Virus record (IMG/VR): IMGVR_UViG_3300035670_007376
Coordinates: 18,905-82,904 of that record
Source: a virus
Lineage: Duplodnaviria > Heunggongvirae > Uroviricota > Caudoviricetes
Length of the DNA stretch: 64,000 nt
Direction: 5' to 3' (one strand)
Positions 1-64,000 of this stretch are shown piece after piece (position 1 is the first letter of the stretch; each line of letters opens with the position of its first letter). The notes beneath the pieces were generated by a model. It was not told the origin of the DNA. It worked only from the letters and a program-made list of their open reading frames with translations, and ran no database searches. Made by a program: the position numbers and the translations under genes.

Positions 1-894
1 CGTTCTGTTGACATTAAAAAACATGAGTTCTTAGAGGAATCGGAATTTTGTAATGAATTCCACCAAGGTGATTTAAGAGACCCTAAATTTGTTCTAAATG
101 TTATGTTTTTAAAAACGGGAGAACCCTTTGATGAAGTATATCAATTAGCGGCAGATATGGGTGGTGCGGGTTATATAAATACCGGCGAAAACGACGCGGA
201 AGTTATGCACAATTCGACACTAATTAATTTGAATGTTCTTGACAGTTGTATTAGAACTGGTGTTAAGAAGGTATTCTATTCTTCTACCGCTTGTGTTTAT
301 CCTGAACATAATCAAATGGATGAAAATGAACCAAATTGTGAGGAATCGACAGTATATCCAGCACATCCTGATTCCAATTATGGGTGGGAAAAATTATATG
401 GTGAAAGATTATACATAGCCTATAATAAAAATTATGGAATCGATGTTAAAATTGCTAGATATCACAATATATTTGGACCGTATGGAACGTATGATGGTGG
501 AAAAGAAAAGGTACCGGCTGCATTATGTAGAAAAGTCTCAGAATGTTTAGATGGTGGTGAAATCGAGGTTTGGGGTGACGGATTACAAAGTAGAAGTTTT
601 TTATATATTGACGAATGTATTGAGGGGACAATAAGATTAATGAATTCAGAATTTAGTGGTCCTGTTAATATCGGTAGTGAAGAAATGGTCTCAATAAATT
701 CATTGGCGAATTATATAATTGATATAAGTGGTAAAATAATACAAATAAAAAATATTAAAGGACCACAAGGTGTTAGAGGTAGAAACAGTCATAATAAATT
801 GATAGAAGAAAAATTGGGATGGAAACCAAATAAACCATTGTATGAGGGATTAATAAAAACATACAATTGGATTAATAGTAAAGTTAAAATATAG
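1..894 (+). CDS. gme: GDP-mannose 3,5-epimerase (extended SDR), 5'-truncated by the window edge
   Basis: Frame 1 is open from nt 1 with no upstream stop. The product aligns over its whole length with plant GME (CNEFHQGDLR, LAADMGGAGYI, YSSTACVYPEHNQ, YGWEKLYGERL, RYHNIFGP, VNIGSEEMVSINSLA, GPQGVRGRNSHN). The N-terminal GxxGxxG Rossmann motif lies off the window. Confidence 0.8.
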   Translation, partial: RSVDIKKHEFLEESEFCNEFHQGDLRDPKFVLNVMFLKTGEPFDEVYQLAADMGGAGYINTGENDAEVMHNSTLINLNVLDSCIRTGVKKVFYSSTACVYPEHNQMDENEPNCEESTVYPAHPDSNYGWEKLYGERLYIAYNKNYGIDVKIARYHNIFGPYGTYDGGKEKVPAALCRKVSECLDGGEIEVWGDGLQSRSFLYIDECIEGTIRLMNSEFSGPVNIGSEEMVSINSLANYIIDISGKIIQIKNIKGPQGVRGRNSHNKLIEEKLGWKPNKPLYEGLIKTYNWINSKVKI

Positions 895-2121
895 ATGAAA
901 TTCTTTAATATACTTTTCGATAGTACTGTTGTTGGCAATAAAGAGTTAATGACGAATACGTTGTCACCATATAATGTTGAAGAATTAAAGATGGTAGACA
1001 TTAACGGATTAAACGTTGAGAATGAACAAAATTATTACTCATTTACAATTACAGGACAATACCTCGAATCATTGGTTGCAACTTTAAATTGTTTACCAAT
1101 ACATCATCAAGTAAAGACATTGATGAGAGAACATGAAAACATATATTGGGTTTTAATGGCTGAACATGAATCGGATGCGGATAACATTGTCATGTTGATT
1201 GAAGAATATTGTAAAAAAGAATTATTGAATCCTAAACAAATCATTTTACTTAATGGTAATCAAAAAATTAAAAAATTGATTAGGGATTTGAATAGTGAAA
1301 TGAGGGGTCACACATCCAACAGGTTACCAAACGTAGCGGTAACTGGGATGAATAATTTTAAATACGAATTTAAAAAAGAAAAAGAATCTTTCTTTATGTG
1401 TTATAATAGAATGAATAAACCACATCGAATTGGTTTATTAGTTTTATTAAAAAGAGCGGGGTTTTTGGATGATATCGATTGGACACTGTTAAGGGCCAAC
1501 GAAATAAAACCAAATTACACAAATTCAGATGGTACAATTTCGATGAACTTATTGGATGTTAGAACAAAAGATACAAAAAAATATAGTGTGTTCACAATTG
1601 ATGATTTTAACGAACATCTAAATGAGATTGAATATTTTTATAACTTAGATTCCAAAAAGAGTAAATTTGAAACCGGATATAAAATTGATGAGCCGCCATT
1701 TTTTATTGACTTTTATAAGACATATGAAATGAATCCATATAGTCATTCATATGTGAACATTGTGACGGAAACAAATTATACCTCCAACGACGTTATCCAC
1801 ATAACAGAAAAATCTTTGATACCGTGTTATTATTCACAGATACCATTAATATTGGGTAACTACGAGCATAATAAATTTTTAAAAGAAAGATACGATTTGG
1901 ATTTGTTTGAAGACATTATCGATTATTCTTACGATAATGTGACAACACCTCGAGATAGGTTATTCATGTTCGTTGAAGAGGTAAAAAGAATCAATACCAT
2001 TAAAAACGATGTTATTGAATTCTACAAGAATAACCAAGAAAGATTTGAACAAAATAAGAGAAAGATAATAAACATATTAGAAGATAAAACTGACTATAAT
2101 TTTTTTAAAACGTTAATATAA
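895..2121 (+). CDS. hypothetical protein (glycan island)
   Basis: 408-aa ORF tightly packed in the operon, with a TAATG junction to the next gene. No motif recognised. Confidence 0.5.
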   Translation: MKFFNILFDSTVVGNKELMTNTLSPYNVEELKMVDINGLNVENEQNYYSFTITGQYLESLVATLNCLPIHHQVKTLMREHENIYWVLMAEHESDADNIVMLIEEYCKKELLNPKQIILLNGNQKIKKLIRDLNSEMRGHTSNRLPNVAVTGMNNFKYEFKKEKESFFMCYNRMNKPHRIGLLVLLKRAGFLDDIDWTLLRANEIKPNYTNSDGTISMNLLDVRTKDTKKYSVFTIDDFNEHLNEIEYFYNLDSKKSKFETGYKIDEPPFFIDFYKTYEMNPYSHSYVNIVTETNYTSNDVIHITEKSLIPCYYSQIPLILGNYEHNKFLKERYDLDLFEDIIDYSYDNVTTPRDRLFMFVEEVKRINTIKNDVIEFYKNNQERFEQNKRKIINILEDKTDYNFFKTLI

Positions 2122-2648
2122 TGACATATAAAGATTCACTAACAAGTGTAATGACTAAATTAGGTGAAAGAGAAGATACAGTATTCATCGGACAACAAAT
2201 TCTATTCCCTGGTAATCCAATGAGCTCTACATTAATTAATGTCCCTAAAGAAAAAATGATAGAGGTTCCGGTTATGGAAGATACTCAAATGGGAATGTCA
2301 TTGGGGATGTCAATGAATGATAAATTTGTGGTTACGTTTTATCCGAGATGGGATTTTTTAATTTGTGCAACTAATCAACTTGTAAATCATGTTGACAAAT
2401 TAAAATTAATGAGTAATAACGAATGGTCATCCAATATGATTATTAGAGTCGGTAAAGGTTCAGATGACCCAATAGACCCAGGACACCAACATAAGGGTAA
2501 TTACTTTGAAGAATTCAAATCTCTTTGTAAGAACATAACGTTTCATGACCTTAAAACTAAAGAGGATGTTGATACCGCATATGAAACTGCAATTAATATG
2601 GGCGGTATACATGTTATTGTAGAATACCCACAAAATTATAATTTATAA
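2121..2648 (+). CDS. stand-alone transketolase-like pyrimidine-binding (Pyr) domain protein (E1-beta-like)
   Basis: Aligns with the N-terminal Pyr domain of pyruvate dehydrogenase E1 beta/transketolase (EDTVFIGQ..., EVPVMEDTQMGMSLGMSMNDKFVVTFYPRWDFLICATNQLVNHVDKL, GHQHKGNYFEEFKS...GGIHVIVE). The C-terminal domain is absent. Confidence 0.55.
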   Translation: MTYKDSLTSVMTKLGEREDTVFIGQQILFPGNPMSSTLINVPKEKMIEVPVMEDTQMGMSLGMSMNDKFVVTFYPRWDFLICATNQLVNHVDKLKLMSNNEWSSNMIIRVGKGSDDPIDPGHQHKGNYFEEFKSLCKNITFHDLKTKEDVDTAYETAINMGGIHVIVEYPQNYNL

Positions 2649-2649
2649 T

Positions 2650-3699
2650 ATGAAAATTATTCACACATACGTTAAAACTAAAAACGGAGGGGGACTAAAC
2701 GAATATACTGCATATTGTATGTTACTGTCAGTATTATTGGCTAAAAAACACTATACAAGAGTTGAGTTGTATTGTGACAAAGAAACTTTTGATGTTGTAA
2801 AAGAATTAGGAATTCCTTATACCGATTTCCACGTCGATGTTTTAGATGGGTTGGATGTTGGGACATTCTCAATACCTAAGTTATTAGTCTATTCCGTGCA
2901 AAATGAACCATTTTTACATATAGATTTAGATACTTTTCTTTATGAAAAACCAAAAGAATTAGATAAGAAAACAATATGGGGATGTTATCCAGAGGGTTCG
3001 GGTGAATACGTTAGTTATACTAAAAATAATACAAATTTTTTCACCACATATCTTCAAAACGCATTTAAAATACAGAACAATGTACCTGAAGACTTTTTAG
3101 AATTTGTTAAGTTTAGGGATATCATGAACATGTGTATTTTTGGTGGTTATAATTTTGAATTGATATCTAAAGCTTCAAAATATTGTTTAAAAATATATGA
3201 AGATAATAAAGAATTCTTTGATTCAGATTATTACAACGCGTGTATCATTGAACAACTTTTTATACCATCGGCTGTTAGATACTTGGTTAATAACAAAGTA
3301 TACCCAAGAAAAACCGATAAAGAACTATTTTCGTTCTTTTTTGAAAAAAACCCAACACTATTACACTACGAAAGTCAAAAACTAACATATCCATTTATAA
3401 TTGAAAGTAACGGGAAGGAATTGTTAATTAAAAATAGGGTGGATATATTCAAAAATATATCATATAATTTTAATGGTTTTCTCCATCTAAATGGATACAA
3501 AACAAACGAAGAGATTATATTTTTTATAAAACAAAGACTAATACAGGAATTTGGTGTGACCAATGAAATTATTAAAATTGATGAGAAATATTCGGAATTT
3601 GGTAATTGTAAGGAGATGACGAAAACATATAAAAAATATCTGTCAGACCAATTAGAACTATTGGATAATATTGATGGTAAGGTTTTTAAAATTGTATAA
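2650..3699 (+). CDS. hypothetical protein, possibly a glycosyltransferase-like sugar-binding domain (HIDLD)
   Basis: 349-aa ORF with a DxD-like HIDLDTF segment. Assignment is weak. Confidence 0.4.
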   Translation: MKIIHTYVKTKNGGGLNEYTAYCMLLSVLLAKKHYTRVELYCDKETFDVVKELGIPYTDFHVDVLDGLDVGTFSIPKLLVYSVQNEPFLHIDLDTFLYEKPKELDKKTIWGCYPEGSGEYVSYTKNNTNFFTTYLQNAFKIQNNVPEDFLEFVKFRDIMNMCIFGGYNFELISKASKYCLKIYEDNKEFFDSDYYNACIIEQLFIPSAVRYLVNNKVYPRKTDKELFSFFFEKNPTLLHYESQKLTYPFIIESNGKELLIKNRVDIFKNISYNFNGFLHLNGYKTNEEIIFFIKQRLIQEFGVTNEIIKIDEKYSEFGNCKEMTKTYKKYLSDQLELLDNIDGKVFKIV

Positions 3700-3707
3700 T
3701 TATTAGT

Positions 3708-5336
3708 ATGTACGTAATTGGAATATCATCATATTATCACGATTCTTCTGCTTGTTTATTTGAAAACGGTAAACTGGTATTTGCTTGTGAAGAAGAGAAA
3801 TTTACAGGAATAAAACATGACAGTTCATTTCCAATTGAAACTTTAAAATACATTTTTGAACACTATAAAATAACAAAATCAGATATTGAATGTGTTTGTT
3901 ATTATGAGGACCCGAAACTAAGATTTAACAGAGCTAAATCGTTTCTTACGTCATTGTTGAATAACGTTAAGGTATGGTATAATCTAAGAAAAATTAGTAA
4001 AAAAATATACTACACCCCACATCACATCTCACATATGATGTATTCATATGCATCGTCGAATTTTAAGGAATCGTTAGTGGTATCGGTTGATGGGGTTGGT
4101 GAAACATCAACTGTTTCAATTGGAAAGGGTATTGACGGTCAATTAACACAAATTAAAACAATTGAATACCCACATTCATTGGGATTATTTTATTCCGCGA
4201 TGACTTCATTTTTAGGGTTCAAACCAAACGAAGGTGAATATAAAGTAATGGGTTTGGCATCATATGGTGACCCATCTGTTTTTAGGGAGGAGGTTTCAGA
4301 ACTAATTAAATTTGAAAATGGTGAAGTTATATGTAACATGGATTATTTTTCTTGGGACAGTTCTAATATGACAATGTTTAACCATAAATTAGAAGAACAT
4401 TTAAATGTTGAACCTCGATTCACTAAGAGCGGATTAGAACCTTTTCATAAAAATTTAGCGGCATCTGTACAAGAAAGATACGAAGAAGTTTTATTTGATT
4501 TATTGAACTATTCAAAAACACTATATAATTCAGAAAATCTTTGTTTAGGTGGTGGATGTGCTTACAACGGAAGGGCGAATGGTAAAATTGTCGATAATAA
4601 GATGTTTAAGAAATTGTGGGTACCACCTGCACCTTCGGATGCGGGAAACGCAATCGGAAGTTGTCTATATTATCTATGGAAAGAAAAGGGTGTTAGAAAA
4701 AGATTACACACTAACCCATTTTTAGGTCCACACTTTAGTTCAAAGGAAATTGAATCGTCATTAGAAAAATACAAAATACTAATACATTACGAACATTCAA
4801 CTAGAGAAAATGTATTAAAGAAAACTGCAAAACATATTAAAAACGGTTTAGTGATTGGTTGGTTCCAAGACAGAATTGAATTTGGTGCGAGAGCTTTAGG
4901 TAATAGGTCAATTTTAGCCGACCCAACTGTTCCTGATATGAAAGATAGAATTAATCGAGTAATAAAGAAAAGAGAAGGTTTTAGACCCTTTGCACCAATG
5001 GTTGCATATGAAAGTCAACATGTGTATTTTAAATCGAAAGAATATGTTCCATATATGAACCAGGTGGTGGAAGTTGTGGAAGAATACAGAGATAAATTAG
5101 TTGCCGTAACTCATGTGGATAACACCGCAAGAATACAATCAGTAACACCGTTTAACCCAATCTATTCTTTGATTAAAAAATTTGAAGAAATTTCGGGTTA
5201 CCCAATACTTTTAAACACATCCTTTAATGTAAAAGATAAAACGATGGTACTAACCCCTGAAGACGCAATAATAACATTTTTAGATACTGAAATGGATGTT
5301 TTAGTATTGGGAAATTATATGGTTTATAAAAAATAA
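3708..5336 (+). CDS. NodU/CmcH-family O-carbamoyltransferase
   Basis: N-terminus MYVIGISSYYHDSSACLFENGKLVFACEEEKFTGIKHDSSFP is the carbamoyltransferase signature. Length 542 aa is typical of the family. Confidence 0.8.
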   Translation: MYVIGISSYYHDSSACLFENGKLVFACEEEKFTGIKHDSSFPIETLKYIFEHYKITKSDIECVCYYEDPKLRFNRAKSFLTSLLNNVKVWYNLRKISKKIYYTPHHISHMMYSYASSNFKESLVVSVDGVGETSTVSIGKGIDGQLTQIKTIEYPHSLGLFYSAMTSFLGFKPNEGEYKVMGLASYGDPSVFREEVSELIKFENGEVICNMDYFSWDSSNMTMFNHKLEEHLNVEPRFTKSGLEPFHKNLAASVQERYEEVLFDLLNYSKTLYNSENLCLGGGCAYNGRANGKIVDNKMFKKLWVPPAPSDAGNAIGSCLYYLWKEKGVRKRLHTNPFLGPHFSSKEIESSLEKYKILIHYEHSTRENVLKKTAKHIKNGLVIGWFQDRIEFGARALGNRSILADPTVPDMKDRINRVIKKREGFRPFAPMVAYESQHVYFKSKEYVPYMNQVVEVVEEYRDKLVAVTHVDNTARIQSVTPFNPIYSLIKKFEEISGYPILLNTSFNVKDKTMVLTPEDAIITFLDTEMDVLVLGNYMVYKK

Positions 5337-5463
5337 AATTATGTTTAAGAAAATTATTAATTGGGTTAAAAATAAAATATCCCAAAGAAAGAAAAAAAAG
5401 GAATTCCAAAAGAAATTAGAAGAATTAAGAAAAAGAGACCCATTTATTTACAAACATTAATAT

Positions 5464-6831
5464 ATGGTTTTTTTAACGTTTTCAATTGGTGATGATTCTT
5501 ACCATGATTTTGCAACCCAAACAGTTAACTCTGCAATAAATCAAGGGTATGATACATTTGTATTAACAGACAAACCTGATTTATACCCGAATTCAAAAAC
5601 ACTACTTTATGAAAAAGAAAAATTTTCATATCACGATAAATTGGATGCTGTTGAGTGGGTTTATAGTATGGGTTACAAACAAATACTTTATTTGGATGCC
5701 GACATTATAGTCAATGATATTGTATTTTTTAATGACGTTAAAAAAATTGAGTTTAATGATGGAATCAATTATACGAGAAGTGGTATACCTAAAGATTTAG
5801 AATCACACCTAAACGAAAAACACTTAAGTAATTACCGTACAAAATTAGACGAAAACTTTAAGTTAAATTATTCCGAAATCCCATCAATATTCGAAGATAT
5901 TTTCGTTTTCAATTTTGAAAATGTGGACCCGTCACAATTCTTTAAGTATTTTAAAAAATTAAGGGATTTAAAACACGAATCAGACATCCAAACTGATAAC
6001 CAAAGATATGGAGACCAAGAAGGTTATTCAATATCAATAGCGTCTAAATTATCTTTGATGCCTTGTCAAATTTCTGACAGTTTAAGAACTTTATCATCCA
6101 CTCATTTATTAGCGAGTAACTACACATATGATGGAATCATTAAATCGATTATGTCTGAAGTTAGTTTTATATTTCCATATAGAAAAGATAGTATTGAAAG
6201 AGAACAAAATTTCTCAACATGTCTAAATTACTATAAAAGATATTTTAATGATTCCGAATTTATAATATCGGAACAAGGTGAAAAAAGGACTATCTTTCAC
6301 CATTCAGGATACAATTATACATTCGAAGAATTACCGTTACCACATAACCAATCGAGAACAATCAATCAAGGAATTAGATTAAGTGATAAAAAAATTGTTT
6401 GTGTGATTGATTCGGACATAATTTTAATAAATCACTACAACATCTATTTGGCGGTAAAAGAAATTTTCCAAAATAAGATTGATTATTGTTTACCATATCT
6501 TGAATGTGTTGACTTACCCGGATTTATGTTTAGAGGTCCATGGGGTGGTTATTGTATTGGTGGAATTTATGTTGTAGATAGAAATAAATTTATTGAGATT
6601 GGATTAAATGACGAAGAATATCGTGGTTGGGGAAGGGAGGATGATGATAGACACCAAAGAATGTTAGACAACGGTTTTAGATTTAAAAGACATCACGGTA
6701 ACATTGTTCATATGTACCATCCACCACAAGAAAACATAAAGGAAAGTGCGGAAAAGAACCTAATTAGATTAAGAAATTATACAGATGGTAACGGTAATAC
6801 TAACGAAGTACAAAAGGACAAACTTATTTGA
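5464..6831 (+). CDS. two-domain glycosyltransferase: N-terminal GT-A-like domain (YLDADIIV) plus C-terminal beta-1,4-galactosyltransferase-like domain
   Basis: C-terminal FRGPWGGYCIGGIYVVDRNKFIEIGLNDEEYRGWGREDDDRHQRM matches the beta4GalT motif (WGWGGEDDD). The N-terminal domain is paralogous to ORF 9723..10346. Confidence 0.6.
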   Translation: MVFLTFSIGDDSYHDFATQTVNSAINQGYDTFVLTDKPDLYPNSKTLLYEKEKFSYHDKLDAVEWVYSMGYKQILYLDADIIVNDIVFFNDVKKIEFNDGINYTRSGIPKDLESHLNEKHLSNYRTKLDENFKLNYSEIPSIFEDIFVFNFENVDPSQFFKYFKKLRDLKHESDIQTDNQRYGDQEGYSISIASKLSLMPCQISDSLRTLSSTHLLASNYTYDGIIKSIMSEVSFIFPYRKDSIEREQNFSTCLNYYKRYFNDSEFIISEQGEKRTIFHHSGYNYTFEELPLPHNQSRTINQGIRLSDKKIVCVIDSDIILINHYNIYLAVKEIFQNKIDYCLPYLECVDLPGFMFRGPWGGYCIGGIYVVDRNKFIEIGLNDEEYRGWGREDDDRHQRMLDNGFRFKRHHGNIVHMYHPPQENIKESAEKNLIRLRNYTDGNGNTNEVQKDKLI

Positions 6832-7456
6832 TGAACAATATCAATCTGTTTTAAATCAAACACTTAAACCCACCGAAATTTTAGTGTGTGATAATACAAC
6901 CCAAAACACAGGTGTTTGGGGAAGATTTTCATTGGCACTATTGGCAAAAAATGATTTTGTATGTGTTATCGATGATGACACCATACCTGGTAATTCATGG
7001 TTACAAAACTGTGTCAATTGTTTCCAAGAAAAAGAAGGACTATATGGTACCTGTGGTTATCTTTTTAATTCGAACACACATTACCAAGATAACTACACCA
7101 GACACGGATGGTGTAACCCAAATGAAGAAATAAAAGAAGTCGACTACGTCGTACACAATTGGTTCTTTAAAAAGGAATGGTTAAAATATTATTGGTCGGA
7201 AATAAGAGATGAAAAATATTGGTTGTGTGGTGAAGACATGAACTTTTCATATCAACTACAAAAACAAGGAATTAAAACATTTGTTCCCCCACATCCAAAA
7301 GATAATGGTAACCGATGGGGTAGTATAAAAGGTTGGCAATATGGAATAGACTCCGTTTCTCTATATGAAACAAACCCCGAAAATTTTAGACAGAATATGT
7401 TTGATTTTTTCGATGAACAAATAAAAAAAGGATGGAAATTATTATATGAATCATAA
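6785..7456 (+). CDS. GT2-family glycosyltransferase
   Basis: VTVILTKYKRTNLFDEQYQSVLNQTLKPTEILVCDNTT matches the GT2 N-terminal motif and DDD follows. The ATG start overlaps the upstream gene by 47 nt in another frame. Confidence 0.55.
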   Translation: MVTVILTKYKRTNLFDEQYQSVLNQTLKPTEILVCDNTTQNTGVWGRFSLALLAKNDFVCVIDDDTIPGNSWLQNCVNCFQEKEGLYGTCGYLFNSNTHYQDNYTRHGWCNPNEEIKEVDYVVHNWFFKKEWLKYYWSEIRDEKYWLCGEDMNFSYQLQKQGIKTFVPPHPKDNGNRWGSIKGWQYGIDSVSLYETNPENFRQNMFDFFDEQIKKGWKLLYES

Positions 7457-8135
7457 AGTTGTTACATTTTACGCAATCGAATTACCCAATGTTGAGTCGG
7501 TAATCGGATATCAAAAAAAAGTATTTAATCATTTCGGTTTGGACATTGAACAAATACCGTTTACAGATAAATTACCACACCCACATAGTGAAGCGATGAC
7601 AAATTATTTGTCAAATAACCAATGGGATAGTGTATCGATATTCGATGTCGATTCAGTTGTAACCTCAAGTGAAACTATTGAAAGAGCAATTGATTTAATT
7701 AGTGATAAAAATACGATTTACGGTAACGCACAGGCAACACATAACGAACTTCCATTTGCTGCACCAAACTTTTTGAATTTAACAAGAGAAGTTTGGGATA
7801 GGACTTTAGAGATTTGGAATAAGGACCAAGATTTACATAGGGACATTTTCAGATATCAAACTTACCATAAAGATGGGAAAGAAATTATTTGTGATGTGGC
7901 AGAGAGATTCAATATTGAACATAGGAAAATAGGTACTAAAATATTGGTATCTTATCCAGTAAAGAATGAGGGAATACCTGAATGGAAATATACTGGAGGA
8001 AATGGATATAAGGATTTTGAATGGGGAAATGGAACATGGTTTGACAGTAAAACTTTTCACGGTAGTGAAATAAGATATCCACATAAACAACAAGTGTTTT
8101 TTGATATTTGTGAAAAAATTTTAAATAATGGGTAA
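7446..8135 (+). CDS. hypothetical protein
   Basis: 229-aa ORF packed in the operon. Confidence 0.45.
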   Translation: MNHKVVTFYAIELPNVESVIGYQKKVFNHFGLDIEQIPFTDKLPHPHSEAMTNYLSNNQWDSVSIFDVDSVVTSSETIERAIDLISDKNTIYGNAQATHNELPFAAPNFLNLTREVWDRTLEIWNKDQDLHRDIFRYQTYHKDGKEIICDVAERFNIEHRKIGTKILVSYPVKNEGIPEWKYTGGNGYKDFEWGNGTWFDSKTFHGSEIRYPHKQQVFFDICEKILNNG

Positions 8136-9003
8136 GGAAATATATTTTCTTAGTTTTTACACCACAGGTGACGGTGCACCGGACTTAACCCATGTTGCAA
8201 ATGAAGTTAAAGAGAAACTATCAACGTACTTCACCGAAATGTTCATTTATAACAAAGAAACTTTAAAACAATTACCAAACAGCGAAGATATTTGTAATGT
8301 TTTCGAAGAACCTACAGATATGACATATTTTCCATATGCACATAAAATGGGTTACTATGATTGGAAAGCATTTTTGATTGATTACACACTAAAGAATATA
8401 CCCGAAAATTCAATCTTGTTATATCACGATATTAATTTTGAAAAGTACCCAAATTATTGGCAAAGTGATTGGGAAAACATATATGATGTTTGTGATGGGT
8501 TTTTAAAAGAAAATGAAAGTGATATATGGGCGAAGTTTGAGTTACATGATTTTTATCTTAAAAAATCAATGAAAACGTACGCAATCGATAAAGTTTTTAC
8601 AGACCCAATACAAAATGATGTGGTTAAAAATTCACTACAAATAAATTCTAGTCAAGTTGTATTAAAAAATACAAGTTTCTCTAAAGAATTTGCAAAAGAT
8701 TGGTTATATTTTACTAGAGATTGGGATATTACACATCCATCACCAAATCCAAATCGTCACCCCGAATCGGAAATAATCGGGTGTCCTGACCAAGATTCGA
8801 TGCAATGTGCACTATACCAAAGAATATTTGACGGTAGGTTGAAACCCACATTCCCAACATATGGATTACATTGGAGGGTGATGAGAACTGATACTATTGT
8901 GTTTAATATGAAGGGTATGGAATGTAAAACCGGTCCATATCGTTTAGAAAATAAAGCGGTTATAAATTATTTTAAAAATAAAACAAATGAGGAAGTTTTC
9001 TGA
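8128..9003 (+). CDS. hypothetical protein
   Basis: 291-aa ORF packed in the operon. Confidence 0.45.
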   Translation: MGKEIYFLSFYTTGDGAPDLTHVANEVKEKLSTYFTEMFIYNKETLKQLPNSEDICNVFEEPTDMTYFPYAHKMGYYDWKAFLIDYTLKNIPENSILLYHDINFEKYPNYWQSDWENIYDVCDGFLKENESDIWAKFELHDFYLKKSMKTYAIDKVFTDPIQNDVVKNSLQINSSQVVLKNTSFSKEFAKDWLYFTRDWDITHPSPNPNRHPESEIIGCPDQDSMQCALYQRIFDGRLKPTFPTYGLHWRVMRTDTIVFNMKGMECKTGPYRLENKAVINYFKNKTNEEVF

Positions 9004-9730
9004 AAACAGTAATCTATACCTATTGGACCCCATTCCAGTATGGAAACGAAAATTAACCGATGATGAGGTTGGTTGTTCGTTAGAAGAATTTAATGAAAAA
9101 TTATTAAAAATTGCTAGACAATATTACGATGAGTGGCAATTAGAGGTTCCTGATGAAAGACATTATTTAGACAAATCAATAATGGCTGAGGAGGAATACG
9201 ATAGGATGAATAAAAGAGAAATATTCACACAAGCAAATTATCCTGCAGTTGGTAAGTGGCATTTAGTCCCGACCAATAATTTCTTTAAAGTCAATGAACC
9301 AGAAGTAAACTTACTTAAAGAGATTATATTAAATGATTATAAAACGGCATTAACTGAGTATTTTGAATTCGAATTCGAGGGAAAACAAAAAAACAATTCT
9401 AATCACGTAATAGATGAGAGTTGGTTACAATTTTATAAAAATTCAGACTATAAAGTTTTACACAATCATTTACGTTATGATTTAGACCCAACTGAACACA
9501 GGAATATTTGGGCTGGTGGTTATTATATTAGTGACGGTGAACCAGACAAATATCAACCATATAGTGGTAGATTTTCATTTAACACTAGAAATAAATCATA
9601 TTTGATTAAACCTGAAACAGGAATGATTATGTTATGGCCAGGTGAAATTTTACATGAGGTACATCCGTTTTATGGGGCGAAAGAAAGGATTTGTATAAAT
9701 TTTAATTTAAGTACGAGAGAAGATGAATAA
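8987..9730 (+). CDS. 2OG-Fe(II) oxygenase-like cupin (TIGR02466-type)
   Basis: C-terminal GMIMLWPGEILHEVHPFYGAKERICINFNL matches the LWPSWLxHxV...RISISFN pattern. Confidence 0.5.
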   Translation: MRKFSENSNLYLLDPIPVWKRKLTDDEVGCSLEEFNEKLLKIARQYYDEWQLEVPDERHYLDKSIMAEEEYDRMNKREIFTQANYPAVGKWHLVPTNNFFKVNEPEVNLLKEIILNDYKTALTEYFEFEFEGKQKNNSNHVIDESWLQFYKNSDYKVLHNHLRYDLDPTEHRNIWAGGYYISDGEPDKYQPYSGRFSFNTRNKSYLIKPETGMIMLWPGEILHEVHPFYGAKERICINFNLSTREDE

Positions 9731-10346
9731 ATTGGCGTTAGTGGCGGTCGGTGAAAAATATATTGAACCGGCAAGTAAAGTTATTAATGATTTTTTTGAT
9801 AAATGGGACATACATGTCTTAACTGATAACCCAACAAAACTACCATTTAAATGTCACACTAAATTACAAGAAAACAAAATATTCTCATATTTTGAAAAAA
9901 TGTTATTTGTGTTGAGACTGGTTGAGAAACATAAAAGTGGGGTCCTTTATGTTGATGTTGATAGGGTAGACGAATTTGGTGAAGAGTTAATGAATGAAAT
10001 TGTTTTAAACGAAAGTGTAACAATAAAAAATTATTGGCACGGAAACAATAAGAACTTCAAAGGATTCTACGACTCAAGTATCCATTTTAAACCATTAATT
10101 GAATACTGTAAAAGTAATGATATCGATTATGACGTCGATACGTTTTCTGAAGAAATATTTTATGTACCTTATTTGAAAAATATTAGTGAAATTATATATG
10201 ATGTTGAAAAACTTAGACCGATTTTTGAATACCAAAGTTTGATAAGTTTAGAAACAAATCAATATTACCCAAATATCGGAAACGCGGAAGGACTCGCCCT
10301 ATCTATGTCCTTAAAAAAGAACGGAGAAAAATTGAAAAAAATATAA
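9723..10346 (+). CDS. GT-A-like nucleotide-sugar transferase domain protein (paralog of the 5464 N-domain)
   Basis: HVLTDNPTKLP...IFSYFEKM...LYVDVDRV parallels FVLTDKPDLYP...KFSYHDKL...LYLDADIIV in ORF 5464. Confidence 0.45.
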   Translation: MNKLALVAVGEKYIEPASKVINDFFDKWDIHVLTDNPTKLPFKCHTKLQENKIFSYFEKMLFVLRLVEKHKSGVLYVDVDRVDEFGEELMNEIVLNESVTIKNYWHGNNKNFKGFYDSSIHFKPLIEYCKSNDIDYDVDTFSEEIFYVPYLKNISEIIYDVEKLRPIFEYQSLISLETNQYYPNIGNAEGLALSMSLKKNGEKLKKI

Positions 10347-11131
10347 TGGAAGAGGTTAAATTATTTTGGAGTTTTGATAGTAGGATGAATCTTTATGGTG
10401 ATAATGAATATCTTTATGACCTTTATCGTGCATCAATGTTAAGGGCCAAAAAATTGGGGTACACAGTCCATTTTTACGGAGATAATTTCGCAATTGAAAA
10501 ATTCGGAGACGTTATTGACACACCTTTCGATATAACAGATAAACATTTCAACATCGTTGATGACTTGAAAACGTTTGTACACGAAGACCAAGATTTAAAT
10601 TGTGTCACGATTGATGGTGACTTAATATTACATGACAGATTGGTGTTTCCCGATTACGAAACTACACATGTTTATTTTGATTTTCCTGAAACAAAAAATG
10701 ATATATTAAAAGAGGAGAACAACATCTACAACGGTTATGGTGATTTGAAGAAGATGTTTGAAAAGTATAACACACATTATTTTTTTCCATCATTTAATTA
10801 TGACAATGATTTCGCTTGTAACACGGGACTAATCAAATTCAATAATCAAGAAACAAAAGATTTATTTCTTAATCAATTTAAATCACTAAAAAACTATTTT
10901 GTGGGTAATATTGAACCATATGAAAATGTTAACACTGAAGAAAGTAATTCTAAACTTAGAAAAATACGATTTATTATTGCTCAGTATCACTTCGGTTGTC
11001 TTTCTGCTACAAATAATATCCCTACAATTTTTCTAAAACAACATAACAATTATGTACATCTTTTTGGTAATGAAAAGTTCTACGACCACAATAAAGAAAT
11101 GATATATAAAATCATAGAAAACAATGGGTAA
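10346..11131 (+). CDS. hypothetical protein
   Basis: 261-aa ORF with ATG directly after the upstream stop. Confidence 0.45.
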   Translation: MEEVKLFWSFDSRMNLYGDNEYLYDLYRASMLRAKKLGYTVHFYGDNFAIEKFGDVIDTPFDITDKHFNIVDDLKTFVHEDQDLNCVTIDGDLILHDRLVFPDYETTHVYFDFPETKNDILKEENNIYNGYGDLKKMFEKYNTHYFFPSFNYDNDFACNTGLIKFNNQETKDLFLNQFKSLKNYFVGNIEPYENVNTEESNSKLRKIRFIIAQYHFGCLSATNNIPTIFLKQHNNYVHLFGNEKFYDHNKEMIYKIIENNG

Positions 11132-11858
11132 AAGAATATGTGCATTTAGTCAAACGTATGGAAATGATAGAGAAGAATTATATGAGTATCTAAAAAATGA
11201 TAATTCATCAATCAACTTCAGGAATTCGTTCGATTTAAATTTATATTCTTTTCACAATTCAAGTCGTGAATATATTGATAGGATTAAAAAAGAAGAGTAT
11301 TTCACAAAATTAAAAAATCTAAAACTAATAGAGTTTAATAATATTGAATACACTCATACGTTAAGAAACGTGTTATATGGACTATTAGATGAAGGGTACG
11401 ATTACATTTTTTATTTACAAGACGATTGTTTCACACATGAATCTCATCGAGATATAACAGACTTAATCGATTTTATAAAAAATGAAGACTTCAACATGTT
11501 ATATCTTGAGTCTGACGGTTACTATATAAACAGTGACACAATTAGGTTCAAAAAAGACACATTAACAGTATATGACACCACTACCCAAGACTTCTTTAAA
11601 CGAAATGGTTGGGGGATGGACGATGGTGCTTATATTGCTAACATAAAGTTCCTTTTGGATAAAGTTTATGACGAAAAGTACTTCTCAATCGGTTCAATAC
11701 AGAAAGCCGAACAACACCTCTCATCAAAGTTCTCAACTTTAAATTTAGAGAGATTAACACCCAATTTTAAATTATACAGAAGATTTAGTATCGTTGGACC
11801 AAATGCACATTGGGACGAATCAAAAGAAAGACAGATGTTGGTAGAAAAGTTCAAATAA
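11124..11858 (+). CDS. hypothetical protein
   Basis: 244-aa ORF packed in the operon. Confidence 0.45.
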   Translation: MGKRICAFSQTYGNDREELYEYLKNDNSSINFRNSFDLNLYSFHNSSREYIDRIKKEEYFTKLKNLKLIEFNNIEYTHTLRNVLYGLLDEGYDYIFYLQDDCFTHESHRDITDLIDFIKNEDFNMLYLESDGYYINSDTIRFKKDTLTVYDTTTQDFFKRNGWGMDDGAYIANIKFLLDKVYDEKYFSIGSIQKAEQHLSSKFSTLNLERLTPNFKLYRRFSIVGPNAHWDESKERQMLVEKFK

Positions 11859-11896
11859 ATTGACTTTTTCAATAAAATATCTTATATTCTCTTATT

Positions 11897-12334
11897 ATGA
11901 TATATTGGTTTACAGGTCAACCTGGTGCAGGAAAAACAACATTAGCTAAACACTTAGTAACGTTCCTTTCAAATACGGGTAAGGTCATTCACATTGACGG
12001 AGACGATTTGAGAGACATTTTCCAAAATAAGGATTATTCGGAAAATGGTCGACGTAAAAACATAGAAAGGGCTCAAGATATTGCCCAATTTATGAATGAA
12101 AAGGGTTACGATGTTGTGGTATCTTTAGTGTCACCATATAAAGACCAAAGAGAAGAATTAAAATTAAAAACATCGGTAATTGAAATATTTGTTCATACCT
12201 CAGAAGAACGAGGTCGTGAAAATTTTCATGTCATTAACTACGAAAAACCTGAAGAAAATTTTGTGGAAATGGATACCACAGAAAATTCTGATGTTGAATC
12301 GTTTATTGAATTAATTAGTAAAATAGATTTATGA
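11897..12334 (+). CDS. cysC: adenylyl-sulfate (APS) kinase, short form
   Basis: P-loop GQPGAGKTT, then HIDGDDLRD (CysC LDGDNVR). NGRRKNIERAQDIAQF...VVVSLVSPYKDQRE...IEIFVHTS follow the CysC layout. Confidence 0.65.
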   Translation: MIYWFTGQPGAGKTTLAKHLVTFLSNTGKVIHIDGDDLRDIFQNKDYSENGRRKNIERAQDIAQFMNEKGYDVVVSLVSPYKDQREELKLKTSVIEIFVHTSEERGRENFHVINYEKPEENFVEMDTTENSDVESFIELISKIDL

Positions 12335-12711
12335 GTAAAAAATATGCAATGTACGTGGGTCGTTGGCAAAATTGGCACAAAGGACACGAATGGTTAATTA
12401 GACAACAATTAGACCAAGGTAAAAATGTTTGGGTAGCAATTAGAGACGTTGAAGTGGATGAGAATAATCCCAAAACTGCTAGAGAAGTGTTCGATTCATT
12501 AATCACCGAACCATTCTTTAACGATAATTTTGATAAAATCCTTCTATCGATAATTCCTGATATTGAAAGTATCAATTATGGTAGAGGTGTTGGATATGAT
12601 GTTATTTACCATGAACCGCCGAGTGACATTGCAACAATCAGTGGTACTGCCATCCGTACTGGTCATATGACACCAGATGGTAAAATAAAATATGATGAAA
12701 CGAAAGGGTAA
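12331..12711 (+). CDS. HIGH-motif nucleotidyltransferase (cytidylyltransferase-like: TagD / RfaE-domain-II / NMNAT class)
   Basis: YVGRWQNWHKGHEWL is the (F)xGxFxxxHxGH motif and a C-terminal ISGTAIRTG (ISSTxIR-like) is present. 126 aa, like TagD. Confidence 0.6.
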   Translation: MSKKYAMYVGRWQNWHKGHEWLIRQQLDQGKNVWVAIRDVEVDENNPKTAREVFDSLITEPFFNDNFDKILLSIIPDIESINYGRGVGYDVIYHEPPSDIATISGTAIRTGHMTPDGKIKYDETKG

Positions 12712-12716
12712 TCTAT

Positions 12717-12938
12717 ATGATTGTAGAAAGAAAACGACATATTGCTAAAACAATTTCATATAGAGTTATATCTACGTTAATTGGGTTTGTTGTAATGTGG
12801 TGGGTAAGTGGGTCAGTTAAGGTTGGTGCGGTTTTCGGGGTTACGGAATTAATTTATAAACCCATTCAATACTATCTTCATGAAAGAATATGGTATAAAT
12901 GGGTAAAATATGGACTTAGAAGAGGTGAAAAATCGTAA
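12717..12938 (+). CDS. DUF2061-like small membrane protein
   Basis: KTISYRVISTLIGFVV...YYLHERIWYKW matches DUF2061, a domain otherwise found fused to or next to APS kinases. Confidence 0.55.
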   Translation: MIVERKRHIAKTISYRVISTLIGFVVMWWVSGSVKVGAVFGVTELIYKPIQYYLHERIWYKWVKYGLRRGEKS

Positions 12939-13392
12939 ATTAAAACTATTATTAAACTTTTTAAGTAAAGAAGAATGTATTAACATCATTAATGGTAGTT
13001 ACAATCTTGAGATTTTAAAGAATAGAATATTACGGGAAATTGAAAAAAATTTTGTAACACAATTTAAAGGTTTTTATATTGGAGACTTTGTTGATTTAAA
13101 AATTGAGAAATATAACACAGAACAAAAATATAAAGATTTTGAAAAGAAAGGGGATGAAACATACGTTTCGTTTTCATTACAATTAAATAGTAACTACGAA
13201 GATGGTTTTTTTCAGTTTTTAGTTGATGATGGAAATAGATACTTCCAAGTCCATCATGGTTTGGGACATCTCATTTTATATTTTTCTGACTTACCAAAAA
13301 GGACTACTCCGGTTACAAATGGGACTAAGTACACGTTGGTTGGGTCGTTACCATTAATTAAAAAAACTAATAATAAAAACACACTTTTATAA
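12910..13392 (+). CDS. P4H-like 2OG-Fe(II) oxygenase paralog with degenerate motifs
   Basis: It shares the N-terminal LSKEECINIING motif and the middle block VSFSLQLNSNYEDGFFQF with ORF 13392 (TTVIFQLNDEYEDGEIKY). The HxD motif is not evident. Confidence 0.4.
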   Translation: MDLEEVKNRKLKLLLNFLSKEECINIINGSYNLEILKNRILREIEKNFVTQFKGFYIGDFVDLKIEKYNTEQKYKDFEKKGDETYVSFSLQLNSNYEDGFFQFLVDDGNRYFQVHHGLGHLILYFSDLPKRTTPVTNGTKYTLVGSLPLIKKTNNKNTLL

Positions 13393-13961
13393 TGTTTCAC
13401 AAATTAATTGAAGATTATTTAACACCTGACGAATGTAATTTCATTATCAATATGGGTAAATCGATTGGGTTACATAAGATGACTTCAGCAAAATTTGTTA
13501 ACGGAATTTACGCCGAAACATCGTTAAATGAAGACACCAATAAAAGAAAGGGGTGTTATTTTGTTGAGAATGATTTGAATAAACCCCAAATAAAAATAAT
13601 ATCCGAAAGGATTGTAAAAACCTTAAATGATTTAAAAATTTTTAACGGATTAGTTTATCATACAATCCCTAAGTACTCCTTTAATGAGTATACTGAAGAT
13701 GATTTTTTAGATTGGCATTCGGATTCACATGAAATATTATATGGTGCATCAACTACTGTTATTTTTCAATTAAATGACGAATATGAAGATGGTGAAATCA
13801 AGTATTTAATTGAAGGTATTGAATATTCGGTACCAAAGAAATGTGGTAGTATCTTTATTTTCGACTCTAATATCCCACATTCAGTTGATAAAATAAAATC
13901 GGGTATTAGATATTCATTAAACGTTTGGCCATCATCAAAGAAAAAAACAAATTTACTATGA
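13392..13961 (+). CDS. prolyl-4-hydroxylase-like 2OG-Fe(II) oxygenase
   Basis: HSDSHE (HxD), PHSV (second His) and RYSLNVW (Arg) are in P4Hc order. N-terminal LTPDECNFIIN. Confidence 0.6.
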   Translation: MFHKLIEDYLTPDECNFIINMGKSIGLHKMTSAKFVNGIYAETSLNEDTNKRKGCYFVENDLNKPQIKIISERIVKTLNDLKIFNGLVYHTIPKYSFNEYTEDDFLDWHSDSHEILYGASTTVIFQLNDEYEDGEIKYLIEGIEYSVPKKCGSIFIFDSNIPHSVDKIKSGIRYSLNVWPSSKKKTNLL

Positions 13962-15202
13962 AAAAAATTGTAATTGTTGGTGGAGGTACTGCTGGTTGGT
14001 TAACATCATTAGTGGTAAATAAATTTTGGAAAAACACCACAATCACTATTGTGGAGAGTTCTAAAATTGGAATATTGGGAGCAGGAGAAGGTGGTACCTC
14101 CAACTTCGGTAAAATGTTATCATTATTAGACATTAATCAAAACGAATTTTTTGAGAAAACTAAATCAACTGTAAAAGGTGGATTGCATCTTTATAATTGG
14201 ACTGGTAAAAATGAACTATCTAAACATCTATTTTTTGGTGATAATCCAAATGAAACTAATAAATCTTACGCATACCATTTTGATGCTCGATTAGTTGCGA
14301 AATATTTTAAAGAAATTGCATTGAGTAGAGGGGTTGAATGGATTGACGGAGAAGTTGATGAAATTAAAAAAGAAAATGATAAAATTACCGAATTACATTT
14401 AAAAGATAACAGAGTAATAGAATTAGACTTTGTTTTTGACTGTAGTGGGTTTTCTAAAATCATAGTAGATGGTATACATAAAGAAGAATGGATTAGTTAT
14501 ACCAAATATCTTATGATGAACAAAGCGATTGTTTTCTTTTTACCGCAAGAAAATGAGTATAAATTAAATGACAAAACTTATACCGAAATGTTATCCATGG
14601 ATTGTGGTTGGATGTTTAAAATCCCATTGCAACATAGGTGGGGATGTGGGTACGTATTTAATGATAAGTATTTAACTGTGGAAGATGCAAAGAAAGAAGT
14701 GGAAAACCATTTAGGTCAAGAGGTTATATTACAAAACGTCTTTAATTTTAATCCTGGAACACATAAAAGAAGTTGGATTAGTAATAGTATATCGATAGGG
14801 TTATCATACGGTTTCATTGAACCTTTAGAGGCAACATCGTTGATGTCAACAATAATGCAACTAAAGAAATTAATTGATATTAATTTCGACGAGGGTAATA
14901 TGGACAAATACAATAATTGGTGTTATCAAATAAACGAACAGAATTTAAACTTTATAAGGTATCACTATTTGTGTGAAAGAGACGACACTCAATTTTGGAG
15001 AGACTGTACATCGATGCCGATACCTAACAAATTAAAAAAAATACTCGATAAAAACAATTCAATCATTGCCAAGAATGATGTGGAGTTACTAAAATTATTC
15101 GAATTAGAAGACATTACACCAAACGAACTTACATTTTTTGTGAAGAATTATTTGACAATATTTAAAAAGAATAAAAAATCGAACAAAAAAGAATTGATAT
15201 AA
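13958..15202 (+). CDS. flavin-dependent (tryptophan-type) halogenase
   Basis: MKKIVIVGGGTAGW...ILGAGEGGTSNF matches the PrnA/RebH N-terminus. The conserved Lys lies in STVKGGLHLYNW. GWMFKIPL is a WxWxIP variant with the second W replaced by F. The track start at 13925 is a TTG. The ATG at 13958 overlaps the upstream stop as ATGA. Confidence 0.7.
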   Translation: MKKIVIVGGGTAGWLTSLVVNKFWKNTTITIVESSKIGILGAGEGGTSNFGKMLSLLDINQNEFFEKTKSTVKGGLHLYNWTGKNELSKHLFFGDNPNETNKSYAYHFDARLVAKYFKEIALSRGVEWIDGEVDEIKKENDKITELHLKDNRVIELDFVFDCSGFSKIIVDGIHKEEWISYTKYLMMNKAIVFFLPQENEYKLNDKTYTEMLSMDCGWMFKIPLQHRWGCGYVFNDKYLTVEDAKKEVENHLGQEVILQNVFNFNPGTHKRSWISNSISIGLSYGFIEPLEATSLMSTIMQLKKLIDINFDEGNMDKYNNWCYQINEQNLNFIRYHYLCERDDTQFWRDCTSMPIPNKLKKILDKNNSIIAKNDVELLKLFELEDITPNELTFFVKNYLTIFKKNKKSNKKELI

Positions 15203-15203
15203 T

Positions 15204-15854
15204 ATGGAAAAAATGTATTTCGACGATAATACTTACATTTGGAAAACCAAACTAAATCTAAGTCATTTAAAAGAAAAAATTGTTTTAGAAGCAAAGGATG
15301 TGATTGATTCACAACCAGATATAAAGACGGATGGGTTTGCTTATAAAAAAGAAGATAAAAACATTAATTTTATGGGTGAAGTTACAATTAAAAATAATTT
15401 AGATGAGATTGTACAAACCGGTATAAATTTATGTAAAGAATTATATGAGGAAACAAAAACACCCTATAATAGAATAAACACCGATGCGTGGGTTAACGTA
15501 GTACGTTCAAAAAATCCTGTACAGTTACAGTTTAGACACGAAGAATTAAAACACGTTGATAAGTACCATGTACATACAGTCATTAATAAAGAAATGAATT
15601 CCTTCGTACCACACTATACATATGTTTATTATATACAGATGCCTAATATTATGGATGGGGACGACGGTGTGTTATATTTTAAAAATGAAAACAATGACGA
15701 ATTTTGGATTAGACCTGAGGAGGATGATTTAATAATAATGGAAGCAACTATGCCACATGCACCAAATAATGCACCACTGTCAACAAATGATAGAATTGTT
15801 ATGGCTGGTAATGTTGGGTTTGAGTATATCAAAAAAGAAAAATCATTAATATAA
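15204..15854 (+). CDS. 2OG-Fe(II) oxygenase-like cupin (TIGR02466-type)
   Basis: DGVLYFKNENNDEFWIRPEEDDLIIMEATMPHAPNN...DRIVMAGNVGF fits the G.l.F.dP...i.P..G.lvlFPs.l.H.V...eRISISFN pattern. Confidence 0.45.
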   Translation: MEKMYFDDNTYIWKTKLNLSHLKEKIVLEAKDVIDSQPDIKTDGFAYKKEDKNINFMGEVTIKNNLDEIVQTGINLCKELYEETKTPYNRINTDAWVNVVRSKNPVQLQFRHEELKHVDKYHVHTVINKEMNSFVPHYTYVYYIQMPNIMDGDDGVLYFKNENNDEFWIRPEEDDLIIMEATMPHAPNNAPLSTNDRIVMAGNVGFEYIKKEKSLI

Positions 15855-16645
15855 TGTTAATAGATAATAAATTCATTTATTTAAGTTTACCAAGATGTGC
15901 ATCCACGTCATTTCATTATTCTTGTATCTTAAATAATTTAGACGTTAAAACTTGTGATGACGGTTGGACAAAAGAGAATAGTAATATTGACTTCACCAAA
16001 ATAAATAAAGTTGATATAATGAATTACATCTACCATGGACATGAAAGTTTGACTGATTTACAGTTAAAATTTGGTTCAGAATTTCCAATTATTGCGGTTA
16101 GAAGAGAAAGACATGAAAGGTTCTTTTCACTTTATAAACATATTTTATCAGATTTTAAAAGATTTGGTTTAGATGATTTTTATGATTTATTTTCTAAATT
16201 AACAGTAGATGAATTGTTTTTCTTTACTAAAAATGACCTATTAACCAAAAAATCAATTTGGACAAAAATTTTCACTTTTTTAGTCGATAGAGGATTGTTT
16301 GATAAAAACATGACAATGGATAAGGTGATTGCACCAATGAAGAAAAGGGGTGACTACTACAGACAAGATAAAAACCTCTATATAATCAACATATTAGAAA
16401 TCCTACTAACCCCAATATCAACATTAACAAACAATAGTAATAAAATTATTTGGTTTGACTTCAATAGAATGGGTGAAATGGAAGAATGGGTTTCAAATAT
16501 TACACGTAAACCGTTTAAGTTAGAATCTGTGAATTCAAGTAAACACATTGAATGTAGAATTGAGTTTAATGATGAATTTATTATGAAATACGATGAGATT
16601 TATGATTTTTATGATTTACAAAAAGAAAAAATAACACTAATATAA
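15854..16645 (+). CDS. sulfotransferase-like protein
   Basis: 5'-PSB-like LSLPRCASTSFHY and a 3'-PB-like VRRERHERFFSLY (R...S). Confidence 0.45.
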   Translation: MLIDNKFIYLSLPRCASTSFHYSCILNNLDVKTCDDGWTKENSNIDFTKINKVDIMNYIYHGHESLTDLQLKFGSEFPIIAVRRERHERFFSLYKHILSDFKRFGLDDFYDLFSKLTVDELFFFTKNDLLTKKSIWTKIFTFLVDRGLFDKNMTMDKVIAPMKKRGDYYRQDKNLYIINILEILLTPISTLTNNSNKIIWFDFNRMGEMEEWVSNITRKPFKLESVNSSKHIECRIEFNDEFIMKYDEIYDFYDLQKEKITLI

Positions 16646-16713
16646 AATTATATATTTATATATAAGATTTAAAAACAAAAAATAAATATTTATATTAAAA
16701 GAAACTAAATATT

Positions 16714-18210
16714 ATGAAAGGAACAATTATTGGTACCGATTTATTAGAGAAGGGAGACTCAGTAAAAATACTGGAAATCAACACAAACACAACGATTTAT
16801 AATTCTGGTGCAGATATGTTAGATTATGACACATTTTTTTCGGTTTTAACTGGAAATAACATAACAGAATTACATTTTATATATACGGAGAGTTCCTCAC
16901 ACACACCATTACCAAGTGAATTTAGATTTGAGAGAAGATTGATTGATAAATGTACCGAACTAAACATTACATATTATCCATATTTGGTACCTAGAAATTC
17001 AGTTACTGTTCCATATATCGAAGATTCTTCGAATAAGTTCATATTGAGACAATCTTTTGATACTACGGCATTAGTTGACGAAACATATTGTGCTGACAAA
17101 TTTGAGTTTTTCAAATTAATGAGTGGGTCGACTTATGTTCCAAATACATTCTTTAATTCGACAGGTATTAACATGGACACTCTATCAACGATTGACACAT
17201 CTAACACAGGACACCCAAACATTATAAAAAAACACAGATATCCACTATACGAACCAATGGATTATCCTGAGATTTATGTCTTAAATGATAATCAAGAATT
17301 AACGGACTTAAAGTCAAATAACAATCCCGAATCAAATAACTTAATACAAGAATTTATTTATGATGATGCAAATCTTGTAGATGGTAGATACAGTATAATA
17401 AGAAGTATTGATATTATTTATGGACCAACCTTAGATGTAATCAATTTGGGTGGATATCGACAATCAACAATTATCCCGTTATCTTTTACTGAAAACGAAT
17501 TCGTGGAAAACACTAATAAAATAAATCAAAAAACTAGATACAAATATATCACAAAAGAACTTGGTAATTTCTCAACAATAAATTATCACGTAGATGATGA
17601 TACCATGATTTTAAATTATGATGGTACATTAATAGATGTTGATACAATACAATTGGGTAATTTTATTAAATCAATTAATTTTCAAGATAATAATGGGAAT
17701 AATGCTGGAGACTTCCAAGAAGAAATACTTTCCGTATATGGATGGGATGGAACAATTGAAAAAACAAACGAAACATTGGAAGTGCTACAATCAGAATTAT
17801 TAGGAAAAACATCTGCGAATGTTGACACTATCTTTATAAGAATAACTCTATCAAACGGATTAACATGGAATGATTCACCAAGTTGTAAATATTATATTGA
17901 GGAATCGGGTTCTACATATACTAGATTTGAAAAAGTTAATAACATGGTTATTGGTGATAAATTAGTTGTAACCGATTCACAAACAAACCAACTAACAACT
18001 GTTGAAATAACTGGTTTAGAAATGGAATATGCGGTTAAAACAATTTATGACTTGGATTTTGAACCGTCTGATTTATTTTTAGTGGATATTGGTGATGGAT
18101 TGTTTGGTGTGATGCATAACTCATGTTGGTGTCCATGGAATTATTGTGGTTATTATTGTAATTCGTGGTATTGCCCTTCATGTTCAGGAGGAGGAATTCC
18201 AAAATTCTAA
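16714..18210 (+). CDS. hypothetical protein with Hint/intein-C-like terminus and 28-aa Cys-rich tail
   Basis: The C-terminus ...TIYDLDFEPSDLFLVDIGDGLFGVMHN|SCWCPWNYCGYYCNSWYCPSCSGGGIPKF resembles intein block F/G (vYDleVe..hnF.angilvHN followed by Cys/Ser). An upstream SCKYYIEESG...GDKLVV resembles block A. Confidence 0.5.
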   Translation: MKGTIIGTDLLEKGDSVKILEINTNTTIYNSGADMLDYDTFFSVLTGNNITELHFIYTESSSHTPLPSEFRFERRLIDKCTELNITYYPYLVPRNSVTVPYIEDSSNKFILRQSFDTTALVDETYCADKFEFFKLMSGSTYVPNTFFNSTGINMDTLSTIDTSNTGHPNIIKKHRYPLYEPMDYPEIYVLNDNQELTDLKSNNNPESNNLIQEFIYDDANLVDGRYSIIRSIDIIYGPTLDVINLGGYRQSTIIPLSFTENEFVENTNKINQKTRYKYITKELGNFSTINYHVDDDTMILNYDGTLIDVDTIQLGNFIKSINFQDNNGNNAGDFQEEILSVYGWDGTIEKTNETLEVLQSELLGKTSANVDTIFIRITLSNGLTWNDSPSCKYYIEESGSTYTRFEKVNNMVIGDKLVVTDSQTNQLTTVEITGLEMEYAVKTIYDLDFEPSDLFLVDIGDGLFGVMHNSCWCPWNYCGYYCNSWYCPSCSGGGIPKF

Positions 18211-18400
18211 AAAAATAAATAAAATTATATTATTATGGCACAAAGAGAAAGAATAGAAAGACCGGCGCAAACAATAAAAACGATAGTTGCTCCGATAACG
18301 TCGAATACTAAATTAAAAATTTCAACCGCAATACAAGTTGTTGTTGATAAAATAAAAGAAAAACATCTCGGATAAAATGTAAAAAAAATTCTTTTATATT

Positions 18401-18967
18401 GTGAATTATATCATAAACAATAATTTTTGTGATAAAGAGCAAGCCAATAAAATAATTGATTTTTGTATTAAATTTGGTGAACCCTTTTCATATGTTCCAA
18501 CGGAAAGTTGGGATTGTAGAAGGGTTTATGATAATAAATTTAAAGAGGAGATTATTAATTTATTGGTAGATAAGTATAGAAACGGTGATTTTAAATTATG
18601 GTTCGACTATAACACATTCAATCTAAAGAATTTCAATATTAGTTTAACGTCATATTATGACGGGAGATATCTTAATTTACATAAAGATAAAACAAGTGAA
18701 TTGACAACCGTTATTGTTTTATCTGAAGATTTTGAAGGTGGAAATTTTGTATTAACTGAAGACAAAAATCCACCTTTTCATTTTGAGACATTATCGGGTT
18801 TAACTTTATGTGATTTGAAACTCGGAGACTCCATTTCATTTAATGGTAGTGAAACGTACCATGGAGTTTTACCAGTAACTAAAGGAAAAAGAATTGCTCT
18901 AAACATATGGATGACCGAAACTGATTTTAACTACCCAAAAATTAAAAAAACTGAAACATTATTATGA
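18401..18967 (+). CDS. prolyl-4-hydroxylase-like 2OG-Fe(II) oxygenase
   Basis: LHKDKT (HxD), ETYHGV (His) and RIALNIW (Arg). The start is a GTG at 18401 and the 5' end is uncertain. Confidence 0.55.
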   Translation: MNYIINNNFCDKEQANKIIDFCIKFGEPFSYVPTESWDCRRVYDNKFKEEIINLLVDKYRNGDFKLWFDYNTFNLKNFNISLTSYYDGRYLNLHKDKTSELTTVIVLSEDFEGGNFVLTEDKNPPFHFETLSGLTLCDLKLGDSISFNGSETYHGVLPVTKGKRIALNIWMTETDFNYPKIKKTETLL

Positions 18968-19479
18968 GAATATTAATTATCTCATTACCAAGAACAGGTT
19001 CAACCTCCTTATTAAATAAGATTTCCAAAGAAAAAAAATTACAACCCCTATTTGAACCTTTTGATGGTTCTGGAAGAACACTATATTCGGATGATTTAAA
19101 GAATATCGTTCTAAAAACAATTGTATGTGAACAACACCCCAAAGACGTCGACAACTATATGGAGTGGATTACAAATTTTTCCAAAACATTTGATGAGGTG
19201 ATTTTATTGTCAAGAAAAGATTTAATTGCATGTGCTGAAAGTCATTCATATTGTGTCTTTAATAAAAGTAAAGGATTTACTTCATATAATAATTATTTGT
19301 GGGAAAAAACACCAATCGATGAAATTTGTTATAATAATGTAATCAAGTGGGATGGTTTTTTAAAAGAACTATCCATTAAATTAAAGACTCCGATTACATA
19401 TTATGAAGACATTTATGATATTAATAGTGAGGAAAGATTAAGAAAAGGTAATAAACCATCTAATCTAAATTTGATATAA
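18964..19479 (+). CDS. sulfotransferase (Sulfotransfer_3/Stf0-like)
   Basis: MRILIISLPRTGSTSLLNKI (5'-PSB loop) and LLSRKDLIACAES (3'-PB R...S). Confidence 0.6.
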   Translation: MRILIISLPRTGSTSLLNKISKEKKLQPLFEPFDGSGRTLYSDDLKNIVLKTIVCEQHPKDVDNYMEWITNFSKTFDEVILLSRKDLIACAESHSYCVFNKSKGFTSYNNYLWEKTPIDEICYNNVIKWDGFLKELSIKLKTPITYYEDIYDINSEERLRKGNKPSNLNLI

Positions 19480-20126
19480 TGAAAATTGCATTATTAACTT
19501 CCGCCAGAAGTGGGTCAACCAGTTTATTTCATTTATTTGAGGAGATGTTAAATCCACATAATTATATTTGCATTTCTGAACCATTTAACTCTTTTTGGAG
19601 AGTTCCGTCAGGATTGAAATTATATGATACTTCATTTTTTGAAAAAAAAGAAAACATTTTTATCAAAACATTTATCAGCGATTTACAAATACCAAAAGAA
19701 TTTAAAGAGGATAATAATTTATATTGGGATTGGTTTTTTAGTTACTTTGATAAGGTGATTATTTTAGATAGAAAAAATAAAGACTTACAAAGTGAAAGCT
19801 TAACATATCATTTAAAAAGTAAAGATTTCTATAGTTGGCAAAAAAAACAATTTTACGATTTATCTAAAATAGAAAAAGAGGAAATTGAAAATAATAAAAA
19901 TATTTTAATACAAGAATCAAAAAAGAAATACCTTTTTTCACAAAGAGGATATCCTCTCTACTATTTTGAGGATTTATTCATTAATAAAAACATGGAAATA
20001 ATTGAAAGTTTGTTTAACTATTTAAATTTAGAACCAAAAAAAGACCTCATTGAAAAATACATAATTTCCGATTCATTTAAAATTAGAATTAACAGCAACG
20101 ACGAACGATTCAAATCTATTATATAG
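19479..20126 (+). CDS. sulfotransferase (tandem paralog)
   Basis: MKIALLTSARSGSTSLFHLF and ILDRKNKDLQSES. Same architecture as ORF 18964. Confidence 0.6.
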   Translation: MKIALLTSARSGSTSLFHLFEEMLNPHNYICISEPFNSFWRVPSGLKLYDTSFFEKKENIFIKTFISDLQIPKEFKEDNNLYWDWFFSYFDKVIILDRKNKDLQSESLTYHLKSKDFYSWQKKQFYDLSKIEKEEIENNKNILIQESKKKYLFSQRGYPLYYFEDLFINKNMEIIESLFNYLNLEPKKDLIEKYIISDSFKIRINSNDERFKSII

Positions 20127-20815
20127 TGGCGTCCAAAATTAAAAATATTGAACTTCTTTACAAAGTGTTTGGTGACAATGCAAAACATATTCTAAATAAA
20201 TTAGATAAAGAAAAAATTAATATATCACAAAGGTCGTCTAATTTTGTTTTAAAAGTTTCAAATTTAATTTCCAATTACGTTGATTTTATCCACGCAGGAG
20301 ATTTTTCATCTGTCAATGATAAAACAATTAACACAATTCAACAAGAATATGATGAATGGTTTAACTATAATAAAATAAACTATTCAAATATAACTAATTC
20401 GAACCAAGGAACTGTATTATTTGATTATCGAGAAAATGATATAGGTTATTATTGGGTTAATCTTAATACACATTACAGTGTTGACATGATGTTTAATATG
20501 AATAACTGTGGTAGAGTTGGAGTTGAACAAAATTTAGTTTTATTAAGAGAACAAAAGAATACTAAGGAAAATTTAATGCACGTTTTAATTGTTATAAGTA
20601 ATGACAATTTTATTGTACAAATAAAAGGAGTAGAAAATAGTAAACCAAACAATTTTTACGAACATATTTTCGATTTCCTATTAAAATATGAACCAATAAA
20701 CGGGTTTAAAGGAGTTTTCAATCCTAAAAATGATTTTTCACTATTGGATTTGAAAAGAGAAGATGTTGATGAATTAAAAAAGGTTAAACCACACTTATTT
20801 CAAAAAATAATATGA
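20126..20815 (+). CDS. hypothetical protein
   Basis: 229-aa ORF. Its GTG start overlaps the upstream stop. Confidence 0.4.
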   Translation: MASKIKNIELLYKVFGDNAKHILNKLDKEKINISQRSSNFVLKVSNLISNYVDFIHAGDFSSVNDKTINTIQQEYDEWFNYNKINYSNITNSNQGTVLFDYRENDIGYYWVNLNTHYSVDMMFNMNNCGRVGVEQNLVLLREQKNTKENLMHVLIVISNDNFIVQIKGVENSKPNNFYEHIFDFLLKYEPINGFKGVFNPKNDFSLLDLKREDVDELKKVKPHLFQKII

Positions 20816-21195
20816 CATATAGAATCGTTAAGACCAATAAAAAAGGTATGTCATTATTTAGTGAAATAAACTTAGAAAGTGGAAGTTTAATCGGGGAATA
20901 TATTTCAAGAACACCTAACAATATAGGTAAGAATATTATGGATTCGGGGTTATGGGAAAGTGAAATTTGTAGGTACGTTAACCATAGTTTTAACCCTAAC
21001 AGTGAGATATTTTTTGAGGGGGATGTTTGGAATCTATATTCAAAATCAAATATTAGTATTGGAGATGAAATTGTTGTTGACTATGTTGTTGTTGCATTAA
21101 AACTTGAATTACCTGAAAATATCTTTTATAACAAAAATTTTATTGAATTTAATCTAACCAATTTCGGTGAAATCTTACCCACAAAGTTGATTTAA
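20812..21195 (+). CDS. SET-domain protein (vSET-like lysine methyltransferase)
   Basis: RYVNHSFNPN matches the NHSCxPN motif and ISIGDEIVVDY matches GEELtxdY. The N-terminal KKGMSLFSEINLESGSLIGEY is the GrGlfA...G..I.EY region. 127 aa, like chlorovirus vSET. Confidence 0.65.
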   Translation: MTYRIVKTNKKGMSLFSEINLESGSLIGEYISRTPNNIGKNIMDSGLWESEICRYVNHSFNPNSEIFFEGDVWNLYSKSNISIGDEIVVDYVVVALKLELPENIFYNKNFIEFNLTNFGEILPTKLI

Positions 21196-21222
21196 TAGGT
21201 AAAATTATATATATTTTACTTA

Positions 21223-23940
21223 ATGAAGATATTAGCCCACGCACCGTTTATTGGAACAACAGGATACGCCAATCATGCACGTTCATTTTTTTGTGCATTA
21301 AACAAATATCATACCGTAAAAGTTCGTAATCTAACCATTGGTAATAGTTGGAAGGGAATGAATAATCGTCCACATGACGGAGAACCATATTTCACGGATG
21401 AAATTGGTGACATGTTAATTTTACAGACACTATACAATCAAGACGGGTCTAGAAACGACCATAATATGTACGATTATAAAGGTGACTTTGTTCCCGACGT
21501 CCATATTATCTTAATGGAGACCAATAATCATTATTTCTATGAAGAATATGAAGGTTATAAAATTGCATACAATGTATGGGAATCAACAAGATATCCTGAT
21601 GAATTCTTTAAAAGATTATTTTATTTTGACGAAGTTTGGGTACCGACTCAATGGCAATTTGATTGTTTAGTTGAACAAGGTTATCCAAAAGAAAAGATAT
21701 TCATTGTACCTGAAGGTGTGGATATCGAAACCTTTAAACCAATTAAAAAGTTCCCAAAAAGAGAAAAAATACGTTTTGTACATTTTGGTAGATGGGATTA
21801 TAGAAAAGGTACTACAGAAATATTACAAGCATTTGCAGAAGAATTTAAAGATGTTGACGATGTCGAACTTCTGGCATCAGTTGAAAACCCATATCCATAC
21901 GATGGAATGAACTCAACCGAAGAAAGAGTTAAACATTATGGTATCGATACCAAGAATATCAAGTTTCTAAATTTCCCATCAAGAGAAGAATATGTAAATT
22001 ATTTACAAACCGCACACGTATTTGTTTCGTGTGCTCGAAGTGAGGGATGGAATTTACCTCTAATTGAGGCAATGGCGTGTGGAACACCTTCAATATACTC
22101 AGATTGGGGAGGTCAACTACAATTTGCCGAAGGTAAAGGTGTTCCGGTTCAAATTAAAGGATTGAGACCCGCAAACATTGAACATAAGGAGTGGCCGGGT
22201 GAATATTGTGAACCGGACTGGGATGATTTGAAGAGACAGATGAGACAAGCGTATGATTACAATACTGCGATGTGGATAAAAGCAGTCGGAGACTCTAAAG
22301 ATATTCACGAAAAATTCAATTGGGATTCGATTGCTAAAGGTGCGTGTGAAATTTTGGAAAGAAACAAGAAACCATTTGCATTTGTGACAACAGGTAATTT
22401 AGGTTATATGCCCGTAATTGAAAAATTGGTACAATCATTACTAGAATTTTCAGAACAAAAGATTATAGTTTACGGTGTAGATTGTGATGTACCTTTCGAT
22501 TACCCCAATGTAATCAAACGAAGAATTGACCCACCAAAAATATCTGAACACGATAAGTGGTATTGGAAACAATATGCTTGTTTAGAATCACTAAATGAAG
22601 GATTTGAATATCTGATATGGATTGATGGTGATGTGGTTGTGAATCATAATATTGATACTGTTAGAAAATATTTTAATAAAGTAGGTAGATATCCGTTGTC
22701 AGATATTCATGTCCAAGAAGAATTCTTTGGGATGTATGATAATGGAAATAAATCACAATTATTCAACGAAGAACTTGCCAAAAAATGGGGAATAGAAAAG
22801 GGTCAACCATACATGCATATTTGTTTCTTTGTTTATAATAACGGTTCAAAATCACACTTCCTACAAATATTAACAGAATACCGAACGTTAATAAAGGAAA
22901 ACCCTAAAGATTACAGTAAGTATTTTTTATGGAACGATGAAGGTATTGATAATGCATTGAGATGGGTTAATGGTTATACTAATCATTTACCACTATCAAA
23001 TTTTGATACATCATCTTATGACGGTGATGAGGGATTTATTGATAAAACATTACATCAGTTTTATAAATTTTGGAACGAAGAGGGACCACAAAACTTTAAT
23101 AGAATATTCGGATACCAATACATACCGAAAGATAAATCACAAATCATTTATTTTCACGGAAATAAAAACGCGGAGATTTCAGATAAAATGATTGAATTTA
23201 TAAAAATGCAACGAGATAAATCGTTCTATAAATCTAAGTCATTTTACACTGACGTTTATAAAATAGAAAAATTTGATGATTTATATGAATACGAAGGTAG
23301 TACAATGCAAGTTGCAGAAAAATTTGGTTGGGCACCTGCGATATTCCATGAAATTTACAACCTTAGAGATTATTACAAAGATAGAGAAAAAAGAATACAT
23401 GAAGGGGACACCGTAGTAGATTTAGGTGGAAACATCGGAATCTTCAACAGATGGGCTTATAGTGAGGGTGCAAGTAGAGTAATATCATTTGAACCTGATA
23501 GAAGATACTTTAAACTATTATCATTAAACGCTGACCCACGTTCAATTCTTTTTAATGGTGCGATGTCTAATTCTGTTGGTGAGATAAGATTACACGAAAC
23601 CGAACATTTAGGTGGGTCCACAATATTAGGTGATAGTGATGATGGTTATTTAGTTAGAACATATACGTTAGATTATCTTTTTGAAAGTGGGTTAATTGAC
23701 AAGATTGATTTCTTAAAAGTGGACATTGAGGGTGCTGAACATTATGCAATCCAAGGAATAAGTGATGAAAACTTAATGAAGGTTAAAACAATATCAATGG
23801 AATACCATCACAGTCATTTTAACTACGATGAAACACTAAGACAAAATTTAATAGACAGAATGTTAAAATTAGGATTCAATTCTTATTTAATGTTTATGGG
23901 TTCAAATAATGCATTACAAATGTTATATTTCACAAGATGA
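21223..23940 (+). CDS. three-domain glycan-modifying enzyme: GT4 glycosyltransferase + GT-A-like domain + FkbM-family methyltransferase
   Basis: N-terminal third has SEGWNLPLIEAMACGTPSIYSD (GT4 EX7E region). The middle has a DxD-type domain (YLIWIDGDVVV). The C-terminus has VVDLGGNIGIF...VISFEPD...LKVDIEGAEHYAI (FkbM/Methyltransf_21). Confidence 0.65.
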   Translation: MKILAHAPFIGTTGYANHARSFFCALNKYHTVKVRNLTIGNSWKGMNNRPHDGEPYFTDEIGDMLILQTLYNQDGSRNDHNMYDYKGDFVPDVHIILMETNNHYFYEEYEGYKIAYNVWESTRYPDEFFKRLFYFDEVWVPTQWQFDCLVEQGYPKEKIFIVPEGVDIETFKPIKKFPKREKIRFVHFGRWDYRKGTTEILQAFAEEFKDVDDVELLASVENPYPYDGMNSTEERVKHYGIDTKNIKFLNFPSREEYVNYLQTAHVFVSCARSEGWNLPLIEAMACGTPSIYSDWGGQLQFAEGKGVPVQIKGLRPANIEHKEWPGEYCEPDWDDLKRQMRQAYDYNTAMWIKAVGDSKDIHEKFNWDSIAKGACEILERNKKPFAFVTTGNLGYMPVIEKLVQSLLEFSEQKIIVYGVDCDVPFDYPNVIKRRIDPPKISEHDKWYWKQYACLESLNEGFEYLIWIDGDVVVNHNIDTVRKYFNKVGRYPLSDIHVQEEFFGMYDNGNKSQLFNEELAKKWGIEKGQPYMHICFFVYNNGSKSHFLQILTEYRTLIKENPKDYSKYFLWNDEGIDNALRWVNGYTNHLPLSNFDTSSYDGDEGFIDKTLHQFYKFWNEEGPQNFNRIFGYQYIPKDKSQIIYFHGNKNAEISDKMIEFIKMQRDKSFYKSKSFYTDVYKIEKFDDLYEYEGSTMQVAEKFGWAPAIFHEIYNLRDYYKDREKRIHEGDTVVDLGGNIGIFNRWAYSEGASRVISFEPDRRYFKLLSLNADPRSILFNGAMSNSVGEIRLHETEHLGGSTILGDSDDGYLVRTYTLDYLFESGLIDKIDFLKVDIEGAEHYAIQGISDENLMKVKTISMEYHHSHFNYDETLRQNLIDRMLKLGFNSYLMFMGSNNALQMLYFTR

Positions 23941-24596
23941 GTACTTTAGATAAAATAGCGAAATCGTTCGGAACCGATAAATCTTCCGATAACCACAATT
24001 ACTGTGTTAAATATGAAAAATACTTACCATTTAAACGATATGATAAGTTAAATATTTTAGAAATTGGTGTGTTGGATGGTAAATCACTCCTAACTTGGAA
24101 AGAATATTACTACCGTTCTAACATATTAGGTATTGATATTAATCCTGATTGTAAGAAATATGAAGAGGATAGGATAAAAGTTGAAATTGGTTCACAGGAT
24201 GACCACGTTTTTTTAAATGATATCATGAGAGAATATGGTCCTTTTGATATGATATTAGATGATGGGTCACATATGAATGAACACATGATTTATTCTTTTG
24301 AACACTTGTTCCAATCCGTTAAATCGGGTGGTGTCTACGTAATTGAGGATATTGGTTGTTCCTATTGGTCTGATTATGGTGGAGGATACTTGAATCAAAA
24401 CTCGGCAGTTGAATATTTTAAAAGACTCTCTGATGATGTTAATTTTAGAGGGTTAATGAATATGAATCACACTAATGTACACGCAAGAAGAGAAGACGTA
24501 TTAGTTGAATTATCAAAACAAGTCCAACCAGGTTGTGTGACAAATATAGAATCAATAAACTTTCTAAATGGAATTATTATTATAACTAAACGATAA
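23937..24596 (+). CDS. class I SAM-dependent O-methyltransferase (CmcI/rhamnosyl-O-MTase-like)
   Basis: FGTDKSSDNHNY...ILEIGVLDGKSLLTWKEYY...ILGIDIN...MILDDGSH. Confidence 0.55.
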   Translation: MSTLDKIAKSFGTDKSSDNHNYCVKYEKYLPFKRYDKLNILEIGVLDGKSLLTWKEYYYRSNILGIDINPDCKKYEEDRIKVEIGSQDDHVFLNDIMREYGPFDMILDDGSHMNEHMIYSFEHLFQSVKSGGVYVIEDIGCSYWSDYGGGYLNQNSAVEYFKRLSDDVNFRGLMNMNHTNVHARREDVLVELSKQVQPGCVTNIESINFLNGIIIITKR

Positions 24597-26728
24597 TGGG
24601 ATATACTTTTGATGATGATGTTTTTATAATCGATTGTTGGTTGGATACAGAGGAAAAAGAGAAAACTCTTTTGAACTTAATAAATCGAGTTAAAATTTTT
24701 AACGTACCAATAATATTATGTGGACATTATCCTGTTAAACCGGAGATACAAAAAGAAGTTGATTATTTTTTATATGATAAGAATAATGATATTCTATTAG
24801 AAAAAGATTTTAACGAATACGGAGTTGTTAGTGATAGATGGACGATAATGAACAATTATAAAATCTTCAACAAAGTAGATTTCCATCATGACTATGCAAT
24901 ATGGATAACGATGAGAAATGCTTTTAATTTAGCAAAACAACTCGGTAAAAAATATATCCATTTTTTGGAATACGATAATTTACCCGACGAGGTACAATAT
25001 CGACAATCATTCATGGAATATGTTAGAAGTTTTGATGCGGTTGTCCTTGAGTATTCTGAAGGTTCCACCAAAGAAAGTCAACCATACAGTTCTACCTATA
25101 TATTTTCAATAAAGACCGATATTGCTGTCGAGTTAATTTCTAAGATTAACACTAAAGAGGAATATTTTAAAAATAGACCCAATGGATGGCAATTAGAGAA
25201 AGTTTTTTATCAAACGTTAAAAACAATAACGAATAATGTTTTTGTCAGTAAGTACATACCAAATGATGAGGAATTAAACATATATGCGGCTTGGAATAGA
25301 AATGGTATCTTAAGAAATGGTGCTCGTTTCCAAACTTATTTGGCGGTGGATAACCATAACAAACTTTACGTTCATTTTATTTCAGGGTTTTCCGAAAAGC
25401 CGGCCGATAAAGATTATCTTGTTGAGATAAATTACCATGACAGGAATCTTTTTTATAAGGTGGGTAAAGATACATATTCATTAGAATCATTAGGTGATTA
25501 TAAACAAGGAGAAACGGTTAAAGTTTTTTATCAGGGAGTTGAGGTATTCAAACAAGAGTTAAAAGACGATTTGGAAACATTTAAACGTAAGAACACTTTA
25601 GTTTGGAATACTGATAAATCCAATCTTAAAGTCAACATCAATTTTGTTGACGGACCATTTGTTGAGATTTTGAATGACATTGACTATAGATACTTAGTCC
25701 AATTTGTAGACAAAAAAAATGGTCAAATCGTTTATCAAACAGAACTTAGAAGTAACCATTGGGCCAAAGCTTCTCAAAAATATTATATCGAATGGGAAAT
25801 TAGAATCAAAGGAATTGATAACGATTACGAAGGTGTGTATCAATTCAACCCAAAAGGTAAAAGATTTTTAATAAGTTTTGAAACAAAATCATTGGGGGAT
25901 AACATAGCATTCATACCTTATGTCGATAAGTTTGCAAAGGAAAATGAATGTGAAGTAATTTGTACAACATTCCACAATGATTTATTTAAAGAACAATATC
26001 CTAATATCACTTTTGTTTTACCGGGTTCCACAGTTGATAATATATACGGTTTATACCGTTTAGGTATTTTTAATATTACAAATTCGGATAACACTAAAGA
26101 AATAAATTATGAATTCCACCCATATGACCCAATAAAAGAACCACTACAAAAAGTTGCGTCCGATATTTTAGGATTACAATATGAGGAAATACGACCTAAA
26201 TTACCAAAATTAGGTAAAAAAAAGAAAAAAATGGTGACCATTGCGGTTCACTCAACATCACAAGCAAAATATTGGAATAACAAAGGTGGATGGCAGGAGG
26301 TCGTTAATTATCTTAAATCCAAAGGTTATGAGGTTAGACTTTTATCCAAAGAAGAAGATGGTTACATGGGTAACATTAACCCCAAAGGAGTTACCCAACA
26401 ACCCGAAAGTACTGTTAGAGAAATATTAAAAACAATACAAGAATCTGAATTTTTTATTGGAATTAGTAGTGGTCTAAGTTGGTTGGCATGGGGTGGAGAA
26501 GTACCTGTTATTTTGATATCCGGATTCACAGACGTTTATTTGGAACCTTTTGAGGGTATCGAAAGAGTTATCAATAAAGAAGTTTGTCATGGATGTTGGC
26601 ACGTTTATGATTTTAATCCTGGTGATTGGTATTGGTGCCCCGTACATAAAAATACCGATAGACATTTTGAATGTTCAAAAGAAATCACACACCACAGTGT
26701 TATAGAGAAAATTGAAAAATTTTTATGA
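24596..26728 (+). CDS. two-domain protein with C-terminal GT9 (heptosyltransferase-like) domain
   Basis: C-terminus KKKKMVTIAVHSTSQAKYW...GISSGLSWLAWGGEVPVILISGFT matches the GT9 DSGpmHLAAAlGtPtvaLFG region. The N-terminal ~500 aa are unassigned. Confidence 0.5.
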   Translation: MGYTFDDDVFIIDCWLDTEEKEKTLLNLINRVKIFNVPIILCGHYPVKPEIQKEVDYFLYDKNNDILLEKDFNEYGVVSDRWTIMNNYKIFNKVDFHHDYAIWITMRNAFNLAKQLGKKYIHFLEYDNLPDEVQYRQSFMEYVRSFDAVVLEYSEGSTKESQPYSSTYIFSIKTDIAVELISKINTKEEYFKNRPNGWQLEKVFYQTLKTITNNVFVSKYIPNDEELNIYAAWNRNGILRNGARFQTYLAVDNHNKLYVHFISGFSEKPADKDYLVEINYHDRNLFYKVGKDTYSLESLGDYKQGETVKVFYQGVEVFKQELKDDLETFKRKNTLVWNTDKSNLKVNINFVDGPFVEILNDIDYRYLVQFVDKKNGQIVYQTELRSNHWAKASQKYYIEWEIRIKGIDNDYEGVYQFNPKGKRFLISFETKSLGDNIAFIPYVDKFAKENECEVICTTFHNDLFKEQYPNITFVLPGSTVDNIYGLYRLGIFNITNSDNTKEINYEFHPYDPIKEPLQKVASDILGLQYEEIRPKLPKLGKKKKKMVTIAVHSTSQAKYWNNKGGWQEVVNYLKSKGYEVRLLSKEEDGYMGNINPKGVTQQPESTVREILKTIQESEFFIGISSGLSWLAWGGEVPVILISGFTDVYLEPFEGIERVINKEVCHGCWHVYDFNPGDWYWCPVHKNTDRHFECSKEITHHSVIEKIEKFL

Positions 26729-26793
26729 GTCCTAGATAATTAGATACTTAAATACAATTGACGAGTATTTATATGGTATAATATAATATCTAG

Positions 26794-28830
26794 ATGAAAA
26801 TATTTGAACCATTTATTACGGGGTCTATTTCAGTATCTGGGTCGGCACATATCCAAGGTGATTTAACCGTTTTGGGGACGATAAATGCGACAATTAGTGG
26901 TACAACTTCCAATGCTATCAGTGCGTCATATGCGTCTAATGCAGATACAATAGACGGCATCGATTCTTCAAGATTGGCAACGACAGGTAGTAACACTTTT
27001 AGTGATGACCAAATTGTTACCGGCTCTATTAAGATTGATGGTGACTTATACATAAACGGAACACAGTATACAGCTGCAAGTTCCGGTACTTCAGGTACTT
27101 CAGGTACGTCAGGAACATCCGGTTCTTCGGGTAGTTCGGGTTCTTCAGGAACATCGGGTTCAAGTGGAACAAGTGGAACTTCTGGTTCTGATGGTTCTTC
27201 GGGAACAAGTGGAACATCAGGTTCTAGTGGTTCTTCGGGAAGCTCGGGTTCAGATGGTTCTTCAGGTACCTCGGGTTCATCAGGAACTAGTGGAACATCA
27301 GGTTCTAGTGGTTCTTCGGGTAGCTCAGGTTCATCAGGTAGTTCGGGGTCTAATGGTTCATCAGGAACATCAGGTAGTTCAGGAACAAGTGGAAGTTCAG
27401 GTACCTCAGGTTCATCGGGGTCTAGTGGCTCATCAGGGACATCAGGTTCTTCGGGAAGTTCAGGAACATCGGGTAGCTCAGGGTCTAGTGGGTCTTCAGG
27501 AACTTCTGGTACGTCAGGTAGTTCAGGAACATCTGGTTCTTCAGGAAGTTCAGGGAGTAGTGGAAGTTCAGGAACATCCGGCACTTCAGGAAGTTCAGGT
27601 TCTAGCGGTTCTTCGGGAACAGTAACATTATCGGGTACAACCGATAATGGTGTATTAACACTTAACGGGTCCTCACCAAATGTAACCGCAGAATCTAATT
27701 TAACATTTGACGGTACAACATTAACTGTTACGGGTGATATTTTAATAACTAATAATTTATTAGTCCAAGGTTCAACAACAAGTTTACAGGTTAATAATTT
27801 ATTAATTGAAGATAAATTAATAACATTAGCGAGTGGGTCAGCAACAGCGGCCGCCGCTAATGGCGCGGGTATCGAAGTGGTGGGACCGACAACGGCTGCC
27901 ACGATGACGTATGTTAATACCGATGATAGTTGGAATTTTAATAAGAAAGTTAATGTTCCATCACTAACCATCAATGGTACATCTTATTCTGCTGCCACTT
28001 CAGGTACATCGGGAACATCGGGTTCATCAGGTAGTTCGGGTTCATCGGGTACATCAGGTTCTAGTGGTTCAAGTGGTACTTCAGGAAGTAGTGGAACGTC
28101 TGGTAGTTCAGGTTCCAGTGGTTCGAGTGGTACCTCGGGTTCTAGTGGTTCTTCAGGAACTTCTGGTTCATCAGGTAGTTCAGGAAGTAGTGGAACTTCT
28201 GGTTCTTCAGGTTCTTCAGGAAGTAGTGGAACTTCAGGTTCCTCGGGAAGTTCCGGTTCATCGGGAACATCGGGGTCTAGTGGTAGTTCGGGAAGTAGTG
28301 GAACATCAGGGTCATCAGGAAGTTCTGGTTCATCAGGTAGTTCAGGTACAACAACGATAACAAATGCCGCTGAGGATAGAGTAATGACGAGTACAGGTGG
28401 TGTAGGGTTAAATGGTGAGGCTAACTTCACATTTAATGGTACCACCGCATACATTGCAGGAGCATTAGGTGTTGGAACTAATACCCCAACAACAACAGGT
28501 TTGATTAGAGCAACCAATGACGTTATTGCATATTATGGTTCAGATAGTAGATTAAAAGAAAATGTGACACCAATTTCAAACCCTATTGAGAAGATTCAAC
28601 AAATAGGTGGTTATGAATACGATTGGATTCCGATGGAAGGTATTCACGAAAATGAAGGACATGACATTGGGGTAATAGCACAGGAAATTGAATCAATATT
28701 ACCTGAAATCGTAACAACAAGGGAGAATGGTTACAAAGCGGTTAAATACGAAAGATTAGTTGCTTTACTTATCGAATGTGTTAAAGACCAACAAAAACAA
28801 ATAGATGAATTAAAATCTAAATTACAATAA
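26794..28830 (+). CDS. collagen-like (Gly-Ser/Thr-Ser)n tail-fibre protein with C-terminal peptidase-S74 intramolecular chaperone domain
   Basis: Two blocks of about 180 and 115 G-S/T-S triplets. The C-terminus SDSRLKENVTPI...GGYEYDWIP...GVIAQEIESILPEIV...YERLVALLIECVKDQQKQIDELKSKLQ is the S74 auto-processing chaperone domain. A terminator lies immediately downstream. Confidence 0.85.
   Translation: MKIFEPFITGSISVSGSAHIQGDLTVLGTINATISGTTSNAISASYASNADTIDGIDSSRLATTGSNTFSDDQIVTGSIKIDGDLYINGTQYTAASSGTSGTSGTSGTSGSSGSSGSSGTSGSSGTSGTSGSDGSSGTSGTSGSSGSSGSSGSDGSSGTSGSSGTSGTSGSSGSSGSSGSSGSSGSNGSSGTSGSSGTSGSSGTSGSSGSSGSSGTSGSSGSSGTSGSSGSSGSSGTSGTSGSSGTSGSSGSSGSSGSSGTSGTSGSSGSSGSSGTVTLSGTTDNGVLTLNGSSPNVTAESNLTFDGTTLTVTGDILITNNLLVQGSTTSLQVNNLLIEDKLITLASGSATAAAANGAGIEVVGPTTAATMTYVNTDDSWNFNKKVNVPSLTINGTSYSAATSGTSGTSGSSGSSGSSGTSGSSGSSGTSGSSGTSGSSGSSGSSGTSGSSGSSGTSGSSGSSGSSGTSGSSGSSGSSGTSGSSGSSGSSGTSGSSGSSGSSGTSGSSGSSGSSGSSGTTTITNAAEDRVMTSTGGVGLNGEANFTFNGTTAYIAGALGVGTNTPTTTGLIRATNDVIAYYGSDSRLKENVTPISNPIEKIQQIGGYEYDWIPMEGIHENEGHDIGVIAQEIESILPEIVTTRENGYKAVKYERLVALLIECVKDQQKQIDELKSKLQ
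27085..27621 (+). repeat. tandem 9-nt (GGN-WCN-WCN) coding repeat block 1, encoding (G-S/T-S)n
   Basis: Periodic GGT/GGA-ACT/TCT/AGT-TCA/TCG triplets of triplets. GC-richer than the surroundings. Confidence 0.85.
28003..28350 (+). repeat. tandem 9-nt coding repeat block 2, encoding (G-S/T-S)n
   Basis: Same degenerate repeat unit as block 1. Confidence 0.85.
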
Positions 28831-28833
28831 AAG

Positions 28834-28862
28834 AAAGGGACTCAATTGAGTCCCTTTTTTAT
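28834..28862. terminator. bidirectional rho-independent terminator shared by convergent genes
   Basis: Perfect palindrome AAAGGGACTCAA|TTGAGTCCCTTT followed by TTTTTT on + and a T-rich tract on -. The minus-gene stop codon lies within the stem. Confidence 0.8.
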
Positions 28863-29957
28863 TTCTATTAACATGTTACCAATTTGATACTCACCGGGTT
28901 CATAATAGGGAATAGACAAACGAAGCTTATGAAGATTTATTATATCTTCATTTGTAAACGGCTCTACTTCTATTATAACGACATCTACCGTATCTGTAAG
29001 GGTAAATTTAGACCTTAAATCATAACGTGTATTCTTTTGTTCGTTGTTAATGTAATCCTCAGGAATCTCACCTAAATCGATTTTATCAAAAAATGGTTCA
29101 ACATCAAATAATTTATTTTTACTACGAGTTTTCAATCCCATTGTAAATGTTTTATATGTAAAAACCGAGTCATCCCAATAATGTAATTCATTAAATGCGT
29201 GTATTGGTACACCCCATTTACGAACAAAGTTTCGATTTGATGATAATTCTATTTTTAATCTATCATTTTTATAATCATCACCAAATCGTGATGTCTGCGA
29301 AACAAAATGATAGGTTATAGCGGAATCACATGTTTTCAATTCGTATCCTTTTAGTTTCGCACGAATTAAAAAATCATCATCCTCACAAAATAGTGGTGCA
29401 AATGTAAAACCATCAAAATAACCCACATCCTCAAATAATTTTTTATATCCACTCATAAAAAATACCGCACCATTATATAGTTTGTCACTTTCTTTTTGTT
29501 GATTCACATAGTTGTTAAAATCATTATAATTAAAATCTCCAAATCCCGAACCTAAATCCATTATAACTTTACCAGGTCTTTTATGACCTGCAAAAATTGG
29601 AGGTTCGATTGTGGTATAAGACAATAACATATTCGGTTCCAACAACCTTTCAATAGACTCTAAAAATCCCTCACCAATAACCATATCGTTATGGATAAGA
29701 ACTAATTTTTCAGTATCAACTAATTTAATTGCGGTGTTATATGTGTCAGAAAATGTTAACCTATCATCATCATGAAATATTGTTAAATAATCGTCAGTTT
29801 CTGACATCTCCATTAACCACTCTTTTGTTCCGTCACTTGAACCACCACTACTAATAACAAACGGAACTTCTGGATACAATTCCCTCACCCGACGATAACA
29901 ATTTTTAGTTAAATCTAACTTGTTTAAAACTGCCAAAACAAATGAAATATTTCTCAT
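28842..29957 (-). CDS. GT2-family glycosyltransferase
   Basis: ISFVLAVLNKLDLTKNCYRRVRELYPEVPFVISSGGSSDGTKEWL matches the GT2 N-terminus. Confidence 0.55.
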   Translation of the reverse strand: MRNISFVLAVLNKLDLTKNCYRRVRELYPEVPFVISSGGSSDGTKEWLMEMSETDDYLTIFHDDDRLTFSDTYNTAIKLVDTEKLVLIHNDMVIGEGFLESIERLLEPNMLLSYTTIEPPIFAGHKRPGKVIMDLGSGFGDFNYNDFNNYVNQQKESDKLYNGAVFFMSGYKKLFEDVGYFDGFTFAPLFCEDDDFLIRAKLKGYELKTCDSAITYHFVSQTSRFGDDYKNDRLKIELSSNRNFVRKWGVPIHAFNELHYWDDSVFTYKTFTMGLKTRSKNKLFDVEPFFDKIDLGEIPEDYINNEQKNTRYDLRSKFTLTDTVDVVIIEVEPFTNEDIINLHKLRLSIPYYEPGEYQIGNMLIEIKKGLN

Positions 29958-30517
29958 CTTAATGAATTGTATATCGATAAAACTTTATCGATAAATTTTT
30001 TATTTTGTGACTTATCATAACACTCAATTGCAAAATAACCGTCAGCTTCATATGTTGGTAACATCCATCTCGATTCACCAATAATATCAACAGACACTAA
30101 AAAATTATGACTATCTATTTTTTGTAATTTAACTTGGTCCCCTTTTAACCTTATTATGCCGTTTTTTAATGATTGTTTAAAATGTATAAAATCATTATCT
30201 AAATTTTTAACATTTTCCCAGAAATCTTTGTGCATCGAAGTATCATCATCATTAAAATAAACATACCCTTCTTTCACTAAATCTAATGCGTAATTTCTTT
30301 GGGAATTACCAAATTTACTTTTACTATTTCTATGTAAATACGTTTCACAATTTTCAGGTATAAGTTCTTTTTCGGGTAACTCATCTAAATCAAATACAAC
30401 AATCCATCGATAATTTTCTTTAGGAATGTTAATACTTTCACTTATTTTATGTAGATTTTTCGGTCTACTACACGGGGTTATAATATTGATATACATGTTT
30501 AAACTCTTTTTATCCAA
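29954..30517 (-). CDS. GT-A-fold glycosyltransferase-like protein
   Basis: MYINIITPCSRPKNLHKISESI...WIVVFD resembles the GT2/GT-A N-terminal core. Confidence 0.4.
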   Translation of the reverse strand: MDKKSLNMYINIITPCSRPKNLHKISESINIPKENYRWIVVFDLDELPEKELIPENCETYLHRNSKSKFGNSQRNYALDLVKEGYVYFNDDDTSMHKDFWENVKNLDNDFIHFKQSLKNGIIRLKGDQVKLQKIDSHNFLVSVDIIGESRWMLPTYEADGYFAIECYDKSQNKKFIDKVLSIYNSLR

Positions 30518-31044
30518 CTGGTGTCTTTGAAAATTTTATCTGGACCACCTAACTCCTCATGAACAACTTTAATAACACCCTCCCAATTTTTGTGGTAATC
30601 GTGACCACCAATAAACCCTGAGTTTGGTATCAATTTAATATAATTTTTTAAATCTTTTTTTACTTGTTCGTATGTGTGTAATCCGTCTATGTAAATAAAA
30701 TCAAACGTTTCATTTTGTAACTCTAAAAAAGCATCATCCGAAGTCTTTCTTATGTGTTTAATATTTTTTAATTCATTAATTTTTAAAACGAATAATTCAT
30801 ACACATTATCGAAGTCCATATAACTGCAGGCTGGGTCATCTAAATCGTAATCATTTAAAAATGGGTCAATAGATAAAACACTTTTAAAATGTTTTGAAAA
30901 TATTTCAGTGGACTCACCAGCATATGAACCAATCTCAATCATACACATATTTTTTGTGTCGGAATATTGGTTAATATAATCAATTAAATCCATAAGACCA
31001 TCACTATATATTTGGTCTCTCATTTTATATAATAAATTTTTCAT
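30499..31044 (-). CDS. class I SAM-dependent O-methyltransferase (TylF/MycF-like)
   Basis: MIEIGSYAGESTEIFSKHFKSVLSIDP. Confidence 0.5.
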   Translation of the reverse strand: MKNLLYKMRDQIYSDGLMDLIDYINQYSDTKNMCMIEIGSYAGESTEIFSKHFKSVLSIDPFLNDYDLDDPACSYMDFDNVYELFVLKINELKNIKHIRKTSDDAFLELQNETFDFIYIDGLHTYEQVKKDLKNYIKLIPNSGFIGGHDYHKNWEGVIKVVHEELGGPDKIFKDTSWIKRV

Positions 31045-31046
31045 AA

Positions 31047-31628
31047 CTAATTGTGAACGTAAAGAGGTTTTTCAATGTATCTAATACTTCCATTAGGAAA
31101 TCTTTTCAAGTACTCCTCAACAAATAAACCATCACCATATACTTTTGTGATATCTATTTTCATTTGTTGACCAAATTCTCTTCTAACCATAAAATTACCG
31201 ATGTCGATTCTACCGATATGTGGTGCACATTTTATAAGATGGTATTGATACTGTGTCCAATTGTGTACCATATCACAATAAACAAAATGTACATTATTAG
31301 GTGAACCAGCATTTAAAAAATGGTCAACAAAAACAGGTGTGTAGTAATTATCATCACCACTCATAACAACCCATTCTTCGGTTGCATTTTCTAATCCGTA
31401 ATTTCTTGGAGTGTGACCCCAATCATTGTGTCTTTTTTCTAATGTTGTAAATTTAATCCTCTCATCACCCCCAAAATATTTTACAACTTTATCATAACCT
31501 TCTTCTTGTGGACCATCAGCAATAACATGTATTTTCCATTTATCACTTCTTTGTGAATAGATGGAATTTATTACACACATTAAATTATTTGGTCTGTTAT
31601 ATGTTGGAATGATAAACTCTATTTTCAT
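31047..31628 (-). CDS. GT2-family glycosyltransferase
   Basis: MKIEFIIPTYNRPNNLMCVINSIYSQRSDKWKIHVIADG. Confidence 0.7.
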   Translation of the reverse strand: MKIEFIIPTYNRPNNLMCVINSIYSQRSDKWKIHVIADGPQEEGYDKVVKYFGGDERIKFTTLEKRHNDWGHTPRNYGLENATEEWVVMSGDDNYYTPVFVDHFLNAGSPNNVHFVYCDMVHNWTQYQYHLIKCAPHIGRIDIGNFMVRREFGQQMKIDITKVYGDGLFVEEYLKRFPNGSIRYIEKPLYVHN

Positions 31629-31639
31629 AATTTTAAACT

Positions 31640-31873
31640 TTAATAAGAATGTGTGTCTTTTATGTCTTTAGGTAATTTCCACCCTTTTTTAATACTTCTT
31701 AATCCAAGACAGGTTGTTAGGAAAAAGAATTGGAATAACCATAACCCTGTTACCCAACCACCTTTTTGCATCTCATCATAAAAATACAAAGCAAAACCAT
31801 TAAGGTAAATGATTAAAGATAAAAAGGTAATAATTTGTTCATTATTTTTCCAAAAATTAATAATATTTTTCAT
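31640..31873 (-). CDS. small membrane protein
   Basis: 77 aa with two hydrophobic segments. Confidence 0.4.
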   Translation of the reverse strand: MKNIINFWKNNEQIITFLSLIIYLNGFALYFYDEMQKGGWVTGLWLFQFFFLTTCLGLRSIKKGWKLPKDIKDTHSY

Positions 31874-31876
31874 AAT

Positions 31877-32869
31877 TTATTTTTTCCAAAAACTATATAT
31901 TCCTTTATCTAATTCGTATGAATCCCATACGAATCTCTCTCTTTTTGGTTGAGTCTTTGCCCATTCCCACATTTTAGTTAGTCCATCATGTAATGATGTT
32001 TTATCTGAATAACCTAACAACTCAACAGACTTTTGCCAAGTCGGATAAGCGTTTTTAACCTCATGACGTTGTTCTTTATAAACAACATCTGAACCCGATA
32101 TAACATCTCTTAAAACTTTATTGGCTTCGTTAATTGTGTAATGTTTAGTTCCACCTAAATTTATAATCTCTTTAGAACATTCAGGTAGGTATGATGATTT
32201 CCATAACCCCTCTAAACAATCGTCAATATAACTAAAAGCTCTTTTTTGTTCACCATCACCAAAAATTGTCATCGGTTCCCCGTTCATATGTTGATACATC
32301 CAAATACCCAATACGTTTCGATACTTGTCCCAAATGTTTTGTTTTATACCGTATACGTTGTGTGGTCGAATGATACACCAATCTAAACCGTGTTGTTCAC
32401 CGGCAACTCTAATGTCCATTTCACAACCATATTTTGCAATACCATACGGGTCAATTGGTGCTGGTAGTTGAGACTCATCAAAGATATCACCATTACCGTG
32501 ACCATAAACCGCCATTGTTGATGTAAAGATTAATCTTTTAACGTCATGTTTAATACATTGATTGATTACTCTCGCAGTTGCCACTAAATTATTTTGATAA
32601 TTGTAACTCCTAATAAATGGTGATAAACCTTCTGCAGCGTAAGCTGCCATATGATAGACATAATCAAATTTATTCACCTCAAAACAATTCTCAATTGGAT
32701 GGGTAACTAAATTCATTTGCCAAAACTCTACTTTAGGGTGGACATTTTCTTTATAACCACCACTTAAATCATCAATACCCACAACGTGTACGTCAGGATA
32801 ATTCTCAATAATATAATCTGCTAGTCTTGAGCCTAAAAGACCCGCAACACCTGTAATTAAAATCTTCAT
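31877..32869 (-). CDS. NAD-dependent sugar epimerase/dehydratase (extended SDR)
   Basis: MKILITGVAGLLGSRLADYI (GxxGxxG), YGIAKYGCE (YxxxK), HNVYG. Confidence 0.8.
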   Translation of the reverse strand: MKILITGVAGLLGSRLADYIIENYPDVHVVGIDDLSGGYKENVHPKVEFWQMNLVTHPIENCFEVNKFDYVYHMAAYAAEGLSPFIRSYNYQNNLVATARVINQCIKHDVKRLIFTSTMAVYGHGNGDIFDESQLPAPIDPYGIAKYGCEMDIRVAGEQHGLDWCIIRPHNVYGIKQNIWDKYRNVLGIWMYQHMNGEPMTIFGDGEQKRAFSYIDDCLEGLWKSSYLPECSKEIINLGGTKHYTINEANKVLRDVISGSDVVYKEQRHEVKNAYPTWQKSVELLGYSDKTSLHDGLTKMWEWAKTQPKRERFVWDSYELDKGIYSFWKK

Positions 32870-33513
32870 ATTGTATTATAAAATTTATTTTGTTTTTCTT
32901 GTTTAGTTATTGTTTTATGATGTTGGATACAATAAACTTCATCGTAAGGTAATGTTGAAAATATCTGTCCACCAACAATTCGTTCGTGTACTTTACCATA
33001 CCAACTCATCCCCTTTCTATAAATTCGACCTTGGTAGTCAGGAAAATTAATCCATCCTTTTTCGTTGACTTTCCAATTCCAATTTTTAATATGTGACTCA
33101 GTGATACCATTAACAGTATTAATCCTTGGAACAAAAATTAAATCAACCTTAGGGTTCATTAGTAGTATTTCGTGTAGATTCCCAATCATATACTCATCGA
33201 CCATTTCATCCGCATCTATTTGATAGATGTAATCTCCCGTACAATATTCACTAAGTTTATTTTTCCAATCTGCGAAATTATTGTTCCACCAAAGACCTCT
33301 CCATGTTTGAACGTTTGGTTTGATATTAAATGGTAATAGATATTCTAAAACTTCAGAACTACCATTTTTTTCATCATATAAAATGACAATTTCATCTTCA
33401 ATTCTTTTATGTTCTAAAAGAAATGGGAGTAATTTTTTTATCTCCTCTAATTCGTTACATACTGTTATAGCAAAACTTATTTTCATAATGTTTCTCTTCC
33501 GATATTCATCCAA
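32866..33513 (-). CDS. GT2-like glycosyltransferase
   Basis: MKISFAITVCNELEEIKKLLPFLLEH...EIVILYDEKNGSSEVLEYL, with DADE further on. Confidence 0.5.
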   Translation of the reverse strand: MDEYRKRNIMKISFAITVCNELEEIKKLLPFLLEHKRIEDEIVILYDEKNGSSEVLEYLLPFNIKPNVQTWRGLWWNNNFADWKNKLSEYCTGDYIYQIDADEMVDEYMIGNLHEILLMNPKVDLIFVPRINTVNGITESHIKNWNWKVNEKGWINFPDYQGRIYRKGMSWYGKVHERIVGGQIFSTLPYDEVYCIQHHKTITKQEKQNKFYNTI

Positions 33514-33758
33514 CGCCCTAAGTAATCAGCACGTTCTTGTAAATCGTTTAATTGTGCTCCGCCGTTTATTCTTCTCGTTATCCTATTTAAAATATCGTTA
33601 TCGATTGTTCTTGCAATTTCTTCAGACATTATTCTGGTTAATTCGGACTCAGCATCAATTGTCTCCGTAAGATTCGAATCTTGAGCAATTTGTGGTGACC
33701 AAACCACCGTCATTTGGTTATTACTAATACCACGAAAAAATTTAAAATTTCTAACCAT
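33483..33758 (-). CDS. small protein with N-terminal FKFFRG motif (tandem paralog)
   Basis: MVRNFKFFRGISNNQMT... The track start at 33776 is a TTG. The ATG at 33758 directly follows the upstream stop. Confidence 0.45.
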   Translation of the reverse strand: MVRNFKFFRGISNNQMTVVWSPQIAQDSNLTETIDAESELTRIMSEEIARTIDNDILNRITRRINGGAQLNDLQERADYLGRWMNIGRETL

Positions 33759-34011
33759 CTTGTCTCCCCCTAGCAAATATTTTAAATGTTCTGTTGTTAT
33801 GATTAAATGTAATGTTACCGTCCGTAGTTGGTGCGACAGTAATTGTTAAGTTCTCAGTACCCGTACCAAAAACAACCGGTTCATCATCATCAAATTGAAA
33901 ACAATATTCATTGTTAAGATTTTGTTGTTGAGGTCTTAGTGATAAAACCTGCGTTGGTTCCAATCTTAAAAAATAATTATTTTCATTGCCTCTCAGAAAC
34001 TTAAAGTCCAT
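33751..34011 (-). CDS. small protein with N-terminal FKFLRG motif (tandem paralog)
   Basis: MDFKFLRGNENNYF... The ATG overlaps the upstream stop as TAATG. Confidence 0.45.
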   Translation of the reverse strand: MDFKFLRGNENNYFLRLEPTQVLSLRPQQQNLNNEYCFQFDDDEPVVFGTGTENLTITVAPTTDGNITFNHNNRTFKIFARGRQDG

Positions 34012-35267
34012 TACTTAATTTTTGTTAATTTCGGAAGAACTAATTTTTGTTCTTTTGGTTTATTTAAAAAGGGATTTAAAATTATCTTAAATGATTCCGT
34101 CATTTTATCTAAGGTATATTTCTCAGAGTTAATCTCTCTTAATTTTTCCGACCTATTTTTAAAATCTTCATAATCTCTTTTAACTATTTTCATAACCTCA
34201 ACAAATTCATTGTAATTGGCTGTGAACCATTTAGAACCTTTAATGATAAAATTATCAATCACACTATCATGTACTTCAGTAAGTTTACCACCAATCATAA
34301 CCGCCTTGTCCATTGGTAAAAAGTCCTTATGACCTGACCAGTTAGATGCAATTATCGGTTTACCGGTCATTGAAAATTCTAATAACGGTCTACCAAACCC
34401 TTCACCTTTAGTTATTGATACCATTGATTTAACTTTTGGATGATTATACAAATCATTCATTTCATTATCAGTCAAATCACCAAACAATAAGTAAATTGAT
34501 GGAGGAGTTTGTGTAACACTATAAGAGATTGTCTCAATTTTTTTTCTTAATTCCTCTCTTTGTTTTACTGAGAAATGTGCTGATGATGTTTTAAGTATTA
34601 AACCTGGTTTGTCCACCTCATCTTTAAATGATTCAACAAAACATTTTATTAACATCCCAACATCCTTTCTATCTTGACCCATATCACCTTTTAACCAATG
34701 ACCAACAAAAAGATAGTTAAAATCTTCCTTTAAACCTAATTCTAGGTCGTTATATTTGTTATTAAAAATATTCGTATCAACACCTTCAAACAAAACTTCT
34801 ACAGGTTTTTCTATTCTATGTTGTTTAACTAATTTACCCGTAGTCTTTTCATTTTCATTATAAACGGTTTGTAATAGAACATCTTTCGAAAAATTAGATG
34901 TTGTGATTACCAAATCCATTCTATTACACCCATCAATCCAATCTTTTGGAGCTATTGTCGTTTCGATACCGGCAGTTATTCCAATATTAAACTTACCCAT
35001 TCTTTGAAATTCATTTGGTACGGTGACTTGAACGTAAATGTCAGGTTGTTTTGGTATTAACCCTGTAACGATATTCCGCTCAATCCATTGATGGAACGGA
35101 TTTCCATTTTCCAATGCCGTTGTTGGTGTGGACCCCCATGGGCAACTATCGATATTAATATCAAATAAGTCCATTTTATATAATGACTCTAACAAATCTC
35201 TTGAATGACCACCATATCCACTTCTTGTTTTCACTGGTCCTCTAAATAATAAAAATGGTTTACTCAT
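34011..35267 (-). CDS. GT4-family (GT-B) glycosyltransferase
   Basis: GEGFGRPLLEFSMTGKPIIASNWSGHKDFL is the GT4 EX7E region. Confidence 0.7.
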   Translation of the reverse strand: MSKPFLLFRGPVKTRSGYGGHSRDLLESLYKMDLFDINIDSCPWGSTPTTALENGNPFHQWIERNIVTGLIPKQPDIYVQVTVPNEFQRMGKFNIGITAGIETTIAPKDWIDGCNRMDLVITTSNFSKDVLLQTVYNENEKTTGKLVKQHRIEKPVEVLFEGVDTNIFNNKYNDLELGLKEDFNYLFVGHWLKGDMGQDRKDVGMLIKCFVESFKDEVDKPGLILKTSSAHFSVKQREELRKKIETISYSVTQTPPSIYLLFGDLTDNEMNDLYNHPKVKSMVSITKGEGFGRPLLEFSMTGKPIIASNWSGHKDFLPMDKAVMIGGKLTEVHDSVIDNFIIKGSKWFTANYNEFVEVMKIVKRDYEDFKNRSEKLREINSEKYTLDKMTESFKIILNPFLNKPKEQKLVLPKLTKIK

Positions 35268-36625
35268 ATTATTTTATATAAATTAAATCTCTTCTTCGGT
35301 TTAAAGTTTTTTATTGAATTCTCAATACCCTCAACCATTTTATTACACATAATTTCACTCGATAGATTTTCTAACATGAATTCTCTACCTAATAAACCTT
35401 TTTCTTTTCTTTTCTCTTTACCAAACTCATACATTTCATAAATTGCCTTAGCAACATCATCATGGTTAACCTTGTCTTCATAAATGTATGGTGTTGCGGG
35501 TGAACCATTTAAAGTATTTGTCAAAGACCAAACAGGTACAACCCATTCACCTTCTTGTGTTAAATGCATTGACTTACTTTTATTATGTAATGACCCAATT
35601 GTTATGTAATCTTCAGCTGAAAAGTTAAAACCACATTGGTCTTGTAATCCACCTGTTACGTTAACAATTATTGGTGTACCCGACATTAACGATTCTGCGG
35701 TAGTTAATCCGAATCCTTCGTTGCTAGCAATATTAATAGTACAATCAACAGAGTTATAAATTTCATTTAATTTAGGTTGCTCAAACTTATTATTGGTGAT
35801 TTTAACATCGTACTCAACACATAAATTGTTAATGACTTCCGGTAAGTCTGTACCGTTATTATCAATTGCTGCTGTGTGCATTAATAAAAGACATTTACTT
35901 GATTGTTCTTTTGTTAATTTATCACAAAACAACTTATAAGAAAGAATCACATCACTAGTCTGTTTTCTCCTTATGTTTCTATTATTATAGAAAATAACAA
36001 AATCATATTCTTTATCACCATGAATCATCTTAGTGATATCATTTGAAACCGATTCCAACGGTTTAAAAATGTTAGAATTAATTCCATGTGGAACGTAACT
36101 TATCTGCCAATCTTTTAATGGTTCGTAAGTTGATTTGTCATCTAACTTTCCTACACGATTAACAATACCATATGTTTGTTTAGAAATACAACCAATCCAA
36201 TCACAACTCTCATAAAAATCTCTATTATATTTTGGGTCTGGTAGGTTATCCCATATGTGGTAATATAAGATTGGTACTTGTTGTCTAATTTCGTGTTCAT
36301 TGTCATATAACCATTGCCAATAATGTGGGTCGGTAAAATGTAGAATGGCGTCAGGTTTTTCTTCCTTAATTAATTTACGTAATGTTTGGATGTCACCATA
36401 ACCATTATTCGGAATCACTTTAACCTTAGCATCCTTCACCCCCGTTCTTTTAGATATATCCTCATCCAAGCTAATGATTGTACCAAATTCAGGATGTTTA
36501 ATCGCCGCACCTAATTGGACCCAATCAAACTTATCAACAGTACCCATGACAATCTCTCTAGACATCGTTGATATACCTGATGTCATTCTTAAATCATCTG
36601 ATAAAAGTAATATCTTTTTTTTCAT
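35264..36625 (-). CDS. GT4-family (GT-B) glycosyltransferase
   Basis: NEGFGLTTAESLMSGTPIIVNVTGGLQDQ. Confidence 0.7.
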   Translation of the reverse strand: MKKKILLLSDDLRMTSGISTMSREIVMGTVDKFDWVQLGAAIKHPEFGTIISLDEDISKRTGVKDAKVKVIPNNGYGDIQTLRKLIKEEKPDAILHFTDPHYWQWLYDNEHEIRQQVPILYYHIWDNLPDPKYNRDFYESCDWIGCISKQTYGIVNRVGKLDDKSTYEPLKDWQISYVPHGINSNIFKPLESVSNDITKMIHGDKEYDFVIFYNNRNIRRKQTSDVILSYKLFCDKLTKEQSSKCLLLMHTAAIDNNGTDLPEVINNLCVEYDVKITNNKFEQPKLNEIYNSVDCTINIASNEGFGLTTAESLMSGTPIIVNVTGGLQDQCGFNFSAEDYITIGSLHNKSKSMHLTQEGEWVVPVWSLTNTLNGSPATPYIYEDKVNHDDVAKAIYEMYEFGKEKRKEKGLLGREFMLENLSSEIMCNKMVEGIENSIKNFKPKKRFNLYKII

Positions 36626-36628
36626 TAA

Positions 36629-36826
36629 TTAAAACTTTGAACCACTCGATGCTAAACCATTATGATTATCAATCATATTCCTATAGTTTTCGTCTTTATT
36701 GTATAAGTCTAATGACCTATTAACCAATTTTTGTAAATTGATTGAACCTTCGATTGACTTAACTTTAAATTTTCTATAAACATCATCTAAAATGTTTACA
36801 CTCGTTAATTTTGTTTCTGCTTTCAT
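36629..36826 (-). CDS. small hypothetical protein, first gene of the minus-strand operon
   Basis: 65-aa ORF separated by 3 nt from the next gene. Confidence 0.4.
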   Translation of the reverse strand: MKAETKLTSVNILDDVYRKFKVKSIEGSINLQKLVNRSLDLYNKDENYRNMIDNHNGLASSGSKF

Positions 36827-36863
36827 ATTAATATATATATCCTTATATATAATATACCTAAAA

Positions 36864-36885
36864 AATATCGGACATGTCCGATATT
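36864..36885. promoter_or_regulatory. perfect 22-bp palindrome AATATCGGACA|TGTCCGATATT, a candidate operator or minus-strand terminator
   Basis: Verified by reverse complement. A third CCGATAT half-site lies at 36889..36895. On the minus strand it is followed by UUUUUU. Confidence 0.6.
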
Positions 36886-36897
36886 ATGCCCGATATA

Positions 36898-37071
36898 TTA
36901 CAATAAATCTTTATTGATTTGATTAATTCTGTCAACTATTTTATCAACAATCACTTTTTGTGATTCGGTTAGAGTTTGACTATTCGTTTCGGCCACAGTT
37001 GTGTTAATAGTTTGAGGGGTACTAACATTTGTAGGTTGAACTGGTTTCTTTTTTTTACATCCACATGCCAT
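36898..37071 (-). CDS. unannotated small ORF (57 aa, MACGCKKKKPVQP...), below the track cutoff
   Basis: ATG at 37071..37069, TAA at 36900..36898, translated by hand. The palindrome lies immediately downstream. Confidence 0.3.
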   Translation of the reverse strand: MACGCKKKKPVQPTNVSTPQTINTTVAETNSQTLTESQKVIVDKIVDRINQINKDLL

Positions 37072-37156
37072 AATGTTCTTTTTTTATAAATATTTTGGTT
37101 TATTAATTTTTATTTCTTATCTTTTTAAAAAGTAACAAAAACTAAACAAAAAATCA

Positions 37157-37852
37157 ATGGAAAAAGGATTCAAACCCGTAAAAAGTGTTTACACCTCGAA
37201 TTACGATGCCATCACCAATATAATGGGTCTTTACAATATTGAACAGTTCGATTTGGATTGTACATATTCTAAAGGAAATTTTTGGAAGGATTTACCAAGT
37301 CCAAAACATAAATCAGATTTATTTCCTGTCAACGAAACTGTGATTGAGGCTGACTCAGAAAATTTACCGTTTGAGGATGGTTCAATGAAAAGTATAATGT
37401 ACGACCCCCCGTTCGTGGTTGCTGGTTCATCCTATAGAAAAAACAAAGAAGGAAGTTCGATAATTGCAAAAAGATTTGAAGGTTATACTTCTTATAACGA
37501 TTTAAAAGTCAATTATTTTAATACATTAAAAGAATTATACCGTATCTGTGAAAAGGGTGGGTTTGTTGTGATGAAATGCCAAGACACCGTATCCGGTGGT
37601 AAAAATCACTTCACACATTGTTTAATTATGAATATGGCCGCTGAGATTGGTTTTTATCCAAGAGACCTATTTGTTCTCACTTCAAATGTTAGAATTAATA
37701 GTTTTGGTACAAAGTGGACAAAACAAGAACACGCTAGAAAATACCATTCTTATTTTTGGGTTTTTGAAAAAGTTAAACCAAAAGTTAAATATGACTTTAC
37801 AAATGTAATTACGGTTGAACAGGATTTTGAGGTGACCCAAGATATAGATTAA
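37157..37852 (+). CDS. beta-class DNA N-methyltransferase (N6-A/N4-C, DPPF motif)
   Basis: FPVNETVIEADSENLPFEDGSMKSIMYDPPF has the beta-class order (target domain then motif IV DPPF). Confidence 0.55.
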   Translation: MEKGFKPVKSVYTSNYDAITNIMGLYNIEQFDLDCTYSKGNFWKDLPSPKHKSDLFPVNETVIEADSENLPFEDGSMKSIMYDPPFVVAGSSYRKNKEGSSIIAKRFEGYTSYNDLKVNYFNTLKELYRICEKGGFVVMKCQDTVSGGKNHFTHCLIMNMAAEIGFYPRDLFVLTSNVRINSFGTKWTKQEHARKYHSYFWVFEKVKPKVKYDFTNVITVEQDFEVTQDID

Positions 37853-38207
37853 CCTTATCCCCAACCTTAAAATTGGAACATGTACCTGATGGAAATTCAA
37901 TCACGTGGTCACCAATACCGGTATATCTCTTAGTACATTCCGAGTCACAAGGTTGACAATCTTGGTGAATTCTTGTGATTCTATTATTAAGTACAAAAAC
38001 GATGTCCAAGGGGATTAGACAATCCTTCATCCAAAATGAATGATGACCCTTTCCCATTTTAAAAACCATACAACCATCTAAAGATTGTCTACCCATCATA
38101 CCTTTGGAGGTTTGTTCAGGGGTTGTCATATATTCAGCGGGAAATGTGGTATCACCAATTCTAACGTTCATAACAATAATTATTTGGAATATACAAATAA
38201 TTTTCAT
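37809..38207 (-). CDS. DUF192 (COG1430) protein
   Basis: QTSKGMMGRQSLDGCMVFKMGKGHHSFWMKDCLIPLDIVFVLNNRITRIH...VIEFPSGTCSNFKVGDKV matches the DUF192 consensus. Confidence 0.65.
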   Translation of the reverse strand: MKIICIFQIIIVMNVRIGDTTFPAEYMTTPEQTSKGMMGRQSLDGCMVFKMGKGHHSFWMKDCLIPLDIVFVLNNRITRIHQDCQPCDSECTKRYTGIGDHVIEFPSGTCSNFKVGDKVNLYLGSPQNPVQP

Positions 38208-38218
38208 ATATTTGATTT

Positions 38219-38470
38219 ATGGAGACAATATTCGGAGGACTAATTGAATTTGAAGATAAAAATGAATTGGTTGACTTTGTTGAAAAAGTTGACATTACTG
38301 ATTCAATTAATCTAATTGAAGTGGCATTAAACTATTCACAACAAAGTGGTATTTTTACTATTGAAGAATCACATATTATTTACAAATCATTAAAAAAACT
38401 AAAAGAAACTTATGGATTTAACAGCGGAAATGGAGAACTACAACAAGGTGAAGGAAATAGTCCTGAATAA
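38219..38470 (+). CDS. small hypothetical protein
   Basis: 83-aa ORF. Confidence 0.35.
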   Translation: METIFGGLIEFEDKNELVDFVEKVDITDSINLIEVALNYSQQSGIFTIEESHIIYKSLKKLKETYGFNSGNGELQQGEGNSPE

Positions 38471-38696
38471 ACTTGTTACAGAAGGTCTATTAGAACAAAC
38501 TGATGCGGAGGAATTTAGTGAAAGATGCCAAGTATTGGTATATAAGGGCAAATGGTTTAGTAAGTGGTTTGACAAAAACATGAAGACCGAAAATAACAGT
38601 GAAAATTCATACTATATTCGTATGGTGGAATTGAAAGAAAGAGAAGATGAGGTTGATAGATTATTAAGAAGAACAACAGGAAATTATGACGAATAA
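38412..38696 (+). CDS. small hypothetical protein
   Basis: 94-aa acidic ORF. Confidence 0.35.
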   Translation: MDLTAEMENYNKVKEIVLNKLVTEGLLEQTDAEEFSERCQVLVYKGKWFSKWFDKNMKTENNSENSYYIRMVELKEREDEVDRLLRRTTGNYDE

Positions 38697-38901
38697 AGAA
38701 CCAAAATACTTAACCGATTTTTTCATTTATAAGAAAAAACACCATTGGTTTATCATACCAACGATTATATTCTTTTATCGAAAAGACACATTTTTTGAGA
38801 CAGGAGTTTATTCACCCGCCTTCGGTTTATCTTTTAGGTGGTTAACGTTTTTTATGGGAGTACAAGTTCAAAAAAATATTTATTATAAAAATGGAAAATA
38901 A
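38686..38901 (+). CDS. small hypothetical membrane protein
   Basis: 71-aa ORF. Confidence 0.3.
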   Translation: MTNKEPKYLTDFFIYKKKHHWFIIPTIIFFYRKDTFFETGVYSPAFGLSFRWLTFFMGVQVQKNIYYKNGK

Positions 38902-39289
38902 CGAAGTTAAACCTTGGCATTTATTAATTTTCACATCATTATGTCTCGTGATGATTTATATGATTTACAGCCACCCAATAAAGGTGGTTGAGAAGAATGA
39001 AAATAACTGTAAGGACGATTCGTTAAGATTAGTGATAGAACAGTTACAATCAGAACTACAAATCGAAGAAGATGGTTGGGACAAAAGAGAGAATAGATAT
39101 GAAAATATCATTTTTGAATACGAATACGGTATTAGTTATTTAAAAGAGAATCATCCAAGTGCTTATAAAGATTTTCATAGAATAATCGGGTATCGAGAAC
39201 GATATTCACATGAACTTGAGAGAGATAATAAAAAAAGATTAAGTATAGAAAATGGCAACACTGTGGACATTCGGAGACAGTCTTACTGA
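38891..39289 (+). CDS. hypothetical protein with N-terminal TM segment
   Basis: 132-aa ORF. Confidence 0.4.
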   Translation: MENNEVKPWHLLIFTSLCLVMIYMIYSHPIKVVEKNENNCKDDSLRLVIEQLQSELQIEEDGWDKRENRYENIIFEYEYGISYLKENHPSAYKDFHRIIGYRERYSHELERDNKKRLSIENGNTVDIRRQSY

Positions 39290-39884
39290 AGGTTATAACA
39301 TAAAATATGAATGGTCTAAATCATATATCGATTGGAAAGGATATACCCCAAAAGTACATGGCGAAGTCATATCAGAAAAATTAAACTTAGATTTAAGAAA
39401 TTTAGGTTTAGGTGGGTCCGACAATTATTCAATCTTTCAAAATTTTTGTGACGTTTCAAATAAAATTAAGGAAGATGATATAGTAATTTTCGGATGGTCA
39501 AGTCCAATGAGATTTAGATTGGTAGGTAATCATAATACATGGAAAACATTTATTCCAAACTATACAAAAAATCTTAGTGACATCAACGGAATTAGCATTA
39601 ACACAATAAATGAATTATTAATTCATAGAGATAATGTTAAATTTGTTGAAGAGGTGAATAGCTGGATAACACTAATTGATAATTTTTTGGTCAACGTAAA
39701 TCATGTTCATTGGACAATATTTGATGACAGAATAAAGGCACATATGATTAGAGGTCTTAACACAATAAAGAATGAAACCAACGGGGATGTTGATGACGGA
39801 CATTTTAGTGAGGAAGGACAGTTTCAATTATCAGAAAAATTAATTCATCTTTTATCAATTAAAAATAAAAATACATTAATATGA
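39252..39884 (+). CDS. SGNH/GDSL-family hydrolase (esterase/acyltransferase)
   Basis: N-terminal WTFGDSLTEGY is the GDSx block-I motif. Confidence 0.65.
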   Translation: MATLWTFGDSLTEGYNIKYEWSKSYIDWKGYTPKVHGEVISEKLNLDLRNLGLGGSDNYSIFQNFCDVSNKIKEDDIVIFGWSSPMRFRLVGNHNTWKTFIPNYTKNLSDINGISINTINELLIHRDNVKFVEEVNSWITLIDNFLVNVNHVHWTIFDDRIKAHMIRGLNTIKNETNGDVDDGHFSEEGQFQLSEKLIHLLSIKNKNTLI

Positions 39885-41068
39885 ATACAATAGATTCTAA
39901 ATACCAAGATTTATTACAAGATATTTTAGATAACGGAGTCAAGAAAAGTGATAGAACTGGTACTGGTACAATATCCGTATTTGGAAGACAAATTCGACAT
40001 AAAATGTCACAAGGGTTTCCATTACTTACAACAAAAAAAATGGCGTGGAATGTCATGGTTACTGAACTCTTATGGTTTTTACGTGGAGATACTAATATCA
40101 AATTCTTATTGGATTACGATTGTCACATTTGGGATGGTGATGCATATAAGAACTACACTAAAAAAATTAATGATGTTATTGATGGATATAAGTGTGGTGA
40201 TATAATGGGGATGCAACCACATATGGAAGTTTGGTTTAGTGATTCTGATAAATTAACACCATTAACTCAAGAAGAGTTTATTGATAAAATCAAAACTGAT
40301 GATGAATTTGCTAAAAAGTGGGGTGAATTAGGACCAATTTATGGTAAACAATGGAGAAGTTGGAATGTGGAATCTACTTATATTGGGGATGGAGATTGGA
40401 AAGCAGGCGTAGATATTGACCAAATTGCAAATCTAATCTCTGAACTCAAAACAAATCCCAATAGTAGACGTTTAATGGTTAGTGCTTGGAATGTAGGTGA
40501 ATTAGGTCAAATGGTTTTACCACCTTGCCACTATGGATTCCAAGTTTACACTAGAGAGTTAACAGGAGAAGAAAGATGGGATTTGTTAAAGAAGAAAGTC
40601 GGTGAAGATAATTTCCAATTGATGGTTGAAGATATCGTCCCATTCGGTGGAGGATTAAGTGAGGAATTACAGGTATATAAAATCCCTAAAAAGGCAATCT
40701 CATTAATGTGGAACCAACGTTCTGTTGACACCTTTTTAGGTTTACCATTTAACATTGCATCATATGCTTTATTATTAGAAATCCTTGCAAAGGAAGTGAA
40801 CATGATACCTGATGAATTGGTTGGTAATTTGGGTGACACTCATCTATATTTGAACCATATTGAACAAGCGAAAGAGCAAATCAAAAGGGAACCATATGAT
40901 TTACCAAAAGTTGAAATCACAGAAAGGAATTGGTATTTACACCACAAAGTAAAAGAACATCTAGGTGAAAAAACATTTGAAGAAAAAATAATGAGTTATA
41001 GACCTGATTGTTTTGAATTAATTGGGTACATTTCTCACCCAAAAATAAAGGCACCTTTAAGTAATTAG
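39881..41068 (+). CDS. thyA: thymidylate synthase (ThyA) with large insertions
   Basis: RTGTGTISVFG, catalytic MVLPPCHYGFQVY, DLGPIYGKQWR, PFNIASYALL. Confidence 0.9.
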   Translation: MNTIDSKYQDLLQDILDNGVKKSDRTGTGTISVFGRQIRHKMSQGFPLLTTKKMAWNVMVTELLWFLRGDTNIKFLLDYDCHIWDGDAYKNYTKKINDVIDGYKCGDIMGMQPHMEVWFSDSDKLTPLTQEEFIDKIKTDDEFAKKWGELGPIYGKQWRSWNVESTYIGDGDWKAGVDIDQIANLISELKTNPNSRRLMVSAWNVGELGQMVLPPCHYGFQVYTRELTGEERWDLLKKKVGEDNFQLMVEDIVPFGGGLSEELQVYKIPKKAISLMWNQRSVDTFLGLPFNIASYALLLEILAKEVNMIPDELVGNLGDTHLYLNHIEQAKEQIKREPYDLPKVEITERNWYLHHKVKEHLGEKTFEEKIMSYRPDCFELIGYISHPKIKAPLSN

Positions 41069-41179
41069 TCATGGAAGAAAGAAAAGAAAAAATTGTCCAA
41101 GAGATAATTAAATTAAAAACAGAAAAAACTCTTGAATCAAAAAGTAAAATACAAAAACTCCAACAAGAGTTAGATAACA

Positions 41180-41491
41180 TTGAGTATGAAAAACAAAACA
41201 AAGAAAATCTATAAGGAATGGAAAGACGCCACATGGTTTGAAATTTTTGAAGGAATTAGAGACAATTTCACATTTGGTTTTATTGGTGCAACTTTGGTTG
41301 TATTCATTGCAACAAAAACAGATATTGCGGTTTTTGTTGGATACGTAACGTACTATTTTTATATGGGTAAGATTGTGAATCGACCTAAATATGTTACAGA
41401 CTTGGGGAAGTTGATAGTATTCCCAATCCCATCTGCTTTAGGTGCTTTTACGGGTTATAAACTATCTTATTACATATTATCGTTATTATGA
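41180..41491 (+). CDS. small membrane protein
   Basis: 103 aa with two to three hydrophobic segments. Confidence 0.4.
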   Translation: MSMKNKTKKIYKEWKDATWFEIFEGIRDNFTFGFIGATLVVFIATKTDIAVFVGYVTYYFYMGKIVNRPKYVTDLGKLIVFPIPSALGAFTGYKLSYYILSLL

Positions 41492-41955
41492 GAAAATATT
41501 TTTTAACATTATTAGTGATTTTTTCACTAAAAGTTAGTGCACAAACACCCGTTGAGAAATTCGATGATGGTGTTTTTACTGAAGACACAACATTAAATAA
41601 GTTTATTTTAAAGTGGTTAGGTAAACCTTATAAATTGGGTGGTAAAACCGAAAAAGGAATCGACTGTTCCCAATTTAATAAAAGATTATATCGAGATGTT
41701 TATAACTTAACACTTGAAAATGTTTGTTACAAACAATGGAATCAAACTGGTAGGGTTAAAAAAGACAGTTTACAGGTTGGAGACCTTTTATTTTTCAGAA
41801 GTAAGTTATCCCCAAGTGGATGGCATTGTGGAATATATATAGGAAATACCTATTTTGTTCACGCAGCAAATAGATACGAGGGTGTTAAAATCAGTTCAAT
41901 TTCTGAACCGAGATACAACAAAACTTTTAGAGGTGGTGGTAGAATTAAAAATTAA
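41488..41955 (+). CDS. secreted NlpC/P60-family peptidase
   Basis: Signal peptide MRKYFLTLLVIFSLKVSAQ. YKLGGKTEKGIDCSQF has the catalytic Cys and HCGIYIGNTYFVHA the catalytic His. Confidence 0.75.
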   Translation: MRKYFLTLLVIFSLKVSAQTPVEKFDDGVFTEDTTLNKFILKWLGKPYKLGGKTEKGIDCSQFNKRLYRDVYNLTLENVCYKQWNQTGRVKKDSLQVGDLLFFRSKLSPSGWHCGIYIGNTYFVHAANRYEGVKISSISEPRYNKTFRGGGRIKN

Positions 41956-42083
41956 GACCTACCCTGTCCTCTATATTTTTTAGGTTTTTGGTCCTTAGGT
42001 CCGTAAGATTTACGAGCTTTACCTGTACTTTTTTTACCGAATACTACTTTCATTGATGATGAACTTCCTTTTGCTTTTGCCAT
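41952..42083 (-). CDS. possible small basic protein (43 aa), antisense in an intergenic region
   Basis: Hand translation gives MAKAKGSSSSMKVVFGKKSTGKARKSYGPKDQKPKKYRGQGRS. This could be spurious. Confidence 0.2.
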   Translation of the reverse strand: MAKAKGSSSSMKVVFGKKSTGKARKSYGPKDQKPKKYRGQGRS

Positions 42084-42128
42084 AAAAATATTTTTTTATA
42101 TAAATACGTATATTCTAACTTTTTTTTA

Positions 42129-42136
42129 TATATTTG
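42129..42136 (+). promoter_or_regulatory. Bacteroidetes -7 element TATATTTG (no clear -33)
   Basis: Matches TAnnTTTG, 22 nt upstream of the ATG at 42159. Confidence 0.35.
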
Positions 42137-42158
42137 TAACATCTTAAAATACATAAAA

Positions 42159-44042
42159 ATGGAAGATATAATTACACAAAGATTTTCATACTCGAGCATT
42201 ACCCCATATAAGGATTATTGTCGTTTAGATGAAAAAAAAGACCTATCCACCTCTTTTCAAAATAATTTAGATGGTCTTTCGGAGGTTGATGATTTATTTT
42301 CATTTTTATCGTCAACCAATAAGGAAAAAACAAATTCTAAATATGTAGGTAGAATTATATCATTACCCGAAAAAAGGAAAAGAAGAGTACATTATTTTTC
42401 CACGACTGATACTGTACAAGAACGATTTGAAATTACCTATGCATATAAAAATCCAAAGAGGTCAAATACTTTTGAGACAACCAATAATAGACATATAAAG
42501 AGTCATTATGGTAGACCATTTAGTTCTATTTCGGTAAACACTATCGAAAGGTCAATCAGAAAGAGGGAGGACGTCGTGACGATTAAAGTGTATGTATCAT
42601 CTAAAATTAGGAGTTTTAATTCAATTTATTTTAGAAAATCGTATACCGTTTATTCTCTTTCGATAAATTTAAAAACTGGCAATTTTACAACCGGTACAAT
42701 TACAAAATCGGGTAAAAAATCTGGAAAAACATTTCGAGTAAACAATTTCATGGAGTTATCAAGAATTGTTACCGGTAAATCATTTTTAAATGTTCATGGA
42801 TTTATCTCATCCGATAGTGTTTTAAAAAATGAATTTATTCAAATTTTTGATAATCTTGAATTCACAACCCAAATCCAAAAAGTATTGGGTATTGATTTAG
42901 GATGTGTATCATATAGCTCTAACCCAAATCAGTTTGTAAGTGATTTGTGTAAAATTTTTATAAAGAAAAAAAACATAAAAGTCCCGAATGGGGACTATGA
43001 ATTTTGGATAAGTAGGTACTATCCAACTGAAAAATATCTAAAAAAGAACGATAGAAAATTAATAGCATCGATTCTGGATGTGTTTAATATTAAAACAAAG
43101 TTCACCATCAAACTTTTACATGAATACCCAAGTATAGATTTGTTCGGTTTAATTTCGTTCTGTTCTTATTTTGGAAACGACTATTCAAAATACATTAGTA
43201 GTTTACAACCACATGTCTTTGAAAATTCTGTGAGAAAAGTAAAAAATGATGATTATGTTAATAATAAATCATTCATTTTAAATAATGTCACAAAAAGTTC
43301 CTACCATTTAACCGATAATGAAAAAGAAAATTTAATTAGGGTTGCAAACAGTATCCAATACTCATCTGATGGTGTTTTTAGTGAAAGAATGATTCAATTA
43401 TTTAATGACCACTTCAAGATGATTGAAAAGGTTAGGGATTATGATTCATCTTTGTTTATGAAATCAAAAACAATCGATGAGTTCAACGACGAACATCGAG
43501 AATTAACTAAAATGGTTTCCGCAATTAAAAAAGGTTGGGTCATTGAATATCAGTTTAACGAAAAGATGGTTGAGGACATTGAGAAACCGATTCCATTAAA
43601 AATAAATTTGGGGTCAGAGGATAATCCGGTATATGCTGACGATATTGACATATCATTTTATCCATATATCCTTAAAAGAGAAGAGGAGTATATTGAAGAG
43701 GGTTCCTTTATGCATCACTGTGTTGCAACATATGCGGATAAAGATAAATCTATAATCATATCGGTTAGAACCGAAAATAGTATGGATAGAGTTACATGTG
43801 AATACAATTGTCAAGATGGTAGATTAATACAATCGAGACATTTTTGTAATAAACAACCGCCAGCCGACATGGAGTACGCAATAGAGGATTTAACAATTAA
43901 AGTACAAAAATATGCGAGGCTAGGTTTATTACACAACACCGACAAGAAAAAAGTTCCATTAAAAATTAATGGTGTAGAGGTGGTTAGAGAAAATCCAACA
44001 TCTTGGATGGACGCAGTTTTTGGTGTTGCGAGAGAGTTTTAA
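42159..44042 (+). CDS. large hypothetical protein (tandem paralog A)
   Basis: 627 aa. Shares blocks with ORF 44020 (PSILDVFNIKTKF / PSILDYYNIKSKY, EGSFMHHCVATY / EGFVMKNCMSKQF). Confidence 0.5.
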   Translation: MEDIITQRFSYSSITPYKDYCRLDEKKDLSTSFQNNLDGLSEVDDLFSFLSSTNKEKTNSKYVGRIISLPEKRKRRVHYFSTTDTVQERFEITYAYKNPKRSNTFETTNNRHIKSHYGRPFSSISVNTIERSIRKREDVVTIKVYVSSKIRSFNSIYFRKSYTVYSLSINLKTGNFTTGTITKSGKKSGKTFRVNNFMELSRIVTGKSFLNVHGFISSDSVLKNEFIQIFDNLEFTTQIQKVLGIDLGCVSYSSNPNQFVSDLCKIFIKKKNIKVPNGDYEFWISRYYPTEKYLKKNDRKLIASILDVFNIKTKFTIKLLHEYPSIDLFGLISFCSYFGNDYSKYISSLQPHVFENSVRKVKNDDYVNNKSFILNNVTKSSYHLTDNEKENLIRVANSIQYSSDGVFSERMIQLFNDHFKMIEKVRDYDSSLFMKSKTIDEFNDEHRELTKMVSAIKKGWVIEYQFNEKMVEDIEKPIPLKINLGSEDNPVYADDIDISFYPYILKREEEYIEEGSFMHHCVATYADKDKSIIISVRTENSMDRVTCEYNCQDGRLIQSRHFCNKQPPADMEYAIEDLTIKVQKYARLGLLHNTDKKKVPLKINGVEVVRENPTSWMDAVFGVAREF

Positions 44043-45471
44043 ACTACAACTTTTAAATAAATCCATATATATTCTATGTATGGATTTATTGTTTAAACAT
44101 AACCAAACAAAAAAAGAAAGAAAGGGGTACTCCGAATCTAAATGTGATTTAAAACTATTCTCAAACGAGAGTCACATAACATATTTGGGTGTCTTTGATT
44201 TAGAATATAGTCGATACGGAACAAAAAAACACATCACATTCGAACACACATTAACCATTAATTTAAATAATGGTGATGTTGATGTAATATATCGAATTAT
44301 TAACGACAAATTAAGTGATGATAAAATTTTCAGAACAACTCACAAAAATAAACGTAACGACTTTAAATTAATATTTGAACTGACCGAAAACGGATTTTAT
44401 CGTGGCGAAAAGAGAATTAATTATTGGGGAGTACGTTACGAAAGAGCCTTAGAATTTATCACAAACACAATCTACGATAGTTTAAAAAATAAATTTAAAA
44501 CTGATTTTTTTATTGATAAATCATATGATAAATGCAGTTTCAATAAACTATACGAAATAATTGTTGATTTTCATTTAGACATGAAAAATATAAAGGGACA
44601 CGACGGGGTGTACTTAGATATTCAAAATAACTACCCCCAAAAGAAATGGTTAATAAAAAATGATTACAAGTTCCTACCATCAATCTTAGACTATTATAAT
44701 ATAAAGTCAAAATATCTAATCGGTGAACTGAATAGAAATTACGATAAGTCAATTCATATTGATTCGTTAAACTATTTGTGTAAGTTATTTGGTGAAAATT
44801 ATATCGACTACATTAAGAAAATAAATTGGCACAATCACTGTTACGACCGACCACCCAATAAAAAAATCCATGTTTTGAAAAATGAATCAGAGAAAAATTC
44901 TATGGTGTCATTAATTAATAAGTGGGAAACAACTACTTTGAGAACTGACTCATTAATATACAACATTAATAAGTTATTATCGATGAGGGAACAGTTGGAA
45001 GAAAAACAGTATGATTTAAAATTCAGAGCAAAAAACGATACTGATTTTGAGAACACATTAGAAACATGGTCAGGAATAAAATTACACATATCCAGAGGAT
45101 ATCGATTAAGATACTCAATACCTGACGATTTATTAAATGAAGTTCAGTTAGATATTGTTGTGAATGGTGAGACATTTAAAATTAAAATCATCTCATCGGA
45201 AGATGACTTCAGACAAGAAGGTTTTGTTATGAAAAACTGTATGAGTAAACAATTCCCAAACGGAGCAATCTACTTGTATATCTCATTACAACATAAACGA
45301 AAAAGAGTTAATCTACAATATAGAAAAGGGGAGTTAGTACAATCGTATGGTAAGGCAAATACAAAAGTTTTACCCCTATTCAACGAAGCAATAGAGGTTT
45401 TAAACAATAGATTGAAACCTTTTAAAGATGTTATATGGAAAAAAGAAAAATATGATATCCTAAATCATTGA
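44020..45471 (+). CDS. large hypothetical protein (tandem paralog B)
   Basis: 483 aa, paralog of ORF 42159. Confidence 0.5.
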   Translation: MVLRESFKLQLLNKSIYILCMDLLFKHNQTKKERKGYSESKCDLKLFSNESHITYLGVFDLEYSRYGTKKHITFEHTLTINLNNGDVDVIYRIINDKLSDDKIFRTTHKNKRNDFKLIFELTENGFYRGEKRINYWGVRYERALEFITNTIYDSLKNKFKTDFFIDKSYDKCSFNKLYEIIVDFHLDMKNIKGHDGVYLDIQNNYPQKKWLIKNDYKFLPSILDYYNIKSKYLIGELNRNYDKSIHIDSLNYLCKLFGENYIDYIKKINWHNHCYDRPPNKKIHVLKNESEKNSMVSLINKWETTTLRTDSLIYNINKLLSMREQLEEKQYDLKFRAKNDTDFENTLETWSGIKLHISRGYRLRYSIPDDLLNEVQLDIVVNGETFKIKIISSEDDFRQEGFVMKNCMSKQFPNGAIYLYISLQHKRKRVNLQYRKGELVQSYGKANTKVLPLFNEAIEVLNNRLKPFKDVIWKKEKYDILNH

Positions 45472-45500
45472 TTATCAATAAGAAAAAAAATTAAAAAAAA

Positions 45501-45531
45501 TTTGTGATTTTCTAAATTATTATTAAATTTG
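45501..45531 (+). promoter_or_regulatory. Bacteroidetes-type sigma-A promoter TTTG-19nt-TAAATTTG
   Basis: TTTG at 45501..45504, 19-nt spacer, TAAATTTG at 45524..45531, 26 nt upstream of the ATG at 45558. Confidence 0.6.
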
Positions 45532-45557
45532 TATCAACAACAAAACTTATTAATAAA

Positions 45558-46538
45558 ATGAAAAAATCAATCGTTATTCTCGATTTGTTCGCCGGTTATG
45601 GTGGAGCAGAGTTATCAGCAAATTATGCAGGTATCAAAGTGAAAAAAAGTTACATCAGTGAAATCGAACCATCAGCGTTAAAGGTTCTGAAAAAACGTTT
45701 TCCTAATGCAATTTTTGTTGGTGACGTAAGAAAATTAAAAGGTAAAGATTTCTTAGATGCGAATCTGATTTGTGCAGGGTCACCTTGTCAATCCTTTTCA
45801 ATGGCTGGTAGAAAAAAAGGAATGGTTACAACTACAAATGTTGAAGTCAGAACCTTGAAACAATACTTAAAATTGAAAAAAGAGGAATTTCAATTCGAGG
45901 GTCAATCTTATCTATTTTGGGAATTTGTTAGATTGAAAAAAGAAATCACAGATTTACAAAAAAAGATGGGTTTACCTGTTGCTAAGTTCTTACTAGAGAA
46001 TGTCGATATGACAGAAAAATGGAAAAGAATTATATCTGATGCTGTTGGAGTTGAACCTGTTTTATTTGATGCGGCATTAGTAAGTGCACAAAGTCGACTT
46101 AGATTATTCTGGACTGATATTGCAAAAATTGAAGTTCCTGAAGATATGAACATAAAACTTGGCGATGTTATCAAAGGTGCCGAAAATGGTGTAGGCTTTA
46201 GAGGTAGAAAAGTCGGTGGAGATGATTTCTATACATACCCACAAACAACAAGGAGAGACAACAAATCAAACTGTTTAGTAACCACATTGGGTAGTACCAC
46301 TAAAGATGGGAAAAGATATGGTACCGGTTTCATTGTAACAAAGAGTGGTGTTATTAAACAATTAACAATTGAACAAGCCGAAATGTTACAAGGTTTGGAA
46401 CCCGGTTATACTAATGTCGAAGGTGTGTCAAAAACCGCAAGAATTAAAATGATTGGTAATGGTTGGCCAATACCTGTCACAGGAAGAATCATATCTTATT
46501 TGAAAAAAGATAAGACTAAGGTTTTGAAAAATAATTAA
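45558..46538 (+). CDS. dcm: DNA (cytosine-5)-methyltransferase
   Basis: Motif I LDLFAGYGG, motif IV GSPCQSFSMAG, motif VI LLENV. Confidence 0.9.
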   Translation: MKKSIVILDLFAGYGGAELSANYAGIKVKKSYISEIEPSALKVLKKRFPNAIFVGDVRKLKGKDFLDANLICAGSPCQSFSMAGRKKGMVTTTNVEVRTLKQYLKLKKEEFQFEGQSYLFWEFVRLKKEITDLQKKMGLPVAKFLLENVDMTEKWKRIISDAVGVEPVLFDAALVSAQSRLRLFWTDIAKIEVPEDMNIKLGDVIKGAENGVGFRGRKVGGDDFYTYPQTTRRDNKSNCLVTTLGSTTKDGKRYGTGFIVTKSGVIKQLTIEQAEMLQGLEPGYTNVEGVSKTARIKMIGNGWPIPVTGRIISYLKKDKTKVLKNN

Positions 46539-46558
46539 TATTCCTTATATTATTGTTT

Positions 46559-46723
46559 ATGCAAGAGAAAGAATCAAAAACAAATAGTCACTTTTGGATA
46601 AGTTTAGTAAAATCAGGCATCAGAATTGGTGCCTGTTTTTTCCTTTTCCATGGTCAAGTCGGTAATGCCGCAATTTCATTAGGTTTAGCGGAGGTACTAG
46701 GTATTGCCGAAGAAATCTTTTAA
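46559..46723 (+). CDS. unannotated small ORF (54 aa, amphipathic or membrane)
   Basis: Hand-translated MQEKESKTNSHFWISLVKSGIRIGACFFLFHGQVGNAAISLGLAEVLGIAEEIF. Fills the gap after dcm. Confidence 0.35.
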   Translation: MQEKESKTNSHFWISLVKSGIRIGACFFLFHGQVGNAAISLGLAEVLGIAEEIF

Positions 46724-46724
46724 C

Positions 46725-47033
46725 ATGAATTTCTATCTATTACATTCATTTGTAAAAAAAAGTAAAATGAAAACATTTAAAGACTTAGAATTCGAAATTT
46801 TAACCGATGAGTTTATGTCGGGAAAAAAGGGAAGAATCCAATTTGATAATAAATTTGGGGCTTCAGTTGTTAGTCACACTTATTCGTATGGTGGTAAACA
46901 AGGGTTATATGAGTTAGCAGTTCTATTTGAAGATGAACTTCACTATGATAATCCTGTGGCACAAGGAGATGTTAGGGGTTATCTAAGTGAGGAAGAAGTC
47001 ACTGATTTATTAATTGAAATACAAAAACTATGA
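46725..47033 (+). CDS. hypothetical protein
   Basis: The track start at 46704 is a TTG inside the small ORF. The first ATG is at 46725. Confidence 0.4.
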   Translation: MNFYLLHSFVKKSKMKTFKDLEFEILTDEFMSGKKGRIQFDNKFGASVVSHTYSYGGKQGLYELAVLFEDELHYDNPVAQGDVRGYLSEEEVTDLLIEIQKL

Positions 47034-47323
47034 AAATCCTAACAGAAATCAAGTTTTACTTGGTAGTTGTTATATTATCTTTTTTTGGTCTTTTGGTAAA
47101 CTACCTTTACTTAAAAGATAGGTTAAACAATGTGAATAAAGAATTAGGTGAATGTAAAAAATCTAATTCAATATTGGAACATAATGTTGATTCTCTAATT
47201 ATGGAGAATTACCCTTGTCAAATCGAAATAGGTCGATACCAAATGGCGTATGAAATTCTCTTGGAGAGAAATCCAAGTGCGGCGAAACAATACGGTGACA
47301 TAATCAGTAACGAAACCGAATAA
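47030..47323 (+). CDS. hypothetical protein with N-terminal TM
   Basis: 97-aa ORF. Confidence 0.4.
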   Translation: MKILTEIKFYLVVVILSFFGLLVNYLYLKDRLNNVNKELGECKKSNSILEHNVDSLIMENYPCQIEIGRYQMAYEILLERNPSAAKQYGDIISNETE

Positions 47324-47324
47324 A

Positions 47325-47654
47325 ATGGGAAACGAAAATTCAATCGACTTAGACAAAGGTTCATCTTTCATTGACGTAAGTGCTGGTGAACATGTTAATA
47401 TCAAAACTTCAACCATCGTAAAAATGTACGAGATATTCACGGTGGTAACTGAAGAAGGACCAGTCTCATTAAACGTTACAATTACCGCAGACTTTAATGA
47501 GATACCGAAAAGGTATCAAGAGATTTTCCTAAACGTACTTACATCAAAGTATATGAATAAGGTTAATTTTGGTACTAATCCATTTTCAGAATGTAAACCA
47601 GTTCAAAAAAAGAAATGGTGGCAGTTTTGGAAAACTCAATATTTCACAAATTAA
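47325..47654 (+). CDS. hypothetical protein
   Basis: 109-aa ORF. Confidence 0.4.
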   Translation: MGNENSIDLDKGSSFIDVSAGEHVNIKTSTIVKMYEIFTVVTEEGPVSLNVTITADFNEIPKRYQEIFLNVLTSKYMNKVNFGTNPFSECKPVQKKKWWQFWKTQYFTN

Positions 47655-47664
47655 AACTACACAA

Positions 47665-47817
47665 ATGAAAATTTTAGGTTTATTATTTATCATGGTTTTT
47701 TTGTGGACCACCTATGAAATTTGGAGGGCACCATTAATAGAAGAAATGGAAAATGGTGACTTTAAAATTAAAAGACCAGCGAAAAAATTAAGTGACTTAT
47801 GGCGAAAGCAACGTTAG
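47665..47817 (+). CDS. small membrane protein
   Basis: The internal ATG of track ORF 47569 (MKILGLLFIMVFLWTTYEIW...) avoids overlap with the upstream gene. Confidence 0.35.
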   Translation: MKILGLLFIMVFLWTTYEIWRAPLIEEMENGDFKIKRPAKKLSDLWRKQR

Positions 47818-48044
47818 AATTTGATTTGGATGAACTCGATGATAGAATGGCACATTTACGTGCTGTTAAATCACATGATATGGCAATTGCATTATGGGAA
47901 ATAACTCATAACACAAAAAAATCATTGGAGTGGGCGATGGAAGGAAAAGAAATTGACAAGTTTGATGCATTGGAAATGGTATATGAAAAGATATATGAAA
48001 TTTTAAATGAGCACAATGTCAATACGGATGAACTAATATATTAA
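47799..48044 (+). CDS. hypothetical protein
   Basis: 81-aa ORF. Confidence 0.4.
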   Translation: MAKATLEFDLDELDDRMAHLRAVKSHDMAIALWEITHNTKKSLEWAMEGKEIDKFDALEMVYEKIYEILNEHNVNTDELIY

Positions 48045-48056
48045 AATATTTATAAC

Positions 48057-48221
48057 ATGATTGAATTTTTAAAGAACAACCAAAAAAATATAACCACAGG
48101 TGCCGCCGCAGTGTTGTTATTAATTTGTTACTTCCAACAAAAGGAATTATCAAAACTTAGAAAAAACGTACAAATAAACAAAGAGATTAAAATCGATAAA
48201 AAAACAACCGATTCTCTTTTA
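48057..48221 (+). CDS. unannotated small ORF (54 aa; TM plus basic tail)
   Basis: Hand-translated MIEFLKNNQKNITTGAAAVLLLICYFQQKELSKLRKNVQINKRLKSIKKQPILF. Confidence 0.25.
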
Positions 48222-48237
48222 AATAAAATAAAATAAA

Positions 48238-48465
48238 ATGTCAAGATTAATTAAAGCATTGACTGCACAAGCAATTTCAGAAAAAGAACAGGCATTGATG
48301 TCATTAGAATTATTAACTGAAAAATCTGTAGGTATTGGTGACCATACAGCTAACGACTTTTTCAAAGACGGTGAAATCGCACTACAAAGATTGGTAGATG
48401 CAGAGGATAAACTTGAAATACTTAAGAAGTATTTTCCTGATGGTAAATTAAATGATTTGGTTTAA
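48238..48465 (+). CDS. hypothetical protein
   Basis: 75-aa ORF. Confidence 0.4.
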   Translation: MSRLIKALTAQAISEKEQALMSLELLTEKSVGIGDHTANDFFKDGEIALQRLVDAEDKLEILKKYFPDGKLNDLV

Positions 48466-48467
48466 TC

Positions 48468-48797
48468 ATGATTACAATTACTGACAGTGCGTTAGAACAC
48501 CTTAAAGAAGTAATGAAAGAAGAGGGTATCAGTAATGATACCCATTTTTTACGCGTAGGGGTTAAAGGTGGAGGTTGTAGTGGACTTTCCTATGTTATGG
48601 ATTTTGATGATGAAATAACCGAGATGGATGAAATCATTAACCTACCTGATTTAAAGGTGGTTATTGACAAAAAATCGGTTCTATATTTGTTCGGGACTGA
48701 GCTACAGTATTCTAGTGGGTTGAACGGTAAGGGGTTTCAATGGGTTAATCCCAATGCATCGAGAACATGTGGTTGCGGTGAAAGTTTCTCCCTTTAA
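48468..48797 (+). CDS. iscA: Fe-S cluster insertion protein (IscA/ErpA/HesB family)
   Basis: VKGGGCSGLSY with the C-terminal CGCGESF motif. 109 aa. Confidence 0.85.
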   Translation: MITITDSALEHLKEVMKEEGISNDTHFLRVGVKGGGCSGLSYVMDFDDEITEMDEIINLPDLKVVIDKKSVLYLFGTELQYSSGLNGKGFQWVNPNASRTCGCGESFSL

Positions 48798-48835
48798 ATT
48801 TTTTATTTCCGTTATTTTTTATTATATTTTATGTT

Positions 48836-49165
48836 ATGGTTAATATCATAACATACACACTATTCATATCAATTCTTTACTATTTTATTGGGGTAAGGAA
48901 GATATGGGACAAAATTACATTATTTAAATCCAAGGAATATTGGACAGATTATAATGTCATTGAGTTTTGTGCTTGGATGTCCAAGGCGATTATTATTGTA
49001 CCAAGTTTATTATTTGGTATTGAATTATGGTATCTACATTTTTTAACACTACTTACTTCATCACTATTGATTTGGGCAAGTATGAGAAAATCGTTACCAA
49101 CACTAATCGTATTCAATACATTATGGATTATCATATCTTTAACAATTATTTTAAAACACATTTAA
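48836..49165 (+). CDS. membrane protein
   Basis: 109 aa with three to four TM segments. Confidence 0.45.
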   Translation: MVNIITYTLFISILYYFIGVRKIWDKITLFKSKEYWTDYNVIEFCAWMSKAIIIVPSLLFGIELWYLHFLTLLTSSLLIWASMRKSLPTLIVFNTLWIIISLTIILKHI

Positions 49166-49175
49166 ATTTAAAACT

Positions 49176-49457
49176 ATGCCAGAATTTACAGCAGAAGTAG
49201 ACATTGACCCAAGTGAATTTATTGATTCTTGTACTAAAAGAGAAAGAGACCGATTAGTTGAAATACTAATTGAAGATGGTTACATCCAACCAGACCAAGA
49301 CAGTAAAAACGGTAACAATGGGGTTCGTAGACCAAACATTAACGACACAAGGTTTTGGGAGAGTCTTGACAAGTTAGCAAAATGTAGAGACCTCTTGTCA
49401 GTCGAGGAAGAGAACTATATTAATAATTTAGCCGATAGGTACAAACATTTAAGATGA
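49176..49457 (+). CDS. hypothetical protein
   Basis: 93-aa ORF. Confidence 0.4.
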   Translation: MPEFTAEVDIDPSEFIDSCTKRERDRLVEILIEDGYIQPDQDSKNGNNGVRRPNINDTRFWESLDKLAKCRDLLSVEEENYINNLADRYKHLR

Positions 49458-50137
49458 TTAAAATTGACCACCCTTTAGTTAAAGGGGTTGTAAAGGAAAT
49501 AAAACCAAAAATATATTGTGTCTTAATTGATGATGATTATGATAGGGCAATGTTATTTTGCCGATATCAAGAATATTATGAATCCCCACATAAAAAATTC
49601 AGAGGAAAATATTTTACGTGGATGGAGTACATGAGACATTACAAAGATTTTTGGAAAAAAAGAATTTTTACATATCCGGAGGATTGGTCAGGTTATAACA
49701 TCCCATCAAATATTTTACAACAGTCTCACCACATGTTTTGTGAAGAGACTGAGTATGATATTATCATGAATGACATTTATTGGTTCTGTGTTGGTGACAC
49801 ACAAGAAAAATATTGTGGAGAACGTGTAGATTGGTATTTAATTGGTGCAAGTAGTAAAGATTTAAAAACTATGGACCATGAGATTGCTCACGGTTTATAT
49901 TTTACTAATGATGATTATAGAAAATCTGTAAAGAAACTAATCAAAGACATAAAACCAACTCATTATGAGAAATTAAAAAAGAAATTAGTTAAAATGGGTT
50001 ATGTTAATGATAAGAAGATAATTGACGACGAGATTCAAGCATTTATGTCTACAGGTTTATATAATGGTTTGGACACCAAGGAATTAAAAAAATACGAAAA
50101 ACAATTTGTTGATAACTTCAAAAAATACAATAAGTGA
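49454..50137 (+). CDS. hypothetical protein with HExxH (MDHEIAHGLY) zinc-metallopeptidase-like motif
   Basis: Single HEIAH motif. No further family assignment. Confidence 0.35.
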   Translation: MIKIDHPLVKGVVKEIKPKIYCVLIDDDYDRAMLFCRYQEYYESPHKKFRGKYFTWMEYMRHYKDFWKKRIFTYPEDWSGYNIPSNILQQSHHMFCEETEYDIIMNDIYWFCVGDTQEKYCGERVDWYLIGASSKDLKTMDHEIAHGLYFTNDDYRKSVKKLIKDIKPTHYEKLKKKLVKMGYVNDKKIIDDEIQAFMSTGLYNGLDTKELKKYEKQFVDNFKKYNK

Positions 50138-50481
50138 GGTCATTTAAATTTTATAAAAATGAACACGGTTGGTTTGTTGATTTACCCGAATGGGAAGGTG
50201 AGGTTTGGGACTTACAAATGGTAATGGGTGCTGACACATTTTTAGATATTTTGTCACAAGGTGATGAAGTTGTTCATGTCACATTATCAACCACACCATT
50301 TGAGGGGTGTGATATTCTACATTACCAACACCAAGGAAGATTGGAAGGACCTGAATACGGTGAAGGTGCTTGGTACTTTCTAAATGAATATATGGGAATC
50401 TCAATGACATTAGAAGTGTGGTTATGTGATGTGACAAAATTTGTTTTTGGGGACTTCCCAATTAAAATTTATTTTAGATAG
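50134..50481 (+). CDS. hypothetical protein
   Basis: 115-aa ORF. Confidence 0.4.
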   Translation: MRSFKFYKNEHGWFVDLPEWEGEVWDLQMVMGADTFLDILSQGDEVVHVTLSTTPFEGCDILHYQHQGRLEGPEYGEGAWYFLNEYMGISMTLEVWLCDVTKFVFGDFPIKIYFR

Positions 50482-50511
50482 GGGTGTTAAAATAGTACAA
50501 TTTCGAGATAT

Positions 50512-50534
50512 ATATGTAATGTAAAATTACATAT
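50512..50534 (+). promoter_or_regulatory. inverted repeat ATATGTAAT-gtaaa-ATTACATAT, 2 nt upstream of the ATG at 50537
   Basis: Arms verified by reverse complement. A candidate operator or translational hairpin. Confidence 0.4.
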
Positions 50535-50536
50535 TA

Positions 50537-50962
50537 ATGCAAGAAGAGTTTGTACCTTATCACCAACATCTTTTAATGAAGATTTGGATTACTAATCCAC
50601 CTAAAGAAGTGGATGTACTCAACAAGTGGTTTGTTGATTTAGTTCATAAAGTTAAAATGGAAGTGGTTGGTGGACCAACCAGTGTCTATGTTGATTATCC
50701 TGGTAACGAAGGATTAACGGGAACAGTCACATTAGCAACATCACATTCCTCAATCCATATTTGGGACCATCAAAGTCCCGCAATGGCCCAATTTGACATC
50801 TACAGTTGTAAATGTTTCACTTTAAGTGATGTTTTAGAACAATTTGAACCTTGGGGTATTGTAAGTGTTGAGTGGGTAATGATTGATAGAAATGAAAGTC
50901 CAGTTATAACGTCAAGTGGTACTTGGACCCCACAATTGGAATATATTGATGAAATTTCATAA
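50537..50962 (+). CDS. S-adenosylmethionine decarboxylase-like protein (pyruvoyl-dependent SpeH/SpeD type)
   Basis: LATSHSSIHIWDHQSPAMAQFDIYSCKCF matches aESHisiHTWPE...vDvftCG (processing Ser in the SHSS block). 141 aa. Confidence 0.55.
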   Translation: MQEEFVPYHQHLLMKIWITNPPKEVDVLNKWFVDLVHKVKMEVVGGPTSVYVDYPGNEGLTGTVTLATSHSSIHIWDHQSPAMAQFDIYSCKCFTLSDVLEQFEPWGIVSVEWVMIDRNESPVITSSGTWTPQLEYIDEIS

Positions 50963-51266
50963 AAATATTTGGAATATTCATGAAGTACACGTAATTTCGT
51001 GGTTAGTAAAGGATATATTTTGGACATTGAAATGGAAATGGTTAGCAACCTTTATGGTGGTACCAACCCTGTTATTGGCATTTTACATTCTTTTAACCGA
51101 GAGAAAAGACCGTGACAGTAATGTTACGTTATTTTTTTGGTTACTTATGAACATAAGTTGGATGTTACACGAATTACAAAATTTCCCATATTATCCTGTC
51201 CAAGTCTTTATGTTCTTGGGGATTTTTAATACATTAATATTAATAATAAAAAGAAGAAAAAAATGA
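50949..51266 (+). CDS. membrane protein
   Basis: The track ORF starts with a GTG at 50916. An ATG at 50949 (MKFHKNIW...) is the more likely start. Two TM segments. Confidence 0.4.
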   Translation: MKFHKNIWNIHEVHVISWLVKDIFWTLKWKWLATFMVVPTLLLAFYILLTERKDRDSNVTLFFWLLMNISWMLHELQNFPYYPVQVFMFLGIFNTLILIIKRRKK

Positions 51267-51856
51267 AAGTAATTTTTCTTGACCACGACGGTGTTATATG
51301 TTTATCAACCGAGTGGGGTGGTAGACACAAAAAACAAAGAGAATTTGGGCGCAAAATGAGTCAAGGTATTTCGGAGATGCCTGTTGAAGTTCGGTTTGAT
51401 AATTTTAATAAGAAATCAATTAAGATATTAAATGAAATATTGGAAGAAACTAACGCTGAAATTGTTGTCTCATCTGATTGGAAAAGATGGGCGAGTGTTG
51501 AGGAGATGGGTGAGTATTATGAGTCACAGGGAATCAAAAAGAAACCAATAGGGTTTACACCTAATTTGGGTAACTGTACTTGGTACATCGATGCTTATCC
51601 TGCTGGTTTTGTTTGGTCTCGTGCTTGGGAATTAGAACAAACTAGATGTATTGAGATTAAACAATATCTTATAGACCATCCTGAAATTACACATTGGGTT
51701 TCGGTTGATGATTTGAGAATGGGAAAGAGTGGGTTAGACTATTCGGTTCCTTTTGAACATGAATGGGGTTTGGATAATTTTGTTGAAACTCCACGTAGTA
51801 CCGAAGGAATTAAACAAAGTGGAATTAAAGAAAAAATCTTAAACTTTTTATTATAA
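51263..51856 (+). CDS. HAD-like hydrolase / nucleotidase-like protein
   Basis: N-terminal VIFLDHDGVI (DxDG motif I). Confidence 0.4.
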   Translation: MKVIFLDHDGVICLSTEWGGRHKKQREFGRKMSQGISEMPVEVRFDNFNKKSIKILNEILEETNAEIVVSSDWKRWASVEEMGEYYESQGIKKKPIGFTPNLGNCTWYIDAYPAGFVWSRAWELEQTRCIEIKQYLIDHPEITHWVSVDDLRMGKSGLDYSVPFEHEWGLDNFVETPRSTEGIKQSGIKEKILNFLL

Positions 51857-52017
51857 TGGAATCAGTTTTAATAGGGATAATTATCTCATTCAGTTTTGCG
51901 GCATTAGTCTCATACTTTTGGGTAAGAGGTATTGATTATATGCATAAAAATCATCCTGATTATAAAGGTGACGACTTATTCGGTTTCGATGAAGACGATA
52001 AAGATAATCTTCTATGA
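51856..52017 (+). CDS. unannotated small membrane protein (53 aa)
   Basis: Hand-translated MESVLIGIIISFSFAALVSYFWVRGIDYMHKNHPDYKGDDLFGFDEDDKDNLL. Its start overlaps the upstream stop (TAATG) and its stop overlaps the downstream start (ATGA). Confidence 0.45.
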   Translation: MESVLIGIIISFSFAALVSYFWVRGIDYMHKNHPDYKGDDLFGFDEDDKDNLL

Positions 52018-52412
52018 AAAAGAAACCCGATTTAGTGGTGTGGGATGAAGAGAAAGGATATTACCAAAAAGAATTAACTTATGGTAGTAATGTTGGTGCA
52101 CCCGCAATTAAAATGGAAGATGTTGGTGGTTGGAAACAAGCACAAGCCAACATCGCTAACAAACAATTTAAAACAAGGTACGAAGAATTAAAAACCGAAT
52201 TTCAGAAACTAATAGATGAGGTAAATTGGAATGATTTGGTTTACACCTCAAAATATTCGTTTATACCTGTTATGGGGGAGACCTATCACTTGTATATAAA
52301 AAATGATGAGACCATGTTCTTATCACTAATATCCCCCGAACAGTGGAACCAAAAACACATTGGCTCCTTCCAATTGGATTCAACACAGAAGTGGATTAAA
52401 GTTGAAAAATAG
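52014..52412 (+). CDS. hypothetical protein
   Basis: 132-aa ORF. Confidence 0.45.
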   Translation: MKKKPDLVVWDEEKGYYQKELTYGSNVGAPAIKMEDVGGWKQAQANIANKQFKTRYEELKTEFQKLIDEVNWNDLVYTSKYSFIPVMGETYHLYIKNDETMFLSLISPEQWNQKHIGSFQLDSTQKWIKVEK

Positions 52413-52426
52413 TATATTTATAGTAT

Positions 52427-53878
52427 ATGAAAAAGTCACTTAGGGAAGAGTTAGAAAGAATGCTAACTATCACATACGGGGAAAAAGTAATTGAAGAACA
52501 AAACCTATTAAATAGAATATTGTCCGATATTGGTTTAGATAAAACTGAGAAGAAAGTTGACGACCCTAAGAAGGCCGATTTAGTATCATCAGATGTACAA
52601 GAGTTTTATGATAATTTAGAATCTATCGAAAGTCCAATATTCCAACAAAAATATGGTGGAATGGAATACCAAAAAGACGTCGAGTCAGTTCAAATTGGTT
52701 TAATTCTGTTAGGATATGAGTTACCAAGATTTGGTGTAGATGGTCTATTTGGTCCTGAGACTGCAAATGCAGTTAATAAATTCAAGACAGATAATAACAT
52801 TAAAGACGAAGAAGTTAGTGTTAATGAAAACATTAACGAAGTTGCATTAATAGCACCCGTATCAACACAAAAAGTAACATCAAATTACGGAGAAAAAAGA
52901 AGTTACGAAAGTCATCCCGGTGTAGATATTGCAGTACCTTCGGGAACAGAAATAAAGTCACCAGCAGATGGTAAAGTATTAGACGCACGTTTTAAAGCTG
53001 GAGCTTGTGGTGGTACAATTCAAATCGAACATGGAAATGGTTTTGTCAGTAGATATTGTCACTGTAAAGATATCAGAGTTTCGATTGGTGATATGGTTAA
53101 ACAAGGTGATGTTGTCGGTTTAACAGGTGGTGCGGCGAATGACAATGGTAAAGGTAACTCAAGAGGTGCACACTTACATTTCGAATTAAAGAAAAACGGT
53201 TCATTGGTGGACCCATTAGACTATATTGGGGCAGATGCTGGTACTTACGATTTAAGTAAGGAAGGTAGTTTAAAATCAAATATAACCCCACAGATGGTTG
53301 AGGTAATGGTTAATAAACTAAAAGAGAAGGGAGTAACATCTGAAGAACTTTCAAAATTAATTGACCAATCGACTAATAAATCAATATCGATAGACGGTAG
53401 TTGGGTTCAAATATCTAAAGAACTAATAATGAAGCACGAAACGTTTTCAGATAAGGCGTCTTGGGATGAAAATGCATATAGAGGTGGATATGGTTCTGGT
53501 AAAAAATTGGTTAATGGTCGTTTAGAAACTGTTACACAAAATACCACATGGACAAAACCCGAGGCTGAAGAAACTTTGGATTATGAAATAAAGAATTTCT
53601 ATGGACCAACCATTGCAAAACAACTTGGAGTTGCAAATTGGAATAAATTAAATGATAGACAAAAGGCATCCTTAGTGAGTCTTGGTTACAATGCGGGTCC
53701 ATATTATATAACGGCAAGAGGATACGGTAAACAAATTAAAAACGCCATCCAAAATGACGATATGGAATTGGCAGCAAGTTACATTGAAAAAGGACCAACT
53801 ACCGGTGCGGGTAGTGGTAAAGTCTATAGTGGGTTAGAAAAAAGAAGAAAAGAAGAGGCTCAAATATTTTTAGCCTAA
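52427..53878 (+). CDS. multidomain peptidoglycan hydrolase: PG-binding domain + M23 peptidase + GH24 lysozyme
   Basis: PG_binding_1-like QIGLILLGYELPRFGVDGLFGPETANAVNKFK. M23: HPGVDIAVPSGTEIKSPADG...GAHLHFEL. GH24: ETFSDKASWDENAYRGGYGSG...RQKASLVSLGYNAG. Confidence 0.8.
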   Translation: MKKSLREELERMLTITYGEKVIEEQNLLNRILSDIGLDKTEKKVDDPKKADLVSSDVQEFYDNLESIESPIFQQKYGGMEYQKDVESVQIGLILLGYELPRFGVDGLFGPETANAVNKFKTDNNIKDEEVSVNENINEVALIAPVSTQKVTSNYGEKRSYESHPGVDIAVPSGTEIKSPADGKVLDARFKAGACGGTIQIEHGNGFVSRYCHCKDIRVSIGDMVKQGDVVGLTGGAANDNGKGNSRGAHLHFELKKNGSLVDPLDYIGADAGTYDLSKEGSLKSNITPQMVEVMVNKLKEKGVTSEELSKLIDQSTNKSISIDGSWVQISKELIMKHETFSDKASWDENAYRGGYGSGKKLVNGRLETVTQNTTWTKPEAEETLDYEIKNFYGPTIAKQLGVANWNKLNDRQKASLVSLGYNAGPYYITARGYGKQIKNAIQNDDMELAASYIEKGPTTGAGSGKVYSGLEKRRKEEAQIFLA

Positions 53879-53882
53879 TATT

Positions 53883-53913
53883 TTTGTTTTTTAGTATATA
53901 TTGATTATTTTTG
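53883..53913 (+). promoter_or_regulatory. Bacteroidetes-type promoter TTTG-19nt-TATTTTTG
   Basis: TTTG at 53883..53886, 19-nt spacer, TATTTTTG at 53906..53913. A second overlapping TATTTTTG lies at 53879..53886. Confidence 0.5.
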
Positions 53914-53923
53914 AAATAAAAAG

Positions 53924-54385
53924 ATGAATATATTTTATTTAGATGGTGACCCCACAAAATGTGCAAGATATCATAACGACAAACATGTTGTGAAAATGAT
54001 ACTCGAAACCGCACAACTTTTATGTGGTGTACATTGGACAATCGGTTCTGAAGCTCCCTATAAATTATCACACAAAAATCATCCCTGTTCTATATGGGTC
54101 AGAAGTTCTTTAGAGAACTATCTGTGGTTATGTGAATTAGGATTAGAATTATGTCAAGAATACACTTATAGGTATGGTAAGAAACACAAATCACAACAGG
54201 TTATTGAGTGGTGTATTGTGAATAAACCTAATATACCTGATAAACCATTCAACGAACCCCCCAAAGCAATGCCTGATGAATTTAAAGTGGGTAATGTGAC
54301 CCAATCATATAGAAATTATTATATGGGGGCCAAGAAAGATTTCTGTAATTGGAAAAACAGGGAGACACCTAATTGGTTTTGTTGA
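53924..54385 (+). CDS. conserved hypothetical protein (family not identified)
   Basis: 153 aa, MNIFYLDGDPTKCARYHNDKHVVKMILETAQLL. Confidence 0.45.
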   Translation: MNIFYLDGDPTKCARYHNDKHVVKMILETAQLLCGVHWTIGSEAPYKLSHKNHPCSIWVRSSLENYLWLCELGLELCQEYTYRYGKKHKSQQVIEWCIVNKPNIPDKPFNEPPKAMPDEFKVGNVTQSYRNYYMGAKKDFCNWKNRETPNWFC

Positions 54386-54410
54386 TATTTATATAAAAAT
54401 ATACTCGGTA

Positions 54411-55898
54411 ATGGAATTTAGTAAAGAACAATTCATTAAAATAATGTCCGAAAATTACATCTCAGATTTAGATGAGATGGGGAAATTTTGGGATAAACAA
54501 AACCCAATAAGTAGACCAATCAAAGATGATGAAGGTAATCTTATCGGTCATGATATGAGAGTGGACCCATTTGATGATAATAGTCCAAGGGTTAACGTAA
54601 TTTTCACCTGTGATATTCAAGAATTTATTAATTCTCATCCTGATTTAGTTGCGAAATTAAAGGAACAATACGGTAATATTAAATGGACTGACGATGTTTG
54701 TCCAAAATATAATCCACATAAAAAGAAAAGAGCGTACCAACCTATTCCTGGGGCTGAAGACCAGTCATCGGACATCAAGAAAAGAACGGCACAAGATGCG
54801 TCAACAGGTGAGAAATTAGTTGGTTCGGCTAGAATCAAGAGATTCTTCCTAAACTATCTTAGAAACAATTTAACAAGGTCTGAAGATAACTTCAATAAAG
54901 AGTTAAGTAAAAGAAGTATTCCTGCTATTGTATTGGACGATAGAAAATATTTCGATAGACATAATGATGTTTGGACTAATGATAAAGTAGAATTTAGAAT
55001 CACCGCGTTTAACACATACGAAAGTGGTAAAGACTTCTTACAAAAAGTAGCAAACAGAATTAGCGGTAAAACAGAAGAGAATCAAGATACCGAACACTTA
55101 GCGAGACAATGGAATAACATTTATCGTAATTGGGAAGAAACGAGAAAGAGTGATAAGTTATACCAAGGTAAAACGGATGTATTTGGTCTCGATGTAAAGG
55201 GATTTAAAGAAGGTAATTTCGACGTATCAATGAAAATGATATTAGAAATTAAAGGTGAGAAAATTGGAGAATCTTTTATATGGACAGTATCAATGGTTAA
55301 TAAATTTGGTAGAAAGAGACCTGACGAATATAGAATTTCAGGACAATTAAAACCGATTGAATTAGTACCTGGTGGTTACTTAGATGAGAAGAAATTAGTT
55401 AAAAGTGTTTCAGTACCATTGGAACCAAACGAATCTTTTACACCTGAAAACACCATCATGGATGATGAAAATGTTGTAAAAGGGTTAATTGATGTGATTA
55501 ACGAATTCAAATCAATGATTATAGATATTTCACCTAAAACAGCTTTAAAATATGCAACACTTAAAAGGTCTGATGTTGAGAGAGTTGATGAAAACAAGGA
55601 AATTAAAAATGTCGTAAAAGATATTATAATGGAAGTTAAAAAAGGTTATCAAATTTACCACAAATCATACACATCTGCAATTAATGCGGCATTAGAATAC
55701 GCCGAAAGTAGGGGTTATACGTATGATAAAGAAGAGACTGCTAGTGAAATTGGAATGGGGCCTAAAAAACCATCTGATGGAAAAACTAACAGGTTCAGAA
55801 TTGGGTTAAAAAAAGATGATAAAGAACAAAGAAAGTCACTACACATTCAAGTTTACGGTATGGGTGATAAATACGAATTAAATACATACATTAATTAA
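54411..55898 (+). CDS. hypothetical protein
   Basis: 495-aa ORF followed by a terminator. Confidence 0.5.
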   Translation: MEFSKEQFIKIMSENYISDLDEMGKFWDKQNPISRPIKDDEGNLIGHDMRVDPFDDNSPRVNVIFTCDIQEFINSHPDLVAKLKEQYGNIKWTDDVCPKYNPHKKKRAYQPIPGAEDQSSDIKKRTAQDASTGEKLVGSARIKRFFLNYLRNNLTRSEDNFNKELSKRSIPAIVLDDRKYFDRHNDVWTNDKVEFRITAFNTYESGKDFLQKVANRISGKTEENQDTEHLARQWNNIYRNWEETRKSDKLYQGKTDVFGLDVKGFKEGNFDVSMKMILEIKGEKIGESFIWTVSMVNKFGRKRPDEYRISGQLKPIELVPGGYLDEKKLVKSVSVPLEPNESFTPENTIMDDENVVKGLIDVINEFKSMIIDISPKTALKYATLKRSDVERVDENKEIKNVVKDIIMEVKKGYQIYHKSYTSAINAALEYAESRGYTYDKEETASEIGMGPKKPSDGKTNRFRIGLKKDDKEQRKSLHIQVYGMGDKYELNTYIN

Positions 55899-55901
55899 CC
55901 T

Positions 55902-55924
55902 ATCTATGGATAGTATCCATAGAT
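55902..55924 (+). promoter_or_regulatory. inverted repeat ATCTATGGATA-g-TATCCATAGAT
   Basis: 11-bp arms with a 1-nt centre, directly after the stop. No T-run. Confidence 0.35.
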
Positions 55925-55947
55925 TGACCTAAGTTAGGTTTAAGTTA

Positions 55948-55980
55948 AATCCTCAAAGAAATTTGAGGATTTTTTTTTCC
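55948..55980 (+). terminator. rho-independent terminator
   Basis: AATCCTCAAA-gaaa-TTTGAGGATT stem followed by TTTTTTT. Confidence 0.7.
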
Positions 55981-56012
55981 ATTTTTTTTCCTTATATTAT
56001 TAATCATAAAGA

Positions 56013-56870
56013 ATGGAAATATACAACAACATTAAAGACGGGGTCACGGTGGAGGATGTCAAAAGAATATTTGGCAACAAAGATAATGCTATTGATTATC
56101 TAACAACTTTGGGTGATTGGACGTATAGTACATTAAAATCAGAATCCCCTAATATTGTTTACGATAAGGTTTGTGAGAAGTGGGATTATGATATTGCAAA
56201 AATGGCGGTTAGACACATCTCTAAAAAAACAAAATACAGTTTATCAGAATATGAAAAAAATAGTGAACTGTATGAAAATGTCAGAAACGTTATTAAGAAT
56301 GAATACGATGGTAACAAAGATTGGGCGTTTAATGTAACAACCTACGATATAAAACTAACAAGTACGATTAGAAAGTATGGTAATGTTTCAGATGGTTTAA
56401 ATAAACATTTATCAGATGTTAAGAAAAATTATATGATTAAGTCATATAATATCTATCGTTCGTTTTTATATGAATACTACATAGTTAAACACCATGACAA
56501 CATATTACCAACACTATCAAATAATAATGGTGTTGATTTTTATTATGACGGTAAGAAATTTGATTTAAAAAATACAAGTAGTGTAACCGAAAAATTTAAA
56601 ATTGACCACGGTGATAAATGGATGAGGGACGCTTTAAACAACCCTAAAACCGTTGCGAAGTATTTGTATGAGAATCAAAATGAAAATAGATTCGGATTCA
56701 ACCCAAGAATATTTGTTGTTGAGTTAGAAGGTAATATTCAAACGTTGGAACAAATTGAGAATGATTGTAGAAATTTAAATTTTGGTAGTTTACACAAAAT
56801 TGATTTCGATTACATGATAAATGGAACTAAAGAAAATTTCACAACTGAATCATTAGTTGTATTTGTTTAA
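56013..56870 (+). CDS. hypothetical protein abutting the Dam-like MTase (candidate restriction/effector partner)
   Basis: 285 aa. Its stop and the next ATG abut (TAAATG). There is a weak PD-(D/E)xK-like segment (KDWAFNVTTYDIKL). Confidence 0.35.
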   Translation: MEIYNNIKDGVTVEDVKRIFGNKDNAIDYLTTLGDWTYSTLKSESPNIVYDKVCEKWDYDIAKMAVRHISKKTKYSLSEYEKNSELYENVRNVIKNEYDGNKDWAFNVTTYDIKLTSTIRKYGNVSDGLNKHLSDVKKNYMIKSYNIYRSFLYEYYIVKHHDNILPTLSNNNGVDFYYDGKKFDLKNTSSVTEKFKIDHGDKWMRDALNNPKTVAKYLYENQNENRFGFNPRIFVVELEGNIQTLEQIENDCRNLNFGSLHKIDFDYMINGTKENFTTESLVVFV

Positions 56871-57935
56871 ATGAATTATATAGGAAGTAAATTAAGACTC
56901 TTAGGATTCTTAGAGGAGTCAATAAAGAATGTTGTTGGTGACGGAAAGTTCTCCTTCTGTGACCTTTTTGCTGGTACTGGTACCGTTGGAGTACACTTTA
57001 AAAAAATTGGATATGAAGTCATTTCAAATGATTTACAATATTATAGTTATGTTCTTAACAAACATCTAATCGAAAATAACGGTGTTTTTAAATTTCAAAA
57101 CCTTACAACTGTAATAACAGAATTGGGAAACATAAACGATGAGGAGAAACCAAAAATTGTGTGTGATTATTTAAATAACTTACCATTAAGTGATGGTTTT
57201 ATTTATAACAATTACTCATCGGGTGGTACAATAAATGACGAATTTACTCGACTATATTTTTCAGATGAAAACGCTAAAATTTGTGACACAATAAGAACAA
57301 AATTAAATGAGTGGAAAGAGAATAATTTAATAACAGATAATGAATTTTATTTTCTTTTGGCTTCTCTAATTGAGTCTGTAGATGAGAAAGCAAACACCAC
57401 TTCAGTATATGGTGCGTTCCTTAAAAGTTTTAAGAAAAGTGCATTAAGTAAAGTTGTTATAAAACCAATGCAAATTGTTGAAAGTGTTTGTGATAATAAA
57501 GTTCACAATAAAGATGCAAACGAATTGGTTAAAGAATTTCATTGTGATATTATGTATTTGGACCCACCATATAATAATCGAGTGTATGGTGATAACTATC
57601 ACCTTTTGGAGACCATTGCGAAATATGATAACCCAGAAATTAAGGGGAAAACCGGTAACAGGTTAGAAAAAACAAAATCAGATTACTCCAAAAAAACCGA
57701 AGTTAAAAAGGCGTTTGTTGACCTAATTAATAACATATCAGCAAAGTACATCTTCTTAAGTTATAATAATGAGGGCCTTTTATCTTTAGATGAAATAAAA
57801 GAAATTATGTCAACTAAAGGTGAGTATGGTCTCTTTACTAAAGAATATCAAAGATATAAGTCAGATAAAGATGAGAATAGAAATCATAAGGATATCCAAA
57901 CTTATGAATACTTGCACTATGTAAAATGTGGATAA
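56871..57935 (+). CDS. D12-class N6-adenine DNA methyltransferase (Dam-like)
   Basis: MNYIGSKLRLL (xYxGxK), FAGTGTVG, MYLDPPY. Confidence 0.85.
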   Translation: MNYIGSKLRLLGFLEESIKNVVGDGKFSFCDLFAGTGTVGVHFKKIGYEVISNDLQYYSYVLNKHLIENNGVFKFQNLTTVITELGNINDEEKPKIVCDYLNNLPLSDGFIYNNYSSGGTINDEFTRLYFSDENAKICDTIRTKLNEWKENNLITDNEFYFLLASLIESVDEKANTTSVYGAFLKSFKKSALSKVVIKPMQIVESVCDNKVHNKDANELVKEFHCDIMYLDPPYNNRVYGDNYHLLETIAKYDNPEIKGKTGNRLEKTKSDYSKKTEVKKAFVDLINNISAKYIFLSYNNEGLLSLDEIKEIMSTKGEYGLFTKEYQRYKSDKDENRNHKDIQTYEYLHYVKCG

Positions 57936-58026
57936 CTTCTTAATTTTTTTTTAATATTATTTTTTTATTTGAAATATACATGTTACTTTTGTGATGTTAA
58001 TAAAATTTTAACTAAACAAAAAAAAC

Positions 58027-59568
58027 ATGGAAAAATTAGTTACAGACACTATAAGTGTGTCTCAAAACGAAGTGAGTGGAAATCTCACATCAACAATTGT
58101 CAAAAACATTGAAGTTTCTGACAGATACTTTTTAGAATCTCTAAGAAGTTCTAATTACGACATCTATAAAGCCATTTACGAATTATTGGACAATGGTATC
58201 GATGCCGGTGCAACACGAATTGAGATTATATTTGACAAAGAACGAGACATTATCATCATAAAAGATAATGGTTCAGGAATGTCATCAAATAGATTAATGA
58301 AATCTATGGATTTGGGTTGTGATAACGTTTACACACAAAATCAAATTGGTTATTTTGGTGTCGGAATGAAGACAGGTATTCTTAACATCATCGACATTAA
58401 TAAAGACAACCCAACTATTTCGTTGATAACAAATGATGGTTACCAAACCACAAAATTATCTTGGGAACCAAAAAAGAATGTTAAGGAAATTAAATACGAC
58501 GTTGTCAGAGACACAAACCACGAAAGAGGTACGACGATTATAATAACGGGATGTAAGTATTTTAATCCCGCACCATTTAAAAATAGTGCCGGTGTAGTTT
58601 TTTATCCAACATTAAAAAATGGGACTGTAAAAATTTTCCTTAATGAAGATGAGATAATTGGAACAGACCCACTCTATCGAGATAGAGAAAAAACAATATC
58701 TAATTTTGTTGATTCGGTAGTTGAGAATGAAACAATTCGAATAAACACCGTAGTCATTGATGAATATGAAGAAAGAACACCATGGGATGCAAAAAAGGGA
58801 CCCAATGGTGGTTGGGCATTTGCTAAGGCTGGTTGTTATGTAATTTATGGTGGTAGATACATTGAAGTTGGAGGAACATCAATCATTGATAGACCTTTCG
58901 ACTCTTGGTGGAGTAGAACGAGAATTGAATTTACCGTACCAAAAAATTTAACAGAGTCTTTTGAAGTACCATTTAATAAAGTATCTGGTTTAAAGGTACC
59001 GAGAGAAAAGATGCCAGACTTGTGGAGTAAAATATGGGACCAACTAACTTGGGGTAGCAATATTAGAGGTAAAAGTAAAAAACCTGACGCAACGAAAGAT
59101 GAGATAGAGGAGAACGATGAGTTAGTAAAACAATTAAATAAGTCGGCGTTCAATGCAGGAATTAAATCCCCTAAAACTGAAGAAGAAAATAAAAAGGAAG
59201 TTACTTTTAAAGCTAATCCTAATAAAGTAAAAACTGAAAAAGAGACACCAACAATAAAGGCTCGAATTGTTGAAAAACAAATTTATGATTTTAAATTTGA
59301 AAACATGGGTACAACATCTGTTTTTTGGAGATTGGCCTATGAGAAAAACAAATTCACCATTTATTTAAACACCTCACATGGTTTTTATCGTGAAGTATAT
59401 TCTGATTTAAATAAAAAGGCTAAGTTTGGTGTGATGCAATTATTGGCATCCATTGCACTAACCCAATATAGAATCGATGAATTAGGTGTTAGTTCAAATG
59501 ACGAATTCTTTTGGGACACGTATTGGAGCGACGTCTCACTTCAATTGATGAAGATAATGAATAATTAA
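58027..59568 (+). CDS. GHKL-family ATPase (HATPase_c_3 / MORC-like)
   Basis: ELLDNGIDAGATRIEIIF...IIIKDNGSGM...IGYFGVGMKTG gives the Bergerat-fold N, G1 and G2 boxes. Confidence 0.65.
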   Translation: MEKLVTDTISVSQNEVSGNLTSTIVKNIEVSDRYFLESLRSSNYDIYKAIYELLDNGIDAGATRIEIIFDKERDIIIIKDNGSGMSSNRLMKSMDLGCDNVYTQNQIGYFGVGMKTGILNIIDINKDNPTISLITNDGYQTTKLSWEPKKNVKEIKYDVVRDTNHERGTTIIITGCKYFNPAPFKNSAGVVFYPTLKNGTVKIFLNEDEIIGTDPLYRDREKTISNFVDSVVENETIRINTVVIDEYEERTPWDAKKGPNGGWAFAKAGCYVIYGGRYIEVGGTSIIDRPFDSWWSRTRIEFTVPKNLTESFEVPFNKVSGLKVPREKMPDLWSKIWDQLTWGSNIRGKSKKPDATKDEIEENDELVKQLNKSAFNAGIKSPKTEEENKKEVTFKANPNKVKTEKETPTIKARIVEKQIYDFKFENMGTTSVFWRLAYEKNKFTIYLNTSHGFYREVYSDLNKKAKFGVMQLLASIALTQYRIDELGVSSNDEFFWDTYWSDVSLQLMKIMNN

Positions 59569-59573
59569 ATTCC

Positions 59574-59604
59574 AATCCCTACAGAAATGTGGGGATTTTT
59601 TTTT
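59574..59604 (+). terminator. rho-independent terminator
   Basis: AAUCCCUACA-gaaa-UGUGGGGAUU (one G-U pair) followed by T9. Confidence 0.75.
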
Positions 59605-59611
59605 GTTATAT

Positions 59612-59642
59612 TTTGGAATATCCGAAATAATATGTATATTTG
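59612..59642 (+). promoter_or_regulatory. Bacteroidetes-type promoter TTTG-19nt-TATATTTG
   Basis: TTTG at 59612..59615, 19-nt spacer, TATATTTG at 59635..59642, 18 nt upstream of the ATG at 59661. Confidence 0.6.
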
Positions 59643-59660
59643 TCAAATAAACTTATTAAC

Positions 59661-60161
59661 ATGGGGACAAATTACTATAGAATACCGACACACGAGGAAA
59701 TGGAGGCTCGTAAAGAAACCTTAATTGGTTTTGTAAATAATCTTAACTTATCCGCATCAGATGTTGCGAGTGGATTTAAATTCATAAGCCCAAGAAAGGA
59801 TTGGGAATGGTTTTCACCGTGGGAAATGTTTTTAGAGGACACTAACATTCATTTGGGTAAACGGAGTAGTGGTTGGAAATTTTGTTGGAATTTTCACAAT
59901 AACAAATACTATTCAAACAAAGAAGAACTATTAACATTTATACGTTCTGGTCGTGTTGTGGATGAATATAATGAAGAACAAGATGTTGAGGAGTTTATCA
60001 TAATGGCACTTGAGTGGGGTGAACCCGACGGATTGGTTGTTAATGCGGAATATAGAAAACAAAAAAGATTAAATGGGATGGGTTCATTTTTTGATGACCC
60101 GAGATATGACGATTTAATAATCGATGGACTTCGTGTAAGTTCGGCAACAGATTTTTGTTAA
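59661..60161 (+). CDS. hypothetical protein
   Basis: The track start at 59640 is a TTG inside the -7 box. The ATG at 59661 is used here. Confidence 0.45.
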   Translation: MGTNYYRIPTHEEMEARKETLIGFVNNLNLSASDVASGFKFISPRKDWEWFSPWEMFLEDTNIHLGKRSSGWKFCWNFHNNKYYSNKEELLTFIRSGRVVDEYNEEQDVEEFIIMALEWGEPDGLVVNAEYRKQKRLNGMGSFFDDPRYDDLIIDGLRVSSATDFC

Positions 60162-60619
60162 TTATAAAAAATTACTTTGTGAAATTTGAACCACTTCATT
60201 TTTTCTTTGGATTGTATTGGGTGTTATCCATTTTATATTGTTTTAGATGGCACCATAGAAAGGGTAATCTTAATTATAGTACTTTCTTTATGTCTTTAAT
60301 AATTGGACCTGCGATGGTGCTTATTCTTATGGACGATGACCAACACACAAAAAAAATTAATAGTGAAAATGTAGAACGAAACGACAGGAAACGAAGATGG
60401 TTTAGAACGATGTCTGAAATTAACAGACAAACAATACCAAGTTTTGGTAGAACTATTCCACCTCCACCACCAATGTCACGTATTGAACGAATGCAATCAG
60501 ATAGAGATGATGCAATTAGAATGGCAAGAGAAAGACTTAATTTAGGTGAAGTTAGAGGTGAGTGGAGAAGACAAAATGGAATTAACAATTTAAAAGATTT
60601 TAAATTTTTCAGAGGATGA
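60155..60619 (+). CDS. membrane protein with C-terminal FKFFRG motif
   Basis: Two TM segments, a PPPP segment, C-terminal ...NNLKDFKFFRG. Confidence 0.45.
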   Translation: MLIIKNYFVKFEPLHFFFGLYWVLSILYCFRWHHRKGNLNYSTFFMSLIIGPAMVLILMDDDQHTKKINSENVERNDRKRRWFRTMSEINRQTIPSFGRTIPPPPPMSRIERMQSDRDDAIRMARERLNLGEVRGEWRRQNGINNLKDFKFFRG

Positions 60620-60993
60620 TGAATTGTGATTCAATAAATCAATTGATTAAATTAAGTGATGAACCTGGAAAAATATCCGATGGTTACCACACATTTGATG
60701 AACTATATGAGTTTAGAAAACTATATAATGCGGCATTGTTCAATGAGTGGGCTGCTAGTGGAAAATATTCGGTAATGAAATCATTCCATCATAGTGACGG
60801 AACAAAATGTTTTGGTGGATGGTTCATAGTGATTGCACAACTCCCAACCGGACAAATATCAAATCATTATAAACTAGAAGATTGGGATTTATTTGATTGT
60901 GATATCATTCGATACCCACCACAGTTCGATGGTCACACACCACAAGATGTATTAACAAGATTAAAAGATTTAATAGATGATAAAAATAGATGA
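60616..60993 (+). CDS. hypothetical protein
   Basis: 125-aa ORF. Confidence 0.4.
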   Translation: MMNCDSINQLIKLSDEPGKISDGYHTFDELYEFRKLYNAALFNEWAASGKYSVMKSFHHSDGTKCFGGWFIVIAQLPTGQISNHYKLEDWDLFDCDIIRYPPQFDGHTPQDVLTRLKDLIDDKNR

Positions 60994-61630
60994 TAACATT
61001 AAAGTGTGGATTACATCCGACACACATTATAGTCACACCAACATATGTAGAGGTGTGACAAATTGGAGAATGCCTGATGGGTCAATACCCGAAAAACAAA
61101 CAAGAGATTTCCCAACGGTGGAAAAGATGAACTCAGCAATTGTAAATAACATTAACGAATTAGTTGGTCAAGATGATGTGTTGATACATCTTGGTGATTG
61201 GTCATTTGGTGGGTTTGAAAACATCGAGGAGTTTTACAATCGATTGGTTTGTAAGAACATACATTTGATTCTTGGTAATCATGACCATCACATTGATAGA
61301 AATCGTGGTGGTGTCAGAGACTTATTCAAATCAGTAAGTTGGTTCGACCAGTTCCAATACCAAGGTGAAACAATTGAGTGTTGCCATTACCCAATCAGTT
61401 CTTGGAATGGACTTCGTAAAGGTCGTATTCATTTACATGGACATTGTCACTTACCATTCGATAAAAAGATTAGTAATGGTCGACGTATGGATATAGGTAT
61501 GGATGGTAGTATGGAATTTGCACCATATGAATTAAAGGAAGTAATCAAGGCACTTAAGAAACATAAGATTGGTTCTGAAATGGGTGCCGATGACCACCAT
61601 ATGGATGATATGCAAAATGTTGACCGATAA
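60977..61630 (+). CDS. calcineurin-like metallophosphoesterase
   Basis: VWITSDTHYSH, LGDWSFGG, ILGNHDHH, HLHGHCH. Confidence 0.75.
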   Translation: MIKIDDNIKVWITSDTHYSHTNICRGVTNWRMPDGSIPEKQTRDFPTVEKMNSAIVNNINELVGQDDVLIHLGDWSFGGFENIEEFYNRLVCKNIHLILGNHDHHIDRNRGGVRDLFKSVSWFDQFQYQGETIECCHYPISSWNGLRKGRIHLHGHCHLPFDKKISNGRRMDIGMDGSMEFAPYELKEVIKALKKHKIGSEMGADDHHMDDMQNVDR

Positions 61631-61666
61631 TTTTTTTATTTCAAATATTTTTATTATATTTTTTTT

Positions 61667-61909
61667 ATGACATTAGATGAGATACTTGAAGTTTACGACG
61701 ATTTAGAAATTCTAAAAGCCGATGGGTTTGATACTGCGGTAATTGGGATTGAGGTAAAGACTGGTAGATTAGTATATGATATCAGTAAAATGATTCAGAT
61801 ATTAATGGAAAATGATAACATGACAGAAGAAGAATCGATTGAACATATTGATTTTAATGTGATTGGTTCATATGTTGGGGAACTAACACCTATTTTTATC
61901 ACCATATGA
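61667..61909 (+). CDS. hypothetical protein
   Basis: 80-aa ORF. Confidence 0.4.
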   Translation: MTLDEILEVYDDLEILKADGFDTAVIGIEVKTGRLVYDISKMIQILMENDNMTEEESIEHIDFNVIGSYVGELTPIFITI

Positions 61910-62013
61910 AAAAATTGATACAATTTTTTCAGGACATTTTGTTAGGATTCAAAATTGCCGAAGAGAATAGGGGTAAATCCCAATGGGGAAAGTTTTAAAT
62001 AAATCAAAATAAT

Positions 62014-62451
62014 ATGAATATTAAACAAGCACTTAAGAAAAAAAACAAACTCGTTGGTTTAATTAATGAGGAGTTTTACAAGGCGTCACAATATAATGTG
62101 ATTGAAGAAGGAAATAGTCGTCCTTATTCTGCAACCGAATCAATTGGTAAATGGATGCAATTAACTAATGAATTGATTGTGTTGAAAACACAGATTCATA
62201 AAGCAAATTTACCTGTTTATGATAAAATTTTTGAGTTATCTGAATTAAAGAATCAAGTTAAACATTTGAAATCTCTTAATTGTAATTCAGGTAAAGTTAA
62301 TGGGGGTAGATGGGGAGAAGGTGAACCAGTAATCAAACACGCAGAAATCAACATAGTTGAAAAAGATACAATGGTTAAAAATTTGGAATCAAGAATAGAA
62401 CAACTCCAAGATGATTTAGACCAATGGAATCACAACACTGTGATTGATTAA
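62014..62451 (+). CDS. hypothetical coiled-coil protein
   Basis: 145-aa ORF. Confidence 0.4.
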   Translation: MNIKQALKKKNKLVGLINEEFYKASQYNVIEEGNSRPYSATESIGKWMQLTNELIVLKTQIHKANLPVYDKIFELSELKNQVKHLKSLNCNSGKVNGGRWGEGEPVIKHAEINIVEKDTMVKNLESRIEQLQDDLDQWNHNTVID

Positions 62452-62488
62452 AAATATTGGTTGGGGGAGAGGGGAGGATTTATAAATC

Positions 62489-62695
62489 ATGGTTAAAGAC
62501 TTCATGTCTTTTGCAAACAATTATACTATAAAGTCTGATAAACTGATGAAGTTAGTGAATTCAACAATTAACAATCAAATAGTCAACAGTTACACATTAA
62601 ACTTTAAAACTCCTTCAAGATTTATTTTATCCAAGCCTCAAACTCAACCATCTTTACAAACTTACAAAACCAAAAAACATGAAAGACTTATTTAA
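62489..62695 (+). CDS. small hypothetical protein
   Basis: 68-aa ORF. Confidence 0.3.
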   Translation: MVKDFMSFANNYTIKSDKLMKLVNSTINNQIVNSYTLNFKTPSRFILSKPQTQPSLQTYKTKKHERLI

Positions 62696-63077
62696 GAAAG
62701 TTTTCTCAGAGAAAACATCATCACCCATCTTTGTTGGGTTCGGTGTATTTGCAATTTTTACATTTATCGTATTTCCAGGATTAACTGTTGCAAGTACAAT
62801 CTTTAATATTCTCTCAGCTTTATTGGGGTTATTTACTCTTATTTTTGTATTTTACTACTTAAGAGTTGATAAAATATATGAGTCAATGACTCATGTTGAA
62901 CCCGGTGAAACTGAGTTGGATTATATAAATCCAGAAGAATTAAAACCGAAGAGGAAGACGACGAAAAAGAAAACAACTAAACCTGAATTTCCAATGGCAC
63001 CTCACCATACAAGAACCGAAAAGGTGTCGAACGTCAAAGAGAAAGTTAAAAAATCAACAAATAAAAACTTAAAATAA
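62679..63077 (+). CDS. membrane protein with basic C-terminus
   Basis: 132 aa, two TM segments. Confidence 0.4.
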   Translation: MKDLFKKVFSEKTSSPIFVGFGVFAIFTFIVFPGLTVASTIFNILSALLGLFTLIFVFYYLRVDKIYESMTHVEPGETELDYINPEELKPKRKTTKKKTTKPEFPMAPHHTRTEKVSNVKEKVKKSTNKNLK

Positions 63078-63078
63078 C

Positions 63079-63993
63079 ATGGGATACGAAAGTTTTGAAG
63101 AACGTTATGCTCGTCAAATGAAAGAACGAGAAGAATTAAAATTAGAACAACAATTAAAAACAAAAAAAATTATGAAAAACATTTTAGTAGGGGTTGCGGT
63201 ATTTTTTACATTAACATTTTTATTTTTCTCTTGTGAGAGAATCGATGCTGGACATGTAGGTGTCAAAGTAAATCAGTATGGTGATAACAAAGGTGTGGAT
63301 GACGTAGTGGCTGTAACCGGTATGGTATTCTATAATCCGTTTACAACTCGAGTATACGAATTCCCAACGTTTATTCAACATAAAGAATACAAAGGGGACA
63401 ACTCATTTATTGTGAACAGTAAAGATGGTTCTGAATTTGCAGTATCTCCAATCATGAACTATTCAGTACAAAGAGAAAAGGTTCCGGCAATCTTTTCAAA
63501 ATATCGTAGACCTTTAGAAGATATTGAAGAGGGATTCTTAAAGACGGCCGTGTATGATGCGTTTAGATTGGCAACTAACAAATATACCGCCGATGAATTA
63601 ATTAGTAATCGTGCAGTATTTGAAGTTGAGGTTCGTAGATTATTAGATGCTCAACTATTAAAAGAAGGTTTCGTGATTAATCAATTTACATCTAATTTGA
63701 TTTATCCTGAAACATTTAAGAAATCAATTGAAGCTAAGAACAACGCAGTTCAAGCTGCACTGAGAGCGGAGAATGAAGTTAAAACCGCAGAAGCTCAAGC
63801 TAAGATTAAAGTTGCAACCGCTGAAGGTAACGCACAAGCTTTATTAACATCTGCTAAGGCGGAAGCTGAGGCAAATAGAATGAAACAACAAACATTGACA
63901 CCATTACTTATTCAAATGGAATATGTTAATAAGTGGGATGGTAAGTTACCTGTTTATGGTCAAGTACCACAACTATTCAAAAATATAAATTAA
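63079..63993 (+). CDS. SPFH/band-7 (prohibitin/HflK-like) membrane protein
   Basis: N-terminal TM, then an SPFH-type core and a coiled-coil Ala/Glu-rich C-terminus (AALRAENEVKTAEAQAKIKVATAEGNAQALL). Confidence 0.6.
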   Translation: MGYESFEERYARQMKEREELKLEQQLKTKKIMKNILVGVAVFFTLTFLFFSCERIDAGHVGVKVNQYGDNKGVDDVVAVTGMVFYNPFTTRVYEFPTFIQHKEYKGDNSFIVNSKDGSEFAVSPIMNYSVQREKVPAIFSKYRRPLEDIEEGFLKTAVYDAFRLATNKYTADELISNRAVFEVEVRRLLDAQLLKEGFVINQFTSNLIYPETFKKSIEAKNNAVQAALRAENEVKTAEAQAKIKVATAEGNAQALLTSAKAEAEANRMKQQTLTPLLIQMEYVNKWDGKLPVYGQVPQLFKNIN

Positions 63994-64000
63994 TTTGTAT

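Follow-up and report, generated by a model that had tools for sequence, protein, structure and literature searches.

Divergent families of putative sulfotransferases encoded in a glycosyltransferase-rich island of an uncultured large-phage lineage

Can a phage carry its own enzymes for sulfation and, if so, what would they sulfate, and where would the sulfate donor come from? These questions are raised by three genes, all on the + strand, in a stretch of 64,000 nucleotides of a tailed phage (IMG/VR record IMGVR_UViG_3300035670_007376, positions 18,905 to 82,904), hereafter the window. ORF A (18964..19479, 171 aa, starting MRILIISLPRTGSTSLL) and ORF B (19479..20126, 215 aa, starting MKIALLTSARSGSTSLF) are the short and the long members of one superfamily, and the stop of the former overlaps the start of the latter. 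ORF C (15854..16645, 263 aa, containing LSLPRCASTSF and IIAVRRERHERFFSLYKH) belongs to a second, distantly related family of sulfotransferase fold. The motifs from which the initial annotation read these three genes as sulfotransferases are indeed there. We conclude that ORFs A, B, and C are probably PAPS-dependent sulfotransferases of two divergent and hitherto unannotated families, common in an abundant uncultured lineage of large phages. This reading is based on sequence homology, conserved motifs, fold prediction, and the linkage of genes, from which we infer that PAPS is bound, that sulfate transfer is catalysed, how the donor is supplied, and what the acceptors may be.

The three genes lie in an island of many glycosyltransferases and sugar-nucleotide enzymes that adjoins tail-fibre genes. 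Directly 5′ of ORF A is a 2OG-Fe(II) oxygenase (18401..18967, +; Pfam PF13640, E = 1e-8; present in 54 of 77 related loci), the stop of which overlaps the start of ORF A. Directly 5′ of ORF C is a 2OG-Fe(II) oxygenase-like gene (15204..15854, +; phrog_81, E = 8e-10; 45 of the 77 loci). A phage origin of the DNA agrees with the content of the window, which has genes for thymidylate synthase, for DNA methyltransferases, for a peptidase or endolysin, and for the distal subunit of a long tail fibre; in addition, 75 related loci come from IMG/VR viral contigs. A search of the window for tRNA genes found none. Among 50,697 GenBank phage records there are no matches to positions 15000-21500 (blastn), nor to ORF B, ORF C, and a 627-aa neighbour (tblastn). 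The SPFH protein of the window is 43-50% identical, no more, to its matches in crAss-like and Lak phages.

ORFs A and B share 33% identity over 172 columns (BLASTP, E = 9e-13) and, judging from this similarity, are true but ancient paralogs. Both types have orthologs in other contigs, at 55-78% identity; for ORF A, about 30 related viral loci contain orthologs that are 44-64% identical. Intact members of the short A-type subfamily (165-178 aa) are widespread. The description of tandem paralogs therefore holds for A and B; it fails for ORF C, which had been taken for a third paralog and has no pairwise similarity with ORF B (E = 0.18). Nor is the supposed expansion of paralogs recent: the A-type and B-type are old subfamilies, and only 16 of the 77 loci have at least two copies. 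At 46.7-49.2 kb lie four ORFs of 109 aa; considered as possible paralogs, they proved unrelated.

The sulfotransferase affinity of these genes is not visible in direct searches. The initial annotation had proposed a comparison with PF00685, PF13469, and PF09037, and had held that the lack of any sulfotransferase profile match would speak against it. Taken literally, it fails at this point, because A, B, and C have no direct match to these models, nor to any sulfotransferase model when scanned against Pfam, NCBIfam, and PHROG up to E = 1. It takes divergent relatives, profiles, and structure to reveal the link. A published warning states that current seeds under-detect non-animal sulfotransferases (PMC11625862). 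The 78 close homologs of ORF B are all labelled hypothetical and none has a Pfam domain; in narrow family alignments, weak sulfotransferase matches appear in only 2 of the 31 B-family members and in none of the 26 of the ORF C family, and comparing the B-family profile with PDB sequences gave a MurE-like ligase, weak and spurious. The A/B superfamily as a whole contains at least 679 clusters, and we aligned 132 of its sequences, each recruited by the A/B family profile at E = 1.3e-16 or better. When these are scanned individually, the only Pfam families that recur are sulfotransferases: Sulfotransfer_1 (11 members, best E = 1.8e-5), Sulfotransfer_3 (11, best 4.8e-5), Sulfotransfer_4 (7, best 4.8e-6), and Stf0 (2, best 1e-4). 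These matches are weak (E between 1e-4 and 5e-6), and generic P-loop models have one match each. The superfamily profile compared with PDB sequences gives sulfotransferases for all of its top six matches, including NodH (E = 0.002), CurM-ST (0.006), OLS-ST, SULT1C2, and SULT1B1, and the alignment spans three motifs in the correct order.

The first of these motifs is the putative 5′-phosphosulfate-binding (PSB) loop, PRTGSTSL in ORF A (residues 9-16, 18988..19011, +) and ARSGSTSL in ORF B (residues 9-16, 19503..19526, +), which in ORF B aligns with LARSGSSHL of NodH and SPRSGSTLL of CurM-ST. The second is the putative 3′-phosphate-binding (PB) motif, R98...S107 in ORF B (19770..19799, +), aligned with IILERENKLASYSS of NodH; mapping it by alignment places its counterpart in ORF A at R84...S93 (19213..19242, +). 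The third is a sulfotransferase-type motif of the form YED[LI], Y162-F163-E164-D165 in ORF B (19962..19973, +), which aligns with IRYEDL of CurM-ST and FLFYEDI of SULT1C2. The motifs are no chance resemblance: in the 132 sequences the loop R10 is conserved at 99%, G12 at 92%, R98 and S107 at 100%, and, in the third motif, Y at 98%, E164 at 100%, and D at 91%. Strand-loop-helix and strand-turn-helix elements define sulfotransferases (PMC11625862), and AlphaFold2 models of ORFs B and C place the conserved residues in just these elements. In the model of ORF B (pLDDT 88.5; the models are confident, around 88) the PSB loop lies between strand 2-7 and helix 13-27, and the PB motif at the junction of strand 92-97 and helix 101-114. 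The loop, for which a conserved Lys or Arg and a Gly are described (PMC11625862), reads PR10TG12STS in A, AR10SG12STS in B, and PR14CAS17T18S in C, in each case between a predicted strand and helix; all three also have the PB element, with a Ser on the helix following the Arg. The predicted folds are alpha/beta, with a central parallel sheet, and can be superimposed on solved sulfotransferases.

Among known enzymes the closest to A and B is NodH, the rhizobial Nod-factor and LPS sulfotransferase (Sulfotransfer_3; PDB 9vki), which is the best PDB match of the superfamily profile. NodH has the same Arg-type RxG loop, a Glu at the position of E34 of ORF B, and the same R-x8-S spacing in the PB motif. 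NodH itself is found by PF13469 only, on account of this RXG loop (PMC11625862). It is longer than A and B (264 aa; A has 171 and B 215); unlike it, these two are phage-encoded, lack a significant direct match to PF13469, and come with an APS kinase of the phage. Stf0, the mycobacterial trehalose 2-sulfotransferase (PF09037; PDB 1tex), is likewise a small bacterial carbohydrate sulfotransferase with an Arg in the PSB loop; ORF B matches it in Foldseek with E = 7e-4 and TMq of 0.51-0.53, and the superfamily members matching its Pfam family are the two mentioned above. The comparison with Stf0 and Sulfotransfer_3 made in the initial annotation is apt for A and B, given the loop and the Pfam, PDB, and fold matches. 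Next in rank by sequence come the sulfotransferase domains of CurM and OLS (PDB 4gbm and 4gox), whose PSB loop SPRSGSTLL, Glu at the position of E34, and C-terminal YEDL followed by a helix all align. These are domains of PKS megasynthases acting on ACP-bound beta-hydroxyacyl chains, whereas A and B are stand-alone proteins without PKS context.

ORF C has the same two nucleotide-binding elements in a different setting. Its family contains at least 382 clusters, and in an alignment of 26 sequences P13, R14, S17, T18, R84, and S92 are invariant. The putative PSB loop PRCASTS (residues 13-19, 15890..15910, +) lies between strand 7-9 and helix 17-26, and the putative PB motif R84-E-R-H-E-R-F-F-S92 (16103..16129, +) at the junction of strand 79-83 and helix 86-103. 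The latter resembles the PxxRxxS consensus given for PF03567 (PMC11625862), with R86 at the position where the Pro is expected, and the loop has Arg instead of Lys. No member of the family (0 of 26) matches PF03567 or PF00685; the likeness to Sulfotransfer_2 is structural only, and ORF C does not belong to PF03567. In structure ORF C is more like heparan-sulfate sulfotransferases (NDST1, 1nst; 3-OST-5, 3bd9; HS2ST, 3f5f; HS6ST, 5t03); these have 11-16% sequence identity with ORF C and Lys in the PSB loop, and are Golgi membrane proteins, whereas ORF C is cytoplasmic and phage-encoded. Comparing the narrow ORF C family profile with PDB sequences gave a histidine kinase and a HAD hydrolase, both weak and spurious. 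The relation to A and B becomes apparent once the A/B alignment is broadened: hhalign of the broad superfamily against the ORF C family gives a probability of 78% (E = 1.7e-5) over 96 columns that begin at the P-loop and reach the R...S motif, with S92 of C on S107 of B, whereas the narrow B family aligns over 12 P-loop columns only (probability 5%). Linked to A/B at the profile level only, ORF C represents a family of its own that has the fold in common with them, and it did not arise by recent duplication.

If these assignments are correct, A and B would be small Arg-type enzymes of the NodH/Stf0/Sulfotransfer_3 kind, in which the N-terminal strand-loop-helix (R10 and G12-S13-T14-S15) would grip the 5′-phosphosulfate, the strand-turn-helix (R98...S107) the 3′-phosphate, and the Y-E-D motif would pack onto the adenosine. 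In-line sulfuryl transfer would follow once the acceptor hydroxyl is deprotonated by E34 or E164, both acidic and conserved. E34 is conserved at 95% and aligned to the Glu of NodH and CurM-ST, E164 is invariant, and from the alignment both are candidates for the catalytic base; in ORF C the candidates are H61, H63, H96, or E64. ORF C would have the same PAPS-binding core on a scaffold nearest to the carbohydrate sulfotransferases of the heparan-sulfate type.

Glycine-rich loops also occur in P-loop kinases and NTPases, and A, B, and C might be relatives of NMP or shikimate kinases with a loop that merely resembles a PSB loop. Foldseek with the ORF B model gives SULT1B1, estrogen sulfotransferase, and Stf0 as top matches (E from 9e-5 to 7e-4) with NMP kinases interspersed; UMP/CMP, adenylate, and shikimate kinases score almost as well as sulfotransferases, and TM scores are only about 0.45-0.53. 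The motifs lead us to reject a kinase identity, which we regard as highly improbable. The Walker A motif GxxxxGK[ST] is present in none of the 132 superfamily members and in none of the 26 of the ORF C family, which speaks against P-loops of unrelated kinases, the alternative that the initial annotation had named. The superfamily loop is R-x-G-[ST]-[ST]-[ST], without the Walker A lysine, and the invariant R...S and the YED motif, both characteristic of sulfotransferases, align with NodH, CurM-ST, and SULTs. There are 31 sulfotransferase matches in Pfam against 2 generic P-loop ones; ORF C aligns structurally over 150-167 residues with sulfotransferases and over only 90-115 with kinases; and the one real kinase considered here, the APS kinase of the window, has by contrast a canonical GAGKTT loop. 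It is also very unlikely that one or more of the three proteins is catalytically dead and serves as a PAP(S)-binding regulator, a PAP sink, or a structural or virion component. Such a role would agree with the fact that no residue could be fixed as the catalytic base and that ORF A is about 45 residues shorter than ORF B at the C-terminus. Against it stands the purifying conservation of the PAPS-binding and catalytic residues, all of which are kept in ORF A, as is every residue conserved across the superfamily (R10, G12, S13, T14, S15, E31, P32, K51, R84, E92, S93, Y146-Y147-E148-D149, and R160), in a short form that is itself intact and widespread.

Sulfation need not be the final modification. 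In decarboxylative chain termination of the CurM-ST type, and likewise in retinol dehydratase, sulfate is a leaving group, and A, B, and C might sulfate small molecules or peptides for transient activation during tailoring. The rank of CurM-ST and OLS among the matches of the superfamily profile points in this direction, as do the presence of retinol dehydratase and of the strigolactone enzyme LGS1 (sulfation-assisted ring formation) among the fold matches and a neighbourhood that, with its halogenase and its several 2OG oxygenases, resembles secondary metabolism. Still, we consider this unlikely. The best match of all is NodH, a true decorating carbohydrate sulfotransferase; PKS, thioesterase, and other partner domains are absent nearby; and three enzymes with a dedicated APS kinase suggest that sulfation is stoichiometric.

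The case for PAPS-dependent sulfotransferases is strengthened by this APS kinase, which the initial annotation had overlooked, as it shares their co-directional island. The gene (11897..12334, +, 145 aa) matches Pfam PF01583 with E = 1.9e-19 (70.6 bits, for a cut-off of 21.1), and all 21 of its PDB matches are APS kinases or PAPS synthases. Its Walker A motif GQPGAGKTT, DGDDLR, and VSPY align with those of solved APS kinases; the lid region seems shortened in comparison with that of CysC. Of the 38 related loci in which 9 kb or more precede the A/B gene, 25 have a co-directional APS kinase, and in six loci a single small gene separates it from the A/B homolog that follows; in about one-third of the adequately covered loci none is detected within 10 kb. 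The kinase would probably supply PAPS, making it from APS of the host or possibly of ORF126, a minimal nucleotidyltransferase (HxGH/ISGTxxR) of 126 aa that adjoins it (12331..12711, +). ORF126 occurs in 41 of the 77 loci with 56-88% identity and fills the space that separates the A/B gene from the APS kinase, contiguously in L030 and, judging from the spacing, in L018, L027, L034, L038, and L042. The kinase matches the kinase domains of PAPSS1 and PAPSS2 (E around 1e-9), and its being directly followed by a gene of the nucleotidyltransferase superfamily gives the kinase-then-transferase order of metazoan PAPSS, a bifunctional PAPS synthase (e.g., PDB 1x6v). Unlike the sulfurylase of PAPS synthase, ORF126 has only 126 aa and is nearest to NMN adenylyltransferases (profile E = 1e-5; CTP_transf_like matches 19 of the 21 members weakly). 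A large homology search returned close orthologs only, a few of them labelled phosphopantetheine adenylyltransferase, and homology singles out none among NMNAT, PPAT, sugar-phosphate nucleotidyltransferase, and ATP sulfurylase. No recognisable ATP sulfurylase was found in the window, and that ORF126 forms APS is speculative.

Which acceptors might be sulfated? For A and B our leading guess is a glycan on the virion or on the surface of the infected cell, because they travel with the APS kinase module in a glycosyltransferase-rich island beside tail-fibre genes. ORF C may instead act on a peptide, since it travels with a Trp halogenase-like flavoenzyme (13925..15202, +; Pfam PF04820, E = 1e-88), a 2OG oxygenase, and ORF498 (16714..18210, +). 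With the A/B family, too, ORF498 is linked more tightly than any other gene (66 of the 77 loci). It encodes an N-terminal domain of no assigned family, a Hint (intein-like) domain, and a 29-aa tail, SCWCPWNYCGYYCNSWYCPSCSGGGIPKF (18121..18207, +), with 6 Cys, 4 Tyr, and 3 Trp. The Pfam scan of ORF498 itself has no direct match; PT-HINT, Intein_splicing, and Hint are matched by 3 of the 34 family members (E from 1e-11 to 1e-14), and the family profile matches the KlbA intein (2jmz, E = 8.4e-7). The Hint domain ends in H468-N469, invariant in the family; after this pair come [STGA]-Cys and a tail that is Cys-rich and hypervariable. The terminal His-Asn followed by Ser/Thr/Cys is also found in PT-HINT autoprocessing domains; these differ in that the module to be released is a toxin domain and not, as predicted here, a peptide of about 29 aa rich in Cys, Trp, and Tyr.

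From Hint chemistry, the tail is predicted to be released by Asn cyclisation. Cleavage between N469 and S470 would free the peptide, which would be halogenated, hydroxylated by the 2OG oxygenases, and then O-sulfated by ORF C, with A and B perhaps contributing, at Tyr, Ser, or Thr residues, to give a RiPP-like product or a decorated component of the virion. This would replace the glycan part of our interpretation and leaves the identity of the enzymes as sulfotransferases unaffected; we consider it a tentative possibility, below even chances. We compared ORF498 tails across 55 loci. The ORF C gene accompanies 26 of 28 Trp-containing tails and 1 of 9 others (p = 1e-5), the halogenase 22 of 28 and 1 of 9 (p = 6e-4), both without correction for shared ancestry; this co-variation may be an effect of lineage. 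Also in favour of a peptide are a SET domain gene among the neighbours and a radical-SAM/SPASM gene in the related locus L002. However, A/B homologs and the APS kinase are kept where the ORF498 homolog is tailless (L024, L034, and L042), and the presence of the kinase is independent of the type of tail (p = 0.46, shared ancestry likewise uncorrected). The tails of L026, L029, and L032 have Tyr and lack Trp, and ORF C is absent there. An N-terminal Hint nucleophile (Cys or Ser), which splicing would need for the N-S acyl shift, was not found in ORF498, and the abundance of glycosyltransferases and sugar-nucleotide enzymes in the island favours a glycan. We give still less credence to the full scheme, doubtful as a whole, of a jumbo-phage lineage with a self-contained sulfation pathway (ORF126 as sulfate adenylyltransferase, the APS kinase, and three sulfotransferases) in which a Trp halogenase and 2OG oxygenases tailor the self-cleaved ORF498 peptide into a sulfated and halogenated RiPP-like product.

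The initial annotation called carbohydrate sulfation rare in phages. Sulfotransferase-family genes are uncommon in marine phages, and a literature search for phrases on phage sulfotransferases gave no match, but such genes are already reported: Sulfotransfer_3 is known in marine phages, the OM43 phage MVGs and Synechococcus phage S-SRM01, as auxiliary genes with a role described as unclear (PMC10580990). Those genes are recognised directly by PF13469, unlike the A/B and C families, and they differ from the window, where three genes occur together with an APS kinase. The island thus offers a concrete system for the role of phage sulfotransferases, with three enzymes, an APS kinase to supply the donor, and two candidate classes of acceptor nearby. 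A/B and C are very probably new divergent families of a known kind of enzyme. As Pfam, NCBIfam, and PHROGs miss two sizeable viral families of the sulfotransferase superfamily, the sulfur-related auxiliary metabolism of viruses is probably under-counted in viromes. If the acceptor is a glycan of the virion or of the cell surface, the phage would direct a sulfation that affects adsorption or superinfection; if it is the peptide released by the Hint domain, viruses would be the source of peptide natural products of a new kind.

ORF A (18964..19479, 171 aa, PRTGSTSL), ORF B (19479..20126, 215 aa, ARSGSTSL), and ORF C (15854..16645, 263 aa, PRCASTS and RRERHERFFS) all lie on the plus strand, with the positions and motifs given in the initial annotation, which regarded A and B as tandem sulfotransferase paralogs and C as a third. 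The paralogy is genuine for A and B (33% identity, E = 9e-13), whereas a pairwise comparison of C with B shows no similarity (E = 0.18). A sulfotransferase profile match had also been expected for each protein, and there is none in Pfam (E up to 1), NCBIfam, or PHROGs; taken alone, the failure of these direct tests would refute the sulfotransferase assignment by the initial annotation's own standard. All close homologs of B (78 clusters) and C (at least 382 clusters) bear the label "hypothetical" and lack a precomputed Pfam domain, and narrow-family profiles matched no sulfotransferase among PDB sequences. Pfam seeds under-detect non-animal sulfotransferases (PMC11625862).

A HMMER search with a profile of the A and B family (A/B) retrieves a superfamily that, clustered at 50%, numbers at least 679 representatives (304 with E ≤ 1e-10). 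Every representative has an N-terminal strand that leads into [PGA]-R-x-G-[ST]-[ST], and G-K-[ST] is absent from all of them. Among 132 members scanned against Pfam, the only families that recur, with weak matches, are those of sulfotransferases (Sulfotransfer_1 in 11, Sulfotransfer_3 in 11, Sulfotransfer_4 in 7, Stf0 in 2), generic P-loop models being matched once each. When the superfamily profile is compared with PDB sequences, the top six matches are all sulfotransferases (including NodH, E = 0.002; CurM-ST, E = 0.006; OLS-ST; SULT1C2; SULT1B1), and three separate motifs align in the expected order, namely the loop, I-l-L-x-R...S, and a C-terminal Y-E-D-[LI]. The positions conserved in the 132 sequences coincide with the sulfotransferase motifs and are all retained in ORF A (in ORF B numbering, R10 99%, G12 92%, E34-P35 95% and 99%, K63 97%, R98 100%, S107 100%, Y163 98%, E164 100%, D165 91%).

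The AlphaFold model of B (pLDDT 88.5) places R10 and G12 in a strand-loop-helix and R98 and S107 in a strand-turn-helix, the two defining elements of the PAPS-binding fold; an arginine in an "RXG" loop is used by NodH and Stf0 (PMC11625862). In Foldseek searches with B, SULT1B1, estrogen sulfotransferase, and Stf0 lead (E from 9e-5 to 7e-4), but UMP/CMP, adenylate, and shikimate kinases follow closely in score, so the fold alone cannot discriminate B from a kinase. The motifs discriminate where the fold does not: Walker A is present in none of the 132 members, and the kinase reading of the A/B P-loops is rejected.

In the family of ORF C, no member matches a sulfotransferase Pfam model, and Foldseek finds nothing significant for C. 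The invariant residues of the family are P13, R14, S17, T18, H61, H63, R84, S92, H96, W200, F201, N227, and S228. An hhalign comparison with the broad A/B superfamily yields an alignment of 96 columns (probability 78%, E = 1.7e-5) that spans the loop through the R...S motif and places S92 of C on S107 of B. ORF C therefore represents another family with this fold, distantly related to A/B, rather than a further copy of them.

The observations are of homology, motifs, predicted fold, and linkage, and A, B, and C quite probably function as sulfotransferases. They would bind PAPS, the sulfate donor, through the Arg-type 5′-phosphosulfate-binding loop and the R...S 3′-phosphate-binding motif, the contacting residues being inferred. 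In-line sulfuryl transfer would then proceed to an acceptor hydroxyl activated by a conserved residue, either acidic or His, the candidates being E34 or E164 in A/B, and H61, H63, H96, or E64 in C.

The phage's own APS kinase (11897..12334, plus strand) would be the source of PAPS. It matches PF01583 (E = 1.9e-19; 70.6 bits, cut-off 21.1) and contains the canonical Walker A GQPGAGKTT, DGDDLR, and VSPY, and each of its 21 PDB matches is an APS kinase or a PAPS synthase. The lid region is apparently shortened. Cultured phages seldom carry such a gene: 50,697 records gave 13 tblastn matches, all weak. Of 38 related loci whose sequence extends 9 kb or more upstream of the A/B gene, 25 have the APS kinase, always co-directional. 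In one of them (L030), carbamoyltransferase, APS kinase, ORF126, and A/B homolog follow each other with stops overlapping starts, and five further loci share its APS kinase-ORF126-A/B spacing. ORF126 (12331..12711, plus strand), directly after the APS kinase, codes for a 126-aa HxGH/ISGTxxR nucleotidyltransferase (GRWQNWHKGH...ISGTAIR). No other island gene is as well conserved as ORF126, which recurs in 41 loci with 56-88% identity and whose family numbers at least 8,000 clusters at the 90% identity level. The ORF126 profile matches NMN adenylyltransferases (E = 1e-5) and, weakly, CTP_transf_like. ATP sulfurylase is a member of the same HxxH nucleotidyltransferase superfamily. Hence, it is conceivable by analogy that ORF126 makes APS, as a candidate minimal sulfate adenylyltransferase.

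The first 30 kb of the window form a modification island. It includes an epimerase/dehydratase, a carbamoyltransferase, and GT2, GT4, GT7C, and GT9-like glycosyltransferases, together with FkbM-type and other methyltransferases, a Trp-halogenase-like enzyme, and a SET domain, and is closed by a tail-fibre gene. Sulfation of a glycan, as the initial annotation proposed, fits this content; given sulfotransferase function, we tentatively favor a glycan acceptor. Four 2OG-Fe(II) oxygenase-like genes lie within 10 kb on the plus strand (8987..9730, 13392..13961, 15204..15854, 18401..18967), two of them directly upstream of sulfotransferase-like genes. A small SET-domain protein (20812..21195, plus strand; PF00856, E = 1e-7), a putative protein lysine methyltransferase, occurs in only two of the 77 related loci. 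It is followed by a 905-aa fusion (21223..23940, plus strand) of an N-terminal GT4 glycosyltransferase, a middle region, and a C-terminal FkbM-type methyltransferase. The tail-fibre gene (26794..28830, plus strand) is collagen-like (Gly-X-Y), with a gp37-like C-terminus and local GC up to 0.39; the antisense ORFs overlapping it (26790..27974 and 27984..28517) are probably artefacts of repeat composition. A minus-strand block (~28840..36630) with GT2 and GT4-like glycosyltransferases and a nucleotide-sugar epimerase breaks the plus-strand layout, and GC skew changes sign across it. In a 217-kb relative (L002, 1..381; NCBI GCA_013573015.1, contig JACCDW011773474.1), this island harbours a single A/B-family copy, along with a radical-SAM/SPASM gene and one that is guanidinoacetate N-methyltransferase-like.

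An alternative acceptor is a protein, such as a peptide derived from ORF498 (16714..18210, plus strand), which is encoded between ORF C and A/B; no other gene is linked so tightly to A/B (66 of 77 loci). ORF498 has a C-terminal Hint/intein-like domain: its profile matches the KlbA intein (E = 8.4e-7), three divergent members match PT-HINT, Intein_splicing, and Hint, and H468-N469 is invariant at the domain end. The hypervariable Cys/Trp/Tyr-rich tail of ~29 aa that follows (18121..18207, plus strand; SCWCPWNYCGYYCNSWYCPSCSGGGIPKF in the window) suggests, by its sequence, a peptide freed by self-cleavage. The N-terminal ~300 aa belong to no recognisable family and have invariant D9, E21, N23, T24, R112, D122, K129, K173, and R230. 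In 37 non-redundant loci, and with Fisher tests that ignore shared ancestry, ORF C accompanies 26 of 28 Trp-containing tails and one of nine others (p = 1e-5), and the Trp halogenase 22 of 28 and one of nine (p = 6e-4), whereas the APS kinase is found with 17 of 28 and four of nine (p = 0.46). Tail-less ORF498 homologs also have A/B homologs as neighbours. These distributions suggest two modules, one of halogenase, oxygenase, ORF C, and ORF498 tail, the other of APS kinase, ORF126, and A/B. The presence of the Trp-halogenase-like gene (13925..15202, plus strand) tracks Trp in the tail, which hints that the phage halogenates peptide Trp. Given sulfotransferase function, an ORF498-derived peptide or another protein is a rather unlikely acceptor, less so for C than for A/B; other acceptors, including a sulfate-as-leaving-group variant, account for the remainder. 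Between ORF498 and the 2OG oxygenase, a 46-aa ORF (MAQRERIERPAQTIKTIVAPITSNTKLKISTAIQVVVDKIKEKHLG; 18235..18375, plus strand) may be a real small protein, since L001 and L002 have a 46-aa gene at the corresponding site.

The window is AT-rich (~30% GC), lacks detectable tRNA genes, and has phage-typical genes: a long-tail-fibre distal subunit match, an M23-type peptidase or endolysin, thymidylate synthase, and three DNA methyltransferases. Neither its DNA (blastn of 15000-21500) nor proteins B, C, and a 627-aa neighbour have a match among 50,697 GenBank phage records. IMG/VR viral contigs (up to 334 kb) yielded 75 related loci, and in metagenomes the lineage is very abundant, its contigs recurring at ~290-350 kb. 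An SPFH/prohibitin-like protein (63079..63993, plus strand) has its best phage matches (43-50% identity) in crAss-like phages and Lak megaphages, which may hint at a Bacteroidota host. A 109-aa ORF (48468..48797, plus strand; GGGCSGLSY...CGCGESF) resembles Fe-S cluster assembly proteins of the IscA/SufA type; a check of three further 109-aa ORFs in the vicinity showed no relation to it. SufA has been reported as an auxiliary gene of OM43 phages (PMC10580990).

A/B resemble the Arg-loop enzymes NodH, Stf0, and CurM-ST, but are smaller and match no curated family model, while C resembles heparan-sulfate-type enzymes in structure only. The kind of enzyme is not new, since marine phages already carry Sulfotransfer_3 genes, with a function described as unclear (PMC10580990), and putative sulfotransferases have been noted in giant viruses (PMC11625862). 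What is new is the existence of two large viral families that current profiles miss, their fixed association with a phage APS kinase, and the link of one of them to a Hint-processed peptide module.

Follow-up and report, generated by a model that had tools for sequence, protein, structure and literature searches.

Within the 64,000-nucleotide stretch of DNA that we analyzed (the window), a gene predicted to encode a collagen-like tail fibre with a self-cleaving C-terminus lies directly downstream of a gene for a putative protein glycosyltransferase, and both sit in an island of sugar-modifying genes (Table 1). The fibre occupies a single open reading frame with exactly the limits proposed in the initial annotation, and the hairpin that follows it, terminator-like on both strands, is common to the fibre gene and the convergent GT2 gene. 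A sigma-70-like site at 26758-26787 was considered as a separate promoter and rejected; it is a consensus match only, and because it ends 6 nt before the fibre ATG it is not credible promoter evidence. Homologues of the fibre number in the thousands, the exact fibre sequence is not on record in public assemblies, and a tblastn search with the fibre N-terminus against isolated phages returned no match.

Table 1. Features of the fibre locus (positions in the window; aa, residues of the encoded protein)
Feature	Position	Strand	Remarks
GT4-FkbM methyltransferase fusion, 905 aa	21223..23940	+	In relatives fused to BAHT protein
Methyltransferase-like protein	23937..24596	+	Methyltransf_24 25.9 bits, Pfam cut-off 26.3; between GT4-FkbM and BAHT genes
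Gene for 710-aa bifunctional-looking enzyme	24596..26728	+	Ends 65 bp upstream of fibre ATG
BAHT domain, aa 341-708	25616..26719	+	D435, T554, K558, W629, C664/C667/C681/C693
Fibre gene, 678 aa	26794..28830	+	Start confirmed by conserved N-terminus MKIF(E/D)..(T/S)GS common to homologues
N-terminal domain, aa 1-97	26794..27084	+	Conserved in homologues; presumed virion attachment
Collagen-like run 1, aa 98-277, 60 triplets	27085..27624	+	~52 nm if triple-helical
Non-repeat node, aa 278-403	27625..28002	+	Low-confidence predicted beta strands; ends in INGTSYSAATS
Collagen-like run 2, aa 404-520, 39 triplets	28003..28353	+	~34 nm if triple-helical
Distal segment, aa 521-582	28354..28539	+	C-terminus of mature fibre if cleaved (...NDVIAYYG)
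Peptidase_S74 intramolecular chaperone, aa 583-678	28540..28827	+	Predicted Ser583 nucleophile, Lys588 (S-D-S-R-L-K)
Hairpin, 13-bp stem then T run	28831..28860	.	Directly 3' of fibre stop codon
Convergent sugar-gene block	28842..36625	-	Syntenic in relatives; putative fibre-modifying role

Both repeat runs proceed without any Gly-X-Y interruption and are separated by a 126-aa non-repeat spacer. Run 1 consists of 34 GSS, 22 GTS, 2 GSD, 1 GSN and 1 GTV triplets and run 2 of 27 GSS, 11 GTS and 1 GTT; Ser or Thr fills the X position of all 99 triplets and Ser the Y position of 94 of 99, with Ser or Thr at 194 of the 198 X/Y positions (158 Ser). These 198 positions hold no Pro, no Lys, Arg or Glu, and 2 Asp, and the runs lack the imino acids or charge pairs that act as stabilizers in collagens such as Scl2 and EPclA. 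The two runs, the non-repeat domain between them and the absence of Pro and Lys are as the initial annotation described, but its figure of ~295 triplets was too high by a factor of three; the actual count is 60 + 39 = 99 triplets (297 residues), and the earlier reader therefore mixed up residues and triplets. Because the repeats are without Pro or Lys, we also rejected hydroxylation of fibre prolines or lysines by the 2OG-Fe(II) oxygenases encoded nearby. Each run is preceded by a conserved junction motif, INGTxYxAAxS, and the copy before run 1 likewise reads INGTSYSAATS. When the protein was shuffled 1000 times, its longest Gly-X-Y run had a mean of 3.6 triplets and never exceeded 11; runs in relatives extend up to 350-885 triplets. 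The repeat is kept at the protein level, with scrambled codons: 33 distinct 9-nt units encode the 5 tripeptides, and GSS alone occurs in 16 nucleotide versions with a mean pairwise identity of 0.64. An AF2 monomer model of aa 268-678 built with 40 homologues had a mean pLDDT of 48.8 and rendered the repeat as coil at pLDDT ~33, low confidence being expected because an obligate intertwined trimer would here be modelled as a monomer. Strands in this low-confidence model hint at the beta-rich character that had been claimed for the middle domain.

The C-terminal motifs that had led to the call of an S74 chaperone (SDSRLKEN, GYEYDW and IAQEIE) are all present, and PF13884 matched aa 583-640 of 678 above its cut-off (E 2.9e-16, 59.9 bits against 22). 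The columns of Ser583 and Lys588, the Lys five residues downstream of the Ser, are invariant in 40 homologues. PDB matches of this region include S16 gp37, 8jov and MYRF; the fibre GSDSRLK aligned to SSDRRIK in the S74/ICA matches (phage S16 gp37) and to ADLRAK in MYRF 7dc3, where Ala stands at the position of the fibre Ser, and the Ser/Lys motif falls on the corresponding motif in 6f45 and 7dc3. Judged by profile match and residue conservation, the fibre C-terminus is a bona fide Peptidase_S74 domain with an intact dyad, and self-cleavage before Ser583 is predicted. The domain would serve as the trimerization and registration module adjoining the collagen runs, being C-terminal to the repeats. 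A PHROGs search placed the protein among tail-fibre families, and Pfam Collagen matched it at E 5e-42, but this match is composition-driven. Taken with the PF13884 and PDB matches, these searches bear out the proposed architecture of a collagen-like fibre ending in an intramolecular chaperone.

The 710-aa product of the upstream gene has three parts: a GT-A/nucleotidyltransferase-like fold (aa 1-220), a beta-sandwich (aa 245-337) and, at aa 341-708, a bacterial autotransporter heptosyltransferase (BAHT) domain, the TibC/Aah-type protein-serine O-heptosyltransferase. This last part matched TIGR04414 (autotransporter strand-loop-strand O-heptosyltransferase) over profile positions 7-373 of 374 with 266.3 bits against an equivalog cut-off of 200, whereas the LPS heptosyltransferase I profile TIGR02193 gave 27.8 bits against a cut-off of 185. 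The enzyme matched the TibC structure 4rap at E 3.7e-51, and plasmid Aah is 35% identical to the BAHT domain over 100% of its length. Residues D110, T226, K230 and W305 of TibC and the iron-finger cysteines C339, C342, C358 and C370, all essential in that enzyme (PMC4358343), correspond to D435, T554, K558 and W629 and to C664, C667, C681 and C693. Among 69 distinct phage homologues, 64-68 retain each of D, T, K and W, and 68 retain the four Cys. From these alignments, the upstream protein is assigned a full-length TibC/Aah-family domain with its catalytic Asp and iron-finger residues intact. Three of the four donor contacts of TibC are kept along with the catalytic Asp; the fourth, Arg286, which contacts the adenine of ADP-heptose in TibC, is replaced by Ile610 and is Arg in 6 of the 69 phage homologues, which mostly have V, I, L or T. 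With Arg286 not conserved, the donor may therefore not be ADP-heptose. NCBIfam and Pfam scans of the window for ADP-heptose pathway genes returned only generic SDR epimerases below cut-offs. TibC glycosylates Ser and not Thr, and the acceptors known for BAHT enzymes are serines within strand-loop-strand motifs of autotransporters with a beta-helical fold (PMC4358343). No autotransporter neighbours the enzyme here; the adjoining gene is the phage fibre. The Ser-only acceptor use of TibC fits the Ser at 94 of 99 Y positions of the fibre. As a counter-point, the known acceptors are not collagen-type, and the fibre's own Ser-rich beta segments could be the true acceptor.

The glycan island that had been proposed around the fibre was found at 21.2-36.6 kb, with eight products of glycosyltransferase type, seven of which pass the Pfam cut-off, as well as methyltransferases and an epimerase. 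The convergent block comprises genes for a GT2, a GT2-like protein, a methyltransferase, a GT2, an NAD-dependent sugar epimerase/dehydratase, a GT2, two small ORFs and two GT1-type proteins. With at least 36 kb of sugar-modifying genes around one fibre gene, the region has the make-up of the host recognition cluster of marine T4-like phages, a large hypervariable region with tail-fibre genes and many glycosyltransferases (PMC7029224). The closest S74 match of the fibre is in Pelagibacter phage HTVC008M, which also has halogenase and 2OG-oxygenase gene types in common with the window. When 25 kb of the window was compared with isolated phages by megablast, the only match was a short one to thymidylate synthase, and we therefore place the lineage no finer than large T4-like/aquatic myovirus-like; a tRNA scan found no tRNA genes. 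A giant-virus origin was considered for the low GC and one GVMAG-labelled relative and is disfavoured by the pelagiphage/cyanophage-closest S74 fibres, an M23 endolysin-like protein, PcfJ, Dam/Dcm methylases and a Gp23-like ORF.

Across viruses, the linkage between enzyme and fibre genes is conserved and selective for Ser/Thr-type Gly-X-Y repeats. In public viral contigs with flanks of 6-8 kb, a collagen-like ORF (Gly-X-Y, at least 6 triplets) was found at 38 of 80 viral BAHT loci and at none of 80 control loci seeded on ThyX in phages of the same kind (Fisher p 2e-14, kinship ignored). At 26 BAHT loci it is the very next ORF, co-oriented and 36-142 bp away, and 15 of 24 BAHT clusters at 70% identity have the linkage, leaving ~9 of 24 lineages without a nearby collagen ORF. 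When we compared dereplicated S74 fibres, BAHT was directly upstream of 14 of 18 with Ser/Thr-type Gly-X-Y repeats and of 0 of 19 Pro-type or repeat-free fibres (p 5e-7, kinship ignored; all 14 positives of this set fall in two N-terminal fibre families), while the other 4 of the 18 Ser/Thr-type fibres had no BAHT within reach. The BAHT-linked collagen ORFs within ~3 kb are all essentially Pro-free (P at most 0.07), with Ser/Thr dominating every long run, and show at least 9 unrelated N-termini. The same cluster is present in megaphage LR756501.

The pairing extends to bacteria: in the Methylobacter luteus chromosome, 44 bp separate BAHT from an upstream gene for a secreted, Pro-free protein with GTA/GTS repeats, and in a Paceibacteria MAG the ORF found ~1 kb upstream of BAHT is a (GSS)n one with ~16 triplets. 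Neither partner is a fibre, and the repeat is the sole feature that the two have in common with the phage fibre. Neighbouring island genes are also found joined to the enzyme, with GT4, FkbM and BAHT forming one 1000-aa protein at one locus (L003), and a protein of Microcystis phage Mel-JY01 joins a GT4 to the GT-A-like and BAHT parts and is encoded next to a Ser-rich structural protein that has no Gly-X-Y repeat. Literature searches for publications on TibC/BAHT in phages, on glycosylated phage tail fibres or on an enzyme-fibre link found nothing relevant.

Taken together, we think it probable that the gene encodes an O-glycosylated, self-cleaving homotrimeric fibre of a large aquatic tailed phage, with sugars added by the upstream BAHT enzyme. 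Such a fibre would consist of an N-terminal attachment domain, (Gly-Ser/Thr-Ser)60, a beta node, (Gly-Ser/Thr-Ser)39, a short distal domain and the S74 chaperone, which would trimerize three chains, register them from the C-terminal end and then cut itself off before Ser583 via the Ser583/Lys588 dyad to leave a 582-residue mature fibre. The BAHT domain would O-glycosylate serine hydroxyls of the fibre while it is being made in the host cytoplasm. Side chains at collagen X and Y positions point outward in a triple helix, and the 158 Ser at these positions would be the most probable acceptors if the runs adopt that fold. The first sugar, whichever it may be, is probably extended or decorated by the GT4, the FkbM methyltransferase and the GT-A-like domain, which are fused to BAHT in relatives, and other island genes may also contribute to the coat. 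The coat may stiffen, hydrate and protect the fibre, making up for the missing proline and charge pairs. The initial annotation had viewed the fibre as a probable glycosylation scaffold, a guess from its proximity to the island and from the premise that a Pro-free repeat should be unstable unless glycosylated; the TibC/Aah-type gene directly upstream and its selective pairing with Ser/Thr repeats speak for that role, while the modification itself we infer. The pairing in divergent phages and two bacteria suggests that the fibres carry a sugar coat and that host remodelling is not the only function of the surrounding sugar genes. A wider proposal, which we regard as possible and advance more tentatively, is a class of proline-free (Gly-Ser/Thr-Ser/Asn)n glyco-collagens, hyper-O-glycosylated on their serines by a dedicated BAHT-family enzyme from the adjacent gene, in many aquatic tailed-phage lineages and some bacteria.

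In pelagimyophages and cyanomyophages, such clusters have been interpreted in print as serving host-surface modification (PMC7029224; PMC12801897), and the fibre could correspondingly be unmodified, with the island and BAHT acting on host surface glycans or proteins in superinfection exclusion or receptor masking, and with fibre and glycosyltransferases together only as members of the hypervariable cluster that serves host recognition in marine T4-like phages. This would account for the loci that keep the BAHT-GT2 junction with the fibre gene absent (L018-L022) and for the many BAHT loci without a collagen ORF, and the phage collagen-like fibre EPclA, studied experimentally, is not glycosylated (PMC3368898). 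We nevertheless consider it unlikely, given the immediate, co-oriented upstream position of BAHT, the dependence of the pairing on repeat type among S74 fibres, its recurrence in Methylobacter and the Paceibacteria MAG with partners that are not fibres, and the fact that the enzyme reaches equivalog level for a protein glycosyltransferase but not for LPS heptosyltransferases.

Gly-Ser repeats are classic flexible linkers, and a different possibility is that BAHT glycosylates beta-structured Ser-rich segments of the virion (such as the fibre N-terminal domain or node, or the tail sheath), the runs being flexible or mucin-like spacers joined only at trimeric nodes. Known BAHT acceptors are indeed loops of beta-helices, the fused enzyme of Mel-JY01 lies beside a structural protein lacking Gly-X-Y, BAHT precedes a sheath-like protein at loci L080-L087, and both the AF2 coil and the want of the Pro or charge pairs that stabilize characterized bacterial and phage collagens fit a spacer. 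Against this, Gly recurs at every third residue throughout both unbroken runs despite scrambled codons, as it does in the far longer runs of relatives, which argues against a linker because triple-helix packing demands strict Gly and a linker does not; moreover, the linkage goes with the type of repeat; it does not go with Ser-rich beta segments, as these occur in BAHT-less fibres too, and the bacterial partners have only the repeat in common. We judge this explanation to be unlikely as well. That the repeat is instead non-coding or a DNA microsatellite of recent expansion, which would make the long ORF an artefact, has in its favour several alternative-frame ORFs overlapping the fibre ORF and many overlapping arrays reported by TRF. 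These arrays are degenerate (59-90% matches), however, all six Ser codons of both codon families are mixed, the Gly-X-Y frame runs on unbroken into conserved domains at both the N- and the C-terminus, and homologues number in the thousands, so that we regard this explanation as refuted by the data, with a negligible chance of being correct.

Glycosyltransferase islands of abundant ocean and lake phages are now read as host-surface or DNA modification, and if the virion fibre is the true target, these auxiliary genes need a new interpretation: a substantial share of the glycosyltransferase load in host recognition clusters of large marine and freshwater phages would coat the virion's own fibres and not the host envelope. 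Protein glycosylation would then count among the influences on adsorption and host range, and on how stable and how sticky particles are in the water column. The glyco-collagen helices, if they exist, would be tens to hundreds of nanometres long and would form a natural experiment on whether O-glycosylation by itself suffices to keep a triple helix together without imino acids or charge pairs. The substrate range of BAHT would likewise be extended beyond pathogen autotransporters, its sole known substrates. Enzyme and fibre form a compact two-gene system that is directly testable in E. coli, with glycosylated collagen-like materials as a possible use.

Among known systems, TibC-TibA and Aah-AIDA-I resemble this locus in the full-length, above-cut-off enzyme match with the catalytic Asp, the Thr/Lys/Trp contacts and the four-Cys iron finger, in the cytoplasmic Ser hyper-glycosylation (here presumed) of a long repetitive adhesin-like rod, and in a modifier gene directly upstream of its (here presumed) substrate gene, as in aah-aidA. 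They differ in that the presumed substrate here is a collagen-type phage fibre and not a beta-helical autotransporter passenger, and the phage enzyme has an extra N-terminal GT-A-like domain, with GT4/FkbM fusions in relatives. BclA of the Bacillus anthracis/cereus exosporium is likewise a prokaryotic collagen-like protein with a C-terminal trimerization domain, a trimer whose Gly-X-Thr repeats carry O-linked oligosaccharides and are polymorphic in number. Unlike the repeats here, those of BclA are mostly GPT and hence contain Pro, their rhamnose-based sugars come from unrelated enzymes, and the C-terminal domain is C1q/TNF-like and not cleaved off. EPclA/B of E. coli O157 prophages are also phage fibre proteins with collagen repeats, which form a proven triple helix between trimerization modules, but these non-glycosylated repeats contain much Pro and many charged residues (GPK, GPQ, GER) and melt at 42 C (PMC3368898), whereas the fibre described here has neither stabilizer. 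Mycobacteriophage glycosyltransferases modify their own virion proteins (Freeman et al. 2023, cited in PMC12619734); there, the targets are C-terminal tails of capsid and tail-tube subunits, and neither BAHT enzymes nor a collagen-like repeat are involved.

The S74 fibres and spikes (K1F endosialidase, T5 pb1, S16 gp37, phi29 gp12 and, in animals, MYRF) have in common with our fibre a C-terminal S74 domain with a Ser-x4-Lys dyad and a terminal helix, and the same order of trimerization and then self-cleavage is expected; their shafts fold as triple beta-helices or beta-prisms, whereas here S74 ends a collagen-type run. Triple helices zip up from the C-terminal end. Sugars on X and Y positions replace hydroxyproline as stabilizer in Riftia cuticle collagen, where galactose is borne by Thr in Pro-containing triplets, and Mimivirus encodes its own machinery for glycosylating virion fibres and collagen-like proteins, with glucose linked to hydroxylysine, these being a eukaryotic and a giant-virus system, respectively, unlike the tailed phage described here.

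ORF calling on the window returned the fibre gene, with a product of 678 aa, exactly where the initial annotation had placed it, and both of its collagen-like runs are free of any interruption, together holding 99 triplets or 297 residues. The annotated figure of about 295 triplets matches this residue count instead; the absence of Pro and Lys from the two Gly-Ser/Thr-Ser runs was borne out in full, with 194 of the 198 X and Y positions being Ser (158) or Thr (36). When the protein was shuffled, the longest Gly-X-Y run averaged 3.6 and never exceeded 11, against 60 and 39 in the fibre. TRF found only degenerate arrays in the repeat DNA (59-90% matches, no clean microsatellite), the five tripeptides are encoded by 33 distinct 9-nt units, and GSS is spelled 16 ways with both TCN and AGY codons in use, indicating that the periodicity is kept at the protein level. 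ORFs in other frames that overlap the gene were dismissed as by-products of the repeat. Judging from the sequence, hundreds of residues with no break in the Gly register would be hard to explain other than by a triple helix, in which case the runs would be about 52 and 34 nm long (computed at 2.9 Å per residue).

The Pfam Collagen match (E 5e-42) is driven by composition, and PHROGs matches along the fibre are to tail-fibre families throughout. As annotated, the C-terminus is an S74 chaperone, with Peptidase_S74 at aa 583-640 (E 2.9e-16; 59.9 bits versus a cut-off of 22). For the last 158 residues, the matching structures are the S74 domains of gp37 from phage S16 (6f45) and of the 8jov tail fibre, together with a related domain, the autoprocessing part of MYRF (7dc3), and G-S-D-S-R-L-K falls on their cleavage motif. 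Across 40 aligned homologues, neither Ser583 nor Lys588 varies. S74 proteins use a Ser nucleophile with a Lys five residues on and are cut just before the Ser; by these rules the mature fibre should comprise residues 1-582, freeing a chaperone of 96 residues. Since the junction INGT(Q/S)Y(T/S)AA(S/T)S precedes each collagen run and similar GT(V/T)T(L/I) segments follow each, the fibre can be read as two tandem junction-helix-node modules. The 'beta-rich' domain described between the runs does appear as strands in an AF2 monomer model of aa 268-678, in which the repeat is coil and the terminal helix confident, but the model is poor (pLDDT 48.8).

Using the non-repeat parts of the fibre as query, we found 2775 proteins at E <= 1e-10, the top matches being mostly Collagen plus S74 proteins from contigs as long as 334 kb. 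Among the best 120 of these, 77 have at least six uninterrupted triplets, with X mostly S (51%), T (33%), A (6%) or P (5%) and Y mostly S (58%), N (22%), Q (7%) or T (5%). Triplet number is hugely variable, complete ORFs having between 8 and 406. At the upper end, four loci (L089-L091, L098) carry complete Ser/Thr-type fibres of 1.5-1.7 kaa with 340-406 triplets and no BAHT (TibC/Aah-type protein-serine O-heptosyltransferase domain) within 3.4-3.9 kb upstream, and L105 has a Ser/Thr-type repeat of 885 triplets that fills the upstream part of the locus, in an ORF truncated where the locus ends. Phages and polinton-like viruses are already known to carry collagen-like repeats joined to S74 chaperones (PMC12220804), so the fibre by itself belongs to a known kind. 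In isolated phages, the nearest matches come from Pelagibacter phage HTVC008M and from cyanomyophages, and they cover just the S74 part. Unusual gene types, such as those for a tryptophan halogenase and for a number of 2OG-Fe(II) oxygenases, are common to HTVC008M and the window, which also encodes PcfJ-like proteins, Dam/Dcm methylases and a protein resembling M23 endolysins. We conclude that the window comes from a large tailed phage of aquatic habitat with an apparent T4-like affinity.

Features of the fibre and of its surroundings (positions in the window unless marked aa)
Feature	Position	Strand	Detail
Carbamoyltransferase	3708-5336		further left; NodU/NolO-type
GT7C-like galactosyltransferase	5464-6831		further left
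Three 2OG-Fe(II) oxygenases and tryptophan halogenase	8987-9730, 13392-13961, 13925-15202, 18401-18967		further left
APS kinase	11897-12334		further left
GT2			further left
SET-domain protein	20812-21195		
GT4-FkbM fusion	21223-23940		upstream of fibre
Methyltransferase-like gene	23937-24596		upstream of fibre
710-aa protein gene	24596-26728	+	upstream of fibre; weak Pfam GT9 match
TTGACG-18-TATAAT	26758-26787		near-consensus; ends 6 nt before fibre ATG
Fibre gene	26794-28830	+	last of + strand block
Collagen-like run 1	aa 98-277		60 triplets: 34 GSS, 22 GTS, 2 GSD, 1 GSN, 1 GTV
Collagen-like run 2	aa 404-520		39 triplets: 27 GSS, 11 GTS, 1 GTT
Hairpin	28831-28860		13-bp stem; after fibre stop codon, facing convergent - strand block
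GT2, GT2-like, methyltransferase, GT2, SDR epimerase, GT2, two GT1-type proteins		-	downstream of fibre
Small ORF in glycosyltransferase block	33483-33776	-	97 aa
DNA methyltransferases	37157-37852, 45558-46538, 56871-57935		N6/N4 type (below Pfam cut-off); C5; Dam-like D12
Two adjacent large PcfJ-like genes	42159-45471		second only weakly PcfJ-like
IscA/HesB-like ORF	48468-48797		109 aa; iron-sulfur cluster assembly look by eye (…GGGCSG…CGCGESF)

The 'GT9' protein encoded just upstream of the fibre was ruled out as an LPS heptosyltransferase, scoring 27.8 bits to LPS heptosyltransferase I versus 266.3 to NCBIfam TIGR04414, the autotransporter strand-loop-strand O-heptosyltransferases (Aah/TibC). 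The latter match spans aa 341-708 of 710 and profile positions 7-373 of 374, above the equivalog cut-off of 200. TibC is the only PDB sequence match (E 3.7e-51), and plasmid-borne Aah is 35% identical over 100% of the BAHT domain. TibC and Aah are cytoplasmic hyper-glycosylases of a long repetitive adhesin encoded directly downstream. When the essential TibC residues (PMC4358343) are aligned to the window enzyme, the catalytic base Asp110 corresponds to D435, the donor contacts Thr226, Lys230 and Trp305 to T554, K558 and W629, and the iron-finger Cys 339/342/358/370 to C664/667/681/693; Pro300 is Ser, as in Aah. The sole mapped essential residue to be replaced is Arg286, a weak adenine contact, which is Ile610 here and mostly V/I/L/T in phage homologues, while the Asp, Thr, Lys, Trp and Cys set is kept in 64-68 of 69 distinct ones. 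The enzyme may thus use a nucleotide-sugar other than ADP-heptose as its donor; the 64-kb window contains no recognised gene of the heptose pathway.

To examine the enzyme-fibre linkage, public viral contigs were seeded with BAHT, with S74 or, as a control, with thymidylate synthase. A Gly-X-Y ORF of at least six triplets is present in 38 of the 80 BAHT-seeded loci (882 kb), and in 26 of those 38 it is the next ORF downstream, after a gap of 36-142 bp and nearly always co-oriented. The control loci (80, 905 kb), seeded with the window's thymidylate synthase at up to 76% identity and from the same sort of phages, yielded collagen ORFs in 0 of 80 (Fisher p 2e-14, kinship ignored) and likewise no S74 ORF or BAHT. 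In the dereplicated S74 set, limited to loci with 2.5 kb or more of DNA upstream, BAHT lies directly upstream of 14 of 18 Ser/Thr-type fibres (S+T >= 0.7, Pro < 0.05) versus 0 of 19 Pro-containing or repeat-free ones (p 5e-7, kinship ignored), all 14 coming from two N-terminal families. Every collagen ORF within about 3 kb of BAHT is essentially Pro-free (Pro at most 0.07), and nearby runs of at least 24 triplets have S+T of 0.73-0.99 in all but one; lower values (0.52-0.54) occur in L074 (12 triplets) and L025 (22). Clustered at 70% identity, the BAHT domains form 24 lineages, 15 of them linked to a collagen ORF. Taken together, we consider it somewhat probable that the upstream enzyme O-glycosylates the fibre, which would be a specific mechanism with comparative support and no longer a guess from proximity. 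The pair offers a concrete two-gene hypothesis that is directly testable.

What the enzyme would modify within the fibre can be judged from its partners. The BAHT-linked collagen proteins, with up to 350 triplets, have at least nine unrelated N-termini. Only two relatives were found in cellular genomes, and both repeat the pattern: in Methylobacter luteus (L248), a signal-peptide protein with Pro-free GTA/GTS triplets (4944-5804) ends 44 bp before BAHT (5848-7143), and in a Paceibacteria MAG (L249), a (GSS)n ORF (4610-4969, about 16 triplets) lies about 1 kb upstream of a possibly disrupted BAHT. In a 735-kb megaphage, too, a large GT and a GT plus BAHT cluster with a collagen-like ORF. As these partners are alike in the repeat alone, the collagen repeat itself is most likely the acceptor. 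Known BAHT acceptors, however, are beta-helix loops, modified at serines and not threonines (PMC4358343), which leaves the fibre's own Ser-rich beta segments as an alternative acceptor. The enzyme family probably has further virion targets too, since about 9 of the 24 lineages have no collagen ORF within locus reach and in L080-L087 and L042 (ORF start ~7220) BAHT is followed by a gene product some 1300 aa long (in L042, 764 aa) with a tail-sheath-like N-terminus (…SPGVFTRENDLS…), a neighbour that hints at BAHT-type modification of other virion proteins. In the isolated Microcystis phage Mel-JY01 (PP395634.1, L006 3065-4591 and 4750-8430), a 1226-aa GT4, GT-A-like and BAHT fusion annotated merely as 'methyltransferase FkbM' adjoins a Ser-rich 'structural protein' without Gly-X-Y repeats, providing a tractable system for virion glycosylation tests.

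The sugar-modifying island could instead act on the host. Its layout is like that of the pelagimyophage 'host recognition cluster', in which the glycosyltransferases have been read as modifiers of the host O-chain (PMC7029224), and a like reading is published for cyanomyophages (PMC12801897). The order GT4/FkbM - (MT) - GT9 - fibre - ... - GT2 ... GT1 is kept on independent contigs of 188, 214 and 334 kb. Loci L018-L022 (~7100-8220) keep the window's BAHT-GT2 junction with the fibre gene absent, and the fibre gene appears to behave as an insertion/deletion within the island. Besides the proposed modification by the BAHT enzyme, a part for the remaining island genes in modifying the fibre is a possibility. 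The carbamoyltransferase, GT7C-like, APS kinase and SET-domain genes suggest an elaborately decorated product (methyl, carbamoyl and perhaps sulfate, with APS kinase as a possible sulfation supply). The oxygenases were ruled out as prolyl or lysyl hydroxylases of this fibre because its repeats have no Pro or Lys.

Several smaller features were also observed. The promoter-like site before the fibre ATG, where no Shine-Dalgarno sequence is visible, could reflect a leaderless start, a phage-specific promoter or chance. The small ORF in the glycosyltransferase block is conserved, and its counterparts in relatives, about 80 aa long (L001 18418-18657, L003 17009-17251, L004 20115-20357), have a precomputed Pfam match to Gp23, the T4 major capsid protein.

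The searchable literature yielded no account of phages that encode BAHT-family enzymes, of Ser/Thr-type collagen repeats paired with such enzymes or of phage tail fibres of this type that are glycosylated. The separate elements have precedents: BclA is a glycosylated collagen-like protein, worm cuticle collagen is Thr-glycosylated (as cited in PMC3368898), and virion glycosylation is known in mycobacteriophages (as cited in PMC12619734). The collagens Scl2 and phage fibre EPclA are stabilised by Pro and charge pairs, and EPclA melts at 42 °C demonstrably without glycosylation (PMC3368898), whereas the (GSS)n repeats of the fibre have neither Pro nor charge pairs.
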